Of a DNA stretch of 64,000 bases, positions 1 through 64,000 are shown piece by piece. The translations under genes and the position numbers were made by a program. Source of the stretch: Gammaproteobacteria bacterium (GTDB taxonomy: Bacteria; Pseudomonadota; Gammaproteobacteria; Ga0077554; Ga007554); NCBI GenBank assembly GCA_033717875.1, contig JADDKJ010000015.1, positions 285 through 64,284 on the forward strand, given 5' to 3'. Numbering within the stretch: the first letter of the stretch is position 1; the number at the start of each line of letters is the position of its first letter. The notes under the pieces were generated by a model. That model searched no databases. It had not been told where the DNA came from and saw only the letters and a list, made by a program, of their open reading frames with translations.

Positions 1-70
1 CGGAAAAATCGGCCAGCCAACAGGCTCAGGCCGCATGAAAGAAACGGTGACAACTATCTTGAAAAACGCC
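1..70 (+). mobile_element. Possible right end of an insertion sequence interrupting the TpsA gene (family not assignable)
   Basis: A plus-strand frame ends ...EKSASQQAQAA-TGA (to 38), followed by a short AT-richer tail ending CTTGAAAAACGCC at 70, exactly where the TpsA frame departs from a GHSxG motif. Only 70 bp are visible. Confidence 0.35.
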
Positions 71-3000
71 GGCTGTGGCCGGTCACATCAAGTGTTCCGC
101 CTTGATCTCGAACTTCATTGGCGATGTCGATGTTGGCCTCCGCAGCATTGCTAATACCCAGAATGGGGCCGAAGAATTTGTCCCAGCCTGCATAGATGAC
201 CTCGGCAATGGCCGATCCCGTGTGGGGGTTGATGATGACGTAAACGCCCTGTGCATTGGCCTGGGAGGTGCTCTGCTGGTAGGCGTTGCGCAGCGCCTCT
301 TCTTCGCTGTTCATGATGCCGTGGTTGAAGACATAGACTTTTCCATCCGGCCCTACTTTCACATCCTTGGCGTCAACCTGCCGTCTCTGGCAATCACCCT
401 GAGAATCGCATTTTTGCAGGATGATTTTTTTGTCCGCCGTTTCTGATCTGTAGATTGCATCCGAGATCGTTGTGATTTCCTTGAAGGTTGCCTGCTTGAT
501 CGCCTGCTCCGCCTCCACCGTCCGCTGCATCCCCTGCACGTCCAGTTTCTGTGCGGCGCTGTGGGCACTGGCCGTGTCACGATTCAGGCTGGCGATGGTT
601 TCTTCGGCGGTTTGGCCGGTGCGTTGTTGCTGGGCGGCGTCATTGGTGATGGTCACCATGCCACCACTCACAGCACTGAGCGTTTTCCCTGATGAAGAGT
701 CCGACTCGCTGCTGTTGTTCAGCGCGTTGCCAATGATAGCTTTGCTTGCACCGTATTTGCCCTGGGTAAACATATCACTGCTCAAGGTGATGCCGCTACT
801 CTCGGCGCGGGCATCCGCTTTATTCTGGATATCGCTCTGCGTCAGCGTGGCGGTGGTGAGGCTGTTCCTGCCCTCCTCGATCGCCTTGTCCGTGCTGGCG
901 ATCACCGCGCCTTTGAGATCGGTATTGCCTTTCACATCGATCTGGAAACCGCCGTCACCCGCCTTGATGCCGGATTGCTCGGTGACGCTGGCGAAGTCGC
1001 TGTTGACCTTCTGCTGGCTGGCACTGAAGCTACCGCTAGCCTTGCCGTAACCGACCGATACGCTGCCGCCGATGCTCTGCTGTTTGCTGTCGTACGTGCT
1101 GGTGTCTTGCAGGCTCTCGATGTTGAGGTCTCCACCCACATTGGCAGCAACCTGTTGGCCACTGGCCACTGCGCCTTTGATGTTGGTGTCGCCGCCGGAT
1201 TCCAGCGTAAGCGTGTTGCCCGCATCGATGTGGGTATTCGTCCAGGCCGCATCGCCGCCATCGGCATTGCCGCGCCCGCCGCTGGCGCTGGCGGTTGCCA
1301 TCAATCCGTCGGTGCCGAAACTTACGCCCAGGCTGGCGCTGCTCGATTTATTGCTGCTGTGCTGCTCGGCGGTGCTCCGTGCGGCCAGCAGGTTGATCTG
1401 ATCATCGGCCTTGAGGCTGACATTATTGCCTGCCGTGACGCGGCTGCCCTGGATCGCCAGGTCGCTCTCGCTGCCCGCGCCCGTGGCCTGGATAGTGATG
1501 TTGCCACCGGCCATGACGGTACTGCCCTGCGCGGTGCTGTTGGTCTGGGTGCTGCTGCTTTGGCTCTGGCTGCCGCCTGCCGAGATACTGACGTTGATGC
1601 CACCCGCCTGTGCGGGGTTCCGGGCGACCGCGTTATAGGCATTGTAGCCCGCCAGTCCTGTGGTGGCGAGCGCCAGGGCTTGCAGTCTGAGGTCGCTGGT
1701 CTGGCCGGCGGCGCTGGCCATCTGTTGCCCGGTCTGGAGGGCTTCGATCACCGGGCTGGTGAGGGCTACGGTGAGGCCCGATTGTTCGAATTTCGTTTCC
1801 TGGGTGGCCTGGCCGGTGTTTTGCGCTTCGACGATGTTTACCGTTTGGGCGCGGATGTCGATGTCGCCCTGCGGGGCGATGACGGTGCTGCCGGTCTGCT
1901 GGTAGGCCTTTCCGGCGGTGAGGCTGACGTTGCTCTGGAGGCTGCCGACCGTGCTGCCGGACTGGAGGGTGGTGGTGCTCTGGGCATTCTGGCGCTGCTG
2001 CTGCGTGCCCAGGGTGAGGCTGGCGCCGCCGTTGGCGAATATGCCGTCGGTGGTTTGCCGCTGGGCCGAGGCGGTGTGGAGGGTCTGCTGCACGGTAGTG
2101 AGGGTGAGATCGCGGCCCGCGTCGATGGCGAGGCCGCCATCGGCCACGGCCTGGCTGCCGATGAGGGTGACATCGCGTCCGGCCTGGATGAACACCGTAT
2201 TGCCGGTGACGGCACTGCCGGTTGTTTGTGTGATGGCGGTGTCCGCGCCCTGGGTGGTGGTGACGCTCTGGACGAGGGTGCCGCTCTCATCATGGCTTTC
2301 ATCCACGGCGCGCTGCGCGGTGGTGGCGGCTTGGAGGGTGATGTCGTTGCGGGCCAGCAGGCTGGCCTGGCCGGCGCCGGCGGTGAGATAGGCGCCGGTG
2401 ACGGTGAGGTTGCCGGTATCGGGCACGCCGGACTGGCCGGTGGCGCGCACGGTGAGGCTGTCACCGGCGATGAGATTGCCGCCGGTGAGGGTTTCGGTAT
2501 CTTGCGCGATGCGGTGGTAGTTGTCGTTGCCGACGGTCTGGATGTCGTGGCTCTGGCGATTCGTGACCGAGGCGATGTTCACATTCGCGCCCTGGAGCAG
2601 GATGTTCGAGCCCGCCACGAGATCGGCGCCGTTCAGGGTGGTGTCGTTGCCAGCCACCAGCGTGGCGCTGTTGCCGGCGGTGAAGGTGGTGAGCTGATGG
2701 GTGGTGTTTTCTTCCGTGATGAAGCCGCTGCGGCCCGCGACGCTGTGGCCGGAGGTGTCGCGGCTCTGGATCTGGTAATAGCCGGCCAGCGCCTCCAGGG
2801 CGATGTTACGGCCGGCGGTGGCGACGAGATCATTCAGGGCGGTGACGGTGCTGCCTGTGGCGCGCAGGTCGCGCCCGGCATCCAGGTGCACATTGCCGCC
2901 CTGCACGGTGGCCATGCTGTCGAAGGCGATGCGAGTGCTGCTGCCGTCGGCATTGACGGTGTCGAGGGTATTGGTCTGCAACACCAGATCGTGCCCGGCC

Positions 3001-6000
3001 TGGAGCGTGATCTGGCTGTCGTTACCCAACCCATCGATGAGGCCGGAGAGATTTTTCAGGTCGTTGCGGGCGCGGGCGACGACGTTCTGGCCGCTGATGC
3101 GCCCGCCCTGGTTGACCAGGTCGTCACCGACGATCAGGGTGGCGCTGCCGCGCGCGGCGATGGCGCCGGAGTTGTTCAGATTGCCTTGGGCCTGGATGTA
3201 GACATTCTCGCCGGCGATCAGCGCGCCATCGCTGCGCAGATCGCCGCCTTCGGGACGGCGCAGGTAGACTTGCGGCACGAGGACTTGCGTGGTGCTGCCA
3301 TCGGGGAGGGTGACGGTGCGGGTGGTGAGCCAGACGATGTCGGTGGTGAGAATCGCCATCTGCTCGCCGGTCAGCGCCACGCCGGGAGTGAGCTGGTAGT
3401 CGCGGGCGAAGGCGACGCCGGCTTCCATCAGGGCCTGGTATTGCTGTTCGCTGTCGCGGTAACCGGTGAGATAGCGCTGGCTGGTCAGGGCGAGGATCTG
3501 GCCGTTGACGAGCTGCTGTTCGTAAAAGCCGTCGCCATAGCGCTTCAGATGCCGCTCGGGGTCGAGGTTGAGCCGGGTGAAGAAATAATCCGAGCTCACG
3601 AAGTCGCGCTGGCGGGTGAAGCGCGGGTCGGTTTCGATCAGATAGCTGGCTTCCGGTTCGGGGTGAAGGACGAACAGGCGGCTGCCGGGCACGGACAGGC
3701 GTGGCGGAGCGGTGAGAATCACGTCGCGCGCGCGTTCGTCGCTGCCGATGGCGGTTACGCGCTGGATGGACAGCGGGACATAGTCGTTGGTGTCCAGGGT
3801 GGCGCCGATGCCTTGGGGTGTGGCGGCGCGGGTGTTGGCCGAAGCGGTTGTGGCGGTGCTTGCCTCCGTGTTCGATGGGGCCAAGATAGAGGCGGCCAGC
3901 GGTCGGGGCGCGGTGAGATTCTTATTTTCCTCGACGGTGATCCCTATCAGCGGCGCGTTATGGCCGTCCGCATACAGTGGCGCTGGATCGTAACGATTTT
4001 CCCCGTACCAATCCCGGCAGTGATCGCCGCCAAAAAAACCACAGCTATTGACCTGGGTGTATTCCACAGTGCCGCTGTAATCGGTGCGATCCATTTTGAG
4101 TGTTGCCACGTCGTTGAGTCCACCATCGAGGAGCTTGTAGAGATTGCCCCCCGCCACGATCTGGCTGTCGAAATTGTCGACCCGTCCGCCGCTGATCATC
4201 ATATCGCCACCCGAGAAGATTTGGGCGGGGTTGCTGTTGAGCAGTTTGTTATGGGTGCGGGTCGCGGTCAGGCGGTACAAGTAAAAGTCTTCGAAACTGT
4301 TCACCCGGTTGTCTTCGTTGACCTCGGCATTGTAGGCGTTGATCTTGATTTCCAGTTGGTCGAGTGCGCTTTGATAACCGATATCCCATGCCGCATAGTC
4401 ACTGCGCCATTGCCTGCATGCCGCACTGTTGGCCTGGAAGCCCGAGCAACCGCCGGCGGGTGAGGTGGGAGGAGCGCTGACCGGTGTCACGCCAAAGCGG
4501 GTGAATTCGGGTGCGTCCCAGGTATAGTTGATTTGCTCAGTGCCGAAAAAACCGATTCTTTCGCGCACCGGATCCAAAGGGCTACGCTGGCCGTATTTGT
4601 CAGGGTATACCTTGCAGTTCATGTAGTCGCCGTCAAGCCAGCACTGTAAAGCCGGATATTGGGTATTAGAGCCTCTCGCTTGGATTCTTTCCTCCTTCTG
4701 TGAGGGGTCGATTACTGTGATGAAGCTCAGGTTGTCATTACGATTGGTGAGCGTGGTGGCGCCGATATACAAATTGCCGAGCGCCTCGATGCGGCCCGAT
4801 CCGTTGCGCAGGCTGGTGCTCCATCCCGTCACGTTGCCTTTGTCGTCCAGCCCACCGCCGATCACCATATCCCCCAGGCTGAAGAGCAATCCGCCGTAGG
4901 TGTTGTTGATCGTCCGCGTGCCTATCAACAGCAGGCTGCGCGCGCCGACGACGCCGGGGCCGGTGTTGTCGAGGGTGTCGCCCGCGATGCGCAGGTCGTC
5001 GCTGTAGATGCGCGCGGTGTTGCTGATGATGCCTGCGCTGATATCGGTGTCGGTGCCATCGATGAGGCCGTTTGCGGTGTTGGTGAGTGTGCCGCCGATA
5101 TTGAGCCGGGTGAGATGGGCGCTGATCTCGCCGCTGTTGGTGAGATTGCCGGAGGTGGTGGCCGTGAGCGTGTCGTTGGCGATGAGTGAGCCGCTGTTGG
5201 TGATGCTGCTGGCGTTGATGGTGAGATCCTTGCGTGCCGAGAGCAGGCCGGTGTTGAGGTAGTCGCCCTGGATGTTCAAGGTTACGTCATTCGATGCGAT
5301 CGTGCCGGCCGGGGCCTGGCTGCGGGTGGTCACCGTGACGCGCTCGTCACCCACCAGGGTGCCAAGCGTATTGTTCAGGGTGGTGGCGTTGACAGTCAGG
5401 TTGCGTCTGGCGCTGATTGTGCCTTGGGTGTTGTCCAGGGTGGCGGTGGCGAGTGTAGCGTCATGGGCAGCACGCATCGTGCCGCCGGCATTGGCAAATG
5501 TCGATGCATTGATCGTGACATCGGTGGCGTCGATCCGTCCCGCTGAGCCATTCGCGGCGCTGTTGTCGAGCATGGTGGCGTCGAGCGCGAGGTTGCCGTT
5601 GACGGCGATGCGCCCGCCGCGATTGTCGATGAGCCCGCCGCGATTGTCGATGAGCTGGCTGGCGTGCAAGCCGCCATTGCCCAGTGCATTGATCGTTCCG
5701 CCGCCGTTGAGGATGTTGGCCGCATCGATGGCGATGCCGCCATTGCTGACGATCTGGCCCGTTACGCCGTCCAGCATGCCATTGTTCAGATCGGCGGCGA
5801 TGTTCAAGGTCTGGTCTCCATTGCTGGCGAGATAGCCCGATGCGCTGTGCAGCGCGCCGCTCTGGATATGCAATGCGCCGCCCGCGACGATGCCGCCTGT
5901 GCTGCCGCTGCGGGTGACGGTCAGGCGCTGGCCGTGGGTGTCGATGCGGGTATCGCCCGCCGACATCAGCAATCCCTGGTCGTTGTCGAGCGCCTGGGTG

Positions 6001-8960
6001 TCGGCGCTGAGTTTACCTCCGGCGATCACCGTGCCGCCGGTGTTGTCGAGGTTGCCCGTGGCGAGTGTCACGTCTATGCCGCTGATGAGGCCGGCCTGAT
6101 TCGCTGTATCTCCGGCGGCAATCGTGGTATTGCCCGCGGCTTGCAGTTTGCCGCGTTGGTTGTCGAGCGCCTGGCCGTTGCTGTTGATGCTCAGGTTGCC
6201 TTGCAGGCTGGCCACTGTGCCGTCGTTATTGATGAGTGGTGAAGCAGTCAACGCGACATCGCCGTTGGCGATGATCCGGCCGCCGCTGTTGTCCAGCGAC
6301 TGGCCTTGGGTGTCGAGGCTCAGGGATGAGCCGGAGAGCAGGCTGCCCAACTTGTTGCGGATCTCGCCGCTCTGGAGGGTGAGGCTCCGGCCGCCGCTGA
6401 TCCAGCCTTCTTCGTTGGTGAGCAATCCCGTGCCCAAGGTTATCCGCGCGTCCTGTTTGGCGTTTACCATGCCCATGGTATTGTCGAGCGCCGCGCTTGT
6501 CAGAGAGATCTGGCCGTCGCTGACGATCTGGCCGCGATTGACGATGGCGCCGGTGTTGTCGATGGCTACTCTGTTGTTGGCGAAAATGACGCCAAAGAAA
6601 TTGCTTAGTTCGCCGGTGGCAAGGGTGATCGTGTCGCTGGCGGCGAGGGTGCCGCTGTCGTTGATCAACCGCTGGCGTTGGGTGTCAATGGTGAGTGCCG
6701 TGTCCGAGGAGATTTGACCTGCCGAGTTGTCGAGCTCCAGGCTAACGATCCGGGTGCCGGTCGCCGAGCTGATGATGCCCATGCGGTTGTTGGTCTGGCC
6801 CGCGCTTATCGACACCGCGCCCTGGAAGGCGGCGATGGTGGCGATGGCGGAGGGGTCGAAGGAGATGTCTGGAATGATATAGGCTTCATTGGCGTTGTTG
6901 GTGAGCGTTCCGGTGGTGAGGGATACTCCGCCCCTCGCCAGTATCTTGCCCCCGGTGTTGTCAAAGCTGCCCGAGTGCAGCGCCAGGGCGCCCGCGCCGG
7001 CCTGGATCACGCCGTCGAGGTTGTCCACACTGCCCGGTGTGGCAAGGGTGAGGCCGTTGGCCGCGTCGATCATCCCCTGCTGGTTGATGATCGCGGCGGC
7101 ATTTATGCGCGCCTGTGTGCCGTCCTGGCCGACGGAGATAATACGGCCTTGGTCGTTGGTGAGCGTGCCGGCATCGAGGGAAAGGCCGGCATCCGACACC
7201 AGCACACCTCCGGTGTTGTCGAGCGCGTTGCCATGGGTGTGCAGGGCAAGGCCGCTCTTGCCGGATATCACGCTGTTCTGGTTGCTGACGATGCCGGTGG
7301 TCATGATCCGCGTGGCCTGGTCGCTGATGATTTGGGCATGGTCATCGTTGATCAGATTTCCTGCGGCGACCGTGACATTGCCGCCGCCGAGCAGGCTGCC
7401 GCCGCGATTGTCGACGGCGCCCGTGACGGCAATATCCAGCTCGCTGCCCGCCAGGATCGTACCATCCTGGTTGGCGACCGATGCGCCCTCCAGCAGCAGC
7501 GATTGCCCGGCCTGCCACAGGCTCGCCGTATTGCTGATCCGCCCGGTGGCGCGCAGATGGCCCGCGGTATGGAGTTGGGTGTCGAAGGAGATGATATCGC
7601 CCAGGGATGTCGCGTCGAGGTCGAGGTTGCGATCGGTGATGACCTGCGTGCCGTTGAACTGGATGGCCTGCGCCCGCACGCTCAGATCGTCCGCCGCCAG
7701 CAGTGCGCCCTGGGTATCGGTGAAGCGCGCCGCGCGCAGATCGAGCCGGCCCGCGCTGTAGATGGTGCCGCTATTGCTGGCGTCTCCCGTCGTGGTGATG
7801 TCCATCGTGCCGGTGCCGCGCTGGACGAGTTCGCCGCTGTTATCAAGAAGCAAAGCGCTGATCGCCAGTTGGCCTTGCGCATCCACGATGCCCGACTGGT
7901 TCACACTGCCGCCACTGGTGATTCTTGTATTCCCCTCGCTCACCGTCTGCCCGGCCAGTGTGGCGTTGCCGCGGCTGGCGAGCTGGATGTCCTGTTTGGC
8001 GTAGCTGTCTTTGAGGGTGAGGTCGCCATTGGTGGAGAGCGTCAGATTGCCCTGCAAGGCCGCCATGCGGCCCTGGCTGTTGACGCCCAGCCCTTGTTCG
8101 GTGGCCACCAGATAGACTTGGTTGGCATACATGCCGCCCACGTCTTTGATGTCGATGGCAAAGCGGGGCGCCGTCCCGTTGCCGGCCTGGGCGGTTGCCC
8201 GCAAAGTGGCGTAGAGCACCTGATTGGCGCCCGCGATGGCGTTCAGGTTTTTGGCCCAGACCTCGCCTTCTATCACGATGCCGCGCGCCATCAAGTCGAG
8301 TTGTTCGAGGTGGGTGGCTGTCAGGCCACGGTCACCGATGGTCAGTTGTCCCTGGCGCACATCGAATCCGGTGAGGCTGCCGCCCTCGCCGAAGCGAGGT
8401 GTTCCCGTAGTGAGGCTGGCCCGCCCGGTGTTGAGGAAACCGCAGCCGTCGCAGGTGATGCCGTTGGGGTTGGCGATCACGATGTCCGCCCGCCGGCCGG
8501 CGATTTCTATTGTCCCGTGCAACTGCGAGGGGTTGGCCGTCACGACCTCGTTGAGGATGATGCGCGCCGGGGTCGGACCCATTTGCAGGTTCCCGCCGAT
8601 CCAGCCGCCGAGTTGCGTTTGAGTGGCCCCCGTGCTGTTGTTGAGAATCAGCCCATTCGGATTGACGTTGAACTGGTCGTACTGATTATGCGATACGCCC
8701 GCGCCGCTGGGCGGGGCGATATGAACGAGGGGCACGCCATTGGCCGCGGCATCCATGATCGGGCGCTGACCGGCGGGGGCGTTGCTCGCGGGCGCGATGG
8801 GCAGAACAGGGCCATCCGCAGCCAGTGTCGGGGCAGGCAACGCTACGAGGATGCTTTGCCACAAATACACCATCAGCACCGTCTTCGCCACACGCCGTAG
8901 CCAGGGCGCCCGGTTCGTTGTTTCTTGTTGGACCTGTCTCACGCAGCGATTTTTGTTCAT
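54..8960 (-). CDS. Filamentous haemagglutinin/CdiA-like TpsA exoprotein, probably C-terminally truncated
   Basis: MNKN start, signal peptide, TPS domain (GVSHNQY..FNV, ILNEV, IANPNGITCDGCGF), many xxNxxGxI beta-helix repeats, YP-type segment (YLIETDPRF..SSDYF..GDGFYEQ), FHA-2 repeats. Adjacent to tpsB. Start could be 8969. Confidence 0.92.
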   Translation of the reverse strand: MNKNRCVRQVQQETTNRAPWLRRVAKTVLMVYLWQSILVALPAPTLAADGPVLPIAPASNAPAGQRPIMDAAANGVPLVHIAPPSGAGVSHNQYDQFNVNPNGLILNNSTGATQTQLGGWIGGNLQMGPTPARIILNEVVTANPSQLHGTIEIAGRRADIVIANPNGITCDGCGFLNTGRASLTTGTPRFGEGGSLTGFDVRQGQLTIGDRGLTATHLEQLDLMARGIVIEGEVWAKNLNAIAGANQVLYATLRATAQAGNGTAPRFAIDIKDVGGMYANQVYLVATEQGLGVNSQGRMAALQGNLTLSTNGDLTLKDSYAKQDIQLASRGNATLAGQTVSEGNTRITSGGSVNQSGIVDAQGQLAISALLLDNSGELVQRGTGTMDITTTGDASNSGTIYSAGRLDLRAARFTDTQGALLAADDLSVRAQAIQFNGTQVITDRNLDLDATSLGDIISFDTQLHTAGHLRATGRISNTASLWQAGQSLLLEGASVANQDGTILAGSELDIAVTGAVDNRGGSLLGGGNVTVAAGNLINDDHAQIISDQATRIMTTGIVSNQNSVISGKSGLALHTHGNALDNTGGVLVSDAGLSLDAGTLTNDQGRIISVGQDGTQARINAAAIINQQGMIDAANGLTLATPGSVDNLDGVIQAGAGALALHSGSFDNTGGKILARGGVSLTTGTLTNNANEAYIIPDISFDPSAIATIAAFQGAVSISAGQTNNRMGIISSATGTRIVSLELDNSAGQISSDTALTIDTQRQRLINDSGTLAASDTITLATGELSNFFGVIFANNRVAIDNTGAIVNRGQIVSDGQISLTSAALDNTMGMVNAKQDARITLGTGLLTNEEGWISGGRSLTLQSGEIRNKLGSLLSGSSLSLDTQGQSLDNSGGRIIANGDVALTASPLINNDGTVASLQGNLSINSNGQALDNQRGKLQAAGNTTIAAGDTANQAGLISGIDVTLATGNLDNTGGTVIAGGKLSADTQALDNDQGLLMSAGDTRIDTHGQRLTVTRSGSTGGIVAGGALHIQSGALHSASGYLASNGDQTLNIAADLNNGMLDGVTGQIVSNGGIAIDAANILNGGGTINALGNGGLHASQLIDNRGGLIDNRGGRIAVNGNLALDATMLDNSAANGSAGRIDATDVTINASTFANAGGTMRAAHDATLATATLDNTQGTISARRNLTVNATTLNNTLGTLVGDERVTVTTRSQAPAGTIASNDVTLNIQGDYLNTGLLSARKDLTINASSITNSGSLIANDTLTATTSGNLTNSGEISAHLTRLNIGGTLTNTANGLIDGTDTDISAGIISNTARIYSDDLRIAGDTLDNTGPGVVGARSLLLIGTRTINNTYGGLLFSLGDMVIGGGLDDKGNVTGWSTSLRNGSGRIEALGNLYIGATTLTNRNDNLSFITVIDPSQKEERIQARGSNTQYPALQCWLDGDYMNCKVYPDKYGQRSPLDPVRERIGFFGTEQINYTWDAPEFTRFGVTPVSAPPTSPAGGCSGFQANSAACRQWRSDYAAWDIGYQSALDQLEIKINAYNAEVNEDNRVNSFEDFYLYRLTATRTHNKLLNSNPAQIFSGGDMMISGGRVDNFDSQIVAGGNLYKLLDGGLNDVATLKMDRTDYSGTVEYTQVNSCGFFGGDHCRDWYGENRYDPAPLYADGHNAPLIGITVEENKNLTAPRPLAASILAPSNTEASTATTASANTRAATPQGIGATLDTNDYVPLSIQRVTAIGSDERARDVILTAPPRLSVPGSRLFVLHPEPEASYLIETDPRFTRQRDFVSSDYFFTRLNLDPERHLKRYGDGFYEQQLVNGQILALTSQRYLTGYRDSEQQYQALMEAGVAFARDYQLTPGVALTGEQMAILTTDIVWLTTRTVTLPDGSTTQVLVPQVYLRRPEGGDLRSDGALIAGENVYIQAQGNLNNSGAIAARGSATLIVGDDLVNQGGRISGQNVVARARNDLKNLSGLIDGLGNDSQITLQAGHDLVLQTNTLDTVNADGSSTRIAFDSMATVQGGNVHLDAGRDLRATGSTVTALNDLVATAGRNIALEALAGYYQIQSRDTSGHSVAGRSGFITEENTTHQLTTFTAGNSATLVAGNDTTLNGADLVAGSNILLQGANVNIASVTNRQSHDIQTVGNDNYHRIAQDTETLTGGNLIAGDSLTVRATGQSGVPDTGNLTVTGAYLTAGAGQASLLARNDITLQAATTAQRAVDESHDESGTLVQSVTTTQGADTAITQTTGSAVTGNTVFIQAGRDVTLIGSQAVADGGLAIDAGRDLTLTTVQQTLHTASAQRQTTDGIFANGGASLTLGTQQQRQNAQSTTTLQSGSTVGSLQSNVSLTAGKAYQQTGSTVIAPQGDIDIRAQTVNIVEAQNTGQATQETKFEQSGLTVALTSPVIEALQTGQQMASAAGQTSDLRLQALALATTGLAGYNAYNAVARNPAQAGGINVSISAGGSQSQSSSTQTNSTAQGSTVMAGGNITIQATGAGSESDLAIQGSRVTAGNNVSLKADDQINLLAARSTAEQHSSNKSSSASLGVSFGTDGLMATASASGGRGNADGGDAAWTNTHIDAGNTLTLESGGDTNIKGAVASGQQVAANVGGDLNIESLQDTSTYDSKQQSIGGSVSVGYGKASGSFSASQQKVNSDFASVTEQSGIKAGDGGFQIDVKGNTDLKGAVIASTDKAIEEGRNSLTTATLTQSDIQNKADARAESSGITLSSDMFTQGKYGASKAIIGNALNNSSESDSSSGKTLSAVSGGMVTITNDAAQQQRTGQTAEETIASLNRDTASAHSAAQKLDVQGMQRTVEAEQAIKQATFKEITTISDAIYRSETADKKIILQKCDSQGDCQRRQVDAKDVKVGPDGKVYVFNHGIMNSEEEALRNAYQQSTSQANAQGVYVIINPHTGSAIAEVIYAGWDKFFGPILGISNAAEANIDIANEVRDQGGTLDVTGHSRRFSR

Positions 8961-8997
8961 GTCCGCCATCCCCACAACATCATCTATAGTTTTCGTC

Positions 8998-10776
8998 TCA
9001 ACCAAACACATACGTCACAGACAGATAAGGATTCCAGTTCCCCGTCTTGAATCCATCCGGTTTGTAGAGAGGCGCGCCGAGCGCCGCATCGAATTGCAGC
9101 GTCTTCCATTTGCCGCGCATCCCCAGCGCCGCTCCCGCCAGCCTGTGGCCTATGAGGAAGGCGTCGCTCGCCCCCCATACCCGGCCATGGTCGATGCCAA
9201 GATAGGCGGCCGTATCCACGCCGCGCACCCAGCTCACAGGTGTCGACAGATCATTGCGATGGAAGAAGCCGCTTTCCGCCAGCAGTACGCTGTCGCCATC
9301 AAAGCCGCGCACGCTCCAGCGATGACCGATCGCGATCTGATCCGTCACCAGCGTGGTATCGCCAGTATGTTGGCCGCGTAGCGTGGTGGTGTATTGGAAA
9401 GGCCGACCACTCAGCGTGAACGGCTGGTGGTAGGCGGCGTTCAGCATCCATATCGTGGGGCGCAGAGTCAGCCCCCCTTCGGCGGCGGTCGGCAAATCGT
9501 CCTGGGCATCCCCCCAGGACACGCCGCGCCGATAACCCAGATCGACATCCACGCTGCCACGGCCGAGCAGTTGTCTGGAGGTGATGCCGATCTCGAGATA
9601 GGTGGTGCGCCGGCGTTGAACGATCAGCTCGACATCGTCGAGATAGCTGTTGGCACGGCGGGTGGATACCGCGGCGTATATCCCGAACTTGGCCGATGCC
9701 GTGCGGAACGCGGTGTGATGCGCCCTGGCCTCGGTGATGTCGCTCTTGCCGCTGGACAGGAAACGGGCGGTGGTGCCTTGCACCATCTGCGCAAAGCGGC
9801 TGTGGCTGCGGGTGAGGGTGATCGTGCTGTAGCCGAAGGGAACGCTGTAGCTGCCTCCCAGGCTTTGACTGCGATGATCGGGATCAGGTTGTTCGGTGTT
9901 GCTGCTGGCATTGAGGTTGAGCATGTCGTTCAGGCCCAGGGGATTGTCAAAGGTCGCATAGCCGAAAAGCTGGGTACGGCCGAGCGTGCGGCTGCCCGAG
10001 TTGTCCAGGATGACGCCGCCGCGCACCCGGTCGCTCAGGCGACCGGTCTGGCGCACGAGAGTGACGACGCTGGTGTCGGCGCGCGGCCCCGGCTCAAGAC
10101 GGGTGGTGACAGACTGGCTGGGCAGGCGCTTCATCTGTTCCAGCCCCTGCTCCAGATCGCGGACATTGAGTATGTCGCCCTTGTGCACCGGAAAGGCGTT
10201 GCGCCACGTACCCCAGGACTCATCCGCTGCCATGCCGCCTTCGCGAGCGGGCGGCGTGACCATCCTCACCGCGGCGACACGGCCGACGTGCAAGCGCAAA
10301 ACAAGCCGGCCTTCCTTGAGGTTCTGTTCGGGCAGCGAGACGCGGGAGGTGGCGTAGCCGAATTCGATCAATTTCGCATTGAGCGTGGCGGCGATCTTGC
10401 GCAAGCCTTCGATGCCAGCGCAGCGATGCAAAAAGGGTTGCGCGGTATCCCCCAACCAAGAAAGGGCCTGCGCATCCCCGCTGGTCAGGGCGATTTCATG
10501 GATGACGAAACACGGCGACTCGTCAGGCAGGTCGGTGGACAGGCGCGACGGGATCTCGGGGGTCAAGACATCGGCTTTGGGTTGCAACGGCTGTTGCCGG
10601 AGCCGCTCGCGTTCTTCCTGGCGCCGCAAGCCTTCTTCGGCGACTTGCGGTGAGCTGACAACGGGCGCAAGCTCCGCCGGCGCAGCCTGCGCCAAGTCCG
10701 CGGCAAGCAGCAGGAAGCACGGAACAGCAAAACACCACCATCCTTGGCGCACAAAAAATGCGGCCATGGGTTTCAT
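8998..10776 (-). CDS. ShlB/FhaC/HecB-family two-partner secretion outer-membrane transporter (TpsB)
   Basis: Signal peptide, POTRA motifs (GYATSRV, LNVRDLEQGLEQ), DNSG, IGxRWSVRGFDG loop-6 motif, C-terminal YxF. Confidence 0.95.
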   Translation of the reverse strand: MKPMAAFFVRQGWWCFAVPCFLLLAADLAQAAPAELAPVVSSPQVAEEGLRRQEERERLRQQPLQPKADVLTPEIPSRLSTDLPDESPCFVIHEIALTSGDAQALSWLGDTAQPFLHRCAGIEGLRKIAATLNAKLIEFGYATSRVSLPEQNLKEGRLVLRLHVGRVAAVRMVTPPAREGGMAADESWGTWRNAFPVHKGDILNVRDLEQGLEQMKRLPSQSVTTRLEPGPRADTSVVTLVRQTGRLSDRVRGGVILDNSGSRTLGRTQLFGYATFDNPLGLNDMLNLNASSNTEQPDPDHRSQSLGGSYSVPFGYSTITLTRSHSRFAQMVQGTTARFLSSGKSDITEARAHHTAFRTASAKFGIYAAVSTRRANSYLDDVELIVQRRRTTYLEIGITSRQLLGRGSVDVDLGYRRGVSWGDAQDDLPTAAEGGLTLRPTIWMLNAAYHQPFTLSGRPFQYTTTLRGQHTGDTTLVTDQIAIGHRWSVRGFDGDSVLLAESGFFHRNDLSTPVSWVRGVDTAAYLGIDHGRVWGASDAFLIGHRLAGAALGMRGKWKTLQFDAALGAPLYKPDGFKTGNWNPYLSVTYVFG

Positions 10777-11332
10777 GATGAATTTTTTTCTTACGGCAAG
10801 CCGGTAAACAGCGGCTCGCGTGTGTTATGTGTCTTGCGCCGTCAATGTGACTGAAGAGGCGCTATGGAAACCCCGAGGGAAAGCCGTTCCAGGCTTTTTC
10901 GGGTGCGTTGCATTCCTGTGCGGGAGAAGCCTTGGTGTGCTGAACCACCAAAGCTTCAGATTGAAAACGCGGCGGCGGTCGCCGCATTTAGCAAGATCCG
11001 AAGAGAGTGGCGGCAAGGGATCGTTGCCTGAGCTTGCTGGTCACTTGGCGGCAGACTATAGCGGTGCAAGGCCGCTTGTCAAACGCTGTTCCGGGAGAAG
11101 TGGTCATTGATCCAACATGTTTTATGTGATAAGAGCAGCGGTGGTGGGTGTGTGGCGAAAACCTTGCGCCGTCATTGCTTGCAGGTGCATTACTTTCGAT
11201 TTATAGTCAAAAACGCAGGGATATAGCCCGCCGATCGAGGCGTTTCTGCATCGCCCAGTGTTTTTGGATGGCGGGACGTGGGCCGTTGTATCGTATCAAT
11301 GATGAAACGCACTTAGTCAGGAGATTGCTGTC

Positions 11333-12013
11333 ATGTATAAAAGGATCGCTTCAGTCACCGTCGCCGTAGCCGCCGCATTGGGGATTTGTTATTCGGCCCA
11401 GGCCGCCGAGTTTACCTATGAGGGCACATTTGTCCAGAATGGCAGCAATACGGCTGTCGAGTTTCCGCTTCAGTTTTCCAATGTGCAGCAAAACCAGATC
11501 ACCGCATTTTCCATCCAGAGAAGATCGCAGGGCGCCGGCGGCAGCGTGATCTGGACGGATGTGACGCAGTTGGGTTGCGGCGTGTCGTCGTCGTATGCGC
11601 CGGTTCAGAGTTTTATCGCCAGTTCGGGGGGTGTGAACGGCAATTTTGTTGCCACTTGCGGGGCCGGGGTGAGCGCGGGTGATGTCGCCCGGGTGTCGGT
11701 TACCGTCAACCCGCAGCAGCCGCTGGTGTTGGTGGCGGGACCGCGTTTATTGGCGGCGGGCAGCCTTACCAAATTGAGCTGGTTGCATGGCGGAGGTTAT
11801 TTTCAATGCCAGCCCTATACGCTGAATGGCCAGCACCCGATCTGGAGTCCGGGCAATTTTGGTTTGACGGGGCAGATCACCGCGTCGACGCAAGGTGATA
11901 TCAGTCTGGTGGCGTCATCCTCGCCTAGAACGGTGTCCTTCGCGCTGCAATGCATTGCCTCCACGGGGTTCAACATTCCACCTGTGGCTGTTGTGAACGT
12001 TACCGTAAGGTAA
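11333..12013 (+). CDS. Hypothetical secreted beta-rich protein (two Cys-paired domains, C-terminal Ig-like)
   Basis: AGGAG RBS, Sec signal (AQA/AEF), four Cys in the mature region, C-terminal pattern LSW..C...W...FALQC...VNVTV. Confidence 0.75.
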   Translation: MYKRIASVTVAVAAALGICYSAQAAEFTYEGTFVQNGSNTAVEFPLQFSNVQQNQITAFSIQRRSQGAGGSVIWTDVTQLGCGVSSSYAPVQSFIASSGGVNGNFVATCGAGVSAGDVARVSVTVNPQQPLVLVAGPRLLAAGSLTKLSWLHGGGYFQCQPYTLNGQHPIWSPGNFGLTGQITASTQGDISLVASSSPRTVSFALQCIASTGFNIPPVAVVNVTVR

Positions 12014-12023
12014 GATTAGTTCG

Positions 12024-12058
12024 AGAACCCGTTCAAGGCTTGGCCTTGAGCGGGTTCT
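12024..12058. terminator. Hairpin between convergent genes, probable bidirectional terminator
   Basis: AGAACCCGTTCAAGGC-TTG-GCCTTGAGCGGGTTCT between stop codons at 12013 and 12070. Confidence 0.65.
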
Positions 12059-12069
12059 TGCGTAGACCC

Positions 12070-13968
<1,899 letters not shown>

Positions 13969-14073
13969 GAGTGAAAACCGGAATCAGAGACGGGTGAATA
14001 GAGTGGTGAGAGATGAAATGGTTCCCCGCGAGGAGACGCTTTCTTCGGGTTTAGGGGAGCCTGTCTGCGGCGG

Positions 14074-14577
14074 TCAGCGGATAATACCCACCCCGACGCC
14101 AAAGCGGAATCGCGACGGCGGCGATGGCTGAGGAAGCGGCCAGAGGTGGATTCTGTCCGCTTCCACCACCGGGTAACGATAGGATGTATCGCCAACGCTG
14201 CGCTCCTGGATTTCCTTGACCGTGCCCACCACAGTGATTTCGCGTTTGGGAGCGTAAACCATGGTTTCGAGGTAGCCTGGCTGGCGCAGCAGAAACCGCC
14301 CGATGGCGTCTTTGCCGGTGTCGGGTTCCTGATCCGAGTCAAGTGGGTAGGCGAGTACCGTCAGTTCGGTGTGGTCGGCGGCATTGCGGCTTTCGACGAT
14401 CACGCCGCCCCACAACACCCGGCGGTCGAGGAGGGCGCTATCCTGAGTCACCTGTTGCGGGGTCAGGCGCGTATCCACAGCCCCCAGATCCTGGACGGGA
14501 AAAGGTGGATTGACGGCGCAGCCACTCAGCAGCAGCGCCAACAAGGCCAAGTAAAGCAGGTTATACAAGCGCGTCAT
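14074..14577 (-). CDS. Slp-family outer-membrane lipoprotein
   Basis: Lipobox LSGC, motifs VLWGGVI, GRF, GYLE..Y...REITVVG, YRYPVV...IHLW. ATG overlaps the upstream TGA. Confidence 0.88.
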   Translation of the reverse strand: MTRLYNLLYLALLALLLSGCAVNPPFPVQDLGAVDTRLTPQQVTQDSALLDRRVLWGGVIVESRNAADHTELTVLAYPLDSDQEPDTGKDAIGRFLLRQPGYLETMVYAPKREITVVGTVKEIQERSVGDTSYRYPVVEADRIHLWPLPQPSPPSRFRFGVGVGIIR

Positions 14578-15113
14578 CAGCGATAGTAGCGCGGCGGAGG
14601 CCAGTACCACGGCGAATAGAAAGGATCCCACCAGAAAGGACTCCAGAAGAAAGGATCGCGGTAGGGAACATAAACGATATTGGGTTCCTTGGGCCACAGA
14701 TAGACGGCATCCACGGCAACGCGCGGAAACGGGTACGGAAAGTCGCCCACCCTGCCGGGTTCAACACCACGGACTTCCCCGGTCACCGTCACCTCCCGGC
14801 CTGCGGCATAGAGCGCCGGGTCATAAAAACCCTGCGCGCAGCCGATGAAACGCCCCAGCGTCCGGTCATCGCGTACCGGCCGCGCTTCCTTGTCGAGCGG
14901 GAGGGCCAGGATGCGGAAACAGGTCTCCTGTTCCTTCGGAGTGGTGTCGACAATCACCCCGCCCCAGCGTACTCGTTGCCCTTCCGGGGTTCCCGTCTGG
15001 ATTTCTTGGGGGGTGGCGGGAGAGAAAGAACCCTTGTTGAGCGCGGCGGGCGGCACGGTGGCGCATCCTCCGAGCAACAGGCCAAGCAGAAATAGCGGAA
15101 GCCAGCGAAACAT
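14577..15113 (-). CDS. Slp-family outer-membrane lipoprotein (tandem paralogue)
   Basis: Lipobox LGGC, VRWGGVI, GRF, GFYDPALY..GREVTVTG, Pro/Trp/Tyr-rich tail. Confidence 0.9.
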   Translation of the reverse strand: MFRWLPLFLLGLLLGGCATVPPAALNKGSFSPATPQEIQTGTPEGQRVRWGGVIVDTTPKEQETCFRILALPLDKEARPVRDDRTLGRFIGCAQGFYDPALYAAGREVTVTGEVRGVEPGRVGDFPYPFPRVAVDAVYLWPKEPNIVYVPYRDPFFWSPFWWDPFYSPWYWPPPRYYR

Positions 15114-15243
15114 GACGGATTCCTGTTCGAGCCGGATAAACTCCATTCTATTGTAGCGGGCTCTTCGTTGAAAAGGGAGGGGTGTCTTTGGCGCTGCAAC
15201 TCATTGAACCTAAAAACGGTGGTTGGAGCCTACTGCGAATGCC

Positions 15244-16368
15244 TATTGATCCGGCCAGTTGAAGTTTGAAGTTTTCATGCTGCATATTTCACACGAGCAT
15301 CCTGAAAGTATTTTTTGACACGCTCAGGTGATTTCTCCAAGGTCTGCATGTGCTCCGTTGTTGCAGCTTTCAGTTTTGCCTTGGTGCGTACCGGAACTTT
15401 TGTATAAATGGCTTGCTTCAAATCTGCATTAAGCCGCTCTTCCGGGTTTAGCTCCGGGCTGTAGCTGGGCAGGTAAAACAACTCGATCTTGTCTTTACGT
15501 TCTTCAACCCAAGTCTTGACCGGCTTGCTGTGATGCACACGCAAATTATCGAGAATCAGAAATACCTTCTTCGCCGCATCTTTGATTAACGCTTCCAGAA
15601 ACTCGATCAATTTGTCCGAGTTTAAGGCCTCATCAATAATCATCCAGCGAGTTTTGCCCTGATTGGTGACGGTGGCGATCATCGACAGTTTCTGGCGGGT
15701 GCCGCCCACCGCAAAGGTCACCGGTGTTTTCCCAGCCGGGGCGTAGCTGCGACCGCGCACATCGGTGTTCACTACCGCCGTCTCGTCGCCCCAGTGAATC
15801 TCGGCACCCTCGGCCTTGGCGCGTTTCTCAATGGCGGGGTATTCCTCGTCCAGCCAGTTCTGCACGGCCTCCGGGCGTTGCTCGTAAGCCTTCTTGATCG
15901 GCTTTTGCGGGGTGAACCCCCAGCGCTTGAGGTAATTGCCAATACCCCGCACCGATAGCTTGATTCCGTATTCGCGCTCAATCAACTGCATGACGGCAGC
16001 CCGGTTCCACAGTGCACATTCCATCTTCAGTTGCTCCGGCCGTTTGTCGCAGATGATTTGCCGAACCAACCGCTCTTGCTCATCCGTCAGGTGGCGGCCT
16101 TCGCCACCTTGTCTGCCGCGCGGCGTGGGCTTGATCGTTCCGGCTCCGCCCTGTTCATAGCGGTCAATGATGCCGCGCACGGTCGGGTAGGAAAGCCCAC
16201 TCAGCTCAACGATGCGCATCACGCCCATCCCTTTGCGATGCAATCGCACGACCTGCTTACGCCGCTCGTGCAACCGCTCCAATGTCTGAAATCTTGCATC
16301 TTCTTTGTCCATGTATATCTGACTGAGGCGCACGACAAAAATTCAATCTTCATCGTGCCGAGTCTATA
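15244..16368 (-). mobile_element. IS630-family insertion sequence with TA target duplication
   Basis: Imperfect terminal IRs TA-TTGATCCGGCCAGTTGAAG and (reverse complement) TA-TAGACTCGGCACGATGAAG enclose the transposase. Confidence 0.9.
15275..16312 (-). CDS. IS630-family transposase
   Basis: HTH N-terminus, WGDET, LILDNLRVH, YLPSYSPELNPEE DDE motifs. Start probably MDKEDAR. Confidence 0.95.
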   Translation of the reverse strand: MDKEDARFQTLERLHERRKQVVRLHRKGMGVMRIVELSGLSYPTVRGIIDRYEQGGAGTIKPTPRGRQGGEGRHLTDEQERLVRQIICDKRPEQLKMECALWNRAAVMQLIEREYGIKLSVRGIGNYLKRWGFTPQKPIKKAYEQRPEAVQNWLDEEYPAIEKRAKAEGAEIHWGDETAVVNTDVRGRSYAPAGKTPVTFAVGGTRQKLSMIATVTNQGKTRWMIIDEALNSDKLIEFLEALIKDAAKKVFLILDNLRVHHSKPVKTWVEERKDKIELFYLPSYSPELNPEERLNADLKQAIYTKVPVRTKAKLKAATTEHMQTLEKSPERVKKYFQDARVKYAA

Positions 16369-16682
16369 ATGCACCGAATCTGCGCGAGAAAATCGCAAAA
16401 TCTATCCTCACCGTTTTGCCGGAAGCAAAACGGGACAGCCGCTGGCTGCCCGGAGGGCATACGCCATGGAAGGCGTATGTCACGGTAGCGGATGGCTACG
16501 GCTGCGGAATATTTTGCGATTTTCTCGCCCATCTTCAGCGCCTTAATCATTCTCGCTACGGTTCCAACCACCGTTTTTAGGTTGAAAAACAGCTTGTGTG
16601 CTTCGCACGCCTGGCGGGTTATGCGAAAAAACGCTAACCCGCCCTGCATTTATCGCTTGATTGGCAGCCGATTCGCCCCGGC

Positions 16683-19600
16683 TCAGGCAGACTCCCTGCG
16701 ATATGCCGGTATCCTTGGTTTGACAGGGTGTCTGAGCAAGGTGTTTTTCAGTTCCCATTGCTCTTTTTCGTTTGTTGAGTCGAGGAACCGGATTTCTCCC
16801 GCGATCTGTATGGCCACGGGTATGCCATCGCGATACAGCACGCGGTTTCCGGCCAGGGCGGGGACTTTGGGGCCGGGGGTGATGATGCCGGCGAGATTGA
16901 GGGGGTCGGCGCCGGACAGGGTGATGGTAATCCCGTTGCCGGGTTGGCGGCGGATGTCGCGCAGCGAGCCGACGGCTTCGGGCAGGGCGTATTGTTCGCC
17001 GGAGAATCCGGCGACGAAGCGTCCGCCGCGGATTTCGCCGCGGGCTTCGAGGCGGCGGTAGGTCCAGAGCAGTTCGCGCCAAGGTGGCAACCAGGTGGCT
17101 TCGCGTTCCAGCAGTTTGCGGAATACCACGCCGTAGCGGCGCAGCAGGGCGCGGGCGATGAACTCCACGGTATCGGGGTCGTGTCCGGCGCTGGCCCAGG
17201 GGCGGGGTTGCGGGTTTGGCGCGTGCGCTGTGCCGTTGCGTTTGAGCAGACCCCAGCGCCCGGCATCGGCAAGGCCTGAGGCGAGGCCGCGGCGCCGACT
17301 GGCGAGCGGGCGGCGCTTGTCGGCGGGGGTGAGCAGCGCGCGCAGGCCGCTGAAGCCGTCGGCGCTGACCCGGCCTGCCGCCACCAGTTCGCCGAGCGCG
17401 TCTTCCAGTTGCGAGGGCAGCAGCCGCACGCCGCCGGCGAGTTCGTCGAAGAACGAGGCGCCGTGGGCGGCAAGGTATTCCGCCACGGTTCGCGCCGGGG
17501 GCGACAGGCCCGTCAGGTCGTCGCTCCGTTCCCCGGCCAGTTCGTTCCAGAGGCCAAGATGGCGGCGGCTGAGCAGGGCGATGGGCGTGGTGCGTACCGG
17601 GCCGCCGCCCGAGTCCTTGCTCGCCGCGCGCGGGGTGAGGCGCGCCCAGACCGCGCGGCCCGATAGGCATAGACTATCAAGCCAGCCAGGATCATAGTCA
17701 TTGAGACGGCAAGGCAGGATATCCGCTTCCCACGCTACGGCCTGGGTCTCGAAGCCTTCGAGTTGTTCGATGACGGCGGTCAGAGCTTCGGGACCTTCGC
17801 CGCGCAGTTCGGGTTCCAGGCGCTGCCAGTGGAACAGGAAGCGCATGAAGTCGGCGCTGCTGACGGGCTCGATCTCCTGACGCAGACGTTTGAGGGTGTA
17901 GCGGTGGATACGTGCCAGCAGGCGGCGTTCGCACCACTCGGTGTCGGTCGTGCCGGGCGTGAACTGGCCGCGCAGCGCGAAGCCTTCGCCTTCGAGGGCC
18001 AGCAGCGCGGCGTCGATGTCGCGTTCGGACAGGCCCAGCGGTGCGGCCAGCGACGCCGCCGTGACCGGCCCCAAGCCTTCGAGCCGCCCGCGCACGATCT
18101 CGATCAGCGCTGTTTCGCGATCCCAGTCCTGTGCGAGGTATTCGGGCGGCGCGGTGATGACGGGCTCAAGGCGCATCGGGCCGAACACGGCCTGGAATTG
18201 CTGCAGGCGCTCCACCGCGATCCAGAGTGCGGCCTGATGTCGCGCGTCGAGTATCACTGTGGCGCGGCCTGTCTGCGTCAGCGCTTGCATGTAAGTTTGC
18301 CAGCGTTCTCCTTCCCGCGCGGTGACAAAACCCAGCACCACCAGTGCATCGTGCAGCTCGTCGGCATGTGTGACCTCCGGCCATACCTCGTCGCGCACGC
18401 GCTGGATGGCGTCGGGATCGAGCTGGCCGAGGTCGGACGCGCTCTCGGGATCGAGCCAGCGGCGCGCCATCACCGCCTGGGTGCGCCGCTCTTCCAGCGG
18501 TGCGTCGTCCAGGAAGGTATAGGGGCGCGCGGTGAGGATCTCCTGCGCCAAAGGCGAGGGCGTGGGCAGGTCGCGCGCCACGGCGCGGATCTCGCCGCGT
18601 TCCAGTGCGGCGAGCAGTCGTTCCAGGCCCTCGATGTCCATCGCCTCGTGCAGGCAGTCATCGATGGTCTGGCGCACCAGCGGGTGGTCGGGGATCTCGC
18701 GGTCGCCGACGATGTTTTCCAGGCAGGCGCGCTGGTCGGGGAAGACCAGACCGACCAGATCCTCGGCGAACATGCGCTGCAATTGCGGCGGGGTTTTCTT
18801 GCCGCCGCGAAAGCGTGGCAGCGCCAGGGCGGTGGTGGCGTTCCAGCGCCAGCGCGTGGTGAACATCGGCGCGTCGAGCAGCGCCTGCACCAGCAGCGGA
18901 CGCACCGTTTTTGCATTCAGGTAGCGCGCCACTTCGTCGAGCGGAAAGCTGTGCGTGGCGGTGAGCGACAGCACGATGGCGTCTTCGCTCGCCGCCGCCT
19001 GGAGTTCGAAATTGAAGTTGCGGCAAAAGCGCTTGCGCAGACTCAGTCCCCAAGCGCGGTTGAGGCGCGAGCCGTAGGGCGAGTGGACGATGAGCTGCAT
19101 GCCGCCGGATTCGTCGAAGAAACGCTCCAGCACGATCGTTTCCTGGCTGGGCATGGCGCCGAGCATGGCGTGCGCGGCGGCGAGATATTCGACGATCTGC
19201 ACGGCGGCGGCTCCGACGATGCCGATTTCCTGTACCAGCCACAGCAGGACGTGGTCGGCGGAGATGTTCAGCAGCTCGGTCAGTTCGGTGCGCAGCCGCG
19301 ACACGGCGCGCGACAGCTCGTCGCTGCGGCCGGGCGCCTCGCCGATCCAGAACGGGATGGTCGGCGGCTGGCCCTTGGCGTCTTCCACCCGTACCTTGCC
19401 GGCTTCGATGCGCAGGATGCGGTAGGAATGGTTGCCGAGCTGGAAGATGTCGCCCGCCATGCTCTCCACGGCGAAGTCCTCGTTGAGGGTGCCAATGAAC
19501 TGGCTTTCGGGTTCCAGGATCACCTGGTAATCGGCATTGTCGGGGATGGTGCCGCCCGAAGTGAGCGCGGTGAGGCGCGCGCCGCGCCGGGGGCGCAGTT

Positions 19601-21041
19601 GCCGGTTCACGCTGTCGCGGTGCAGCCAGGCGGAGCGTCGCCCGCGGCGGGTCGTGAAACCCTCGCTGAGCATGTGCACCAGAGCATCGAAATCGGCACG
19701 CGGCAGGTCGCGGTAGGGCCAGGCGCGGCACAGCCGGCCATAGAGTGCGTCTTCCTGCCATTCGCGGCTGGCGACTTCGGCGACGATCTGCTGCGCCAGC
19801 ACGTCCAGCGGCCGTTGCGGAATGATCAGCCGGTCCAGCTCGCCGCGCCGCACCGCATCGAGCAACGCCGCGCATTCCACCAGATCGTCGCGGCTCAAGG
19901 GGAACAGTCTGCCCTTGGGTGTGCCGCCCAGGCTGTGACCGGAGCGCCCCACGCGCTGCAAAAAAGCCGCAATGCTGCGCGGTGAGCCGAGCTGGCAGAC
20001 CAGATCGACATCGCCGATGTCGATGCCCAGTTCCAGCGAGGCGGTCGCCACCAACGCGCGCAGTGAACCTTGTTTGAGGCGCTGCTCGGCATCCAGGCGC
20101 TGCTCGCGCGACAGGCTGCCGTGGTGCGAGGTGACGTGTTCCTCGCCCAGCCGCTCGGACAGATGCCGCGTGACGCGCTCGGCCATGCGGCGGGTGTTGA
20201 CGAAGATCAGCGTCGTGCGGTGGTCGTGGATCAGTTCGGCGAGGCGGTCGTAGATCTGCTCCCACACCTCGGCGGCCATCACGGCTTCGAGCGGCGAGCC
20301 CGGCACGACGAGGGCGAGGTCACGCTGGCGGACGTGGCCGGAGTCGATGATGGCGCAATCGACGGTTGAACCTTGGGCGACGGCTTCCCCGCCCGTCAGA
20401 AAGCGCGCCACGTCCTCGATGGGCCGCTGTGTCGCCGACAGGCCGATGCGTACCAGCCGCCGCTCGGTCAACGCTTCCAGCCGTTCCAGCGACAAGGCCA
20501 GGTGTGCGCCACGTTTGTTCGGGGCGAGGGCGTGGATCTCGTCCACGATCACGGTGCGCACGCTCTTGAGCATGTCGCGCCCGCTTTCGCTGGTGAGCAA
20601 CACATAAAGCGACTCCGGCGTCGTCACCGCGATATGCGGCGGGCGGCGGCGCATCGCCAGCCGTTCGCCCGGTGGTGTGTCGCCGGTGCGCACTACGGTA
20701 CGGATCTCCACTTCGGGCAGGCCCAGCGCCGCCAGTTCCTCGCGTATTCCTGCGAGCGGAATTTCCAGATTCTTGTGAATGTCGTTGCTCAACGCCTTGA
20801 GCGGTGAGATGTAGACCACCTGCGTCTCGTCCCGCAACTGGCCGGCCAGCCCCTGGCGCAGCAGTGCATCGATGGCGGCGAGAAACGCCGCCAGTGTCTT
20901 GCCCGAGCCGGTGGGCGCGGCGATCAGCGTATGTCTGTCCGCCATGATCTGCGGCCAGGCTTCGGCCTGCGGCAGGGTGGGGGCGCCGAAGGTCTTGCTG
21001 AACCAGCCCGCCACGGCGGGATGGAAGCGGTCGAGAGTCAT
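16683..21041 (-). CDS. lhr: Full-length Lhr-family SF2 (DEAH) helicase with C-terminal extension
   Basis: [53 protein letters not shown]-terminal LLRRYGVV...[12 protein letters not shown]. Confidence 0.92.
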
Positions 21042-21234
21042 AGAGTTAACGGCGTGGTGGCCGGTGTGAGTAGGCGGGTTGTGAACCCGCCGGGTGATCC
21101 TGAACCATCATTTTGAATCTTCGGCCGGTTTTGCGCAAGAGCAGGGGGAAGAGGACGCGATATGTAAGCTATCTGTAATCCAGCGCATGTCATAACAACA
21201 TTTTAATAGTTTACACATGCAACCGGGGGGATCA

Positions 21235-21723
21235 ATGAAACTGACACTCTACACCGACTACACCCTGCGGGTACTCATTCATCTGGGCGCGCATTCTGGC
21301 CGGAAAATCACCATCCAGGAATTGGCCGAGCAGCTTCGCGTGTCGCACAATCATCTGATGAAGGTGGTGAACAACCTGGTGCGCAACGGTTTCGTGCGTG
21401 GCGTGCGCGGAAAAAAAGGCGGTGTCATGCTCGATCGCCCGCCGGAAACCATTTCCATCGGTTCGGTGGTGCGGCTCACTGAAACCATGACGCTGGCCGA
21501 GTGTTTCGATGCGCCGGGCAACACCTGCGCGATGTCCTCGAATTGCAAGCTGAAAGGGGTGTTGCAGGATGCGGCCGAGGACTTCATGCGACGCTTCGAT
21601 AGCTGCTTTCTCGTCGATTTGCTGCCGGATGTGTCGCCATTGCCGGACGCGCGAGGTATTTCGCAAGGCGGCGTGCATCTGCTGCGGCGTATGGAACGGA
21701 GTCTGGCTACGGCGACGCCATAG
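21235..21723 (+). CDS. Rrf2-family transcriptional regulator, NsrR-like Fe-S sensor
   Basis: TDYTLRVLIHL, HLMKVV..L...G, RGKKGG, three Cys (ECF..NTC.....C). Confidence 0.88.
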   Translation: MKLTLYTDYTLRVLIHLGAHSGRKITIQELAEQLRVSHNHLMKVVNNLVRNGFVRGVRGKKGGVMLDRPPETISIGSVVRLTETMTLAECFDAPGNTCAMSSNCKLKGVLQDAAEDFMRRFDSCFLVDLLPDVSPLPDARGISQGGVHLLRRMERSLATATP

Positions 21724-21785
21724 AAGGCCTTATAATTTTTTTCGGGCGATGTAAAAAAACCGACGATCAGCGGACCGCGTTATTC

Positions 21786-22658
21786 TTATTGCGCCAGAAA
21801 TAAAGCCGGGTCAACACGCGCATTATTCAGGCTCACGCTCCAGTGCAGATGCGGCCCGGTGGCGCGGCCGGTCGAGCCCACCGTGCCGATGACCGCGCCG
21901 CGCGCCACGCGTTGGCCGGGCTGGACGGCGATGTTGCTCAAATGGCAATACATGGTGATCAACCCCTGGCCGTGGTCGAGGAACACGGTGTTGCCGTTGA
22001 AAAAATAATCCCCGGTGACGATCACCGTGCCGTCCGCCGGGGCGCGGACCGCCGCGCCGGTGGGGGCGGCGATGTCCAGGCCGCTGTGGGGGTTGCGTGG
22101 TTGGCCGTTGAAGAAGCGCCGCAGGCCGAACGGGCTGGACAGGGGGCCGTCCGCCGGCCGCTGGAAATCGAGCGCCACATCGCGCCGATCGCTCCACTGC
22201 GCGAATGCGGCCTTGATTTCCGCGGCCTCTTTTTCGATGCGTATCAAATCCTCCGGCGGTGGCTCGACCTTGCGCTGGTCCTTGAGCGTTATGCGCTGCA
22301 CGGCGTATTCCTTGTCGCCCACGGTGAAAGAAAGGTTTTCCCGTTCACCCGATGCGGATTGCACATGCAGCGTCTGCCTGCCCGGCGGTGTTTCCAGCGG
22401 AATGCCGACGACGGCGATCCACTTCGCCTCCTCGGCAACCACCAGCACGCGCTGTTCGTTGTAGTAAGCAAGCGGCGGCGTGGAGAGGTTTTCCTGAGCG
22501 ATGCGCGTCCACGCGTCCGCTTCAGGCGCGAGGTGCTTCGGCAGCGTGACGAGAGCGACGCCTCCGGGAACAGCTTCGGCGCGCGGCAAGGGGCCTGCCA
22601 TGAGTAGTACGGGGAAGGCGCACAAGGCGAGCAGCAGTGCGCGGGCGTATCTATTCAT
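21786..22658 (-). CDS. M23-family metalloendopeptidase
   Basis: HSGLD, YCHL, GRATGPHLHW motifs. ATG overlaps the xseA stop (ATGA). Confidence 0.93.
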   Translation of the reverse strand: MNRYARALLLALCAFPVLLMAGPLPRAEAVPGGVALVTLPKHLAPEADAWTRIAQENLSTPPLAYYNEQRVLVVAEEAKWIAVVGIPLETPPGRQTLHVQSASGERENLSFTVGDKEYAVQRITLKDQRKVEPPPEDLIRIEKEAAEIKAAFAQWSDRRDVALDFQRPADGPLSSPFGLRRFFNGQPRNPHSGLDIAAPTGAAVRAPADGTVIVTGDYFFNGNTVFLDHGQGLITMYCHLSNIAVQPGQRVARGAVIGTVGSTGRATGPHLHWSVSLNNARVDPALFLAQ

Positions 22659-24025
22659 CCAAGTATCCGCGACACAGTGCAAATCAGCCGCCCGCGTGCG
22701 AGGCGGGCTTCCACCGCTTCGCCCGGTGTTGCTTCGCGGGCATCGCGCAGCACGCGCTGTTCCGGCAGTGTGCGGACAATCGCATAACCGCGTCCCAGCG
22801 TCGCCAGCGGGCTGACGGCATCCAGCGCGCGGCTGGCCGCATTGAGCCGCTGCTGCTTACGTTCGAGTGTGAGCCGCAGCATGGCGTGCAGACGCTGGCG
22901 GAGATTTTCGTGATGGATCTGCAACTGCGTCAGTCGGTGCAGGGGAATGTGGCGGTGCAAGCGCGCGGAGAGTTCGCTTAGCAGCACGCGCTTGTGCCGC
23001 AACATGCCGCGCCGCACTTGATGCAGCCTGCCTTCCAGTTCATCGAGGCGCTGCGCCTGGGCGCGCAGGCGGCTGCCTGGGTGTTGCTGTTGCAGCCTTC
23101 GTTCCAGCCAGTCCAGCGCCTGACGCCCGCGTTCCAGCCGGTCGCGGATGCGTGCCGCCAGACGCTGCTGCTGGCGGGCGAGCTGTTGCATCCATTCGGC
23201 TTGGTCGGGGCTGACCAGCTCCGCCGCGGCGGAAGGCGTGGCGGCGCGGCGGTCGGCGGCGAAGTCGGCGATGGTGAAGTCGATCTCGTGGCCGATGCCG
23301 GTCACCACCGGCAATTCGCAGGCGTGAATGGCGCGCGCCACCACTTCCTCATTGAACGCCCACAAATCTTCCAGCGAACCGCCGCCCCGCGCCACGATCA
23401 ACACATCGCAATCCTTGCGCCGCGATGCGGTGCGTATGGCCTGGGCGATCTGCGCGGCGGCGCCCGTTCCCTGCACCTGGGCGGGATAGATGATCACGGA
23501 AATGGAGGGAAAGCGCCGTTTCAGAACCGTGAGAATGTCGCGGATCGCCGCGCCGCTGGGCGACGTGACCACGCCGATGCGGCGCGGCAAGGCAGGCAGG
23601 GGTTTCTTGTGCGCCGCATCGAACAGTCCTTCGCTGGCCAGACGCTGTTTGAGCGCTTCGAAGGCGCGGCGCAGCGCCCCTGCGCCGGCTTCCTCCATGT
23701 GTTCGGCGATGAGCTGGAATTCGCCGCGTCCCTCGTAGAGGCTCACTTGGGCGCGCAACACGACATGTGTGCCGTTCGCCGGGGTGAAACCCAGACGCAG
23801 ATTGCGATTGCGGAACATCGCGCAGCGCACCGACGCCGCTTCGTCCTTGAGGGTAAAATACAGATGGCCGGAGGAAGGCTTGGCCAGGTTGGAAATTTCG
23901 CCTTCCACCCAGATCAGCGGAAAGCTGCCCTCCAGCGCCGCACGCGCCGCGCGATTGAGCTGCGAGACCGTGAGAATTTCACGCCGCGGCGGTTCCTCTT
24001 GCCAAAATTCCAGGGGTTCTTGCAT
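22655..24025 (-). CDS. xseA: Exodeoxyribonuclease VII large subunit
   Basis: WVEGEISN, SGHLYFTLKD, GVVTSPSGAAIRD, ARGGGSLEDLWAFN, GIGHEIDFTIADF, SPLATLGRGYA. Confidence 0.97.
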   Translation of the reverse strand: MQEPLEFWQEEPPRREILTVSQLNRAARAALEGSFPLIWVEGEISNLAKPSSGHLYFTLKDEAASVRCAMFRNRNLRLGFTPANGTHVVLRAQVSLYEGRGEFQLIAEHMEEAGAGALRRAFEALKQRLASEGLFDAAHKKPLPALPRRIGVVTSPSGAAIRDILTVLKRRFPSISVIIYPAQVQGTGAAAQIAQAIRTASRRKDCDVLIVARGGGSLEDLWAFNEEVVARAIHACELPVVTGIGHEIDFTIADFAADRRAATPSAAAELVSPDQAEWMQQLARQQQRLAARIRDRLERGRQALDWLERRLQQQHPGSRLRAQAQRLDELEGRLHQVRRGMLRHKRVLLSELSARLHRHIPLHRLTQLQIHHENLRQRLHAMLRLTLERKQQRLNAASRALDAVSPLATLGRGYAIVRTLPEQRVLRDAREATPGEAVEARLARGRLICTVSRILG

Positions 24026-24056
24026 GATACAACGATGATAGCATCGTCAAGGCGCC

Positions 24057-24105
24057 AAAAAAAATGACGGGTTACCGGTCAAATCCTTTTTTCCGGTAAC
24101 CCGCC
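24057..24105 (-). terminator. Rho-independent terminator upstream of xseA
   Basis: Minus strand GGCGGGTTACCGG-loop-CCGGTAACCCGTC-A-TTTTTTTT. Confidence 0.8.
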
Positions 24106-24235
24106 GCCTGCGCTGGGTGTGGTTGCCTCGTGCTTGGCAACCTTGGTATTAGGGTAGGAAGCGGCCCTCCATCGACGCCACACTGCGGGGGGAGGGAGGG
24201 GATGACGCCGGTTTCAGACCGTTCCTACAAAGCGA
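24057..24235 (-). ncRNA. Candidate small RNA with C-rich apical loop
   Basis: Three successive minus-strand stem-loops: a long stem with loop TCCCCTCCCTCCCCCCG, GGTTGCC/GGCAACC, and a terminator. G-U pairs work only on the minus strand. No convincing ORF. Confidence 0.5.
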
Positions 24236-24324
24236 ATTTGTTTACCCCTATTCCGTCTGCCCTGGCAGGAAAATGCCTTTGCATTTTCCCGTCAGGGGAC
24301 GGGTTTTCTATGATGCCGGGATGG

Positions 24325-24615
24325 TTAAGCGCGCAACTCCTGGTACTTTGCGCCATTGGAAACAGCAAGGGTTGCGGATTGGGCGGCTGCGGGGAGTTGT
24401 CCGAGGAATTTCAGTATCACTCCGATCACATAGCCCACGGGATCCCAAAGCATGATCGCGGTCAAAACAAAATAGCTGGCGATCAGCGGCAGGAAACTCA
24501 CATAAAGTGAGGACGTGGGATGTGTCATTGCTATCCCTAGCAACAATCCGCCGACCAGCATCCTGAAGATACGCTCGATGCTGCCGATGTTTTCCATAAT
24601 CTCAAAATACTTCAT
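24325..24615 (-). CDS. YgaP/DUF2892-like small membrane protein
   Basis: GGAGG RBS, ENIGSIERIFR..VG, two TM helices, TAIMLWDPVGY. Confidence 0.7.
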   Translation of the reverse strand: MKYFEIMENIGSIERIFRMLVGGLLLGIAMTHPTSSLYVSFLPLIASYFVLTAIMLWDPVGYVIGVILKFLGQLPAAAQSATLAVSNGAKYQELRA

Positions 24616-25160
24616 TTCACACCTCCATTGATTTACTACACCTACTTGCAAGACTGCTTTGCTTTCCAGGAATCAATCGCTTTCCTGTTTGGCTTGATCA
24701 GTCTGACAGCCGTTTGTTACGTCATGATTAAAGCCTTGCGGATTTTTCATGAAGCCAAGCGGCATTTCTCATGTAGCAATTGGCGTGCCATGTCGTTGAT
24801 AGGAGGGGCTGATCCAGTAACATTTTGATAATTATCGAGTATCCATCTTGGGTTCCGGGCTTCTTTCATACTTTTTTAAAAATCGTATGAAAAAAACGGC
24901 TTACGAAGGTGCGGGCGCACCAAAAGCGCTCAAAAAAAGCGCTATGGTTTAACCTTATAAGGCGCCCGATGCCCCCTCTCGCCGAAACGTGACATTCGTG
25001 CCCCGGCGGGGGTAAAGTGTCACTGGTCAAGGACACCGGATCAGAGGATTTTTGTTATCTTATTGTATTTGAAGTTAGTTTTTATTGTCTCGGAATCGCA
25101 ACACATGGCGCGTTTTCCTATGTGAGAGAGAAGCGCCGGTATTTTCCAGTCACGGCAAGT

Positions 25161-25228
25161 TATTGAAAGACAAGATTAAGAAGGGATCGCATTTTATTGA
25201 AAGACAAGATTAAGAAGGGATCGCATTT
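25161..25228. repeat. Perfect 34-bp tandem duplication upstream of guaB
   Basis: TATTGAAAGACAAGATTAAGAAGGGATCGCATTT x2 (25161-25194, 25195-25228). Confidence 0.9.
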
Positions 25229-25291
25229 TCGCTTTTTGTGCTTTGAGGATTCTCAGGATGGAATTGTTCAGGGCTTCCTTGATATACTTAG

Positions 25292-26778
<1,487 letters not shown>

Positions 26779-26779
<1 letters not shown>

Positions 26780-28353
26780 TGGCCAATATCCACCAACACC
26801 GCATCCTGATCCTCGATTTTGGCTCCCAATACACCCAGCTCATCGCGCGCCGGGTGCGTGAGGCGGGGGTTTATAGCGAGATTCATCCCTGGGACATGGA
26901 CGAGGCGGCGATCCGCGCTTTCGCTCCCAGGGGCATCATCCTGTCGGGTGGACCGGAATCAGTGACGCTGGCGGAAACGCCGCGCGCGCCGCAGATCGTG
27001 TTCGAGCTGGGTGTGCCGGTGCTAGGCATCTGCTACGGCATGCAGACCATGGCCGCGCAATTGGGTGGCGCCGTGGAGTCCGCGGCGCATCGCGAGTTCG
27101 GCTATGCCCAGGTGCGCGCCCGTGGTCATTCGCGTCTGCTGCGCGGCATCGAGGACCACACCACAGCCGAAGGCTGGGGGCTGCTCGATGTGTGGATGAG
27201 CCACGGCGACCACGTCACCCGGTTGCCGCCCGGTTTCAAGATGATCGCCAGCACCGACAGCGCGCCGCTGGCCGGCATGGCCGACGAGACGCGCGCTTTC
27301 TATGCCCTGCAATTCCACCCCGAAGTGACCCACACCCGCCAGGGAGGGCGCATCCTGCAACGTTTCGTGCTCGAGATTTGCGGCTGCGAGGCGCTGTGGA
27401 CGGTGGGCAATATCATCGAAGACAGCATCCGCACTGTGCGCGACAAGGTGGGCGGCGACGAAGTGCTGCTGGCGCTGTCCGGCGGGGTGGATTCCTCGGT
27501 GGTGGCGGCGCTGCTGCACAAGGCGATCGGCGATCAGCTCACCTGCGTCTTCGTCGACAACGGCTTGCTGCGCCTCAACGAAGGCGATCAGGTGATGGCG
27601 GCCTTCGCCCAGCACATGGGCGTGCGCGTCATCCGCGTCGATGCCGAACAGCGCTTCATGACCGCGCTCCACGGCGTGGCCGATCCCGAGCACAAGCGCA
27701 AGATCATCGGCAAGCTGTTTGTTCAGATTTTCGAGGAAGAGGCCGCCAAGCTCAGCAACGTGAAATGGCTGGCGCAGGGCACCATTTATCCCGATGTCAT
27801 CGAATCGGCGGGCAGCAAGACCGGCAAGGCCCACGTCATCAAGACCCACCACAACGTCGGCGGCCTGCCGGAGGAAATGAAACTCGGACTGGTGGAGCCT
27901 CTGCGCGAGTTGTTCAAGGACGAGGTGCGCCGCCTGGGTGTCGAACTCGGCCTGCCCTACGACATGGTCTACCGCCATCCCTTCCCCGGTCCCGGCCTCG
28001 GAGTGCGCATCCTCGGCGAAGTAAAGAAGGAATACGCCGACCTGCTGCGCCGCGCCGATGCCATCTTCATTGAAGAATTGCGCAAGAACGATCTCTACGG
28101 CAAGGTGAGCCAAGCCTTTGCCGTGTTCCTGCCGGTCAAGTCGGTGGGGGTGATGGGTGACGGCCGGCGCTATGACTATGTGGTGGCGCTGCGCGCCGTC
28201 GAGACGGTCGACTTCATGACCGCCCACTGGGCGCACCTGCCCTACGAAGTGCTGGGCACCATCTCCAATCGCATCATCAACGAAGTCCCCGGCATCTCGC
28301 GCATTACCTACGACATCTCCGGCAAACCGCCAGCGACGATCGAGTGGGAATGA
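26779..28353 (+). CDS. guaA: GMP synthase (glutamine-hydrolysing)
   Basis: [51 protein letters not shown]. Confidence 0.98.
28342..28349 (+). other. Probable att core (GAGTGGGA) at the guaA 3' end
   Basis: GAGTGGGA in the last guaA codons, directly followed by an AT-rich spacer and a P4-like integrase. This is the core I recall for guaA-targeting islands. The second copy is not in the window. Confidence 0.6.
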
Positions 28354-28468
28354 TTTTAGGTCTTTCGGCAGATTTCGATGACTATCGGAAATGTAACTTA
28401 ACTTGTTGTTATATATAAATATATATTACGACATCTATCGGCATCTATTGACGACAAGCAAAACTTTT

Positions 28469-28624
28469 TGTCGGTAATCCTGTCGGTAAGGAAAGCTAGG
28501 CCAGTCACCAAAAATTTTTTACCGTCTGACTAATTTCTGTGATGACGGTAAAAAATAGCGTGAAAAGCTAGTATTTATACAGGTTTCAGAGCATCATGTT
28601 ACTTTCAAGCCGTTGACGGTAAAA
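28469..28624. promoter_or_regulatory. Putative integrase arm-type binding sites
   Basis: TGTCGGTAA direct repeat (28469, 28481), inverted TTTTTTACCGTC/GACGGTAAAAAA (28515-28555), further GACGGTAAAA at 28615. Confidence 0.55.
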
Positions 28625-28649
28625 TTGCCGTTATCAGGGGGAAGAACCG

Positions 28650-29907
28650 ATGCTTACCGACACTGCATTGAAGAGCCTCAATGCCCAAGGACACGCCTTA
28701 CAAGGTGACAGACCGGGATGGCATGTACGTCACGGTTTCGTCGGCGGGTACCGTCACGTTCCGTTATGACTACCGGATCAATGGCAGGCGCGAGACGCTG
28801 ACGATTGGCCGCTATGGGCCAGGCGGTCTGTCGCTGGCTCGGGCGCGCGAAAAGTGCATCGACGCGAAGCGGGCCGTTTCGGAAGGCCAGTCCCCGGCGC
28901 AGGAAAAGCAGCGCGAGAAACGGCGCCTGTCCGAAGCCCAAACCTTCCAGGAATTTACCGACAAATGGTATGAGGAAGCCCGGATGGCCGATAGCACCCG
29001 GTCGATGCGCAAGAGCATCCTCGACCGGGACATCCTGCCGGTGTTCAAAAGCCGCCTGCTGAGCGAGATCAGCCCCGACGACCTGCGCGATCTGTGCAAC
29101 AAGGTGAAGGGCAGGGGTGCGCCAGCAACGGCGATCCACGTCCGCGATATCATCAAACAAATCTACGGCTTCGCCATTCTGCACGGCGAGAAGGTGGCCA
29201 ACCCTGCCGACGACGTGGGGCCATCGTCGATCGCCACCTTCGTGCCGAGGGATCGGGCGTTGTCGCCTACGGAGATACGCGTCCTGTACAAGGAGTTGGA
29301 GTACGTGGCTTCGTACCCGACCATCAAACTGGCGCTGCGGCTGATCCTGCTCACGCTGGTGCGCAAGGGCGAACTCATCCATGCGACGTGGGACGAGATC
29401 GATTTCGAGAACGCGCTGTGGACCATCCCGAAAGCGCGCATGAAAGCTGCCAAGGCCCACAACATCTACTTGTCGCAGCAGGCGCTCGACATCATGATCG
29501 CGCTGCGCACCTGCGCCGGTGGCTCCAAATACTTGCTGCCTTCGCGCTATGACGGCGACAAGTGCATGTCGAACGCCACGCTGAACCGCGTTGCGCAGAT
29601 AGTCGTGGAGCGGTCGAAAGCGAAGGGCCTACCCATCGAAAGCTTCAGCGTGCATGATCTGCGCCGCACCGGTTCGACCATCCTCAACGAACTCGGCTTC
29701 AACAGCGATTGGATTGAGAAGTGCCTAGCGCACGAAGACGGCCGCTCATCACGCGGCGTCTACAACAAGGCCGAATACGCCGAGCAGCGCCGGCACATGC
29801 TGCAAGAATGGGCCGACATGATTGATGCTTGGGTGGCCGGCAAGTCGCACACTCCGACGCTGCTGCCACCGTCGATGAAGGTCATCACGACACGGGCACT
29901 GCTTTGA
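28650..29907 (+). CDS. int: P4-like tyrosine integrase with a +1 frameshift after codon 10 (or short start at 28681)
   Basis: MLTDTALKSL at 28650 is one base out of frame with PKDTPYKVTDRDGMY. Arm-binding domain; catalytic R (VRKGE), HDLRR, LAH, YN. Confidence 0.9.
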
Positions 29908-30256
29908 CCGGGCGGCGTTTGCGCTGACGCACGTCCGGCGAGGGGGCTCGTTTCAACTGCGCACTGTCGGAAGCTTGGCGGCGCGCATTGAGCCAGGCTT
30001 CTACTTCCGTCAAGTCCCACACCACGCAGCGTGCGGTCAGATTGAACCGGCGCGGAAATTCCCCGCGGCGCTCCATGTCGTAGATCGTGGTATCGGCCAG
30101 CGGCACGATCTGTCGCAGCTCGGTACGGCGGATCGTGCGTCTGAACGGCAAGGGATTCATCGCGACCAGTCGTGGTAGCTGCATGCCGTGCAGTTCGTTT
30201 GCATCTGAGTCGTCGTTTGGCCTCGCAGCCAGCAGACTTCGATCTGCTTTGTTCAT
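29885..30256 (-). CDS. AlpA-family excisionase/regulator
   Basis: IRRTELRQIVPLADTTIYDMERRGEFPRRF.LT.RCVVWDL.EV..W. Convergent with int and overlapping its 3' end. Confidence 0.9.
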   Translation of the reverse strand: MNKADRSLLAARPNDDSDANELHGMQLPRLVAMNPLPFRRTIRRTELRQIVPLADTTIYDMERRGEFPRRFNLTARCVVWDLTEVEAWLNARRQASDSAQLKRAPSPDVRQRKRRPVKAVPVS

Positions 30257-30405
30257 GATCTGCTCCATCAGCAGGGCAGTTGCTGGTTGCATCGCAACGG
30301 CCGGTGTAAATGCGGTCCTGTGATGGTGATCTTTCCGGCATCTATCGAAAACTCACTCAGGCGTGCGTGGGCGTATTCCGATTGTGTTTGTGGTGTCGCT
30401 GTGAA

Positions 30406-30630
30406 TCACTTCCCCTTGGTCTTCCTGAAGCCGCGATCCCGCGCCATGAACGCTTCGAGCATGTGAGGGACCAGCGTCATGGCATCAATCGGCTCGCCGT
30501 AGGTCTGAGCGTGAAGTGCGGCGTAGCGTTCCAAATCGGCCTTCAACGCGGTGGTGAGCGCGATGGTGACTTTGACGGTCTCGGTCTTGGGCAGCGGCCC
30601 CAGCCGCAGCTTGCCAGCGGGTGTGTTCAT
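30406..30630 (-). CDS. DUF2274-family protein (Tn4371-type, after trbI)
   Basis: KLRLGPLPKTETVK...DLERYAALHAQTYGE...PHMLEAFMARDRGF. Confidence 0.88.
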   Translation of the reverse strand: MNTPAGKLRLGPLPKTETVKVTIALTTALKADLERYAALHAQTYGEPIDAMTLVPHMLEAFMARDRGFRKTKGK

Positions 30631-31895
30631 TGCGACGATCCCCTCTGGAAGAACAGCGGCTGGTACGGACGCAGGATCAGATCCTTGTTCACCATTACCC
30701 GCATCGGGAAGCCGGGCCGGATGGTGAGCGTCGGCTGGATACTCACGTTGCGTTTGGTGATCTCCTGACCGACCTGGTTCACTGTGTCCTGCGCGCTCTG
30801 GCGAACGGCGACGGTCACACCACCGGTACTGCCGCTGTTGTTGGGTGCTGCCAGCTCGGCACCGACTCCGAGCAGCGTGGACAACGCAGCACCGGCGATG
30901 ATGCGATCCCAATGCCAATCGACGCCATCCTCCAGCCCGGCATAACCAGCCGGGTCGATGCCGGGCAGACGGTCGAGCGAAATCGACGAGGTATCAGGCA
31001 GGATCAGCCGCGTCCACACCAGCAGCACGCGCCGCTGACCGAATGACACCTGGCTGTCATAGCGTCCGATCAAGCGCGAACCTTGCGGGATCAACAGAAA
31101 TCGGCCAGTAGCTGTGTCGTAGACCGCTTCGCTCACATTGGCGATGACCTGTCCCGGCAAGTCGGAGTTGATGCCCGTCACCAGCGCTGCCGGAATGATG
31201 GTGCCCGCCATCACCTGGTAGGGAGAGGCTGGCAGTTGCAGGCTGGCGGGATTGCGTGTGGCGACATCACCCGCATTCGCGACGAAGGCTTGCTTCTGCT
31301 CCTGCCGGTTCTGCGCGGCCGTCGGATCGGCAGGCTGTGCCGATACCGGCACCATCGGATTGAATGGCTGATTGCCGGATACCGGCTCTGGCATTTCAGT
31401 ATTTGCTATTACAGCCGTCGCCACCTTCGCAGCACCGCTGCCACGAAAAAACACTCCCGATCTCGCCGCTTCCTCGGCATCGCGAATGCCAGCCATCTGA
31501 GTCGGGTTGCCGTAAGCACTCGTGCCGGTATTGGCATTGCGTTGCGCATGCACGATGGCCGGACCCAGATCGCCCGGCAGTGGTTCGCCCAATGCGGGCG
31601 CAACCGGTTTTGCCGCTGCCGGCACTTTGGAATAGTCCTTCGGCAATTGATCCAGGCTCTCGGCCCGCGAGACGCGATCCACGTTGTACAGCTCGGTGGC
31701 CGGGTTGCGCTCGCGCTTGTGCGGCTGCAAGGACCAGAGCGTGGCGCCCAGGATGACGATGCCCAGTGTCCCCGCGAGCACCGCCAGCATGCGCCGGTTC
31801 AGTCGCGTAACCGGGCGCGGCGAAGCGCGCAGGGCCAAGGTGTCCGGGTCGGCCTTCTCGGGTGTTTTCGGCGGGGCGGACGTGCTCATGCTCAA
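30627..31895 (-). CDS. trbI: Conjugal transfer protein TrbI (VirB10)
   Basis: AGTIIPAALVTGINSDLPG, LLIPQGSRLIG.Y, PTLTIRPG. Confidence 0.95.
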   Translation of the reverse strand: MSMSTSAPPKTPEKADPDTLALRASPRPVTRLNRRMLAVLAGTLGIVILGATLWSLQPHKRERNPATELYNVDRVSRAESLDQLPKDYSKVPAAAKPVAPALGEPLPGDLGPAIVHAQRNANTGTSAYGNPTQMAGIRDAEEAARSGVFFRGSGAAKVATAVIANTEMPEPVSGNQPFNPMVPVSAQPADPTAAQNRQEQKQAFVANAGDVATRNPASLQLPASPYQVMAGTIIPAALVTGINSDLPGQVIANVSEAVYDTATGRFLLIPQGSRLIGRYDSQVSFGQRRVLLVWTRLILPDTSSISLDRLPGIDPAGYAGLEDGVDWHWDRIIAGAALSTLLGVGAELAAPNNSGSTGGVTVAVRQSAQDTVNQVGQEITKRNVSIQPTLTIRPGFPMRVMVNKDLILRPYQPLFFQRGSSQ

Positions 31896-32905
31896 TGCCT
31901 CCGCGCCGCGCTGCCGGCTCCGTCGGTGCGCTCGATACGAACGACGGCGGCCCTGTCTGCGCCCAGCCGCAACTCGGCCGCGCCGAACAACCGGTCCACC
32001 ACGTAGTACGGCGAGCGGAAGCGATAGTTCACGAGCTGACCATCGCCCTGCGGCCCAATCACGAACAGCGGTGGCAACTCACCTTGCCCGATGCCAGCGG
32101 GGAACTGGATGTAGACGCGCTCGCCGTCGTCGAAGGCGCGCAGCGGCTTCCATGATGGGCTGTCGCCGGTGATCGCGTAGCGGAACTTGATCTGCTCCAG
32201 CGCCAAGCCCGAGTCCACCGGTGCAGAGGCTTGAGCCTGCTGCGCCTGCTTCTGCAAGGCCAGCATACGGTCCTTCGGGTAGTCCCACGATGCAGATGCC
32301 ATCCACGCCTGCGGCGTGGAAGACAGTTCGAGCAGGTAGGTGCGACGGTTCGTGGTAATGACCAGATTCGTCTTCAGCCCGACGCGCGTGGGCTTCACGA
32401 GGATGTTCACGCGCAGACTGGCGCCCGCGCCGCTCGCGGTATCGCCCACGATCCAGCGTACCGTGTCGCCGGCTGAAACCGTCACCAGTTCTTCACCTTC
32501 CTGCAAGGCAATCACCGTGACGCGGCCAGGGCTGGTGTAGACCTGATACAGCGCGCCGTCCGCGTAGGGCCAGACCTGGATCGCGTTGATATAGCCTTCG
32601 CGGCTGGGGGCCACGCGGGCTTCGGCATTGGCGCGCGCCACGCGGGTTTTCTCGTCAGGTGATTCCGGGGCGGGCTTGTCTTCGGGCGTGTTCCCCAAGG
32701 CCTTCAACTGCTCGGGTAGCGGCAGCAGCTTGGGTACCTCAACCACCTCGATGGGCTTGGGCAACTCCGGCAGCGCGTGCGCCGCGACGGGTTCGTCCAG
32801 CGTGATGTCCGGTGGCGGCTTGCCGTGTGTGGCGCAACCACTGACGGTTGCCAGGGTGGCGCTCAGGATCAACGGCAAAGCGTAAATGCGGATTTGAGTT
32901 TTCAT
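31892..32905 (-). CDS. trbG: Conjugal transfer protein TrbG (VirB9)
   Basis: GALYQVYT.PG, GDTVRWIVG, TNRRTYLLEL, PLRAFDDG, ELPPLFV, LVNYR. Confidence 0.95.
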   Translation of the reverse strand: MKTQIRIYALPLILSATLATVSGCATHGKPPPDITLDEPVAAHALPELPKPIEVVEVPKLLPLPEQLKALGNTPEDKPAPESPDEKTRVARANAEARVAPSREGYINAIQVWPYADGALYQVYTSPGRVTVIALQEGEELVTVSAGDTVRWIVGDTASGAGASLRVNILVKPTRVGLKTNLVITTNRRTYLLELSSTPQAWMASASWDYPKDRMLALQKQAQQAQASAPVDSGLALEQIKFRYAITGDSPSWKPLRAFDDGERVYIQFPAGIGQGELPPLFVIGPQGDGQLVNYRFRSPYYVVDRLFGAAELRLGADRAAVVRIERTDGAGSAARRH

Positions 32906-33609
32906 GGTTTCTTGGCTCCTTCGGTCGCGTCGAGTTCACGGCTCCAGGACAGGCCGTTGACGTAAATGCCCAGCGGGTTCTTGCGCAACCGCTCTTCGGT
33001 GCGGGGTGGCTGCAACACCATCGACAGGACGGCAGTCCAGCGCTCGGTGCCCGAGGGCGAACCGTTCGCATAGTTGCGCTCGATCCAGCGCACCTGGAAC
33101 GAGGATTCGCTGGCGCGAACCACACTGGTGATCTCGACGGCCGTCGAGGTCTGGCCGATGCGCGCGAACGGATCGTTGGTGCGTGCGTAGTCGTTCAGTG
33201 TGGCCGCACCCTTGTCGGTGGTGTAGTCGTAGGCTTCGATCCAGTTTTGGCGCACGACAATGGGATCGATCGACAGCGAGCGCACATCGGTGAGGAAACG
33301 TGCCAGGTGGTAGGCGATCTGCGCGTCGTTAGGCTTGTACGGCGTGGCTGCTTCACCCACTGCGCGCACTTGGCCACCAGCAGCAACCTCCACCACATAG
33401 GGTGTGACGATGGATTGCGCTGAGCGCCACACCAGACCGCCCGCCATCAGCAGTGCCAGCGACAAGCAGCCGAATGCCATCAGCCGCCAGTTCTTCGCCT
33501 GCACGCGGGCGCTGCCGATGCGCTGGTCCCACACCTGTGCGGCGGCTTGGTAGGGAGTGACAGGTTCGGGCGTTTCCGAGTACCGCACCTGGGGTCGTTT
33601 GAATCGCAT
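32902..33609 (-). CDS. trbF: Conjugal transfer protein TrbF (VirB8-like)
   Basis: TPYQAAAQVWDQRIGSARVQAKNWR, NPLGIYV. Confidence 0.95.
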   Translation of the reverse strand: MRFKRPQVRYSETPEPVTPYQAAAQVWDQRIGSARVQAKNWRLMAFGCLSLALLMAGGLVWRSAQSIVTPYVVEVAAGGQVRAVGEAATPYKPNDAQIAYHLARFLTDVRSLSIDPIVVRQNWIEAYDYTTDKGAATLNDYARTNDPFARIGQTSTAVEITSVVRASESSFQVRWIERNYANGSPSGTERWTAVLSMVLQPPRTEERLRKNPLGIYVNGLSWSRELDATEGAKKP

Positions 33610-33634
33610 GGATTGATCTCCTCAAGGGTTCGAG

Positions 33635-34996
33635 TCAGGTGTTGGAGTCATCATGCAGGCTCGGGCTTGCACCGCTGCCGCCGTGATCGCCCGAGCGCAG
33701 CGTGTGTGCCGCTGTCGAGACCGCATGGCCTGCCTGCTGTTTGCGCCGCATTTGTTTGGCCCAGGCGGGCTCTGCCGCAGGGGGCTTGGCTTCGGCTGCA
33801 TCGGCCGATTCGGTAGAACTCGCTGCCGCTGCAGGCGTAGCAGCCTCCGCGACGAAATTCGCCACGCGGTCCTTGGCCGCTTTTGCGCCGGCGGCGACGC
33901 GCTGGCCGACAGCTCCGGCGCCGCTCCTGGCTACATTGGCGAAGCCCGCGCCAGCAGCACGAACACCGCTGCTCCCAGATGCCGCAGCGCCGGCCTCGTA
34001 AGCGGACTTCGCACCGCTTGCCATCGCGCTGGTCGCGCGGCCGGCCGATGCAGCGCCACCGATGGCGGCGCGTGCTGCACCCGGCACCATGCGCGCACCC
34101 GCCGCTACCGCCGCGCCACCCGTGGCGATAGCCGCACCTCCAGCCACCGCCAAACCAGCGACACCCAGCGCCGTGCCGGCCGCCGCACCGGCTCCGAGTT
34201 GCGGCGCTCCCGATACCAGCCCGGTTGCAATTCCCGGCCCGAAGATCCCCAGTCCCAGCATCGCCAGCGAGGCCAGCATGATGGTCAGCGCCAGGTCGAT
34301 GGAGGGCTCGGTACCGGGCGGCACTTGGAACTGTGCAAACAGTCCTGTGCCGATGCCCACAATTACTGCCAGCACCAGCACTTTAATGCCCGACGACACC
34401 ACGTTGCCCAATACGCGCTCGGCCAAAAATGCCGTCTTGTTCCACAACGCAAACGGCACCAGGACGAAGCCCGCGAGTGTGGTCAGCTTGAACTCGATCA
34501 GCGTCACGAAGAGCTGCACGGCGAGCACGAAGAAGCTCACGATCACCACCAGCCAGGCGAGAAACAGCACAGTGATGACATCGAGGTTCGCGAAGACTTC
34601 GGGGAAGCCCGTCATGTCGCTGATCTGCGCCATGATCGGCCGCGCCGCATCGACGCCGACCTTGGCCAATTGGCCCGGCTGCAACAACTGCGCTTGCGTC
34701 AGCGTAGAACCCGACGCCACCAGACCGAGTCCGGCAAACGAGCGGAACAGGATGCCTGCCAGATTGTTGAAGTTGCCGATGATGAAAGCGAAGGCGCCGA
34801 CGTACAGCGTCTTCTTGATTAGCTTGCCGATCACGTCCTCACCGCCCATGGCCCAGAAAAGACCCGCCAGCGTCATGTCGATCACCACCAGCGTCGCGGT
34901 CAGGAACGCCACCTCGCTACCGAGCAGTCCGAACCCGGAATCGATGTAGCGCGAGAAGACATCGAGGAAGCGGTCGATGACCGACAGGTCGTTCAT
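33635..34996 (-). CDS. trbL: Conjugal transfer protein TrbL (VirB6)
   Basis: YIDSGFGLL, IEFKLTTLAGFVLVPF, GLVSGAPQLGAG, Ala/Gly-rich tail. Confidence 0.95.
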   Translation of the reverse strand: MNDLSVIDRFLDVFSRYIDSGFGLLGSEVAFLTATLVVIDMTLAGLFWAMGGEDVIGKLIKKTLYVGAFAFIIGNFNNLAGILFRSFAGLGLVASGSTLTQAQLLQPGQLAKVGVDAARPIMAQISDMTGFPEVFANLDVITVLFLAWLVVIVSFFVLAVQLFVTLIEFKLTTLAGFVLVPFALWNKTAFLAERVLGNVVSSGIKVLVLAVIVGIGTGLFAQFQVPPGTEPSIDLALTIMLASLAMLGLGIFGPGIATGLVSGAPQLGAGAAAGTALGVAGLAVAGGAAIATGGAAVAAGARMVPGAARAAIGGAASAGRATSAMASGAKSAYEAGAAASGSSGVRAAGAGFANVARSGAGAVGQRVAAGAKAAKDRVANFVAEAATPAAAASSTESADAAEAKPPAAEPAWAKQMRRKQQAGHAVSTAAHTLRSGDHGGSGASPSLHDDSNT

Positions 34997-34999
34997 GAC

Positions 35000-35263
35000 T
35001 CAGTCTTTCGGTGCGGAAGGTGGTACAGCCGATGGTGCGGGCGTGTACGGCGTGCCGCTGCTCATGAAGCGCCGCCGCATGGCTTCGGCGGCCATGTTGC
35101 ATAGGGCATCACCGGCCTTGGCGTGGTCGGCCTTGCATTGCGCTCGGACTTCTCTCAGTCGATCGGGATGGGCCACCAGCGATTCGACAGTATCGGTGGA
35201 TTCAGACTTACCGCACGCGGCGAGCAGCAGCGCGCAGGCGGCAGCGATGGGGAGGCTCTTCAT
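35000..35263 (-). CDS. EexN/TrbK-like entry-exclusion lipoprotein (copy 1)
   Basis: Lipobox LAAC, TVESLVAHPDRL...C......C...RRRF. Canonical trbK position between trbJ and trbL. Confidence 0.85.
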   Translation of the reverse strand: MKSLPIAAACALLLAACGKSESTDTVESLVAHPDRLREVRAQCKADHAKAGDALCNMAAEAMRRRFMSSGTPYTPAPSAVPPSAPKD

Positions 35264-35274
35264 GGAGGGCTCCT

Positions 35275-36004
35275 TCAGTTGCCGTAGAAATTGACCGTAT
35301 ACGGCGTATAGGGCGTGCCATCGCCCTGGAAGCGGCGGCGCACCTCGCGGGCGCGCTCCTGCACAGCAACTTGCCGCGCCTGTTCCAAGGCGGCAGCGCG
35401 GTTCTGCGTGATCTGGAGTTGCTGCGCTTGGATGGCTTGCCGGGCTTGCAAGGCGAGCAACTGGTTCGTCGCCTGCGTGGCCTGCAAAGCACCGGCCGCC
35501 GACTGGCTGCGATTCACCAGGTTGGTCAAGGTCTGCATCGTCCGATGCGAAGTTCTGCACCGCTTGCGATTGCACCTTAGTCGCAGTGCGCAGAGCCTCC
35601 AATGAATTGCGCCACCGTGTGCGCGCATCCGTGGCCATCTGGCTACCCGAGGTGGAGGCTGAGTAGGCATCGGGATAGAGCCGCGCGAACTCGGTTTCCA
35701 TCTGCGATACATTGAAGGCCAGTCCCTGCGCCTGCTGAATCAACTGGTTCGTCGCGGACAGTGCTGCGCGTAGCTCATTGAGCGCGCTGAAGTCCAGGCT
35801 GGTCAGGTTCTTGGCGTCGTTCATCAGCATCTGCGCTTCGTTCTGGAGTTGCCTGATCTGGTTGTTGATTTGCTCCAGCGCACGGGCGGCCGTCATGATG
35901 TTCTGCACGAGGTTGCTGGGATCAATCACAACCCACTGCGCCTGCGCAGCGGGCATGGCGGTCACGAGCACAGCGGTGACAATTGCAAGCAAGGTCTTCT
36001 TCAT
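35275..36004 (-). pseudogene. trbJ: TrbJ (VirB5-like) with a +1 frameshift near 35537
   Basis: VIDPSNLVQN..TAARALEQINNQI in one frame; QTLTNLV..SQSAAGALQATQATNQLLALQ continues in another. Confidence 0.88.
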
Positions 36005-38430
36005 GGCTGCTTCTCCTGGGTGATGGTTGGAAATGACGGAATGAGGTCGGCGGCCCAGTCAAGGCCGCGATGACGCAGCCAGGCGGCGGCGAAGTCCGCA
36101 GGCGGCACCGACGCGGAAACGGCATCGATGGCGCGCTGGTCTTCGGGCTTCGCCACACCAGCAAATGCCAGCGTCACCGGCCCGAGTCCCAGATCGAAGA
36201 CCCGATTGCCGAGTCTCGACTGGTAGTAGTAATCGCGCTTGGGCTGTGCGGTCGCCACGATATCGATCTGCCGCGTATTGAGGCCGAAGCCTTCGTAGAC
36301 TGAGCGAATCTGTGGTTCGGTCGCCTGCGGGTTGGGCAGGAAGATACGGTTCACGCAGCTCTCGACAATGGCCGGGGCGATGGTGGAATCTTTGATGTCC
36401 GCCAGCGACTGTGTGGCGAAGATGACAGAGACGTTCTTCTTACGCAGCGTCTTGAGCCACTGCCGGATACGCGCGGCGAACACCGGGTCGTCGAGGAACA
36501 GCCAAGCTTCATCGAGGATCAACAGCGTCGGGGCACCGTCGAGGCGTTCCTCGAAGCGCGCGAACAGGTAGCGCAGCACGGCCAGCGCCGCCGCCTTGCT
36601 GTGCATCAGCTCTTCCATCTCAAATGCCTGCACGTCGGCGCAACCGAGCCGATCATGGTCGGCGTCGAGCAGCTTGCCGTGCGCGCCGCCCAGCACATAA
36701 GGTTGCAGGGCCTGTCGCAGTGCGTTCGATTGCAGCAGCACAGACAAGCCGGTCAGGGTGCGCTGATCGAGCGGCGCGCTGGCGAGACTGTTCAGCGCCG
36801 ACCACACGGACTCCTTCTCGGCCGGCCCGACGGCCACGCCTTCGTGAATCAAGCGGCCTTGGACCCAATCCGCCGCCCAGGCGCGGTAACTGTCCTGATC
36901 GATATGGGCCAGTGGCTGGAAGGCGATGGCGCCGTCGGCGCCCAGTTCGTAATGCTCGCCACCCAGCCCAAGCACGGTGGCGCGAATGGAGCGTCCCATG
37001 TCGAAAGCGAAGATGCGCGACCCGGCATAGCGGCGGAACTGCAATGCCAGCGTCGCGAGCAGCACCGATTTGCCCATTCCGATGGGGCCGACTACCAAGG
37101 TATTGCCTACGTCGCCAATGTGCGTGACCAGCCTGAACGGTGTCGAGCCATCGGTGCGCGTCACGATCAGCGGCGGACCTTCGAGGTGCGCATTGCGCTC
37201 TTGCCCGGCCCACACCGCCGACACTGGCATCATATGGGCCAGATTCAAGGTCGAGACGATGGGCTGGCGCACGTTGGCGTAGGCATGTCCCGGAATCGAC
37301 GACAGCCAGGCATCGACCGCGTTCAAAGTTTCTGGGATCGTCACGAAGCCTCGGCCCTGAATGGTTCGCTCTATGGCGCGCAGCTTCTCGTCGGCAGCGG
37401 TTGCATCGGTATCGAGTACCGTCACGGTTGCGGTGACGAAGCCAAACGACACCTGATCGCCGCCCAACTCTTGCAATGCCGCATCGGCATCGGCCGCCTT
37501 GTTCGACGCATCGGAATCGACCAACGGACTCTCCTGCTGGAAGACGGTTTCGCGCAGCAGCGCGACGATGTTCTTGCGCTTGGCGAACCACTGGCGGCGC
37601 AAACGCCCCAGCTCGCGCTCGGCCTCGGCCTTGTCCAGGCACAGAAAGCGTGTGCTCCAGCGGTAGGCAAAGCCCAGGCGGTTGAGGTCATCGAGCAGGC
37701 CGGGCCAGGTCGAAGTCGGAAAGCCGCGTACCGACACCACGCGCAGATGCTGGCTCCCAAGCATCGGTGTGAGTCCACCCGTCAATGGCTCATCAGCCAG
37801 CAGCGCATCGAGGTGCATCGGCACCTCGGGCACGGCCACCGGATGCCGGCGCGTGGACACGCAGGCATGCAGGTAGGTCAAGGTCTGGCCATCATCGAGC
37901 CAGCCGATCTCGGGCATCACGCCTTCGAGCAAACCGAAGAAACGTTCGGTCTCCGAAACGAAGCCCTCCAGCCGCTCGCGCCAATCCACGCCTTCGACCT
38001 TGGTGTTCTCGTACAGCAGCTTCGCGGCGCGTGCTGCCGATTCCTCGGGCGGCAAGTACAGCAGCGTCAGGTGGTACGCGCTCTCGAAGTGGCTATCGGC
38101 CTCCTCAAAAGCGGCGCGGCGCTCTTCATCGACCAGCCAGGACAGTGGCTCGGGGAACGTAGAATTTGGATAGTTCGCCGCTTCGTGCCGTTCGGCCTCC
38201 ACGAACAGCGCCCAGCCGGAACCAAGCCAACGCAACGCGTTGTTCAACCGCGCAGAGGTTGCGACCAGTTCGCCTTGCGTAGCGCTGTCCAGGTCTGGCC
38301 CGCGAAACCGTGCCGTGCGCTGGAACGAGCCGTCCTTGTTGAGTACGACGCCAGGTGCGACCAGTCCCGCCCAAGGTAGCCAGTCGGCCAACAGCGCGGG
38401 GCGTTTACGGTATTCGGCAAGGTGCATCAT
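36001..38430 (-). CDS. trbE: Conjugal transfer ATPase TrbE (VirB4)
   Basis: LNKDGSFQRT..FRGPDL, Walker A GPIGMGKS, ILDEAW, WLKTLRKKN. Confidence 0.96.
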   Translation of the reverse strand: MMHLAEYRKRPALLADWLPWAGLVAPGVVLNKDGSFQRTARFRGPDLDSATQGELVATSARLNNALRWLGSGWALFVEAERHEAANYPNSTFPEPLSWLVDEERRAAFEEADSHFESAYHLTLLYLPPEESAARAAKLLYENTKVEGVDWRERLEGFVSETERFFGLLEGVMPEIGWLDDGQTLTYLHACVSTRRHPVAVPEVPMHLDALLADEPLTGGLTPMLGSQHLRVVSVRGFPTSTWPGLLDDLNRLGFAYRWSTRFLCLDKAEAERELGRLRRQWFAKRKNIVALLRETVFQQESPLVDSDASNKAADADAALQELGGDQVSFGFVTATVTVLDTDATAADEKLRAIERTIQGRGFVTIPETLNAVDAWLSSIPGHAYANVRQPIVSTLNLAHMMPVSAVWAGQERNAHLEGPPLIVTRTDGSTPFRLVTHIGDVGNTLVVGPIGMGKSVLLATLALQFRRYAGSRIFAFDMGRSIRATVLGLGGEHYELGADGAIAFQPLAHIDQDSYRAWAADWVQGRLIHEGVAVGPAEKESVWSALNSLASAPLDQRTLTGLSVLLQSNALRQALQPYVLGGAHGKLLDADHDRLGCADVQAFEMEELMHSKAAALAVLRYLFARFEERLDGAPTLLILDEAWLFLDDPVFAARIRQWLKTLRKKNVSVIFATQSLADIKDSTIAPAIVESCVNRIFLPNPQATEPQIRSVYEGFGLNTRQIDIVATAQPKRDYYYQSRLGNRVFDLGLGPVTLAFAGVAKPEDQRAIDAVSASVPPADFAAAWLRHRGLDWAADLIPSFPTITQEKQP

Positions 38431-38440
38431 GGTCTTCGCC

Positions 38441-38713
38441 TCAAACGTCCAGCAGCGTGCGGTGCTTGATGTGCCGCGCGAACACGGCCATGAACTGCGC
38501 ATCCAGCCGCGCGCCCCAGACCGCCAGCGAGTGCCCAACAATCCACAGCGCAATACCGGGCAGCCAGAGTTGCAGCCCGAGCCCCACGGCGGCGGCCAGC
38601 GTGCCGTTGGCAATCGCCACGGTGCGCGGTGCGCCACCCAGCAGAATGGGTTCGGTCAACGAACGGTGCAGCGGCACTTCGAAGCCGGGTGCGTCAGCAG
38701 GCAGCGCGTTCAT
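38441..38713 (-). CDS. trbD: Conjugal transfer protein TrbD (VirB3)
   Basis: PLHRSLTEPILLGGAPR..AIANGT. Confidence 0.92.
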   Translation of the reverse strand: MNALPADAPGFEVPLHRSLTEPILLGGAPRTVAIANGTLAAAVGLGLQLWLPGIALWIVGHSLAVWGARLDAQFMAVFARHIKHRTLLDV

Positions 38714-39042
38714 GCGATCACCGCTCCACCGCTGAAGCTGAAGAAGGTCAGGAAAAATGATGAGGCGGCGAAGGCGATCGACAGGCCGAAGACGATCTGC
38801 ACCAGCTTGCGAAAGCCGCCGCTGGTGTCACCGAAGGCCAGCGTCAACCCGGTGGCAATGATGATGATCACCGCGATGATGCGAGCCACCGGCCCCTGGA
38901 TCGAGTCCAGCACCGATTGCAACGGTGCTTCCCACGGCATGTTCGACCCCGCCGCGTGCGCGGGAATGCCGATGGCCAGCAGCAATGCGGCGAGGGCTAC
39001 GAATTGCAAGGCAGGTTTTACGGAAATGCGTGAAGTCGTCAT
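38710..39042 (-). CDS. trbC: Pilin TrbC (VirB2)
   Basis: AHA signal, MPWEAPLQSVLDSIQGPVA, LAFGDTSGGFRKL. Confidence 0.93.
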   Translation of the reverse strand: MTTSRISVKPALQFVALAALLLAIGIPAHAAGSNMPWEAPLQSVLDSIQGPVARIIAVIIIIATGLTLAFGDTSGGFRKLVQIVFGLSIAFAASSFFLTFFSFSGGAVIA

Positions 39043-40055
39043 GACGGTTCTCCGGGAGTTGATGAAAGTAAAGGGACGGAAGGCATCAGCTCGGCGCTGA
39101 GTTGGTAGCCGTGGCTGTCGAAGCCAATGACGCGGGCGATTTCCTGCACGCGGCGTGCATGGCCGCGACCGGCGATGTAGACGATGACGTTCACGGCCTC
39201 GGCGATCAGGGCACGTGGTGCGGTCACGGCGACTTCGAGAATCAGTTGTTCCAGCCGCAGCAACGCGCCCGCTGCGGAACCGGCATGGACGGTGGCGATG
39301 CCTCCCGGATGGCCGGTGCCCCAAGCCTTGAGCAGATCCAGCGCTTCGGCGCCGCGCACTTCACCCACGACGATGCGGTCTGGCCGCAGCCGTAATGTCG
39401 AGCGCACCAGCTCGGCCATGGTCACGATGCCAGCACGAGTGCGCAGCGGTACATGGTCGCGCGCCGTACATTGCAGCTCCACCGTGTCTTCCAGCACGAT
39501 CACGCGGTCGCCGGTGGCCGCGACCTCGTCGAGTAGGGCATTTGCCAGCGTGGTTTTGCCGGTGCTGGTGCCGCCCGCGATCAGGATGTTCTGGCGTTCG
39601 CGCACCGCGTCGCGCAGGAATTCCGCCTGAACTTCGGTCAGGATGCCATCGGCCACGTAGGCGTCGAGCCGGATCAGACCGACCGCGCGTTTCCGTAGCG
39701 CGAAGACCGGCCCCGGCGTCACGGGTGGCAGAGCACCCTCGAAACGTTCGCCGGTCTCGGGTAGTTCGGCGGATAGCAGCGGCTTGCCCGCATGCACCTC
39801 GGCACACACATGCGCTGCGACCAGGCGGATGATGCGTTCGCCATCGGCGGGCGTGAGGCTGACACCCAGTGGTTCGCGGCCGCTGCCCAGTCGATCCACC
39901 CAGAGGGAGCCGTCCGGATTCAGCATGACTTCCACCACGTCTGGGTCGTTCAAAGCCTTGGCGATGTCCGGCCCCATCGCCGTGCGCAGCATACGCACGC
40001 GACGTTCCAGTGCCAGCGAGGCCGACACGCCTTGATCGTGCGGCGCGCTGCTCAC
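39039..40055 (-). CDS. trbB: P-type conjugative ATPase TrbB (VirB11)
   Basis: VEVMLNPDG.LW, GGTSTGKTT, EDTVEL, LRLRPDRIVVGEVRG, WGTGHPGG. Confidence 0.96.
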   Translation of the reverse strand: MSSAPHDQGVSASLALERRVRMLRTAMGPDIAKALNDPDVVEVMLNPDGSLWVDRLGSGREPLGVSLTPADGERIIRLVAAHVCAEVHAGKPLLSAELPETGERFEGALPPVTPGPVFALRKRAVGLIRLDAYVADGILTEVQAEFLRDAVRERQNILIAGGTSTGKTTLANALLDEVAATGDRVIVLEDTVELQCTARDHVPLRTRAGIVTMAELVRSTLRLRPDRIVVGEVRGAEALDLLKAWGTGHPGGIATVHAGSAAGALLRLEQLILEVAVTAPRALIAEAVNVIVYIAGRGHARRVQEIARVIGFDSHGYQLSAELMPSVPLLSSTPGEPS

Positions 40056-40534
40056 GACGGTACTCCCGGTTCGTCTGTTGACGACACGGTGTTGTCGTTT
40101 TCCTGCAAGCTGAAGAATTGGCTCTGATCAGGCTGGATTTCTTCGACCACATCCTTGACCAAGCTGCGCCCGCGCAGCAGATGCCGGCCGAGCTGCTCGA
40201 TGAACTGCTCGAAGCGTGCGCGGCCCTGGGCGCGCGCTGCCTCCTGATGCGCTTCCGGCACCGGGGTACTGACGGTGAGGAAATAGCGCACGTAGAGCGC
40301 CAGCGTTTCGATCAAGATGTTCTGGTCGCGCTCCAGCTTATCGAGTTGGCGGGATAGTCGGTCCAGTCGTTTGGCGATGGCGGCTTCGCGCTGATCGCCG
40401 GAATCGGGCGAGAGAAACGAGGCCAGTGCGGCGGCGATGATGGAGGACTTGGACAAGCCCTTCATGGTCGCCAGCTCGTCGAGCCGCTTGGCGTGCTCGG
40501 GCTCGATGAAGAGGTTCAGACGGGTGCGGCTCAC
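40052..40534 (-). CDS. CopG/ribbon-helix-helix protein of the Tn4371-type tra region
   Basis: RLNLFI...L..LA...SKSSIIAAALASFLSPD, ETLALYVRYFL. Lies between traG and trbB. Confidence 0.88.
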   Translation of the reverse strand: MSRTRLNLFIEPEHAKRLDELATMKGLSKSSIIAAALASFLSPDSGDQREAAIAKRLDRLSRQLDKLERDQNILIETLALYVRYFLTVSTPVPEAHQEAARAQGRARFEQFIEQLGRHLLRGRSLVKDVVEEIQPDQSQFFSLQENDNTVSSTDEPGVPS

Positions 40535-42522
40535 AGCGCGATTCCGTCGTCAGGATCGAGTACTGCTAGCCGCGCCGTGCGTTGCTGACGTGGATCGAGC
40601 TGGGCGGGCAAGGGCAGCGGCAGGTCGTCGTCATCAAGCAAGCCCAGGTCGTCCACCGCGCGTTCGGGCTCTGGAGTGAACACGACTTCGGCCAGCTCCG
40701 GCTGCTGCTGACGACCGCCGTCGTCGATGGCCTCACCGTGTGCAGGCAACACCAAGCCGAGAATCGGCGCAGCGGGGATCGCCAGCGCCGTCCAGTCGTC
40801 GGGTCGTGGTGCCGGTACATCGGCGTAGTGCCCGAGCAGCAATGGCGGCGGTGCCTGCATGCGCGTCTTGAAATTCGCATCCAGGTAGTACCGAATTTTT
40901 TGCGCCTTGATCGGTGGATGGCCGGACACCATCACCACCTCGTCATCGGGCGGCAATTGCATGACTTCACCGGGCGTGAGCAGTGGTCGAGCCGTCTCCT
41001 GTCGTGACACCATCAGGTGCCCGAGCCACGGTGCCAGCCGGTGGCCCGCGTAGTTGCGTTGCGCGCGCAATTCGGTCGCGGTGCCCAATGCTTCGGAAAT
41101 GCGCTTGGCGGTGCGCTCGTCGTTGGTTGCAAACGCGATCCGCACATGGCAGTTGTCGAGGATCGAATGGTTCTGGCCGTAGGCCTTGTCGATCTGGTTC
41201 AGCGATTGCGCGATCAGGAAGGCGCGCAGGCCGTAGCCCGCCATGAAGGCCAGGGCGGACTCGAAGAAGTCGAGCCGACCCAGCGCCGGGAACTCGTCCA
41301 ACATCAGCAGCAGCTTGTGGCGACGCGCGATGCCGTCGCTACCGTCGAGCGATTCTGTGAGGCGTCGGCCGATCTGGTTGAGGATCAACCGGATCAGCGG
41401 CTTGGTGCGACTGATGTCCGAGGGTGGCACCACCAGATAGAGCGACACCGGATGATCGGCATCGATCAGGTCGGCGATGCGCCAGTCGCAACGCGAGGTC
41501 ACTTCGGCCACTGTGGGATCGCGGTACAGGCCGAGGAAACTCATCGCGGTGGACAGCACACCCGAGCGCTCGTTTTCGCTTTTGTTCAGAACCTCGCGTG
41601 CAGCGGAGGCGACTACGGGATGCGGCATTTCGCCCAGGTGCCGTGTCGTCATCATTCGGTGCAATGTGACTTCGAACGGGCAGGCCGGATCGGACAGGAA
41701 GTTGGCGACGCCGCGCAGTGTCTTGTCCTCGCCCGCGTAGAGTACATGCAGGATCGCGCCGACCAGCAAAGCATGGGAAGTCTTTTCCCAATGGTTGCGC
41801 CGCTCCAGCGCGCCTTCGGGATCGACCAGGATGTCGGCGATGTTCTGCACGTCGCGCACCTCGTGCATGCCGCGTCGCACTTCGAGTAGTGGGTTGTACG
41901 CGGCAGACCGTGCATCGGTTGGGTTGAACAGCAGGCAGTGCGAGAAACGCGAGCGCCAACCGGCGGTCAAGATCCAGTTCTCGCCCTTGATGTCGTGGAT
42001 GACGGCGGAGCCGGGCCACGAAAGCAGCGTCGGCACCACCAGGCCGACGCCCTTGCCGGATCGCGTTGGCGCGAAAGCCATCACATGCTCGGGACCGTCG
42101 TGGCGCAGGTAGTCGCCATCTTTGCGGCCCAGGAAAACTCCGGCTGGTCCAGTCAGGCCGGAATGGCGGATTTCAGTGGGGAGCGCCCAGCGTGCCGAAC
42201 CGTAGGTCGTGACCAGCTTGGACTGCCGCGCACGCCACACAGACATCGCAATAGCGACGAGGGCACCGGCGAAACCGCTGCATGCCGCGATGACACCGCC
42301 GCGCAGGAAAATGTCGGGCGCGTAGGCATCGAAGAAGTACCACCACTCGAACAGCCGCCACGGGTGATAGACCGGCATACCGAGCAGGTCGAACCACGGC
42401 GCGCCCAGGCGTAGCTGGTAGCCCAGTTGTGCTGCGGTCCATTGGGTGGCGCCCCACGTTCCCGCGATCACGATCCCGAACACCGCCAGGATCTGACCGA
42501 ATAGCACACTGGTTCCCTGCAT
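40531..42522 (-). CDS. traG: Type IV coupling protein TraG (VirD4)
   Basis: FAPTRSGKGVGLVVP, HDIKGENW, LMLDEFPALG, RPLLTPGE. Confidence 0.96.
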   Translation of the reverse strand: MQGTSVLFGQILAVFGIVIAGTWGATQWTAAQLGYQLRLGAPWFDLLGMPVYHPWRLFEWWYFFDAYAPDIFLRGGVIAACSGFAGALVAIAMSVWRARQSKLVTTYGSARWALPTEIRHSGLTGPAGVFLGRKDGDYLRHDGPEHVMAFAPTRSGKGVGLVVPTLLSWPGSAVIHDIKGENWILTAGWRSRFSHCLLFNPTDARSAAYNPLLEVRRGMHEVRDVQNIADILVDPEGALERRNHWEKTSHALLVGAILHVLYAGEDKTLRGVANFLSDPACPFEVTLHRMMTTRHLGEMPHPVVASAAREVLNKSENERSGVLSTAMSFLGLYRDPTVAEVTSRCDWRIADLIDADHPVSLYLVVPPSDISRTKPLIRLILNQIGRRLTESLDGSDGIARRHKLLLMLDEFPALGRLDFFESALAFMAGYGLRAFLIAQSLNQIDKAYGQNHSILDNCHVRIAFATNDERTAKRISEALGTATELRAQRNYAGHRLAPWLGHLMVSRQETARPLLTPGEVMQLPPDDEVVMVSGHPPIKAQKIRYYLDANFKTRMQAPPPLLLGHYADVPAPRPDDWTALAIPAAPILGLVLPAHGEAIDDGGRQQQPELAEVVFTPEPERAVDDLGLLDDDDLPLPLPAQLDPRQQRTARLAVLDPDDGIAL

Positions 42523-42811
42523 CTCGACCTCCTGAATTTAGCTCCTGCACAACGTGCGGACAACGATGTGCCGCAGGTGCGAGAGTGAGGGGCGATTCAG
42601 GGCCGGTCAAAGACCGTTATCGGGATAGCGGAGACGAAGAAAACAAGAATTCTAGTTGGGGAAAAACGGAGCGCATCGCTGCAAACGACAGCGCGTTTCG
42701 GCGTGTATCGCGATTCGCCGAAGAGTTATTGATGGATGCCAATAAGCAGGCACATTCCACCGCATACGACAGAAGCCATCCGATAGATGTGTGATGCTCC
42801 GGGTCGAGGCA

Positions 42812-43057
42812 TCAGTTCTGCGGTGCCGACTGCGGTGTGTATTTGCTTTTGCCGTCCCCCATGAAGCGTCGGCGGCGTGCTTCACTCGCCGCGTTGCAGA
42901 GGGCATCGCCCATCTTTGCGTGATTTTCCCTGCACAGACGTTCCACTTCCTTGAGCCGTTCGGGATTGGCGACCAGTGATTCGACGGTGTCCGTCGGAGC
43001 GGACTTTTCGCAGGCGGTCAGAACGAGGGCCAACAGTAGCAGGTCGGTCTTCTTCAT
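42812..43057 (-). CDS. EexN-family lipoprotein (copy 2)
   Basis: Lipobox LTAC, TDTVESLVANPERL...C......C...RRRRFMGDG. Confidence 0.85.
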   Translation of the reverse strand: MKKTDLLLLALVLTACEKSAPTDTVESLVANPERLKEVERLCRENHAKMGDALCNAASEARRRRFMGDGKSKYTPQSAPQN

Positions 43058-43096
43058 GTCGTTTCCTCATGCCCCGTGTGAACACAAGTATGTGTC

Positions 43097-43877
43097 TCAT
43101 GCGGGTTCGTGGGAGTTCATGTTCTTCACCGGCATCGCGCGTTCCATGAAACGACTCAGCGGTCCAGAAGGTTTAGTTTCGGGCCGCAGCAGGTAGGTAG
43201 TCAGCAGGAGTGGTCGTCCAGCCAAGGGGCGGACCACGACTTCGGGATAGCGGAAAACCGTCTTGCCTGTGACCGCCTTCGCAAGCTTCCGGGTGACATA
43301 GCACCAGCGGATAGCGGACCAGTTCCTCCAATGGAATGCGCTTATGCGTCAGCAACGGATGGCGCGCTGGAACAACGATCACCAGCGAATCAATCCACAC
43401 GGGTTCGGCGATGATGCCTTCGCCGACCTCGGCCGCATGGGCGAATCCGGCATCGTACAGGCCACTGGACAGTCCTTTCATTTGCTGAGCCAGTGTCGTT
43501 TCGAACAAGCGGATTTCCACCTCGGGCTCTTCCTCGCGATGTTGCGCGAGCAGAGCGACGAGTTGTGGCGAGGCGATGCCATCAGACAGCGCGATGCGCA
43601 GTGTGCCACGATAGCCAGTGGCAGCCGCCTTGGCACTGGCCTTGGCCTGTTCCAAGGTGGATAGCACCCGCCGCGCCTCGTCCAGGAATACCTGTCCAGC
43701 CCATGTCAACCGGGTGCTCCGCGTAGTGCGCTCGAACAGTTGTATACCCAGGTCGTATTCCAGGTCCTTAATGGCGCGCGATAGTGGGGACTGCTCGATG
43801 TGCAGGCGTTCGGCCGCGCGGGCGAAGTGGAGTTCTTCGGCAACAGCAATGAAGTAGCGCAAGTGGCGGAGTTCCAT
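43097..43877 (-). pseudogene. LysR-family regulator of Tn4371-type ICEs, with internal deletion/frameshift near 43262
   Basis: MELRHLRYF..VAEELHF HTH. The frame breaks after CEGGHRQ; the expected tail VVRPLAGRP.LLTTYLLR...LSRFMER is in another frame, and total length is short for a LysR. Confidence 0.8.
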
Positions 43878-43929
43878 CCCTGGGCCATTAGGTGTCAGCA
43901 GCGTGCAAGTAGCTCCGGGTTGACCGACG

Positions 43930-44087
43930 CCGCGGACAGGGTGTCGCGCGCAATTCACGTAGCGCGGCGGCCTTGAAGTGCGCCGTGACCGCATCCACAT
44001 TCATGTAAACACGCGGCAGTGGCTGCAATACATGACCTCCGAGACCACGCCACGCGCCAGAAACGTCTGTTCGCATCGGTTATCCAT
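43930..44087 (-). pseudogene. Degraded small CxxC protein
   Basis: AAGGAG RBS, MDNRCEQTFLARGVVSEVMYCSHCRVF then stop. Continuation MNVDAVTAHFKAAALREL, then DTLSAA, in shifted frames. Confidence 0.4.
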
Positions 44088-44466
44088 GATTTCTCCTTTC
44101 ATTCTTTCCTGCTGTCCCGCCAGGCTCGTCAAGGCGGCCTATGCGCTGCACTTTTCGCGCTACTCGCACCGCCAGCCGCAGCCAGGCGGGCCGCCACGTC
44201 AGGGTGAGGGCAACAGCGGCGGCACCGGCCGTCAGCACCAACACCCACAGCACGCTGCCAAAGCTCGCTCCATCGCGCAGCAGCGTGAGCGCCAGACTCA
44301 CGGCCAGCGCCGGGTAGCCGATCGCCCGCAAGGCAGTGACGCGTCCGGGAGGCGGCGTCAGTTCACCGGTCACGTCTTTCCAATGTCTTGGAAGCGATAA
44401 GGCCAGGCACGCGAAGCCGAGGCAACTCGCGGCCAGGGCGAGTGCAAGCCACAGCGCCTCATGCAT
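44080..44466 (-). CDS. DUF3325-like small membrane protein of PepSY iron-uptake operons
   Basis: GFACLALSLPRHW, three TM segments, WRP. Overlaps the PepSY stop. Confidence 0.8.
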   Translation of the reverse strand: MHEALWLALALAASCLGFACLALSLPRHWKDVTGELTPPPGRVTALRAIGYPALAVSLALTLLRDGASFGSVLWVLVLTAGAAAVALTLTWRPAWLRLAVRVARKVQRIGRLDEPGGTAGKNERRNHG

Positions 44467-46042
44467 GGTCGACCTCGCGCGCGGTTACGGTCGTTGGCAT
44501 GACCGTCGGGGCGGCAGCGTTTGCCACGGATCGTTGCCGCAGCCTGGGCGCCGTCCATCCGGCCACGGCAGCGCTCAGTAGCAACAGGGCATCCATGCCC
44601 GCCACGCCATGCAGGCCGGTGCCCAAGGCGTGCAACAGATGATCCCCCGTCGTGATCCAGTTCAAGGCCACGGCCAGCACCGCCAAGGCCGCGATGGCCC
44701 AGGTTTGCTCCAGCCAGGCGTCGCGCACACGCCATGCCGCGTGCGCAAAGGTAACCAGCCACGCAAGGTAGAAGACCCACATCTCCAGTTCAGCGCGCTC
44801 AATGCCGGCGAAGCTCGCGCCCAGCGGCAACAGCCGGTTGGCGATGAAGAAGGCCAGCGTAGCGATGACGATGCCGGTCACGCTGCCGATGGTGAGTCCC
44901 TCGACAATGCGCACCCCGGTCAGGCCCTTCTTAGCGTGCTGTACCCGCCGCGTCTCCAGCCAGAACAGGAAGCCGGTGGCGATCATCACGCAGCCGGACA
45001 GGCCCGCCAGGAAATAGAGCCAGCGCAGTGTCCAATGCTCGAACTGGATGAAATGCAGACCCGAGATGAAACGCTGCACCGTCATCACCGGTGCCGCTTC
45101 GAAGCGGTGCAGCACCTCTCCGGTCGACGCATCGAAGTAGATCTGGTCCAGGTTCATCGTGATGTCGTGGGCGTAGGAACGACGCAGTTCGACGTAACTG
45201 TTGGCGTCTCCCGGATGCCACACGTGCACGAAGTACGGCCGCCCGCCCCCCCATTCGCGTTGAGCACGATCTACCATGGCATCCAGCGAGGCGAGCGTTC
45301 CCGGCGTGTTGGCTTTGGGACGGGCGTACCGGCCGTAGGCCTCGGAGGTGTAGGTCGCCTTGGCCGCGTCGCCGCTGCCGTAGACGCCCAAGTGCGCCTG
45401 CGGAAAATAAATGCCGATGAAGATGATCAGCCCCGAGAGCGTGATCACGAAGTGGAACGGCAGCCCAACCACCCCGGTCAGGTTGTGCAGGTCCAGACCG
45501 CTGCGTTGCAGACGCTTCTTCGGCCGGAAGGTGAAGAACTGGACGAAGATCTTCTTGTGGATGATCACGCCCGAGACCAGCAACAGCAGCATCGCCATGC
45601 CGGCAAGGCCCACCAGCCACTTGCCCAGGTCCGCCCACTTCAGGTGCAGGCTGTAGTGGAACGGGAAGATGAAACCCGTGCCCGCCTTCGTTCCCTGATC
45701 CGGGATGAGCGCGTGATTCGCCGGGTCGAGATAGCGCGTGGTCGTGTTGCCCGCGCCGTCGCGATAGGAGAACCGCACGAGCGGCACGCGCGGCGTCGGC
45801 AGATCGAAGCGCCATTGGGTCGCGTAGGCGGGGACGAACGGCGCAGCGGCAGCCGCCGCTCTATCTAGGGAAACCGGCGGCGCATCGGCGGCGAGCCGCG
45901 TGCCCGGCATCATCCAACGATCGATCTCGCGGTCGAACACGCTCAGCGTCCCCATCCAGAAGATGGCGAACAGCAGGCAGCCCAGCACCACGCCGACCCG
46001 GGTATGCAGCCAAGCCATGGATTTCCCGAAGGTGCGTTCCAT
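44459..46042 (-). CDS. PepSY-associated TM helix protein (putative ferri-siderophore reductase)
   Basis: MAWLHT..G, GTLSVF..EIDRWM, FHYSLH, LVSGVIIHKK.F..FFTFR, DLHNL.G, LHF. Confidence 0.92.
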   Translation of the reverse strand: MERTFGKSMAWLHTRVGVVLGCLLFAIFWMGTLSVFDREIDRWMMPGTRLAADAPPVSLDRAAAAAAPFVPAYATQWRFDLPTPRVPLVRFSYRDGAGNTTTRYLDPANHALIPDQGTKAGTGFIFPFHYSLHLKWADLGKWLVGLAGMAMLLLLVSGVIIHKKIFVQFFTFRPKKRLQRSGLDLHNLTGVVGLPFHFVITLSGLIIFIGIYFPQAHLGVYGSGDAAKATYTSEAYGRYARPKANTPGTLASLDAMVDRAQREWGGGRPYFVHVWHPGDANSYVELRRSYAHDITMNLDQIYFDASTGEVLHRFEAAPVMTVQRFISGLHFIQFEHWTLRWLYFLAGLSGCVMIATGFLFWLETRRVQHAKKGLTGVRIVEGLTIGSVTGIVIATLAFFIANRLLPLGASFAGIERAELEMWVFYLAWLVTFAHAAWRVRDAWLEQTWAIAALAVLAVALNWITTGDHLLHALGTGLHGVAGMDALLLLSAAVAGWTAPRLRQRSVANAAAPTVMPTTVTAREVDHA

Positions 46043-46052
46043 CGTTGCGCGC

Positions 46053-46376
46053 CTACCGCATAAGCCACAACACGCCGGCCAGCGCCGCCACGCTGCTCGC
46101 CAGCACCGCCCAAAGGCGTGTTACGCTCTTCATGCTGAAAGTCCAGAGCAGCAGCGCCAAATATGCGACGAAGCCCAGCATCGCCGCCAGCACCACCGCC
46201 TCGGCGCGTGCCATCCCCAAGCGCGCGAGCAGCGCGCCCGCCGCCGCGACTGCGAGTGCGGTGACGGCGTAGCCGCCGACGACCGCGCCCAGTATGCGTA
46301 GGCTCACGCGGACAATCCTCGTCGCGCTGTTACGCGCGGATCGGGCCGCCGCCGCGCTTGCCCTTTCCCGGGTCAG
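46053..46376 (-). CDS. DUF3649-like small membrane iron-uptake protein (start uncertain)
   Basis: RILGAVVGGYA....., EAVVLAAMLGF..Y..LLLW.F. Lies between the receptor and PepSY genes. Confidence 0.7.
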   Translation of the reverse strand: MTRERASAAAARSARNSATRIVRVSLRILGAVVGGYAVTALAVAAAGALLARLGMARAEAVVLAAMLGFVAYLALLLWTFSMKSVTRLWAVLASSVAALAGVLWLMR

Positions 46377-46581
46377 AGTCTCATCTCCACGGTGTCCGGT
46401 CGGAGATGATGCCGGGCGCCGGGAGCGCGAGTAGTGGGTGTAGGGCGATGTACCCCTTCCTCTCGTTTCATCGTTGAAAGATGTGCCGTCCGCAAGTCCG
46501 GCAACACGCCCATCCTCCACGGGGTCGGCAGACCGGCCGCCACGACAGCGGGGGAAGTCCCTGTCGTTGCTGCTCCTTTCA

Positions 46582-48720
46582 TCAGAACGTGCGCGCATAG
46601 CTCAGCGTGTAGGTGCGCCCGCGGCCGGCGAAGTAGTCGCTGTTCGTCCCGGCGGGATTGGCTTCCGTGTTATAGAGGATGTACTGCTTGTCGAGCAGGT
46701 TCTCGATACCGAGCCCGAGATCGCCCCAGCGGGATTTGTAGGTCACGGCGAGATCGGCCACGGTATAACCGGAGAAGTTCTCCTCCAGGTTCGCCAGTCC
46801 AAGTCGGCGGCCTTCGTTGATGCGGCGCGCATAGTAACGCGATGCCTGCAAGCGCGCGGCGCCGCGTTCCGAGAACGCCCAGTTCGTACCCACCACAAGC
46901 TTGTCCGGGCCCTGCTCGCTCGAGCCGAGTGCCACGTCCAGCGGCTGACCCTCTGCGGTGGCGGTCTTGCCCCTTATCCACGAGTAAAGCCCGAACAGGC
47001 TCCAGTCCTTGGCGAATTTCCAGTCGCCGTTCAGCTCCCAACCCTTGATGTTGACCGGCAGGCGTTCCAACCGCGAGACGCCGTCCACGACGCGGATCGT
47101 GCTGCCGAGATCGGAGGACGATTCGTAATAGGAAAGACCGGCAGCGCCGCGCGTGCCGCGCCAAGCGAGCCCGACTTCTTTGTTGTCGGTCAAGACCGGT
47201 TGCAGGTTGATCAGGTTTTCCACCGATTGGCCGTTGGTATTGACGCCGCGCAGTACTCTACCCACGTTCGGCAAGCCGAAGCCTTCGTTATACGATGCAA
47301 ACGTCGACCAGCCGGCACCGAGCCGCCAGATGGCGCCGAGGTTGAGAACGGTTTCGGCGAATTTGACCGTGCCGCCCTGCACCTCGCGGTTGCCAGAGGA
47401 AGCGAGCGTCCGATAGGTATCGACGTCCAGTTGTACATACTCGCGCCGCGCGCCGCCGCGCACCGTGAACGGTCCGCGCTCGTATTCGAGCTGGGCGAAC
47501 GGCGCGAGGTTGTTGAGCTTGATCGGCGGCACCCACGTGCGGTTGGTGAGCGCCAGGCGCTGCTCCGACACGTCGCGCAGGTAATCGAGGCCGACCGACA
47601 GCTCGAGGCCGCGCATGAAGAGATCGGGCCGCAACCACGATGTGCGCACGCCCCATTTGTCGGCAACGATGTCGGACTGGTCCATGAGCGTGCCCGCCGG
47701 CGCGATCGCGGGGTCTTGGAAGGTGCGGCTGTTCGTGGCGCCAAACAGGGCGGCGAAGTCCTGTTTGTAGATCTGCACGGACGCAAGCCCGCCACCGAGA
47801 TCGCTGTGGTACCAATCGATACTCGCGGTCTGCACGCGGTTGCGCGGCGGATTGCCGGGCGGCGTGCCGCGTTCGGAGGTTGTGGGGATGCCGGCGGCGC
47901 GGTTGCCCGGGACCACGCGATAATCGCCGTCGCCTTCGAGCTTAAAGCGGTTGAACGAGAACTGCCAGCGCTGCGGCCCGAGATTAGCGCCGGCCTTCAA
48001 AAATACATCGTCCGCGGTCGAGTCCATGGTGTTGCCTTGGACCGTGTCCGTGCCGATGCGGCGGCCATCGCCGTCGTAGGCGATGCCGCGCTGCGTCACG
48101 CCGACGTAGCCCAGCACATCGAAGCGCGCGTTCTTGTGCGCCACGCGATAGCCGGTCTTCCAACCGAGACTGTCGTCTTTGAACTGGGTCATGACTTTGG
48201 CGTCAAGGCGCTGCTCGGTGCCCATCTTTCTCGGCGTCTTCGAAATGTAGTTAATGATGCCGCCGGTGGCGCCCAGGCCGTAGATCGCCGACGGGCCGCT
48301 CACCACCTCGATGCGCTCGATGATGGCGGGATCGGCGAAGTAGCCCTCGCGCCGGCCGTCGACCACCGGGGTCGATTGCGGGATGCCGTCGAGCAGGATC
48401 AGCGCCCTGCGCCCGCGCAGGGTCTCGCCGGCGATCGAGAGCGTCTGGCGCGAGGGCGAATAGCCGGGCACGAAGGTGGTGAGCGCCTGCGACGGGTCCT
48501 CGGCGATCAGCAACTGCGGCGCCAGTTCCTGCTCCGTGATCACCGTCACCGCGCCGGGGATTTTCTCCAGGGCCTTTTCGCTGCGGGTCGCCGTGACGAC
48601 TACTTTGTCCAACTTCGTTTCAGCGTTCGGTGCAGGCGTATCCTTGGCGGCTTCGGCCGCGCCGGCGACGGCGTAGACAAGCGTCAGCGCGAGCCGTTTA
48701 ATGCGAATGCGATGTTGCAT
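46582..48720 (-). CDS. TonB-dependent siderophore receptor (IutA-like, no N-terminal signalling extension)
   Basis: AGGAG RBS, signal peptide, TonB box VVVTATR, LRGR..LILLDGIPQ, IERIEVVSG.SAIYG.GATGGIIN, NLLDKQY, terminal F. Confidence 0.95.
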   Translation of the reverse strand: MQHRIRIKRLALTLVYAVAGAAEAAKDTPAPNAETKLDKVVVTATRSEKALEKIPGAVTVITEQELAPQLLIAEDPSQALTTFVPGYSPSRQTLSIAGETLRGRRALILLDGIPQSTPVVDGRREGYFADPAIIERIEVVSGPSAIYGLGATGGIINYISKTPRKMGTEQRLDAKVMTQFKDDSLGWKTGYRVAHKNARFDVLGYVGVTQRGIAYDGDGRRIGTDTVQGNTMDSTADDVFLKAGANLGPQRWQFSFNRFKLEGDGDYRVVPGNRAAGIPTTSERGTPPGNPPRNRVQTASIDWYHSDLGGGLASVQIYKQDFAALFGATNSRTFQDPAIAPAGTLMDQSDIVADKWGVRTSWLRPDLFMRGLELSVGLDYLRDVSEQRLALTNRTWVPPIKLNNLAPFAQLEYERGPFTVRGGARREYVQLDVDTYRTLASSGNREVQGGTVKFAETVLNLGAIWRLGAGWSTFASYNEGFGLPNVGRVLRGVNTNGQSVENLINLQPVLTDNKEVGLAWRGTRGAAGLSYYESSSDLGSTIRVVDGVSRLERLPVNIKGWELNGDWKFAKDWSLFGLYSWIRGKTATAEGQPLDVALGSSEQGPDKLVVGTNWAFSERGAARLQASRYYARRINEGRRLGLANLEENFSGYTVADLAVTYKSRWGDLGLGIENLLDKQYILYNTEANPAGTNSDYFAGRGRTYTLSYARTF

Positions 48721-48854
48721 GATTGCTCCTCGTAACGTACGACTTGGTTTTTGGCTGGCTAGGCGATGACACATCACATTGGCTGGCTGGTATGAATTCA
48801 CTTTTATCGCGGCGTAGCGCGTCACGGCTACGGCCTTTCCGGTTTCCTCCCCCC

Positions 48855-49073
48855 TTACCGGCATTTCATCGAGTCCGTGATTGCGGGTTCCAGTGTGCTT
48901 CGTTTCTGTTGCTCCTCCCGTTGTAAATCCCTTGCCCGCTGACCCAATTCCAGAGCCAGTTGCGGATTGAGAATGAATACCCCGTCATCGTCGCCCACCA
49001 CCAAATCGGCCGGCTGTACGCTGACGCCGCCCACACTGACGGGCGTATTGACTTCGCCTTCCAGATTGCTCCT
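48855..49073 (-). pseudogene. C-terminal fragment of a second RraA-family gene
   Basis: NLEGEVNTPVSVGGVSVQPADLVVGDDDGVFIL aligns with NLGGEVNIPVSVGGVCVHPGDLVVGDDDGLFIL of the intact gene at 49706-50311. Confidence 0.85.
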
Positions 49074-49275
49074 TTTTGCAGGGTGTAAAAATAATGGGAT
49101 GAACGCATGGACGATAGCGACGGAACATGCGGCGATTACGCCCAACGGCGTATGCAGAAGGCCGCGGGTGGCAAGCAGTTGTCGTAAAGAAGAAATCCAT
49201 GGGAATCACCAGTGACCGGTTACCGACAAGTGGCTGGCTGGCACAGGATTTGTCAGTGCGCGTAGCTGGCTTATT

Positions 49276-49317
49276 GAGAATGGTTATTATTATCTTCAAA
49301 CTGTGCAATGATGTCTA
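49276..49317 (-). promoter_or_regulatory. Fur box overlapping a sigma70 promoter
   Basis: Minus strand GATAATAATAACCATTCTC (49294-49276) matches the Fur consensus at 16/19. TAGACA-N17-GATAAT at 49317-49289. Confidence 0.8.
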
Positions 49318-49482
49318 GCAGCCTGTCTGACTTAGGTCGAATCTACTGCGAAAGCGGGAGAGCGGTCCATTTTTCCGCTATTTTTCGTTAAATAGTGCCA
49401 GCTATTCTCCTTAAAATAGCGAAAAACTGTCCTCGCTCTCCCACTTTCTCGCTACGATCCCCTAAGTCAGACAGGCTGCTAG
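49315..49482. mobile_element. MITE/REPIN-like palindromic element A (168 bp including CTAG ends)
   Basis: 22-bp perfect IR CTAGCAGCCTGTCTGACTTAGG plus imperfect internal symmetry. Non-coding. Confidence 0.8.
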
Positions 49483-49645
49483 TGGTTCGTTTCACCAAAA
49501 CGTTGACACAACGAAACGGATGGATTTTTTCGCCAGGCAAGGCGCGAGGAGGCGCCATAGCTCATTCTATGGCAACAACGAGCAACGCGGCATGGCGGGA
49601 AAAGACGCCGTTTCGTGTCAACGTTTTGGTGAAACGAACCACTAG
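49479..49645. mobile_element. MITE/REPIN-like palindromic element B (167 bp including CTAG ends)
   Basis: 31-bp perfect IR CTAGTGGTTCGTTTCACCAAAACGTTGACAC, internal GCCATAG/CTATGGC hairpin. Shares a CTAG with element A. Confidence 0.8.
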
Positions 49646-49705
49646 TGTGTGTGGACATCGGGTATAGCCTAATGGTGGAATGTCTTCGGATACGGGCATC
49701 AGATT

Positions 49706-50311
49706 TTAAGCCGCACTCAATTTGCTCCGCTGCTGTTGATCCTCACGTTGCTTATCGCTTGCCAGTTGACCTAATTCCATGGCTTGTTGCGGAGTCAGGA
49801 TGAACAGGCCGTCATCATCTCCCACCACCAAATCACCAGGATGAACACAAACGCCGCCCACGCTCACAGGGATGTTGACCTCACCGCCCAGATTGAGGGA
49901 GCGCGTGGTCAAGGCGCTGATCGACTTGGAGAATACGGGAAAGCCCAACTCCGTTACGGCTCGAACGTCGGTGACGCCGCCTGAAATCACCACACCAGAG
50001 AGCTTTTTGGTCAGTGCGGCGCGTGTACGTAGTTCGCCCCAGCAGGCTCGCTGATCGTCCCCCGGCATCTCGATAACCAGCACATCTTGCGGCTGGCTCA
50101 ATAACAACGCCTGTCGGATCACGCTGCCATCCGTATTGGGAATCCGGACCGTGACGGCATTCCCCAAGACGCGTATGGGCCGGAATAGCGGTTGCAGCCC
50201 GCGCACGAAACCAAAATCGGTGAGATGCCCGATGGTGGAAGCGTTTATGTCATGATACAGATCGAGTAGCGCCGGTATGACGCCCTGAATCCTGGGTTTA
50301 ACATGATGCAT
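49706..50311 (-). CDS. RraA/HMG-aldolase (MenG-like) family protein
   Basis: GNAVTVR, DVLVI, ACWGEL, GVVISG.VTD, VGG..V.PGDLVVGDDDG. Confidence 0.9.
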   Translation of the reverse strand: MHHVKPRIQGVIPALLDLYHDINASTIGHLTDFGFVRGLQPLFRPIRVLGNAVTVRIPNTDGSVIRQALLLSQPQDVLVIEMPGDDQRACWGELRTRAALTKKLSGVVISGGVTDVRAVTELGFPVFSKSISALTTRSLNLGGEVNIPVSVGGVCVHPGDLVVGDDDGLFILTPQQAMELGQLASDKQREDQQQRSKLSAA

Positions 50312-50327
50312 GGTCGACCGTTCTTGG

Positions 50328-51107
50328 TTACCTACGATTCAATGGACAAGTTGAGCAGTATTCCTGTGGCTCGGTAGCTTTGTAGTAATAGCAACACGTC
50401 TGGCGGACACGAATAGGCTGCGTCGAATGAGGGGTGCGCTGTTTGTGCCAGAAGAATTTTGCAAGCGGGTTCTCGACTGCGCCAAACATCTCAGGCCCGG
50501 CATCCCTGACCAAGTAAGTGAAGTCTTCCCGAATCCGGCCTTGGGCATAGGTGCAGCTGTTTTCCATCATGCGACGTTCGTAGAGCGAATACACACGAAC
50601 CGCCGTGTTTTCCCATAGAACAGGAAGCGGAACTTTCGCCACGCTTGACAGGGACTGCCAAAGCCGGGACAAATTGTCGGAAAAAATGCTGACGATTATT
50701 TTGCGCCGCCATTCGGCTCGCAAGTCCATCGGCGGGAGGGTAGCCGTCAGGCTTTCAAGCGGCATACCGGATTGCCAGCGTTTGTTCGCGTAGTGATATT
50801 CCAAAAAACAATTCTCCAAAGACAAGTCTAATCCCTTGTCGTACATGCTCATGGCATACAAGCTGGGCGCTGCAGTTAAAAAAGCGATCCTCTTGCTTAG
50901 CAGCGAGGCCGTGATTCTTCTCGATGGGGAGCCAATCGCCGCTGTTAGAGAATCAAGCAGATCCGCACACTTTTGCGGAACAAGCAGGTCGATGGCGCGA
51001 ATCGAATGCTCTCGATTTCGGGCGTCGCCTTTCTTCAACAGAAACTGCGAGCTCAATACTTCCCATTCCGCCTGATCGAGCGATACCACGGTCATTACTC
51101 CTAACAT
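50328..51107 (-). CDS. FhuF-like ferric-siderophore reductase (2Fe-2S)
   Basis: LWEN motif and C-terminal RQTCC-x10-CxxCP. Confidence 0.88.
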   Translation of the reverse strand: MLGVMTVVSLDQAEWEVLSSQFLLKKGDARNREHSIRAIDLLVPQKCADLLDSLTAAIGSPSRRITASLLSKRIAFLTAAPSLYAMSMYDKGLDLSLENCFLEYHYANKRWQSGMPLESLTATLPPMDLRAEWRRKIIVSIFSDNLSRLWQSLSSVAKVPLPVLWENTAVRVYSLYERRMMENSCTYAQGRIREDFTYLVRDAGPEMFGAVENPLAKFFWHKQRTPHSTQPIRVRQTCCYYYKATEPQEYCSTCPLNRR

Positions 51108-51117
51108 GCGCCTATGT

Positions 51118-53091
51118 CTAACCAGGAACGGCGCAGGCGCTTTTCTGCTGTTCGGCGAGCTTCTGCGTTTTTGCCGTCGGATGGCCCAGGTGCTGAAAAG
51201 GATTTTGAGTCTGGCTCTTTCCGAACGGCATGCTCCCGGGCCCGCCTGCCCGCTCTATCATCGGCTGGACCAACAACTTTAGCGGCCAACTGCAGTCATG
51301 AAACAGACGTTCTTGAAGCAGCTTGCGAGTGTCCTCGGAGAACTCCACCCGGTCGATGACCTGCTCCAGGACTTGACGTAGGGCTGACCATAGTTTTGGC
51401 TCGGCGATGCCGTATCGAATGACCAAGGCCTCAATAATGGCGCGCAGATTGACTTGAATACCCAGGGTCTGCAGATAAAACAACAGCTCATCGGGCGTCT
51501 CGTGGTACAAGGTATTCGAATGTCCTGGCTTGAGTTGGTATTCCGGATCCGCCAGGCCATGATGAATTAACCACGGGACATGCAGGCGCAAGGAATCGTG
51601 ATCGCGCAGCAGCAAGCCGGATGCTTGTCCGTTGCGCCATACCAGCACGGCGTTCTGGCCATGCACTTCTGCCAGCATGCCAAGGCGGAACATACGTAAA
51701 TTGATATCGATGAAGGTCTGGCAGATCTCTTTAAAAAGCATCAGCACCGAGGCTGGATCCGGCGCAAGCTGCCTATAGTGCAACCATTCATCGAAGAAGT
51801 GTCGTTCGTGGTCCGGCAGCAGGGCGCCCAGTGCCGCCATCGGAATCAGCCGGTAGTTCGGATCCTGCATCAGCGGTGCCGGATAGCTACGCACCATGGC
51901 GGACAGGTGCCTCGGCGCCTCGTCGAACAGGCTTCCATTCTCGGGCATATAGGCCCACCACTTGGTTTCATTGCAGATGAATACCCTTTGCGCCAGTATG
52001 CTGTCCAAAGCCAGAGCCTCATGCAAAAGCTTTTCGCTGCGCTGTCCATTGATCATCTTAATCGCTGGCAGATAGCGGGAAGCGCCCAGGGAATATATCC
52101 CCAAAGGCAATTTCAAGTGATGGCGGCTGTCTGTCGTTGGCGCCAGGGAGCGGACCGAAGACGTAGGTAGAAAGCTTCCTTGCTGAAAGTTCAAGAGCAC
52201 GCACACACCGAACTGCAACTCGGCAGCAAGCTGTTTGGGCAGAACATGGCGCAATTGCCAAGGATGTACTGGCAATGCAATATGGCTCTGATCAATCCCG
52301 CGCTGCTGCATTTCCTGTCGCAGTGCCGCCTGCTGCGCGTTCGTCAACAAGAATTGCGCCGGCTGGGTCTGGTTCGGGTCAGCGACGCCTAAACCAAAAT
52401 CAAGATATTTTGTATTGATGGCCATCCAGTTCACCTGAATATCCTGCCCGAACTCGGCCATGTACTGTTGATAATCTTGTTTCGTAAATCCTCTTTTGAC
52501 CTTGGCGACCGGATGAAACGGGCGGTCCCTAAGCGAACTGCATTGTTCCAGCGTCTGAAAAAAATCTGCCTGGGTTCTGGAAAGCAGGCGTTCCATATCG
52601 ACGTTATGGGCCAGTGACCAAGCTGTTTGCTGCACCGCGTCTCTGACCCATTCCAAAAATAAGGCGGCACCTTCCTTGTTCTTACCAAGCGGACTATCAG
52701 CCAAATTCGCGATTACCAGTTCCATGAAACTGACCGCATCCAGTCGAGACAGCTGCAAGGCGTTTTGACCGGATTCCAGCTTAACGGCATAAACCGGAGT
52801 GTTCCGGATTTTCTGGATGGGCTGGACAATACCGCGCACCACGGGCACCAACACACAAAAGAGCGGAGCCTTGGATATCGACCATTGCCATATCAGGCCG
52901 TGCGCCGGCAGTTCGGGAAACTGAATCTGTTCTGAAAGCCCTGCGCATGGACCGCAGAAGGCTCGCAACTGCTCAAGCGAGATCAGTTCCTGCTCTGTGC
53001 CATCGAAAAACTTTTCCACAAGCAAGCAGTCAACCAAATCCTGCAATACCAGTTCGGAGGCCTGTTGTTGAAAGCGCTCATTTGTTGTCAC
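51118..53091 (-). CDS. acsA: NIS siderophore synthetase, AcsA-like (type B)
   Basis: LQDLVDCLL.E.FF, DRPFHPVAK, PVHPWQ, PTSSVRSL, EVHGQN, LRDHD. Follows acsB. Confidence 0.8.
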   Translation of the reverse strand: MTTNERFQQQASELVLQDLVDCLLVEKFFDGTEQELISLEQLRAFCGPCAGLSEQIQFPELPAHGLIWQWSISKAPLFCVLVPVVRGIVQPIQKIRNTPVYAVKLESGQNALQLSRLDAVSFMELVIANLADSPLGKNKEGAALFLEWVRDAVQQTAWSLAHNVDMERLLSRTQADFFQTLEQCSSLRDRPFHPVAKVKRGFTKQDYQQYMAEFGQDIQVNWMAINTKYLDFGLGVADPNQTQPAQFLLTNAQQAALRQEMQQRGIDQSHIALPVHPWQLRHVLPKQLAAELQFGVCVLLNFQQGSFLPTSSVRSLAPTTDSRHHLKLPLGIYSLGASRYLPAIKMINGQRSEKLLHEALALDSILAQRVFICNETKWWAYMPENGSLFDEAPRHLSAMVRSYPAPLMQDPNYRLIPMAALGALLPDHERHFFDEWLHYRQLAPDPASVLMLFKEICQTFIDINLRMFRLGMLAEVHGQNAVLVWRNGQASGLLLRDHDSLRLHVPWLIHHGLADPEYQLKPGHSNTLYHETPDELLFYLQTLGIQVNLRAIIEALVIRYGIAEPKLWSALRQVLEQVIDRVEFSEDTRKLLQERLFHDCSWPLKLLVQPMIERAGGPGSMPFGKSQTQNPFQHLGHPTAKTQKLAEQQKSACAVPG

Positions 53092-53869
53092 GTGATATTC
53101 CTTCGGAAAAAGAAATGGAGTTTAGTTTTGTCTGCAATGCCCGGAAGGCGATGCCGCGCTCATCACCCAGCACAAAGGTACAGACACCCTTGGCGCTCCA
53201 GGCTTCGTAATCGCCTTCGGCTCTGGGAATGGCGCAGTACGGTACGCCGACCTGGTCGCATGCCTGATGAATCCGCTGGAGTGCCTGCTGTACCGGTTCG
53301 GCCGCGATTTGCCAGGGGAAACCGCAGGATTGGGATAAATCCGCTGCGCCCTCCAGCACCAGGTCCACACCGGGCACCGACAGAATGTCGGCGATGCGTT
53401 CGACGCCGGCCAAGCTCTCGATCATGGGCACAACCATGATTTCATTGTTGGCCTTCGCTATATATTCAGCTAGGCCGTGCTTGCCAAACGAACCGGGACG
53501 GCCGCCGTTCAAGCTGCGCGATCCCACCGGATAGTATTTGCAGCCCGCGATAATGCGCTGCATCTCATCGGCGTTCTCCACCCTGGGCACGACGATGCCT
53601 TGTGCGCCGCCGTCCAGCGCCCGGAGAATTTCCTTGAGGCTGATGTCCGACACACGCACTAACGGCGTGAGGCCGACCGCCTCGGCCGCCCGGATCATGT
53701 TCTCCAGTGTTTCTGGGTTCACCATGACATGTTCCGTATCGATGATCACGAAATCGAAACCTGCCTCGCCGATCAGCTCGACCGCTACCGGCGACGGGAT
53801 AGAACAAAACAGGCCGAACGCCGACTGCTTCCGGCGCAGTTTTTGTTTAAGCAGGTTGGGCCTTAACAC
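53078..53869 (-). CDS. acsB: HpcH/HpaI aldolase-citrate lyase family (AcsB/SbnG-like)
   Basis: GFDFVIIDTEH, LDGGAQGIVVP, MIES..GV, EGAADLS. GTG start at 53869. Confidence 0.82.
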   Translation of the reverse strand: MLRPNLLKQKLRRKQSAFGLFCSIPSPVAVELIGEAGFDFVIIDTEHVMVNPETLENMIRAAEAVGLTPLVRVSDISLKEILRALDGGAQGIVVPRVENADEMQRIIAGCKYYPVGSRSLNGGRPGSFGKHGLAEYIAKANNEIMVVPMIESLAGVERIADILSVPGVDLVLEGAADLSQSCGFPWQIAAEPVQQALQRIHQACDQVGVPYCAIPRAEGDYEAWSAKGVCTFVLGDERGIAFRALQTKLNSISFSEGISRDNK

Positions 53870-55737
53870 GATGACAACCTGAATGCGTGCAATGGATTGG
53901 GAACCTTTTTGAATCGCGGCTCGCTGTCGCCCAGGAGCCGCCGCTTGGTCAACTCTTCGACTTGAAAGGTTTGCGCGAACACATCGAACGCTTTGAAACG
54001 TGCTTCGTGTTGCGGATGCCTCATTTGGTACTCCCGTATCACCGTCGCCGTCATGGACCAGAATTCCTTTTCCGGTAACTCGTAGTGCTGAGCGAGGAAG
54101 ATCGCCAGCTCGCCCAGACAGATAAAAAAGAATGAATCGCAGGAAAAATCCCTGACGGCATCCAGATCGTCGGTGAGGATGAAGGAGTTGCGATTGATAC
54201 GTGCGTGGCTGGCGGGCACCGGAACCAACTCGGGACAATGTTCCGGATACGCCAAGTGCCGTGGGGAGAAGCGCACGCCATCGTGAAAGTCCTTCAACGC
54301 GATGCGTACCGGCCAACCGTCCTTGTGGATCAGCATAATATTCTGTGCATGTGATTCCATGCCGATGCCGTGCCCAAACAGCATGTGAATGATCGGGCTT
54401 GCCGTCACGTGAAGCAGCTGTTCTGTCCACGCGCGCAAGCCGTGCTGCCGCATCCACGTATCGATCAGTGGGCGGCCATCGTCTTCCACATGGCAGAGTC
54501 CATTGAACGGCGCCGCGGATTCTCCTTGACGCAAATAGCGGTGCAGGCTTTCGCGCCAAATCGCGCCCAGCGTTCCGTACGCCTTCAACTTTCGGTTTTC
54601 CGGCATGGAGCCATAGTCGTAGCTCACCCCCAGCACCTCGCCAAGAATGACGAAATCGAGCTCTTTGGCATACGAATCCCATTCGATCAAACCTTGCAGC
54701 CAGTCCGTGACGATGGGGCCGTTCATCACGGTGTGCGCGGCCAGAATCCGGCTACTGGATGTGTTGGTGATGCTCAGCGATAGCTTGATGTAAGCCTTTT
54801 GCTTGGCGCTGTAGTTAGCCAGCGTGCGAATCGATTGTTGCGCCCGATAATTGTCCTGCCCGGCTCCCAGCCAAACGATGTCCTGTTTGACCAGTTCAGG
54901 ATGAAAGAGGGGGATGATCCGCTCTTGCCACTGCCATGGATGTACCGGCATCAGCCAATAATCGTCGATATTCTTGTTTTGCTGCTGTAGAACGGAAGCA
55001 AAGCACCGGTAATCCGGATCGCCCAACTCTTGCTCAATGAATGTCCGGTAGTCGATCCTCGCCGAATGGTTCATGCGGCTGTTCATTTTATGAACAGCAA
55101 TCCAATTCACCTGAAGTAGTTGTTTGAACTCCGGCCCATAGAGTCGGTTGTCGTTCAGGGTAAAACCGATGCGGGACTTGTAGCAGGGATGATAGAGATG
55201 CGCATCCATGATGTCGCCTTCCAGCTCGTCATAGCCGCGCTGCGCCGCAGGCAGCCGAATGGGCCGGGGCTGGCTTTGCGCCTGCAGGTCCTTCAACAAG
55301 GTCTGTTCCAGCTCGTTCATGAAGGCCGTCAAGTGTTCGGCATGAGGAATCTGGCGAACGATTTCGGCGAAAACGTCTTGCAAGCTGGTCGGCCTTGGCT
55401 CGCTGTCACCGGATAACCGGACTATCGGTCCTTTGTCCAGCTTTGCCAGTCCAAAGCTGTCTTTGAACCGACCCGGACAATGATATCGAACGATTTGGCC
55501 GTCGGGTGTTTTACCTTCCAATAGAAACGCACATGCGCTATTGGACGCGGCGCCGTCGAGATATTCATAAGACAGGATATTTTCGTAAATGAGCGCCTGA
55601 ATCAATTGCCTGACGACACGCTGCTCCACCTCTGCATAATAATGCTTCGATTGCAGGACGTTGATCCAGCTCGCGTCTGGATCGTTTTCATCGTTTCGGA
55701 TTTGGTTCCCGATTTCCTTGGCTTCCAGAATGTTCAT
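53863..55737 (-). CDS. acsC: NIS siderophore synthetase, AcsC-like (type C)
   Basis: RVVRQL.QALIYE, HLYHPCYKSRIGF, PVHPWQW, AQQSIRTL, ESHAQN, KDFHDG. Confidence 0.82.
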   Translation of the reverse strand: MNILEAKEIGNQIRNDENDPDASWINVLQSKHYYAEVEQRVVRQLIQALIYENILSYEYLDGAASNSACAFLLEGKTPDGQIVRYHCPGRFKDSFGLAKLDKGPIVRLSGDSEPRPTSLQDVFAEIVRQIPHAEHLTAFMNELEQTLLKDLQAQSQPRPIRLPAAQRGYDELEGDIMDAHLYHPCYKSRIGFTLNDNRLYGPEFKQLLQVNWIAVHKMNSRMNHSARIDYRTFIEQELGDPDYRCFASVLQQQNKNIDDYWLMPVHPWQWQERIIPLFHPELVKQDIVWLGAGQDNYRAQQSIRTLANYSAKQKAYIKLSLSITNTSSSRILAAHTVMNGPIVTDWLQGLIEWDSYAKELDFVILGEVLGVSYDYGSMPENRKLKAYGTLGAIWRESLHRYLRQGESAAPFNGLCHVEDDGRPLIDTWMRQHGLRAWTEQLLHVTASPIIHMLFGHGIGMESHAQNIMLIHKDGWPVRIALKDFHDGVRFSPRHLAYPEHCPELVPVPASHARINRNSFILTDDLDAVRDFSCDSFFFICLGELAIFLAQHYELPEKEFWSMTATVIREYQMRHPQHEARFKAFDVFAQTFQVEELTKRRLLGDSEPRFKKVPNPLHAFRLSSC

Positions 55738-55770
55738 GTTCGTACCTTTATTTAAACCTTATTTAAATTG

Positions 55771-57207
55771 TCAGAAGGAACCCGCCGCAGCTTGTTGCTG
55801 CTTGGCGTACTGGTCGGTCTTGGGCAGCAACAGCGCCAGTGGCAGGGTTAAAAGAATCAGCAGGCCAATGGCGACGAATATCTCGTTGATGGCGGTAACG
55901 CTTGCGCTTGCAGACGCCAAGCCGTCACTCATCAATTGCGTGCGGCGCATTTCGAAATAAATGGATACCAGCACGATCGCCACCGAGGCCGTTACCCTTC
56001 TGAGAATATTGTTCATGGCCGAGCCTTCGGTAACGAGATGCTCGGGGATGGCATTGAGGCCAGCGGTTGTGACGGGAATATAAGACAGCCCCAGACCAAT
56101 GCCGCGCGCCATCATCAAGGCAAAAATCAACCATAGGGAGGAATGTTCGTTGATGAAGCCGAAGGCCATGGTCGATACGGCGCTCAATATAAGCCCCGTC
56201 GTCACCACCCCCCGGGGTCCTTTCGCATCCAGAAGCGTCCCGCCAAGACTCGCGAACGCGCTGGCGCATACCGCCGTGGCGAACAAGGCCAGACCGGTCC
56301 AGATCGCGCCATATCCCAGCACTGTCTGCATCAACAACGGCAGCAGCACAATGCTGCCGAACATACCGATCGATTGCGCGACTACCACCACCACGCTCAG
56401 GCAGTAACTGCCGATGGCAAAAATACGAAGGCTCAACAAGGGGTGCGATTTGCCCAACTCCACTCTGACAAATAGCGTGAGACACAATAGCGCCGCGATA
56501 AGCAAGGAAATATTCAATGGATCCGTGAGCGCGGCTTGGTCCGTCAGCCGGCTCAGCGTGACCAGCAAGACCCCGATTCCCAGCGTAACCAATACAAATC
56601 CTTGCCAATCGAATCTCTGCGGCGTGCGCTCCGAAGACGCGGGCAGGCAGTAAATCCCGATCATTCCTCCAATAACGCCAGTGGGAATGTTCATCACAAA
56701 CAGGGCACGCCAGTCGAAGAACTGGAGTAACAAGCCGCCCACGACGGGGCCCACGGCCGGCGCGAGCATTACCGCCATGCCCCACAGGCCTGTGATCTTG
56801 CCTCGTTGATCCTTGGGGTAGACCTCGAAGATCAGCGCGAGCGACAGCGGAATCATCAGGCCGCTGGCCACGCCCTGAATACTTCTCGCGGCGATCACCC
56901 ACGGCATGGACGTCGCCAGCGCGCCGATACAAGATCCCCCAATAAACAAAGCCAGTCCGGATAAATACACTGTTTTCTTGCCGAATTTATGACTTAGAAA
57001 TGCAGTGGCCGGCATCGTCATGCCCATGCTGATCATGAATCCGGTGATGATCCAGCTCGCCGCCACTGCGCCTATACCGAACGCGTCCATGAATTCGGGA
57101 ATGGCCGGGTTCAGCGCAGTGTTGTTGAGACTGACCGTGAGGGTTCCGAGCAGTACGGTGAAAACGATTAGCCACCGTGGGGCTAGCCTCGATGACAATG
57201 GACTCAT
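55771..57207 (-). CDS. DHA2 (EmrB/QacA) MFS exporter, YhcA-like siderophore efflux
   Basis: About 14 hydrophobic segments, APAVGPVVGG, WRALF..NIP, FDWQG. Confidence 0.9.
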   Translation of the reverse strand: MSPLSSRLAPRWLIVFTVLLGTLTVSLNNTALNPAIPEFMDAFGIGAVAASWIITGFMISMGMTMPATAFLSHKFGKKTVYLSGLALFIGGSCIGALATSMPWVIAARSIQGVASGLMIPLSLALIFEVYPKDQRGKITGLWGMAVMLAPAVGPVVGGLLLQFFDWRALFVMNIPTGVIGGMIGIYCLPASSERTPQRFDWQGFVLVTLGIGVLLVTLSRLTDQAALTDPLNISLLIAALLCLTLFVRVELGKSHPLLSLRIFAIGSYCLSVVVVVAQSIGMFGSIVLLPLLMQTVLGYGAIWTGLALFATAVCASAFASLGGTLLDAKGPRGVVTTGLILSAVSTMAFGFINEHSSLWLIFALMMARGIGLGLSYIPVTTAGLNAIPEHLVTEGSAMNNILRRVTASVAIVLVSIYFEMRRTQLMSDGLASASASVTAINEIFVAIGLLILLTLPLALLLPKTDQYAKQQQAAAGSF

Positions 57208-58586
57208 GCTATTGCGCTTATTCCCTGTGGTGTTCTGCAAGCTTCACGCACGGCTTCCGAGAAGATTTGCGCGATACAGTCCATCTGAGTTTCCGTGACA
57301 ATCAGCGGAGGCAGGAATCTGACCACGGAGGAATGTCTGCCGCCCAACTCAAGGATCAGTCCTTTCTGAAAACATTTACGCTGAATCAAGGCCGCCAGTT
57401 CCGGATTCGCCAAGGGCTGGCCCAGTGAGTCGGTCTTACCTTGCCCATGAACGACCTCGACGCCGATCATCAGCCCCAGCCCGCGTACATCGCCGATTTC
57501 GCTTACGTCATGCTTGAGCGCGATCAGCCGTTGCATCAGTTGCCGACCGCGAAGCGACGCCTGCTCCGGAATATTCTGACTCCTGATGAACTTCAGGCTC
57601 GCCAGTCCTGCCGCCATCGCCAGTTGATTTCCGCGAAAAGTGCCAGTGTGAGCGCCAGGTTTCCAGTGATCGAATTGCTTCCGGTAGACCAGCACGGACA
57701 GGGGCAGGCTGCCGCCAATCGCTTTCGACAACACAAGAATGTCCGGCACGATGCCGGCGTGTTCGAAAGCGAACAGCTTTCCCGTTCTGCCGAACCCAGT
57801 CTGTACCTCGTCGAGAATCAAGAGGATGCCGTACTCTTCGGTAATGCTGCGTATTTCACGCAGCCACTCGACTGGCGCTGGAATAGCGCCGCCTTCTCCC
57901 TGCACCGCTTCCAGTACCATGGCCGCGGGGAGTCGCACGCCGCTTTCAGGATCGCTCAGAATACTTCGTATATAGCGGGCGCTGAGTCGGTGGCATTGCT
58001 CTCCACCCACTCCGAACGGACAACGGTACGAATAGGGATACGGAAGAAAATGCACATCTGGCATCAGTCCTTGGATCTCGCCTTTTTGGTGGAGCGTTCC
58101 GCTCAGACTCATCGTGGCATGCGTTGAGCCATGATAGCCACCGTGAAAGGCGAACACCCCGCTTCGGCCGGTGACCGTCTTGGCGAGCTTGACCGCCGCT
58201 TCAACCGCATCGGCGCCCGTCGGAGCACAAAAATGAATGTGGGCGTTTCTCGAAAATTCCTCCGGCAGACTGGCAAAGAGCTCGTCGACAAACGCTTCCT
58301 TCAGCGGCGTCGTAATGTCCAGCGTATGCAATGGCACGTTTTGGTCGAGCGTGGATTTGATTGCATCGATCACCACGGGGTGATTGTGCCCCAACGCCAA
58401 TGTTCCGGCGCCTGCAAGGCAATCGTAATAGGTCTTGCCATCCATGTCCGTGACATAAATGCCTTCCGCTTTTTTGATCGCCAGCGGCAAGCGTCGGGGA
58501 TAGGATCGAGCGTTGGACTCGCGTGCCGCCTGACTCTCAAGAAGAGACTGGTTCTCGCTACGTTCAATGACAAGTGTTTGCAGCAT
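57204..58586 (-). CDS. acsF: Diaminobutyrate-2-oxoglutarate aminotransferase (AcsF-like)
   Basis: ESNARSYPR, DCLAGAGTLALGHN, EAVQGEGG, DEVQTG.GRTG, LSKAIGG, HTGTFRGN. Confidence 0.88.
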   Translation of the reverse strand: MLQTLVIERSENQSLLESQAARESNARSYPRRLPLAIKKAEGIYVTDMDGKTYYDCLAGAGTLALGHNHPVVIDAIKSTLDQNVPLHTLDITTPLKEAFVDELFASLPEEFSRNAHIHFCAPTGADAVEAAVKLAKTVTGRSGVFAFHGGYHGSTHATMSLSGTLHQKGEIQGLMPDVHFLPYPYSYRCPFGVGGEQCHRLSARYIRSILSDPESGVRLPAAMVLEAVQGEGGAIPAPVEWLREIRSITEEYGILLILDEVQTGFGRTGKLFAFEHAGIVPDILVLSKAIGGSLPLSVLVYRKQFDHWKPGAHTGTFRGNQLAMAAGLASLKFIRSQNIPEQASLRGRQLMQRLIALKHDVSEIGDVRGLGLMIGVEVVHGQGKTDSLGQPLANPELAALIQRKCFQKGLILELGGRHSSVVRFLPPLIVTETQMDCIAQIFSEAVREACRTPQGISAIA

Positions 58587-58591
58587 GACAA

Positions 58592-59833
58592 TTACTCCAT
58601 TGCATTTGTGCGTTTTGATGGGTCCGCTTCGATAAACACCTGATGCGGGCGTGGATGACAAAGAAAGTCGGCATGCGAGATGTTGTAGCCATAGGCGCCA
58701 GCCAGCGGCAATACCAGCAGGTCACCGACCTTGGCGTCTGACAGGACAACGTTGCGGGCAAGCACATCCTTGGGCGTGCAGAGTTGACCGACGACGGTCA
58801 GCGAGCGGGTCGTCTCAGCCGGGCTCTCGCCTGTTCGACGCAGTGGAATATGAATCACCGGATGGTCGTGGGCTTGCGCTGCCGGCAACCGGAATTGATG
58901 GGTACCGCCCCGGCATACCGCGAAACCCTGACCGTGGTTTTGCTTCATATCCAGCACCTGCATCAGGTAGTAACCGCAGAACGCGGTGACAAAGCGACCA
59001 GGCTCGAAACGCACAATCGGCGGATGCTGACAGTGTTTTAGCCGTTTTCCCAAATGCCGGCACAAGCTCGGCCAGTCGAACTGCTCCGACCGCAGATAAT
59101 TCACGCCCATGCCGCCGCCCACATTGAGGTAACGGACTGTTTGCTTATTTGAGGCCAGCGATTTCCAGGAAGGCCATTTATCCAGATACCAATCCAGCAA
59201 TTGCTGATGGCGCTCGACCTGAAGCTGATGAGACATCGCATGAATATGGAAACCGCTCAGAACCAGGCTATCGCTTTGCTCGACCAGCGCCACCGCCTGC
59301 TCCAGTTGCTGCTCGTCGATTCCAAAGGGTGTCGGCGCACCCGCCATCGACAACTTGGTAGTGAGGTGGTCCGGCAACACCGGGTTGATGCGAATCAACA
59401 CCGGTTGCCGGCGATTCAATCTCGTGGCAATCGTGTTCAAGCGGTATATCTCGCCCAGACTTTCCAGATGAATCATCTCCACCCCTTGCGTCAGCGCGTG
59501 ATACAGATCCGAATCCAACTTTCCGGGGCCGGAGAAAATAAAATTGCGGTGCGTTGAGCAATTCAACACGCGCTGGATTTCACCGCCGGAAGAAATTTCG
59601 AAACCATCGACCCAAGGTGCGAGCGTTTCCAAGATTTCCGGCTCACTGTTGGCCTTGATGGCGTAGTACAGTTCAACCCCTTCCGGCAGAAACGACTTGA
59701 GCCATTGTGCGTGGCTCCGAAGCGCGTTGAGGTCATAGACGAAGGCCGATACTGGATCCGAATGCTCATCTGCCAGCGCTCTTGCCTGATCTACGACGAT
59801 TGCCGGCAAGCGGTTCGTCAACCGGGGCATCAT
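58592..59833 (-). CDS. acsE: PLP-dependent Orn/DAP/Arg-type decarboxylase (AcsE/PvsE-like)
   Basis: YAIKAN, SGPGK, NVGGG.G, FEPGRF, GQLCTPKD, AGAYG..ISH..FL.H. Confidence 0.85.
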   Translation of the reverse strand: MMPRLTNRLPAIVVDQARALADEHSDPVSAFVYDLNALRSHAQWLKSFLPEGVELYYAIKANSEPEILETLAPWVDGFEISSGGEIQRVLNCSTHRNFIFSGPGKLDSDLYHALTQGVEMIHLESLGEIYRLNTIATRLNRRQPVLIRINPVLPDHLTTKLSMAGAPTPFGIDEQQLEQAVALVEQSDSLVLSGFHIHAMSHQLQVERHQQLLDWYLDKWPSWKSLASNKQTVRYLNVGGGMGVNYLRSEQFDWPSLCRHLGKRLKHCQHPPIVRFEPGRFVTAFCGYYLMQVLDMKQNHGQGFAVCRGGTHQFRLPAAQAHDHPVIHIPLRRTGESPAETTRSLTVVGQLCTPKDVLARNVVLSDAKVGDLLVLPLAGAYGYNISHADFLCHPRPHQVFIEADPSKRTNAME

Positions 59834-61608
59834 AGTGATACCTCCTTCCATGGCGAACGAAGCTGGACATAGCTGGCGAATTTGTCGGCCTCTGCTGCCA
59901 GTCTGATCTTGAAATTGGTTTTACAGGGAATGGTCCCGCCGCGAAGCAGATCGTCCAGTTCCGGTGCTGGAGACTGCAGCGCTGAGCGGATTTCCTGAAG
60001 CTCTTGATGCACCAACTGCCACATGGCCGGCGCAATCTGGGGCTGACCATGCGTCAGCGCCAAGATTGCCTCGGAAAGATTATTAACCAGCAGGCAATAG
60101 GCGATGCGGCTCCAACCCTGTGATCGTGAGTATTCCAATGCTTGTTTTACCCGTGCGGGTGTCTCCTCTGGAATCCATTGTATGCCGCGGTCGGCGGTCA
60201 GCTTCACACCTTCATAATCGCGCAGCAACAACTTGACAGCTTGTCCATTCCGGTGCACCAGCACCGTATTTTGCAAGTGCGGCTCGAACACCACCCCGTG
60301 ATTGAAAAACATGCTCAATACCGGGCGTAGCAACAACGCTGCATAGCGCTGAAACCACTGCAACAGATCATCTACGGCCGGAACCCTGTCCAAGTGCCGC
60401 GCAAGAAAAGGCAGGATATTGGGTAATAGGGACAAGTCCCGACCAAACAGCGTACCAGCCATCAGGCAATCGTTCGCGCCTTCGGCCAGACAGAAATTGC
60501 GTCGCAGGATCGCGCCGGTTTGTTCCCGGAACCAAATCCTGTCATCATCGGAATGATCGGACGGGGACCAGCTGATCGCCGCCGGTTCGGCAACGGTTTG
60601 CAACCCTCCTGTGGAATCGGCATGCGCTTCGATTAAATGCTGAAGGAGGCGATCGATGATCAGGGCGCTTTCCAACTCGTACCAGGCGTTCTTGCGCACA
60701 CAATTGGTGATACGTATGTTCAGCGAGCCTTTGATAAAGTAATCATGTCCCTCTACATAAAGCGTTCGCACCGAAGCGGTGGGAAACGCCCGGAAACCGG
60801 TTTCCCCCAAATCCCGAATACGACCCCCATCCAGCACGCGCTGAACCCGCCAATCCGCTCGGAAAAGCTCCGCCTGAATCGGGTGCATGCTGATGATCGC
60901 GTTTCCCGGCCGCGCGCTGGATTGATTAGCGAATCCGGTTAGCACTTGTTGCTCGGAGAGGCTGTTGGCGCCGATCCATAGTTCATCGAGCGGCACCTCG
61001 AACAAGTGCAGCCGCAATGACACACCAAACTCGGGGGAAAAATCCTCCTGTCGAAGCGACAGTGGCCACAGCCTTGCTTTCGGTGCCGCTTGCGTCGGAT
61101 GCCCAAACCAGAGACATTGTTCACTGCTCAGATAATTGGCAAGCGGCTGTGTCGTCTCGTCCGCGAAATTCGCCACAATGGCTCGCTTCAGATCGCGGCT
61201 GGCGAGAATTTGTGTCAGCAGTTCCGGATTGCGCTTTTGCATCACGGCAGAGCAGCTATCCACCATGTATTCGGCCAATAAGCCCGCATCGAGGCGCTGC
61301 CAGCGTCCGCGATTACGCTTGCCGAAAACGTCCGACAAGTAGTATTGGCTGCCCAATGCATCCTGCCGGTCGACCAGCACCAGGAATCGGGTGCCATCCG
61401 GCATTTGAACCATCAACGGCATCGCCTGCCGAGACCGAACCCGACGATATAGCTGGAAAGGCAAACTCAAGGGCTCCTTGCGCCAGTCGTCGTTCAGCAG
61501 CGACAGCGGCAGTGCAAATTCCTTGATCAGACAATTGAGCAGCGAGTGACAAGCCGCCTGGTCACCAATGACCTGGGAATAGGACGCGCAGGACGGATGA
61601 TGGCTCAT
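59830..61608 (-). CDS. acsD: NIS siderophore synthetase, AcsD/PvsD-like (type A)
   Basis: LLNCLIKEFA, EQ.LWFGHP, PTASVRT, RITNCVRKN, EPHLQN, RDYEG. Confidence 0.85.
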   Translation of the reverse strand: MSHHPSCASYSQVIGDQAACHSLLNCLIKEFALPLSLLNDDWRKEPLSLPFQLYRRVRSRQAMPLMVQMPDGTRFLVLVDRQDALGSQYYLSDVFGKRNRGRWQRLDAGLLAEYMVDSCSAVMQKRNPELLTQILASRDLKRAIVANFADETTQPLANYLSSEQCLWFGHPTQAAPKARLWPLSLRQEDFSPEFGVSLRLHLFEVPLDELWIGANSLSEQQVLTGFANQSSARPGNAIISMHPIQAELFRADWRVQRVLDGGRIRDLGETGFRAFPTASVRTLYVEGHDYFIKGSLNIRITNCVRKNAWYELESALIIDRLLQHLIEAHADSTGGLQTVAEPAAISWSPSDHSDDDRIWFREQTGAILRRNFCLAEGANDCLMAGTLFGRDLSLLPNILPFLARHLDRVPAVDDLLQWFQRYAALLLRPVLSMFFNHGVVFEPHLQNTVLVHRNGQAVKLLLRDYEGVKLTADRGIQWIPEETPARVKQALEYSRSQGWSRIAYCLLVNNLSEAILALTHGQPQIAPAMWQLVHQELQEIRSALQSPAPELDDLLRGGTIPCKTNFKIRLAAEADKFASYVQLRSPWKEVSL

Positions 61609-62573
61609 ACCGCGGCTTCTAGAACGGGATGGACAAGCGTCATACCGGCTTCAAGGCGATGCAGCGGTTTGACCGGAATGCCCAGACAAATCTTGGTCGT
61701 TTCTCTGAACAAGCCACCACCAAGTTGCGCATTCACGGCAAATTCGGATTCATCATCATGAAGGCCGTTATGAATTTCCCTTATCCGTATCCCTTTATCG
61801 GTTACTGCATATTCCACATGATGGCGGCCCAACCCGAGATCGAGCTCTGAAACCAGCGCAAGCAGTTCGTCGCAACGAGGCGGCCGCTGCATGAAAGACT
61901 GAATTAGTTTCGTGCGGTACTTGTCATCGTTGAACTGAATGTGGCTACCACAGAGGACGACAAAACCGTCCGGCGTGCCAAGGCCATCCAGTGCATACAC
62001 CTCTCCCTCCTGATGTTTTTCGACGAGAGCATAGCCATCGCGTATTTCTGCCAACCGATGTTTCAGATCCGCAGGATTCCCAACGATTGATCCGCCGGTT
62101 GCTATATCGGTTTCGAGTGGCTGCACCGTAACAGGAAACACTCCGGCATCGATGTCTACCCCTGGTTCGGAACAATTCATGACCCATCGGTAACGCGGCG
62201 AGGGTTCCAGCTCAAAACGATTGCGAAGGGCAAATCTCTGATCACACAGAACGGCACTACGCCATGATGACCCGGGCAGCCTCAAATAATCCGCCATCAA
62301 GGCTGCACAGACCTGCAAGCTGGCGTCCGTAGCAATCACCCCGGAAAATTTCAGGTCCTGCACGGATAGGAGACGAGCGACAGAAAGCGGATTGAAGATG
62401 TCACACTCGAGCAATTTGCATTGGCGGTATACGGATGACTCTTTCGCCCGCAAGAGATGCTCTCTGGCACAATCCGTCAGAATAGTTATCCTTAACTTGA
62501 GATCGGTAGCCGCCGGAATGAATCCTTCTTCCAGGAATCGGGTTGGCACATGAGAGAGTAACAATAATTCCAT
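61605..62573 (-). CDS. Divergent PvsA-like ATP-grasp-fold protein
   Basis: N-terminus LLLSHVP....EGFIPAA..L...ILTD resembles the vibrioferrin ligase PvsA as I recall it. CDIFNP, E....G..Y..D, G..HVEY....GIRI.EI. Confidence 0.65.
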   Translation of the reverse strand: MELLLLSHVPTRFLEEGFIPAATDLKLRITILTDCAREHLLRAKESSVYRQCKLLECDIFNPLSVARLLSVQDLKFSGVIATDASLQVCAALMADYLRLPGSSWRSAVLCDQRFALRNRFELEPSPRYRWVMNCSEPGVDIDAGVFPVTVQPLETDIATGGSIVGNPADLKHRLAEIRDGYALVEKHQEGEVYALDGLGTPDGFVVLCGSHIQFNDDKYRTKLIQSFMQRPPRCDELLALVSELDLGLGRHHVEYAVTDKGIRIREIHNGLHDDESEFAVNAQLGGGLFRETTKICLGIPVKPLHRLEAGMTLVHPVLEAAV

Positions 62574-62645
62574 CTAACATCTTCCTCGCGTCAATGAATT
62601 CCACGCGTCAATGAATAAACAACAATTCATACCAGTTACGGATAA

Positions 62646-62667
62646 CCGGAACGATTCTCATTTACTA
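62646..62667 (-). promoter_or_regulatory. Probable Fur box of the siderophore operon
   Basis: Minus strand TAAATGAGAATCGTTCC, about 80 bp upstream of the first gene. Confidence 0.65.
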
Positions 62668-62698
62668 TGACGAAGGAGCGTTAAAGAAATTTAGGTCC

Positions 62699-62735
62699 GA
62701 TATTTCGTGCGCTATTGCACAGCGCACGAAATATC
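62699..62735. repeat. 15-bp perfect inverted repeat (terminator or operator)
   Basis: GATATTTCGTGCGCT-ATTGCAC-AGCGCACGAAATATC. Confidence 0.7.
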
Positions 62736-62743
62736 CAAGTTAT

Positions 62744-64000
62744 GGGCACTTCTATAAATTCCCCAATGCCGCTACGCTTCTGCCATGCAAACGAGCCTCT
62801 TTGATCTTGAGAACCGCTACGCCAGCCTGAGTGCTGCGGGCGATCCGCTGGAGCGGCTTGATGCCGTCCTTGACTGGGAAATCTTCCGCCCCATCCTTGA
62901 GCGGATTGATCTGAAGGAGCGCAAGAACGCGGCTGGGCGCAAGCCCACCTGCCGCATTCTCATGTTCAAGCTACTCATCTTGCAGCGCCTGCACAACCTG
63001 TCCGACGAACGCCTGCAATACCAGGTCACGGATCGGCTGTCCTTCATGCGCTTCCTGGGTCTCGAACTCACCGGCGACGTGCCCGATGCCCGCACCGTCT
63101 GGGCCTTCCGCGAAGCACTCAAGGGGCACTGTCTGGTTGAGCCGCTGTTCGACCGCCTGAACCAGGCGCTGTCTGATCTTGGCGTCGAACTCAAGAGCGG
63201 GCAGATCATCGATGCCACCTTCGTTCCCGTGCCGATCCAGCGCAACGGACGCGAAGACAACGCCCTCATCAAGCAGGACGCTGTTCCGGTCGACTGGGGC
63301 AAGAGTCCCGCCAAACGGGCGCAGAAGGACATCGACGCGCGCTGGACGAAAAAAAGTGGCCAGAACCACTACGGCTACAAGAACCACATCAACGTGGACC
63401 GCGACACCAAGCTCATCGCGGCGCACGCCTGTACGCCTGCCCACATCCACGACAGCCAGACGCTCGAAGCCGTGCTGCGTCCGCAGGACGAAGGCGGCAA
63501 GGAGGTCTGGGCGGATAGCGCATACCGCTCGAACGAGCAGGAACAAAGCCTGGAAGACAGCGGGCACGAGAGCCGGATACACGAGCGCGCATACCGCAAC
63601 ACGCCGCTGACCGAGAAACAGGAAACGTCAAACACCGCCAAATCGCGGGTGCGCGCGCGGGTTGAGCATGTTTTTGCTGCACATGGAAAACAGTATGGGT
63701 GGCATCTTCCTCAACACCATCGGAGCGGCCCGCGCGGCGGTCGGCGTGGGGCTGATGAACCTGGCCTACAACCTCACCCGTATCGAGGTGCTGATTCGCA
63801 AGAAGGTGTTCGGCTTTGACAGGATAAGTGCGCCCGGAATACGGGGGGCGACATGAAAAACGGTCGAAATCCTGCCCCCGGCTATGTCGAGGGAGAAAAA
63901 AAGCGGACAACCCACAGAAAAAAACTCCACGAAATCCGAAAATCCGGAAAATGAAGCTCAGGGATGGAGTGCGGGGCTTCAGACCCTATTTATAGAAGTG
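62744..64000 (+). mobile_element. IS5-family insertion sequence (right IR cut by the window end)
   Basis: Left IR GGGCACTTCTATAAAT; right IR ATTTATAGAAGTG at 63988-64000. Confidence 0.9.
62785..63856 (+). pseudogene. IS5-family transposase with a +1 frameshift near 63678
   Basis: LSDE..E/Q...DRLSF.RFLG, IIDAT, YGYKNH, WADSAY, RARVEHVF. The tail HMENSMGG...NLAYNL is in another frame. Confidence 0.88.

Follow-up and report, generated by a model that had tools for sequence, protein, structure and literature searches.

The 64,000-nt stretch of DNA analysed (hereafter the window) probably carries a complete, horizontally acquired achromobactin-type NIS siderophore operon, in which the first gene, designated X, would be a non-canonical accessory and the product would be achromobactin or a very close derivative. 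The operon consists of ten ORFs, all on the minus strand from 62573 to 49706, and checking of these in the sequence found every one in the order given by the initial annotation, from an ATP-grasp-like gene to those for FhuF- and RraA-like proteins:

61605..62573, minus strand: X (gene 1, 322 aa), a divergent, C-terminally short homologue of the PvsA ATP-grasp family
59830..61608, minus strand: acsD, putative type A NIS synthetase (citrate + L-serine), IucA_IucC and FhuF domains
58592..59833, minus strand: acsE, PLP-dependent decarboxylase, Pfam Orn_Arg_deC_N and Orn_DAP_Arg_deC
57204..58586, minus strand: acsF, diaminobutyrate-2-oxoglutarate transaminase (NF005393, 754.7 bits; cut-off 671)
55771..57207, minus strand: yhcA-like DHA2 MFS exporter (TIGR00711, 291.7 bits; cut-off 230.2)
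53863..55737, minus strand: acsC, putative type C NIS synthetase, IucA_IucC and FhuF domains (579 bits with the SbnF model, short of the 900 cut-off)
53078..53869, minus strand: acsB, HpcH/HpaI aldolase or citrate-lyase-like (PF03328), start GTG 53869
51118..53091, minus strand: acsA, putative type B NIS synthetase (2-oxoglutarate), IucA_IucC and FhuF domains (400 bits with the SbnC model, short of the 700 cut-off)
50328..51107, minus strand: FhuF-like protein carrying a 2Fe-2S motif at its C-terminus (PF06276 and PF11575, FhuF and FhuF_C)
49706..50311, minus strand: RraA-like protein of the HMG/CHA aldolase or oxaloacetate decarboxylase family (PF03737)

The genes are closely packed, with ATGA overlaps read at X/acsD, acsD/acsE and acsF/MFS, GTG-start overlaps at acsC/acsB (GTG 53869) and acsB/acsA (GTG 53091), and gaps of 5 to 33 nt at the remaining junctions. 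The likely start of acsE is ATG 59833 (longest ORF from 59851), with an AAGGAGG site preceding the ATGA overlap; those of acsF and the MFS gene are ATG 58586 (longest ORF from 58661) and ATG 57207 (longest ORF 55771–57240), respectively.

Genes 2–10 appear to be one-to-one orthologues of the classical achromobactin set. All nine are 44–63% identical to proteins of matching role in the Sodalis pSG1 cluster (AcsF and the MFS exporter 54% each, AcsC 56%, AcsB 63%, AcsA 49%). AcsD aligns at full length (residues 11–588) with the solved AcsD structures 2w02/3ffe (691 bits, E 1e-206) and is 53% identical to Sodalis pSG1 AcsD vs. 32% to Vibrio PvsD, while the corresponding values for AcsE are 58% and 45% (PvsE). 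The FhuF-like protein is 44–49% identical to its positional counterparts in the clusters of Sodalis and Thalassospira, both of which are also closed by an RraA-like gene, and RraA-like orthologues (65–82% identity) were found in all five X-bearing genomes searched. These orthologies support the initial assignment to an achromobactin-type NIS siderophore operon. The accompanying proposal of a chimera, in which pvsA-D-E-like leading genes are fused to an acsF-C-B-A set, holds for gene 1 as a relative of PvsA but is not supported for the rest. Genes 2 and 3 are orthologous to AcsD and AcsE rather than to PvsD and PvsE, the FhuF and RraA genes are no additions but normally end the Sodalis pSG1 and Thalassospira clusters as well, and the supposedly rearranged D-E-F order is also that of Thalassospira, where gene 1 is absent. 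The only unusual part of the operon is X.

On the basis of orthology to the studied pathway, AcsD would couple citrate to L-serine and AcsE would decarboxylate the product to O-citryl-ethanolamine. AcsF would supply 2,4-diaminobutyrate for attachment by AcsC, AcsA would add two 2-oxoglutarates and the MFS protein would export the product, for which gene content points to achromobactin or a close derivative as most likely. It had also been proposed that two siderophores, one achromobactin-like and one vibrioferrin-like, are made from a shared citryl-ethanolamine intermediate. The homology of AcsD and AcsE to PvsD and PvsE (32% and 45% identical, respectively, for those of Vibrio) is in keeping with this, but the whole genome has exactly three IucA/IucC genes, all within the operon and each a one-to-one counterpart of AcsD, AcsC or AcsA, a separate PvsB-type enzyme for a second branch is missing, and X is without the residues conserved in PvsA (see below). 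The enzyme set does not support this claim, which is accordingly given hardly any credence.

X gave no Pfam match even at E ≤ 1 and no NCBIfam match. However, its AF2 model (pLDDT 85.2) was matched by Foldseek and VIA to L-amino-acid ligases, PurK and PurT with Z up to 22.2 (22.2 to 4dim, 21.4 to 3vot), and X is thus predicted to have an ATP-grasp fold. The relationship to PvsA claimed for the leading gene was borne out by comparison with Vibrio PvsA (BLASTP E 2e-24, 22% identity, hhalign 99.9%), the homology spanning residues 3–304. In a profile search, PvsA-like proteins of ~400 aa ranked straight after the X family, and the nearest matches outside the family include Xanthomonas proteins named PvsA (e.g., P0050). 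Two PvsA proteins match Pfam ATP-grasp_4 and Xanthomonas PvsA matches LAL_C2 at residues 325–401, whereas X is ~80 aa shorter at the C-terminus. A quick tree gave the X clade a stem branch of 2.21 substitutions per site (SH-aLRT 100). X therefore appears to be a rapidly diverged branch of the PvsA ATP-grasp family which has lost the LAL_C2-type C-terminal subdomain.

Three residues conserved in PvsA are substituted in X. The Lys of V-x-K-P (26 of 27 PvsA-side rows), a mapping borne out against solved ligases (PVIVKA, PVVIKP), is replaced by Q in 23 of 27 X-family rows. Within E-x-N-x-R, the Asn (27 of 27 PvsA-side rows) is H in 24 of 27 X-family rows and the Arg (26 of 27 PvsA-side rows) is G in all 27. 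A PvsA-like ligation step therefore cannot be assumed. X does keep the Mg-ligand Glu positions (E254 and E266, the latter being Glu or Asp) as well as E185, the hinge Glu, and one family member keeps the Lys, so that nucleotide binding by X may still be possible. X has also gained a conserved His/Asp-rich pattern (RHHVEY and HNGLHDDE).

PvsA has been proposed to add an amino acid in the vibrioferrin pathway. The main idea of the initial annotation was that X is likewise an active tailoring ligase, in this case with an unconventional site, which adds an extra unit such as an amino acid, so that the operon would make a new achromobactin-vibrioferrin-like hybrid. This is considered unlikely, though deserving of some weight given the homology over residues 3–304, the retained acidic Mg-ligand positions, the constant leading position of X, the purifying selection on it and a receptor unlike the classical Acr (40% identity). 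Against it stand the substituted K, N and R, the missing subdomain and the fact that X is unaccompanied by an extra NIS synthetase or precursor-supply gene. In addition, the enzymatic role of PvsA itself has yet to be put to experiment, according to the relevant section of a review (PMC5577590).

The loss of canonical catalytic residues and of ~80 C-terminal residues, together with the long stem branch, might instead suggest a decaying, functionless relic of a former pvsA gene. Such a relic is very improbable, as X is under purifying selection: its dN/dS relative to its closest relative, G087, is 0.19, similar to the 0.12–0.18 of the other nine operon genes. Furthermore, reading frames are intact in 45 family members (315–341 aa, or longer) with identities as low as 44%, their alignment has 23 invariant columns, and the translational coupling of X to acsD is conserved. 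The purifying selection and the strict His/Asp/Glu pattern are equally compatible with an active enzyme whose site has been remodelled and with a non-catalytic partner. X is best regarded as a putative selected and functional accessory in the AcsD step, perhaps in complex with AcsD, rather than a PvsA-type amino-acid ligase.

A contact between X and AcsD was predicted with an ipSAE of 0.39 (median of runs at 0.31, 0.40, and 0.39; best of three controls 0.00), the runs sharing at least 74% of contacts with partner pLDDT of at least 82. Of 157 solved complexes, 116 attained the ipSAE mark, as did 2 of 215 mismatched pairs, and passes at ipSAE ≤ 0.60 comprised just 18 of the 157 solved complexes and both passing mismatches; these counts are only roughly valid here because our own alignments were used. 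The prediction is weak, and by the calibration of the tool it would be wrong more often than right unless the pairing was likely beforehand.

X-led operons were also found in Duganella, Massilia, Pseudoduganella, Methyloversatilis, Hahella and G087. The order X-acsD-acsE-acsF-MFS-acsC was present in all eight genome loci compared, and X is the first operon gene in these and in G087. In G087 the whole block, including FhuF, RraA, receptor and PepSY genes, is shared at 82% nucleotide identity over 12.9 kb. The arrangement had been put forward as a candidate new system; at least nine other genomes share its gene order, but a characterised X-led operon was not found in the literature searched. This form of the operon would therefore be a conserved lineage variant and not a one-off chimera built on the source element. 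The operon adjoins a trb/traG conjugation module with an integrase, supporting the setting on a conjugative element described initially, and has a G+C content of ~55% vs. ~63% in the remainder of the window. Among 40 relatives of the host genome no AcsD orthologue was detected, the single match being a 37%-identical NIS enzyme. Sequence comparison thus indicates that the operon was horizontally acquired as low-G+C cargo beside the trb/traG module.

The following signals and insertions lie around the operon:

62647..62665, minus strand: Fur-like box ahead of X, weak (12/19 to the consensus)
62587..62616, minus strand: ATTCATTGACGCG present twice, 17 nt apart, directly upstream of the X ribosome-binding site (read from sequence)
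62785..63819, plus strand: insertion of an IS5-family transposase ahead of the operon (NF033581, 248 bits with the cut-off at 140; Pfam DDE_Tnp_1 and DUF772)
49276..49294, minus strand: stronger Fur box upstream of the receptor gene (16 of 19)

The Fur-like box noted earlier ahead of the operon is real but weak. A near-identical motif (13/19) is found ~64 nt upstream of X in four of the eight related loci (L002, L003, L004, and L008), Hahella (L007) has one at 15/19, and the other three have no match of 13/19 or better upstream of X. The box before the receptor gene is the sole match in the window with three or fewer mismatches, with 0 expected from shuffles. G087 has genes for an ECF sigma factor and a FecR-type protein upstream of its operon, and in the source genome two IS elements stand between the operon and its presumed regulator genes.

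Downstream of the operon lie a gene remnant and a putative uptake module:

48855..49054, minus strand: last 62 codons of what was a second RraA-like gene, 73% identical to operon RraA residues 140–201 (E 6e-29)
46582..48864, minus strand: Acr-like TonB-dependent receptor, ~64% G+C, Plug and beta-barrel domains
44459..46598, minus strand: 181-aa protein and PepSY_TM protein, a putative periplasmic siderophore reductase module (PF03929 for 44459–46042)

The 181-aa protein (46053–46598) had no Pfam match; the PepSY_TM protein is 79% identical to its counterpart behind the G087 operon. No cbrABCD importer was identified in the window, and the receptor, PepSY_TM and FhuF-like proteins may together replace it in uptake and iron release. 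The 40% identity of the receptor to that of the Sodalis cluster and an uptake side unlike the classical one could hint at a modified ligand.

Of the known systems, staphyloferrin B (SbnC, SbnE, SbnF, SbnG, SbnH) follows the same logic, combining NIS synthetases of types A, B and C with a PLP decarboxylase and an SbnG-like protein of HpcH fold. However, the operon proteins passed none of the NCBIfam Sbn models (579 and 400 bits for AcsC and AcsA being under the curated cut-offs), and the diamine would come from a DABA transaminase and not SbnA/SbnB. In the vibrioferrin (pvsABCDE) and Xanthomonas xss/PvsA systems, PvsA, like X, heads an NIS operon and shares with it the N-terminal and central ATP-grasp domains and the stretches ECD[IV]FNPL and GF[IV]P; X differs in its low identity, shorter C-terminus, Q/H/G for K/N/R and lack of a Pfam ATP-grasp match, and the remaining genes are acs-type, not pvs-type. 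The achromobactin cluster of Dickeya dadantii, Pseudomonas syringae and Sodalis glossinidius pSG1 (acsF-acr-acsD-acsE-yhcA-acsC-acsB-acsA-cbrABCD-fhuF-like-rraA-like) shares all nine non-transport genes one-to-one and has the same FhuF-like and RraA-like tail, which corresponds by position to P. syringae Psyr_2594/2595 in the relevant part of the published account (PMC3329529). AcsS of P. syringae can be likened to the ECF sigma and FecR-type genes of G087. Relative to this cluster, the present operon has acsF behind acsE, as does Thalassospira without X, a receptor and PepSY_TM module in the place of cbrABCD, and X as an extra first gene.

All ten open reading frames proposed in the initial annotation were recovered on the minus strand in the order described, running from 62573 down to 49706. 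Nine of them were named by Pfam and NCBIfam, the first gene (X) being the exception.

Genes of the siderophore operon, all on the minus strand
61605-62573, minus: X (gene 1), 322 aa
minus: acsD, IucA/IucC synthetase (Pfam/NCBIfam)
minus: acsE, type III PLP decarboxylase (Pfam/NCBIfam)
minus: acsF, diaminobutyrate-2-oxoglutarate transaminase (NF005393, 754.7 bits against a cut-off of 671)
minus: DHA2 MFS exporter, YhcA (Pfam/NCBIfam)
minus: acsC, second IucA/IucC enzyme, SbnF-like (579 bits)
minus: acsB, HpcH/HpaI aldolase (Pfam/NCBIfam)
minus: acsA, third IucA/IucC enzyme, SbnC-like (400 bits)
minus: FhuF-like protein, with a 2Fe-2S motif at the C-terminus (Pfam/NCBIfam)
minus: RraA-like protein (Pfam/NCBIfam)

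The tight coupling already claimed for these genes was borne out by junctions read from the DNA, with ATGA overlaps at X/acsD, acsD/acsE and acsF/MFS, overlaps involving a GTG start at acsC/acsB and acsB/acsA, and gaps of 5-33 nt at the remaining junctions. No IucA/IucC genes other than these three occur in the 3.19-Mb genome.

The acsD product aligned with the crystallised AcsD (PDB 2w02) at 691 bits (E 1e-206, residues 11-588 on 10-588), and AcsE, AcsF, AcsC, AcsB, AcsA and the YhcA exporter are all present together in the one cluster. A tblastn search of plasmids with AcsD provided three useful annotated clusters for reference. The first, on Sodalis glossinidius pSG1, has the order acsF, receptor, acsD, acsE, MFS, acsC, acsB, acsA, followed by four ABC-importer genes, and ends with an 'IucA/IucC C-terminal-domain' (FhuF-like) protein and an RraA family protein. 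The second, on a Thalassospira marina plasmid, reads acsD, gap, acsF, MFS, acsC, acsB, acsA, ABC importer, FhuF-like, RraA, and the unannotated gap matches AcsE at 58% (tblastn). The third is a Vibrio plasmid with pvsA-B-C-D-E.

Identity of the operon's products to their Sodalis pSG1 counterparts
AcsF: 54%
AcsD: 53%
AcsE: 58%
MFS: 54%
AcsC: 56%
AcsB: 63%
AcsA: 49%
FhuF-like: 44%
RraA: 51%

Identity to the Vibrio pvs products is only 32% for AcsD/PvsD and 45% for AcsE/PvsE. The proposed pvsA-D-E-like front end was therefore not upheld for genes 2 and 3: these are acsD and acsE, since their products are closer to the Sodalis proteins than to those of Vibrio. A D-E-F order lacking gene 1 exists, as it is seen in Thalassospira, and the FhuF-RraA tail is canonical because the pSG1 and Thalassospira clusters end likewise. 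The tail would also be the positional equivalent of Psyr_2594 and Psyr_2595, entered as 'hypothetical' and 'menaquinone biosynthesis' in the cluster table for P. syringae (PMC3329529). The same paper gives achromobactin as [M-H]- 590.14 and names acsD, acsE, acsC and acsA as necessary for it (PMC3329529). Judged by sequence, genes 2-10 make up the classical achromobactin set. The core of the cluster is ordinary, and its sole unexplained, conserved component is X.

X had no Pfam match even at E<=1 and no NCBIfam match. A word-indexed search of 5.8 billion proteins returned 46 matches, 45 of which form a tight family (44-99% identity) of about 315-341 aa, apart from two members of 406 aa and one 226-aa fragment. 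The remaining match is a 402-aa protein at 28% identity which carries ATP-grasp Pfam domains and is 43% identical to Vibrio PvsA. Against PDB sequences, X alone gave only noise (phmmer, E 1.7), and a profile of its family reached ATP-grasp ligases (E 1.8e-05). An AF2 model built from the family alignment (pLDDT 85.2) matched an L-amino-acid ligase in Foldseek (E 1e-14) and gave Z scores in VIA of 22.2 (4dim, 294 residues aligned), 21.4 (3vot) and 20.5 (YwfE/BacD); ESM Atlas features of X were consistent with the ATP-grasp fold. X is accordingly predicted to adopt the three-domain ATP-grasp fold. With Vibrio PvsA it aligned over residues 3-304 at 22% identity (BLASTP E 2e-24; hhalign 99.9%, E 1.8e-36). 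In an exhaustive profile search, proteins of ~400 aa ranked straight after the X family (4 clusters at 50% identity), among them P0050, a Xanthomonas 'siderophore biosynthesis protein PvsA'. So far as ancestry is concerned, gene 1 is therefore correctly described as PvsA-like.

X is, however, not a typical PvsA. Residues were compared between 27 rows of the X family and 27 PvsA-like rows (the PvsA side), picked from the family and profile searches; P0047, a metagenome protein, was counted on the PvsA side, yet it lies inside the X clade in the tree.

Residues at ATP-grasp positions (X family; PvsA side)
Lys of V-x-K-P: Q 23, K 1, G 2, E 1; K 26, R 1
Asn of E-x-N-x-R: H 24, N 2, Y 1; N 27
Arg of E-x-N-x-R: G 27; R 26, G 1
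Acidic positions E185, E254 and E266: kept in both

In ATP-grasp enzymes the replaced Lys, Asn and Arg serve to bind Mg and the phosphates of ATP and to stabilise the acyl-phosphate. X of the window has Q151, H268 and G270 at these sites, and so is without the conserved phosphate-binding Lys of V-x-K-P and without the E-x-N-x-R Mg/catalytic motif; in the profile-to-PDB alignment its 'PatvQp' falls on 'PVIVKA' and 'PVVIKP' of solved ligases. X also ends at residue 322, about 80 residues short of the PvsA-side proteins (387-414 aa). The missing stretch corresponds to the Pfam LAL_C2 match at residues 325-401 of Xanthomonas PvsA, that is, X lacks the C-terminal LAL_C2-type subdomain of proteins totalling ~400 aa. 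The patterns RHHVEY and HNGLHDDE are conserved specifically in X. The main rival to the accessory role proposed below, which appears fairly unlikely, is that X still catalyses a tailoring ligation, the product of which would be a new derivative.

In a quick IQ-TREE analysis all X rows and P0047 formed one clade (SH-aLRT 100) with a stem of 2.21 substitutions per site, P0047 itself being on a long branch. This 387-aa protein combines X-like motifs (R at the Lys site, DINNGN, GRYCVEY) with a C-terminal extension, and could represent a stage between PvsA and X. Compared with its 82%-identical counterpart in G087, a related genome bearing the same X-led operon, X has a dN/dS of 0.19, the nine other genes having 0.12-0.18; it is not a decaying gene.

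The order X-acsD-acsE-acsF-MFS-acsC was found in all eight genome loci encoding a relative of X (Methyloversatilis, three Duganella, Massilia, two Pseudoduganella and Hahella). The next gene is acsB in seven of the eight, the Hahella locus being the one without it, and acsA is present in the six loci that extend far enough. An RraA orthologue (65-82% identity) was found in 5/5 X-bearing genomes searched, directly 3' of acsA in four and ~10 kb downstream in Hahella. An FhuF-like orthologue was found in one of five X-bearing genomes and in G087, and is therefore not fixed in the X-type operon. In the Hahella sp. CCB-MM4 locus, a receptor gene lies immediately upstream of X, and ~9.5 kb of other genes separate acsA from the FhuF-like and RraA genes. 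Among 201 genomes sampled evenly from the family to which one Duganella genome belongs, true X (55%, 72%) and true AcsD (68%, 83%) were found in the same two. Seven other sampled genomes have PvsA-like (27-28%) and PvsD-like (34-36%) genes, on one contig in six of them, and one further genome has a PvsD-like gene alone. G087, one of the two, carries the full X-D-E-F-MFS-C-B-A-FhuF-RraA-receptor-PepSY block at 82% nucleotide identity over 12.9 kb. No AcsD orthologue was found among 40 relatives of the window's genome, the single match being 37% identical. No description of X or of the X-type operon was found in a literature search covering few subscription journals.

By analogy with the studied achromobactin system, AcsD would join citrate and serine and AcsE would decarboxylate the product, AcsF would supply diaminobutyrate for attachment by AcsC, and AcsA would add two 2-oxoglutarates. 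The most probable role of X is that of a non-canonical accessory protein working with AcsD. Prediction of an AcsD-X complex gave an ipSAE of 0.39 (median of 0.31, 0.40 and 0.39), the best control scoring 0.00, with at least 74% of contacts agreeing between runs and a partner pLDDT of at least 82. In calibration the mark was reached by 116/157 solved complexes and 2/215 mismatched pairs, and at ipSAE <=0.60 by only 18/157 solved complexes and both passing mismatches; these counts apply only roughly to AcsD-X, as alignments made for this analysis were used. The prediction hints at contact between X and AcsD.

A further reading, which we regard as possible but on the doubtful side, makes X the founder of a new functional class that descends from the ATP-grasp ligases, either a pseudoenzyme subunit at the AcsD step or a remodelled catalyst. 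On this view a PvsA-type enzyme would have given up both nucleotide-dependent chemistry and the C-terminal subdomain, while acquiring a conserved site rich in His and Asp. As a subunit, X might channel or protect the labile O-citryl-serine/ethanolamine ester; as a catalyst, it might give Burkholderiales and Hahella a derivative of achromobactin that is so far undescribed. Although the achromobactin route counts among the model NIS pathways, a conserved extra gene under selection heads the operon in a set of soil and water bacteria. This points either to a tailoring step that has gone unrecognised, with a new siderophore as its result, or to a pseudo-ATP-grasp protein that would be the first to partner an NIS synthetase.

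A Fur-like box upstream of X (62647-62665) agrees with only 12/19 consensus positions. Four related loci have a near-identical motif (GTAAATGAGAATCATTCAG, 13/19) ~64 nt before their first gene, and the Hahella locus has a 15/19 site upstream of X; three of the eight related loci showed no Fur-like site of at least 13/19 there. Just 5' of the X ribosome-binding site, at 62587-62616 (minus), are two copies of the 13-nt sequence ATTCATTGACGCG, 17 nt apart, which could be a regulator or ECF-type promoter element. Beyond them lie the following features.

Features upstream of X (L015 is the contig stretch continuing past the window end)
62785-63819, plus: IS5-family transposase, inserted upstream of X
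L015 80-1127 (contig C15 ~64364-65411): second IS, DUF4372 and DDE_Tnp_1, apparently in two frames
L015 1278-1499: 73-aa DUF4880 (FecR N-terminal type) gene

The two IS elements thus separate the operon from the DUF4880 gene. In G087 the region immediately upstream of X holds that gene together with an ECF sigma factor, and the window operon may have been cut off from sigma/anti-sigma control by the IS elements.

At the other end of the operon, G+C falls from ~64% to ~55% near 49100. A remnant of a second RraA-like gene (48855-49054, minus) is found at this boundary, directly upstream of the receptor gene; it comprises the C-terminal 62 codons and is 73% identical to the operon RraA. The ORF at 48866-49108 has no similarity to RraA, the remnant being in the neighbouring frame (48855-49145). 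A stronger Fur box (16/19) lies upstream of the receptor gene at 49276-49294. Between it and rraA, at 49315-49645, are two perfect inverted-repeat pairs with CTAG at their outer ends, one with 22-nt arms 124 nt apart and the other with 31-nt arms 105 nt apart, the adjoining arms sharing four bases (49479-49482). These repeats might represent small elements of a mobile or recombination type at the junction. From the RraA remnant, the G+C drop and the adjacent repeats and Fur box, the present operon appears to have taken the place of most of a similar but older cluster with higher G+C, of which the uptake genes remain.

Features leftward of the operon
46582-48864, minus: TonB-dependent receptor, first leftward of the operon
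44459-46598, minus: 181-aa protein (no Pfam match) and PepSY_TM protein, after the receptor
minus: LysR regulator, leftward of the PepSY_TM gene
minus: traG, then trbB to trbI, leftward of the LysR gene
28681-29907, plus: tyrosine integrase, beside guaA
plus: guaA and guaB, beyond the integrase

The conjugation genes comprise TrbI, TrbG, TrbF, TrbL, TrbE, TrbC, TrbB and the coupling protein TraG. The operon had been described as ICE-borne, and the integrase, type IV secretion genes and coupling protein agree with this. The contig stops at 65943, 1.9 kb beyond the window and within IS-rich sequence, which places the element's far end off the contig, and no relaxase was seen within the window; the assignment is for these reasons likely rather than closed. 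A Tn4371-type layout was rejected, as the integrase adjoins trbI. The window also contains a two-partner secretion pair (54-10776, minus), consisting of a 2985-aa TPS-domain/haemagglutinin-repeat protein and a ShlB/FhaC-type transporter, and two adjacent Slp-family lipoprotein ORFs, overlapping as called (14074-16333, minus), beside a DDE_3 (IS630-type) transposase. The locus presents a complete siderophore system as cargo beside conjugation genes.

No cbrABCD ABC importer adjoins the operon within the window. The pair following the receptor is seen again behind the operon of G087, where PepSY is 79% identical and the small protein is matched over 27 residues only. A correlation of X with a PepSY-type uptake module was considered and rejected, PepSY lying near the cluster in 1/5 X-bearing genomes and in G087. 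The PepSY_TM and 181-aa proteins may replace the importer: where the classical acs cluster has cbrABCD, the window operon has instead a downstream receptor and PepSY_TM module.
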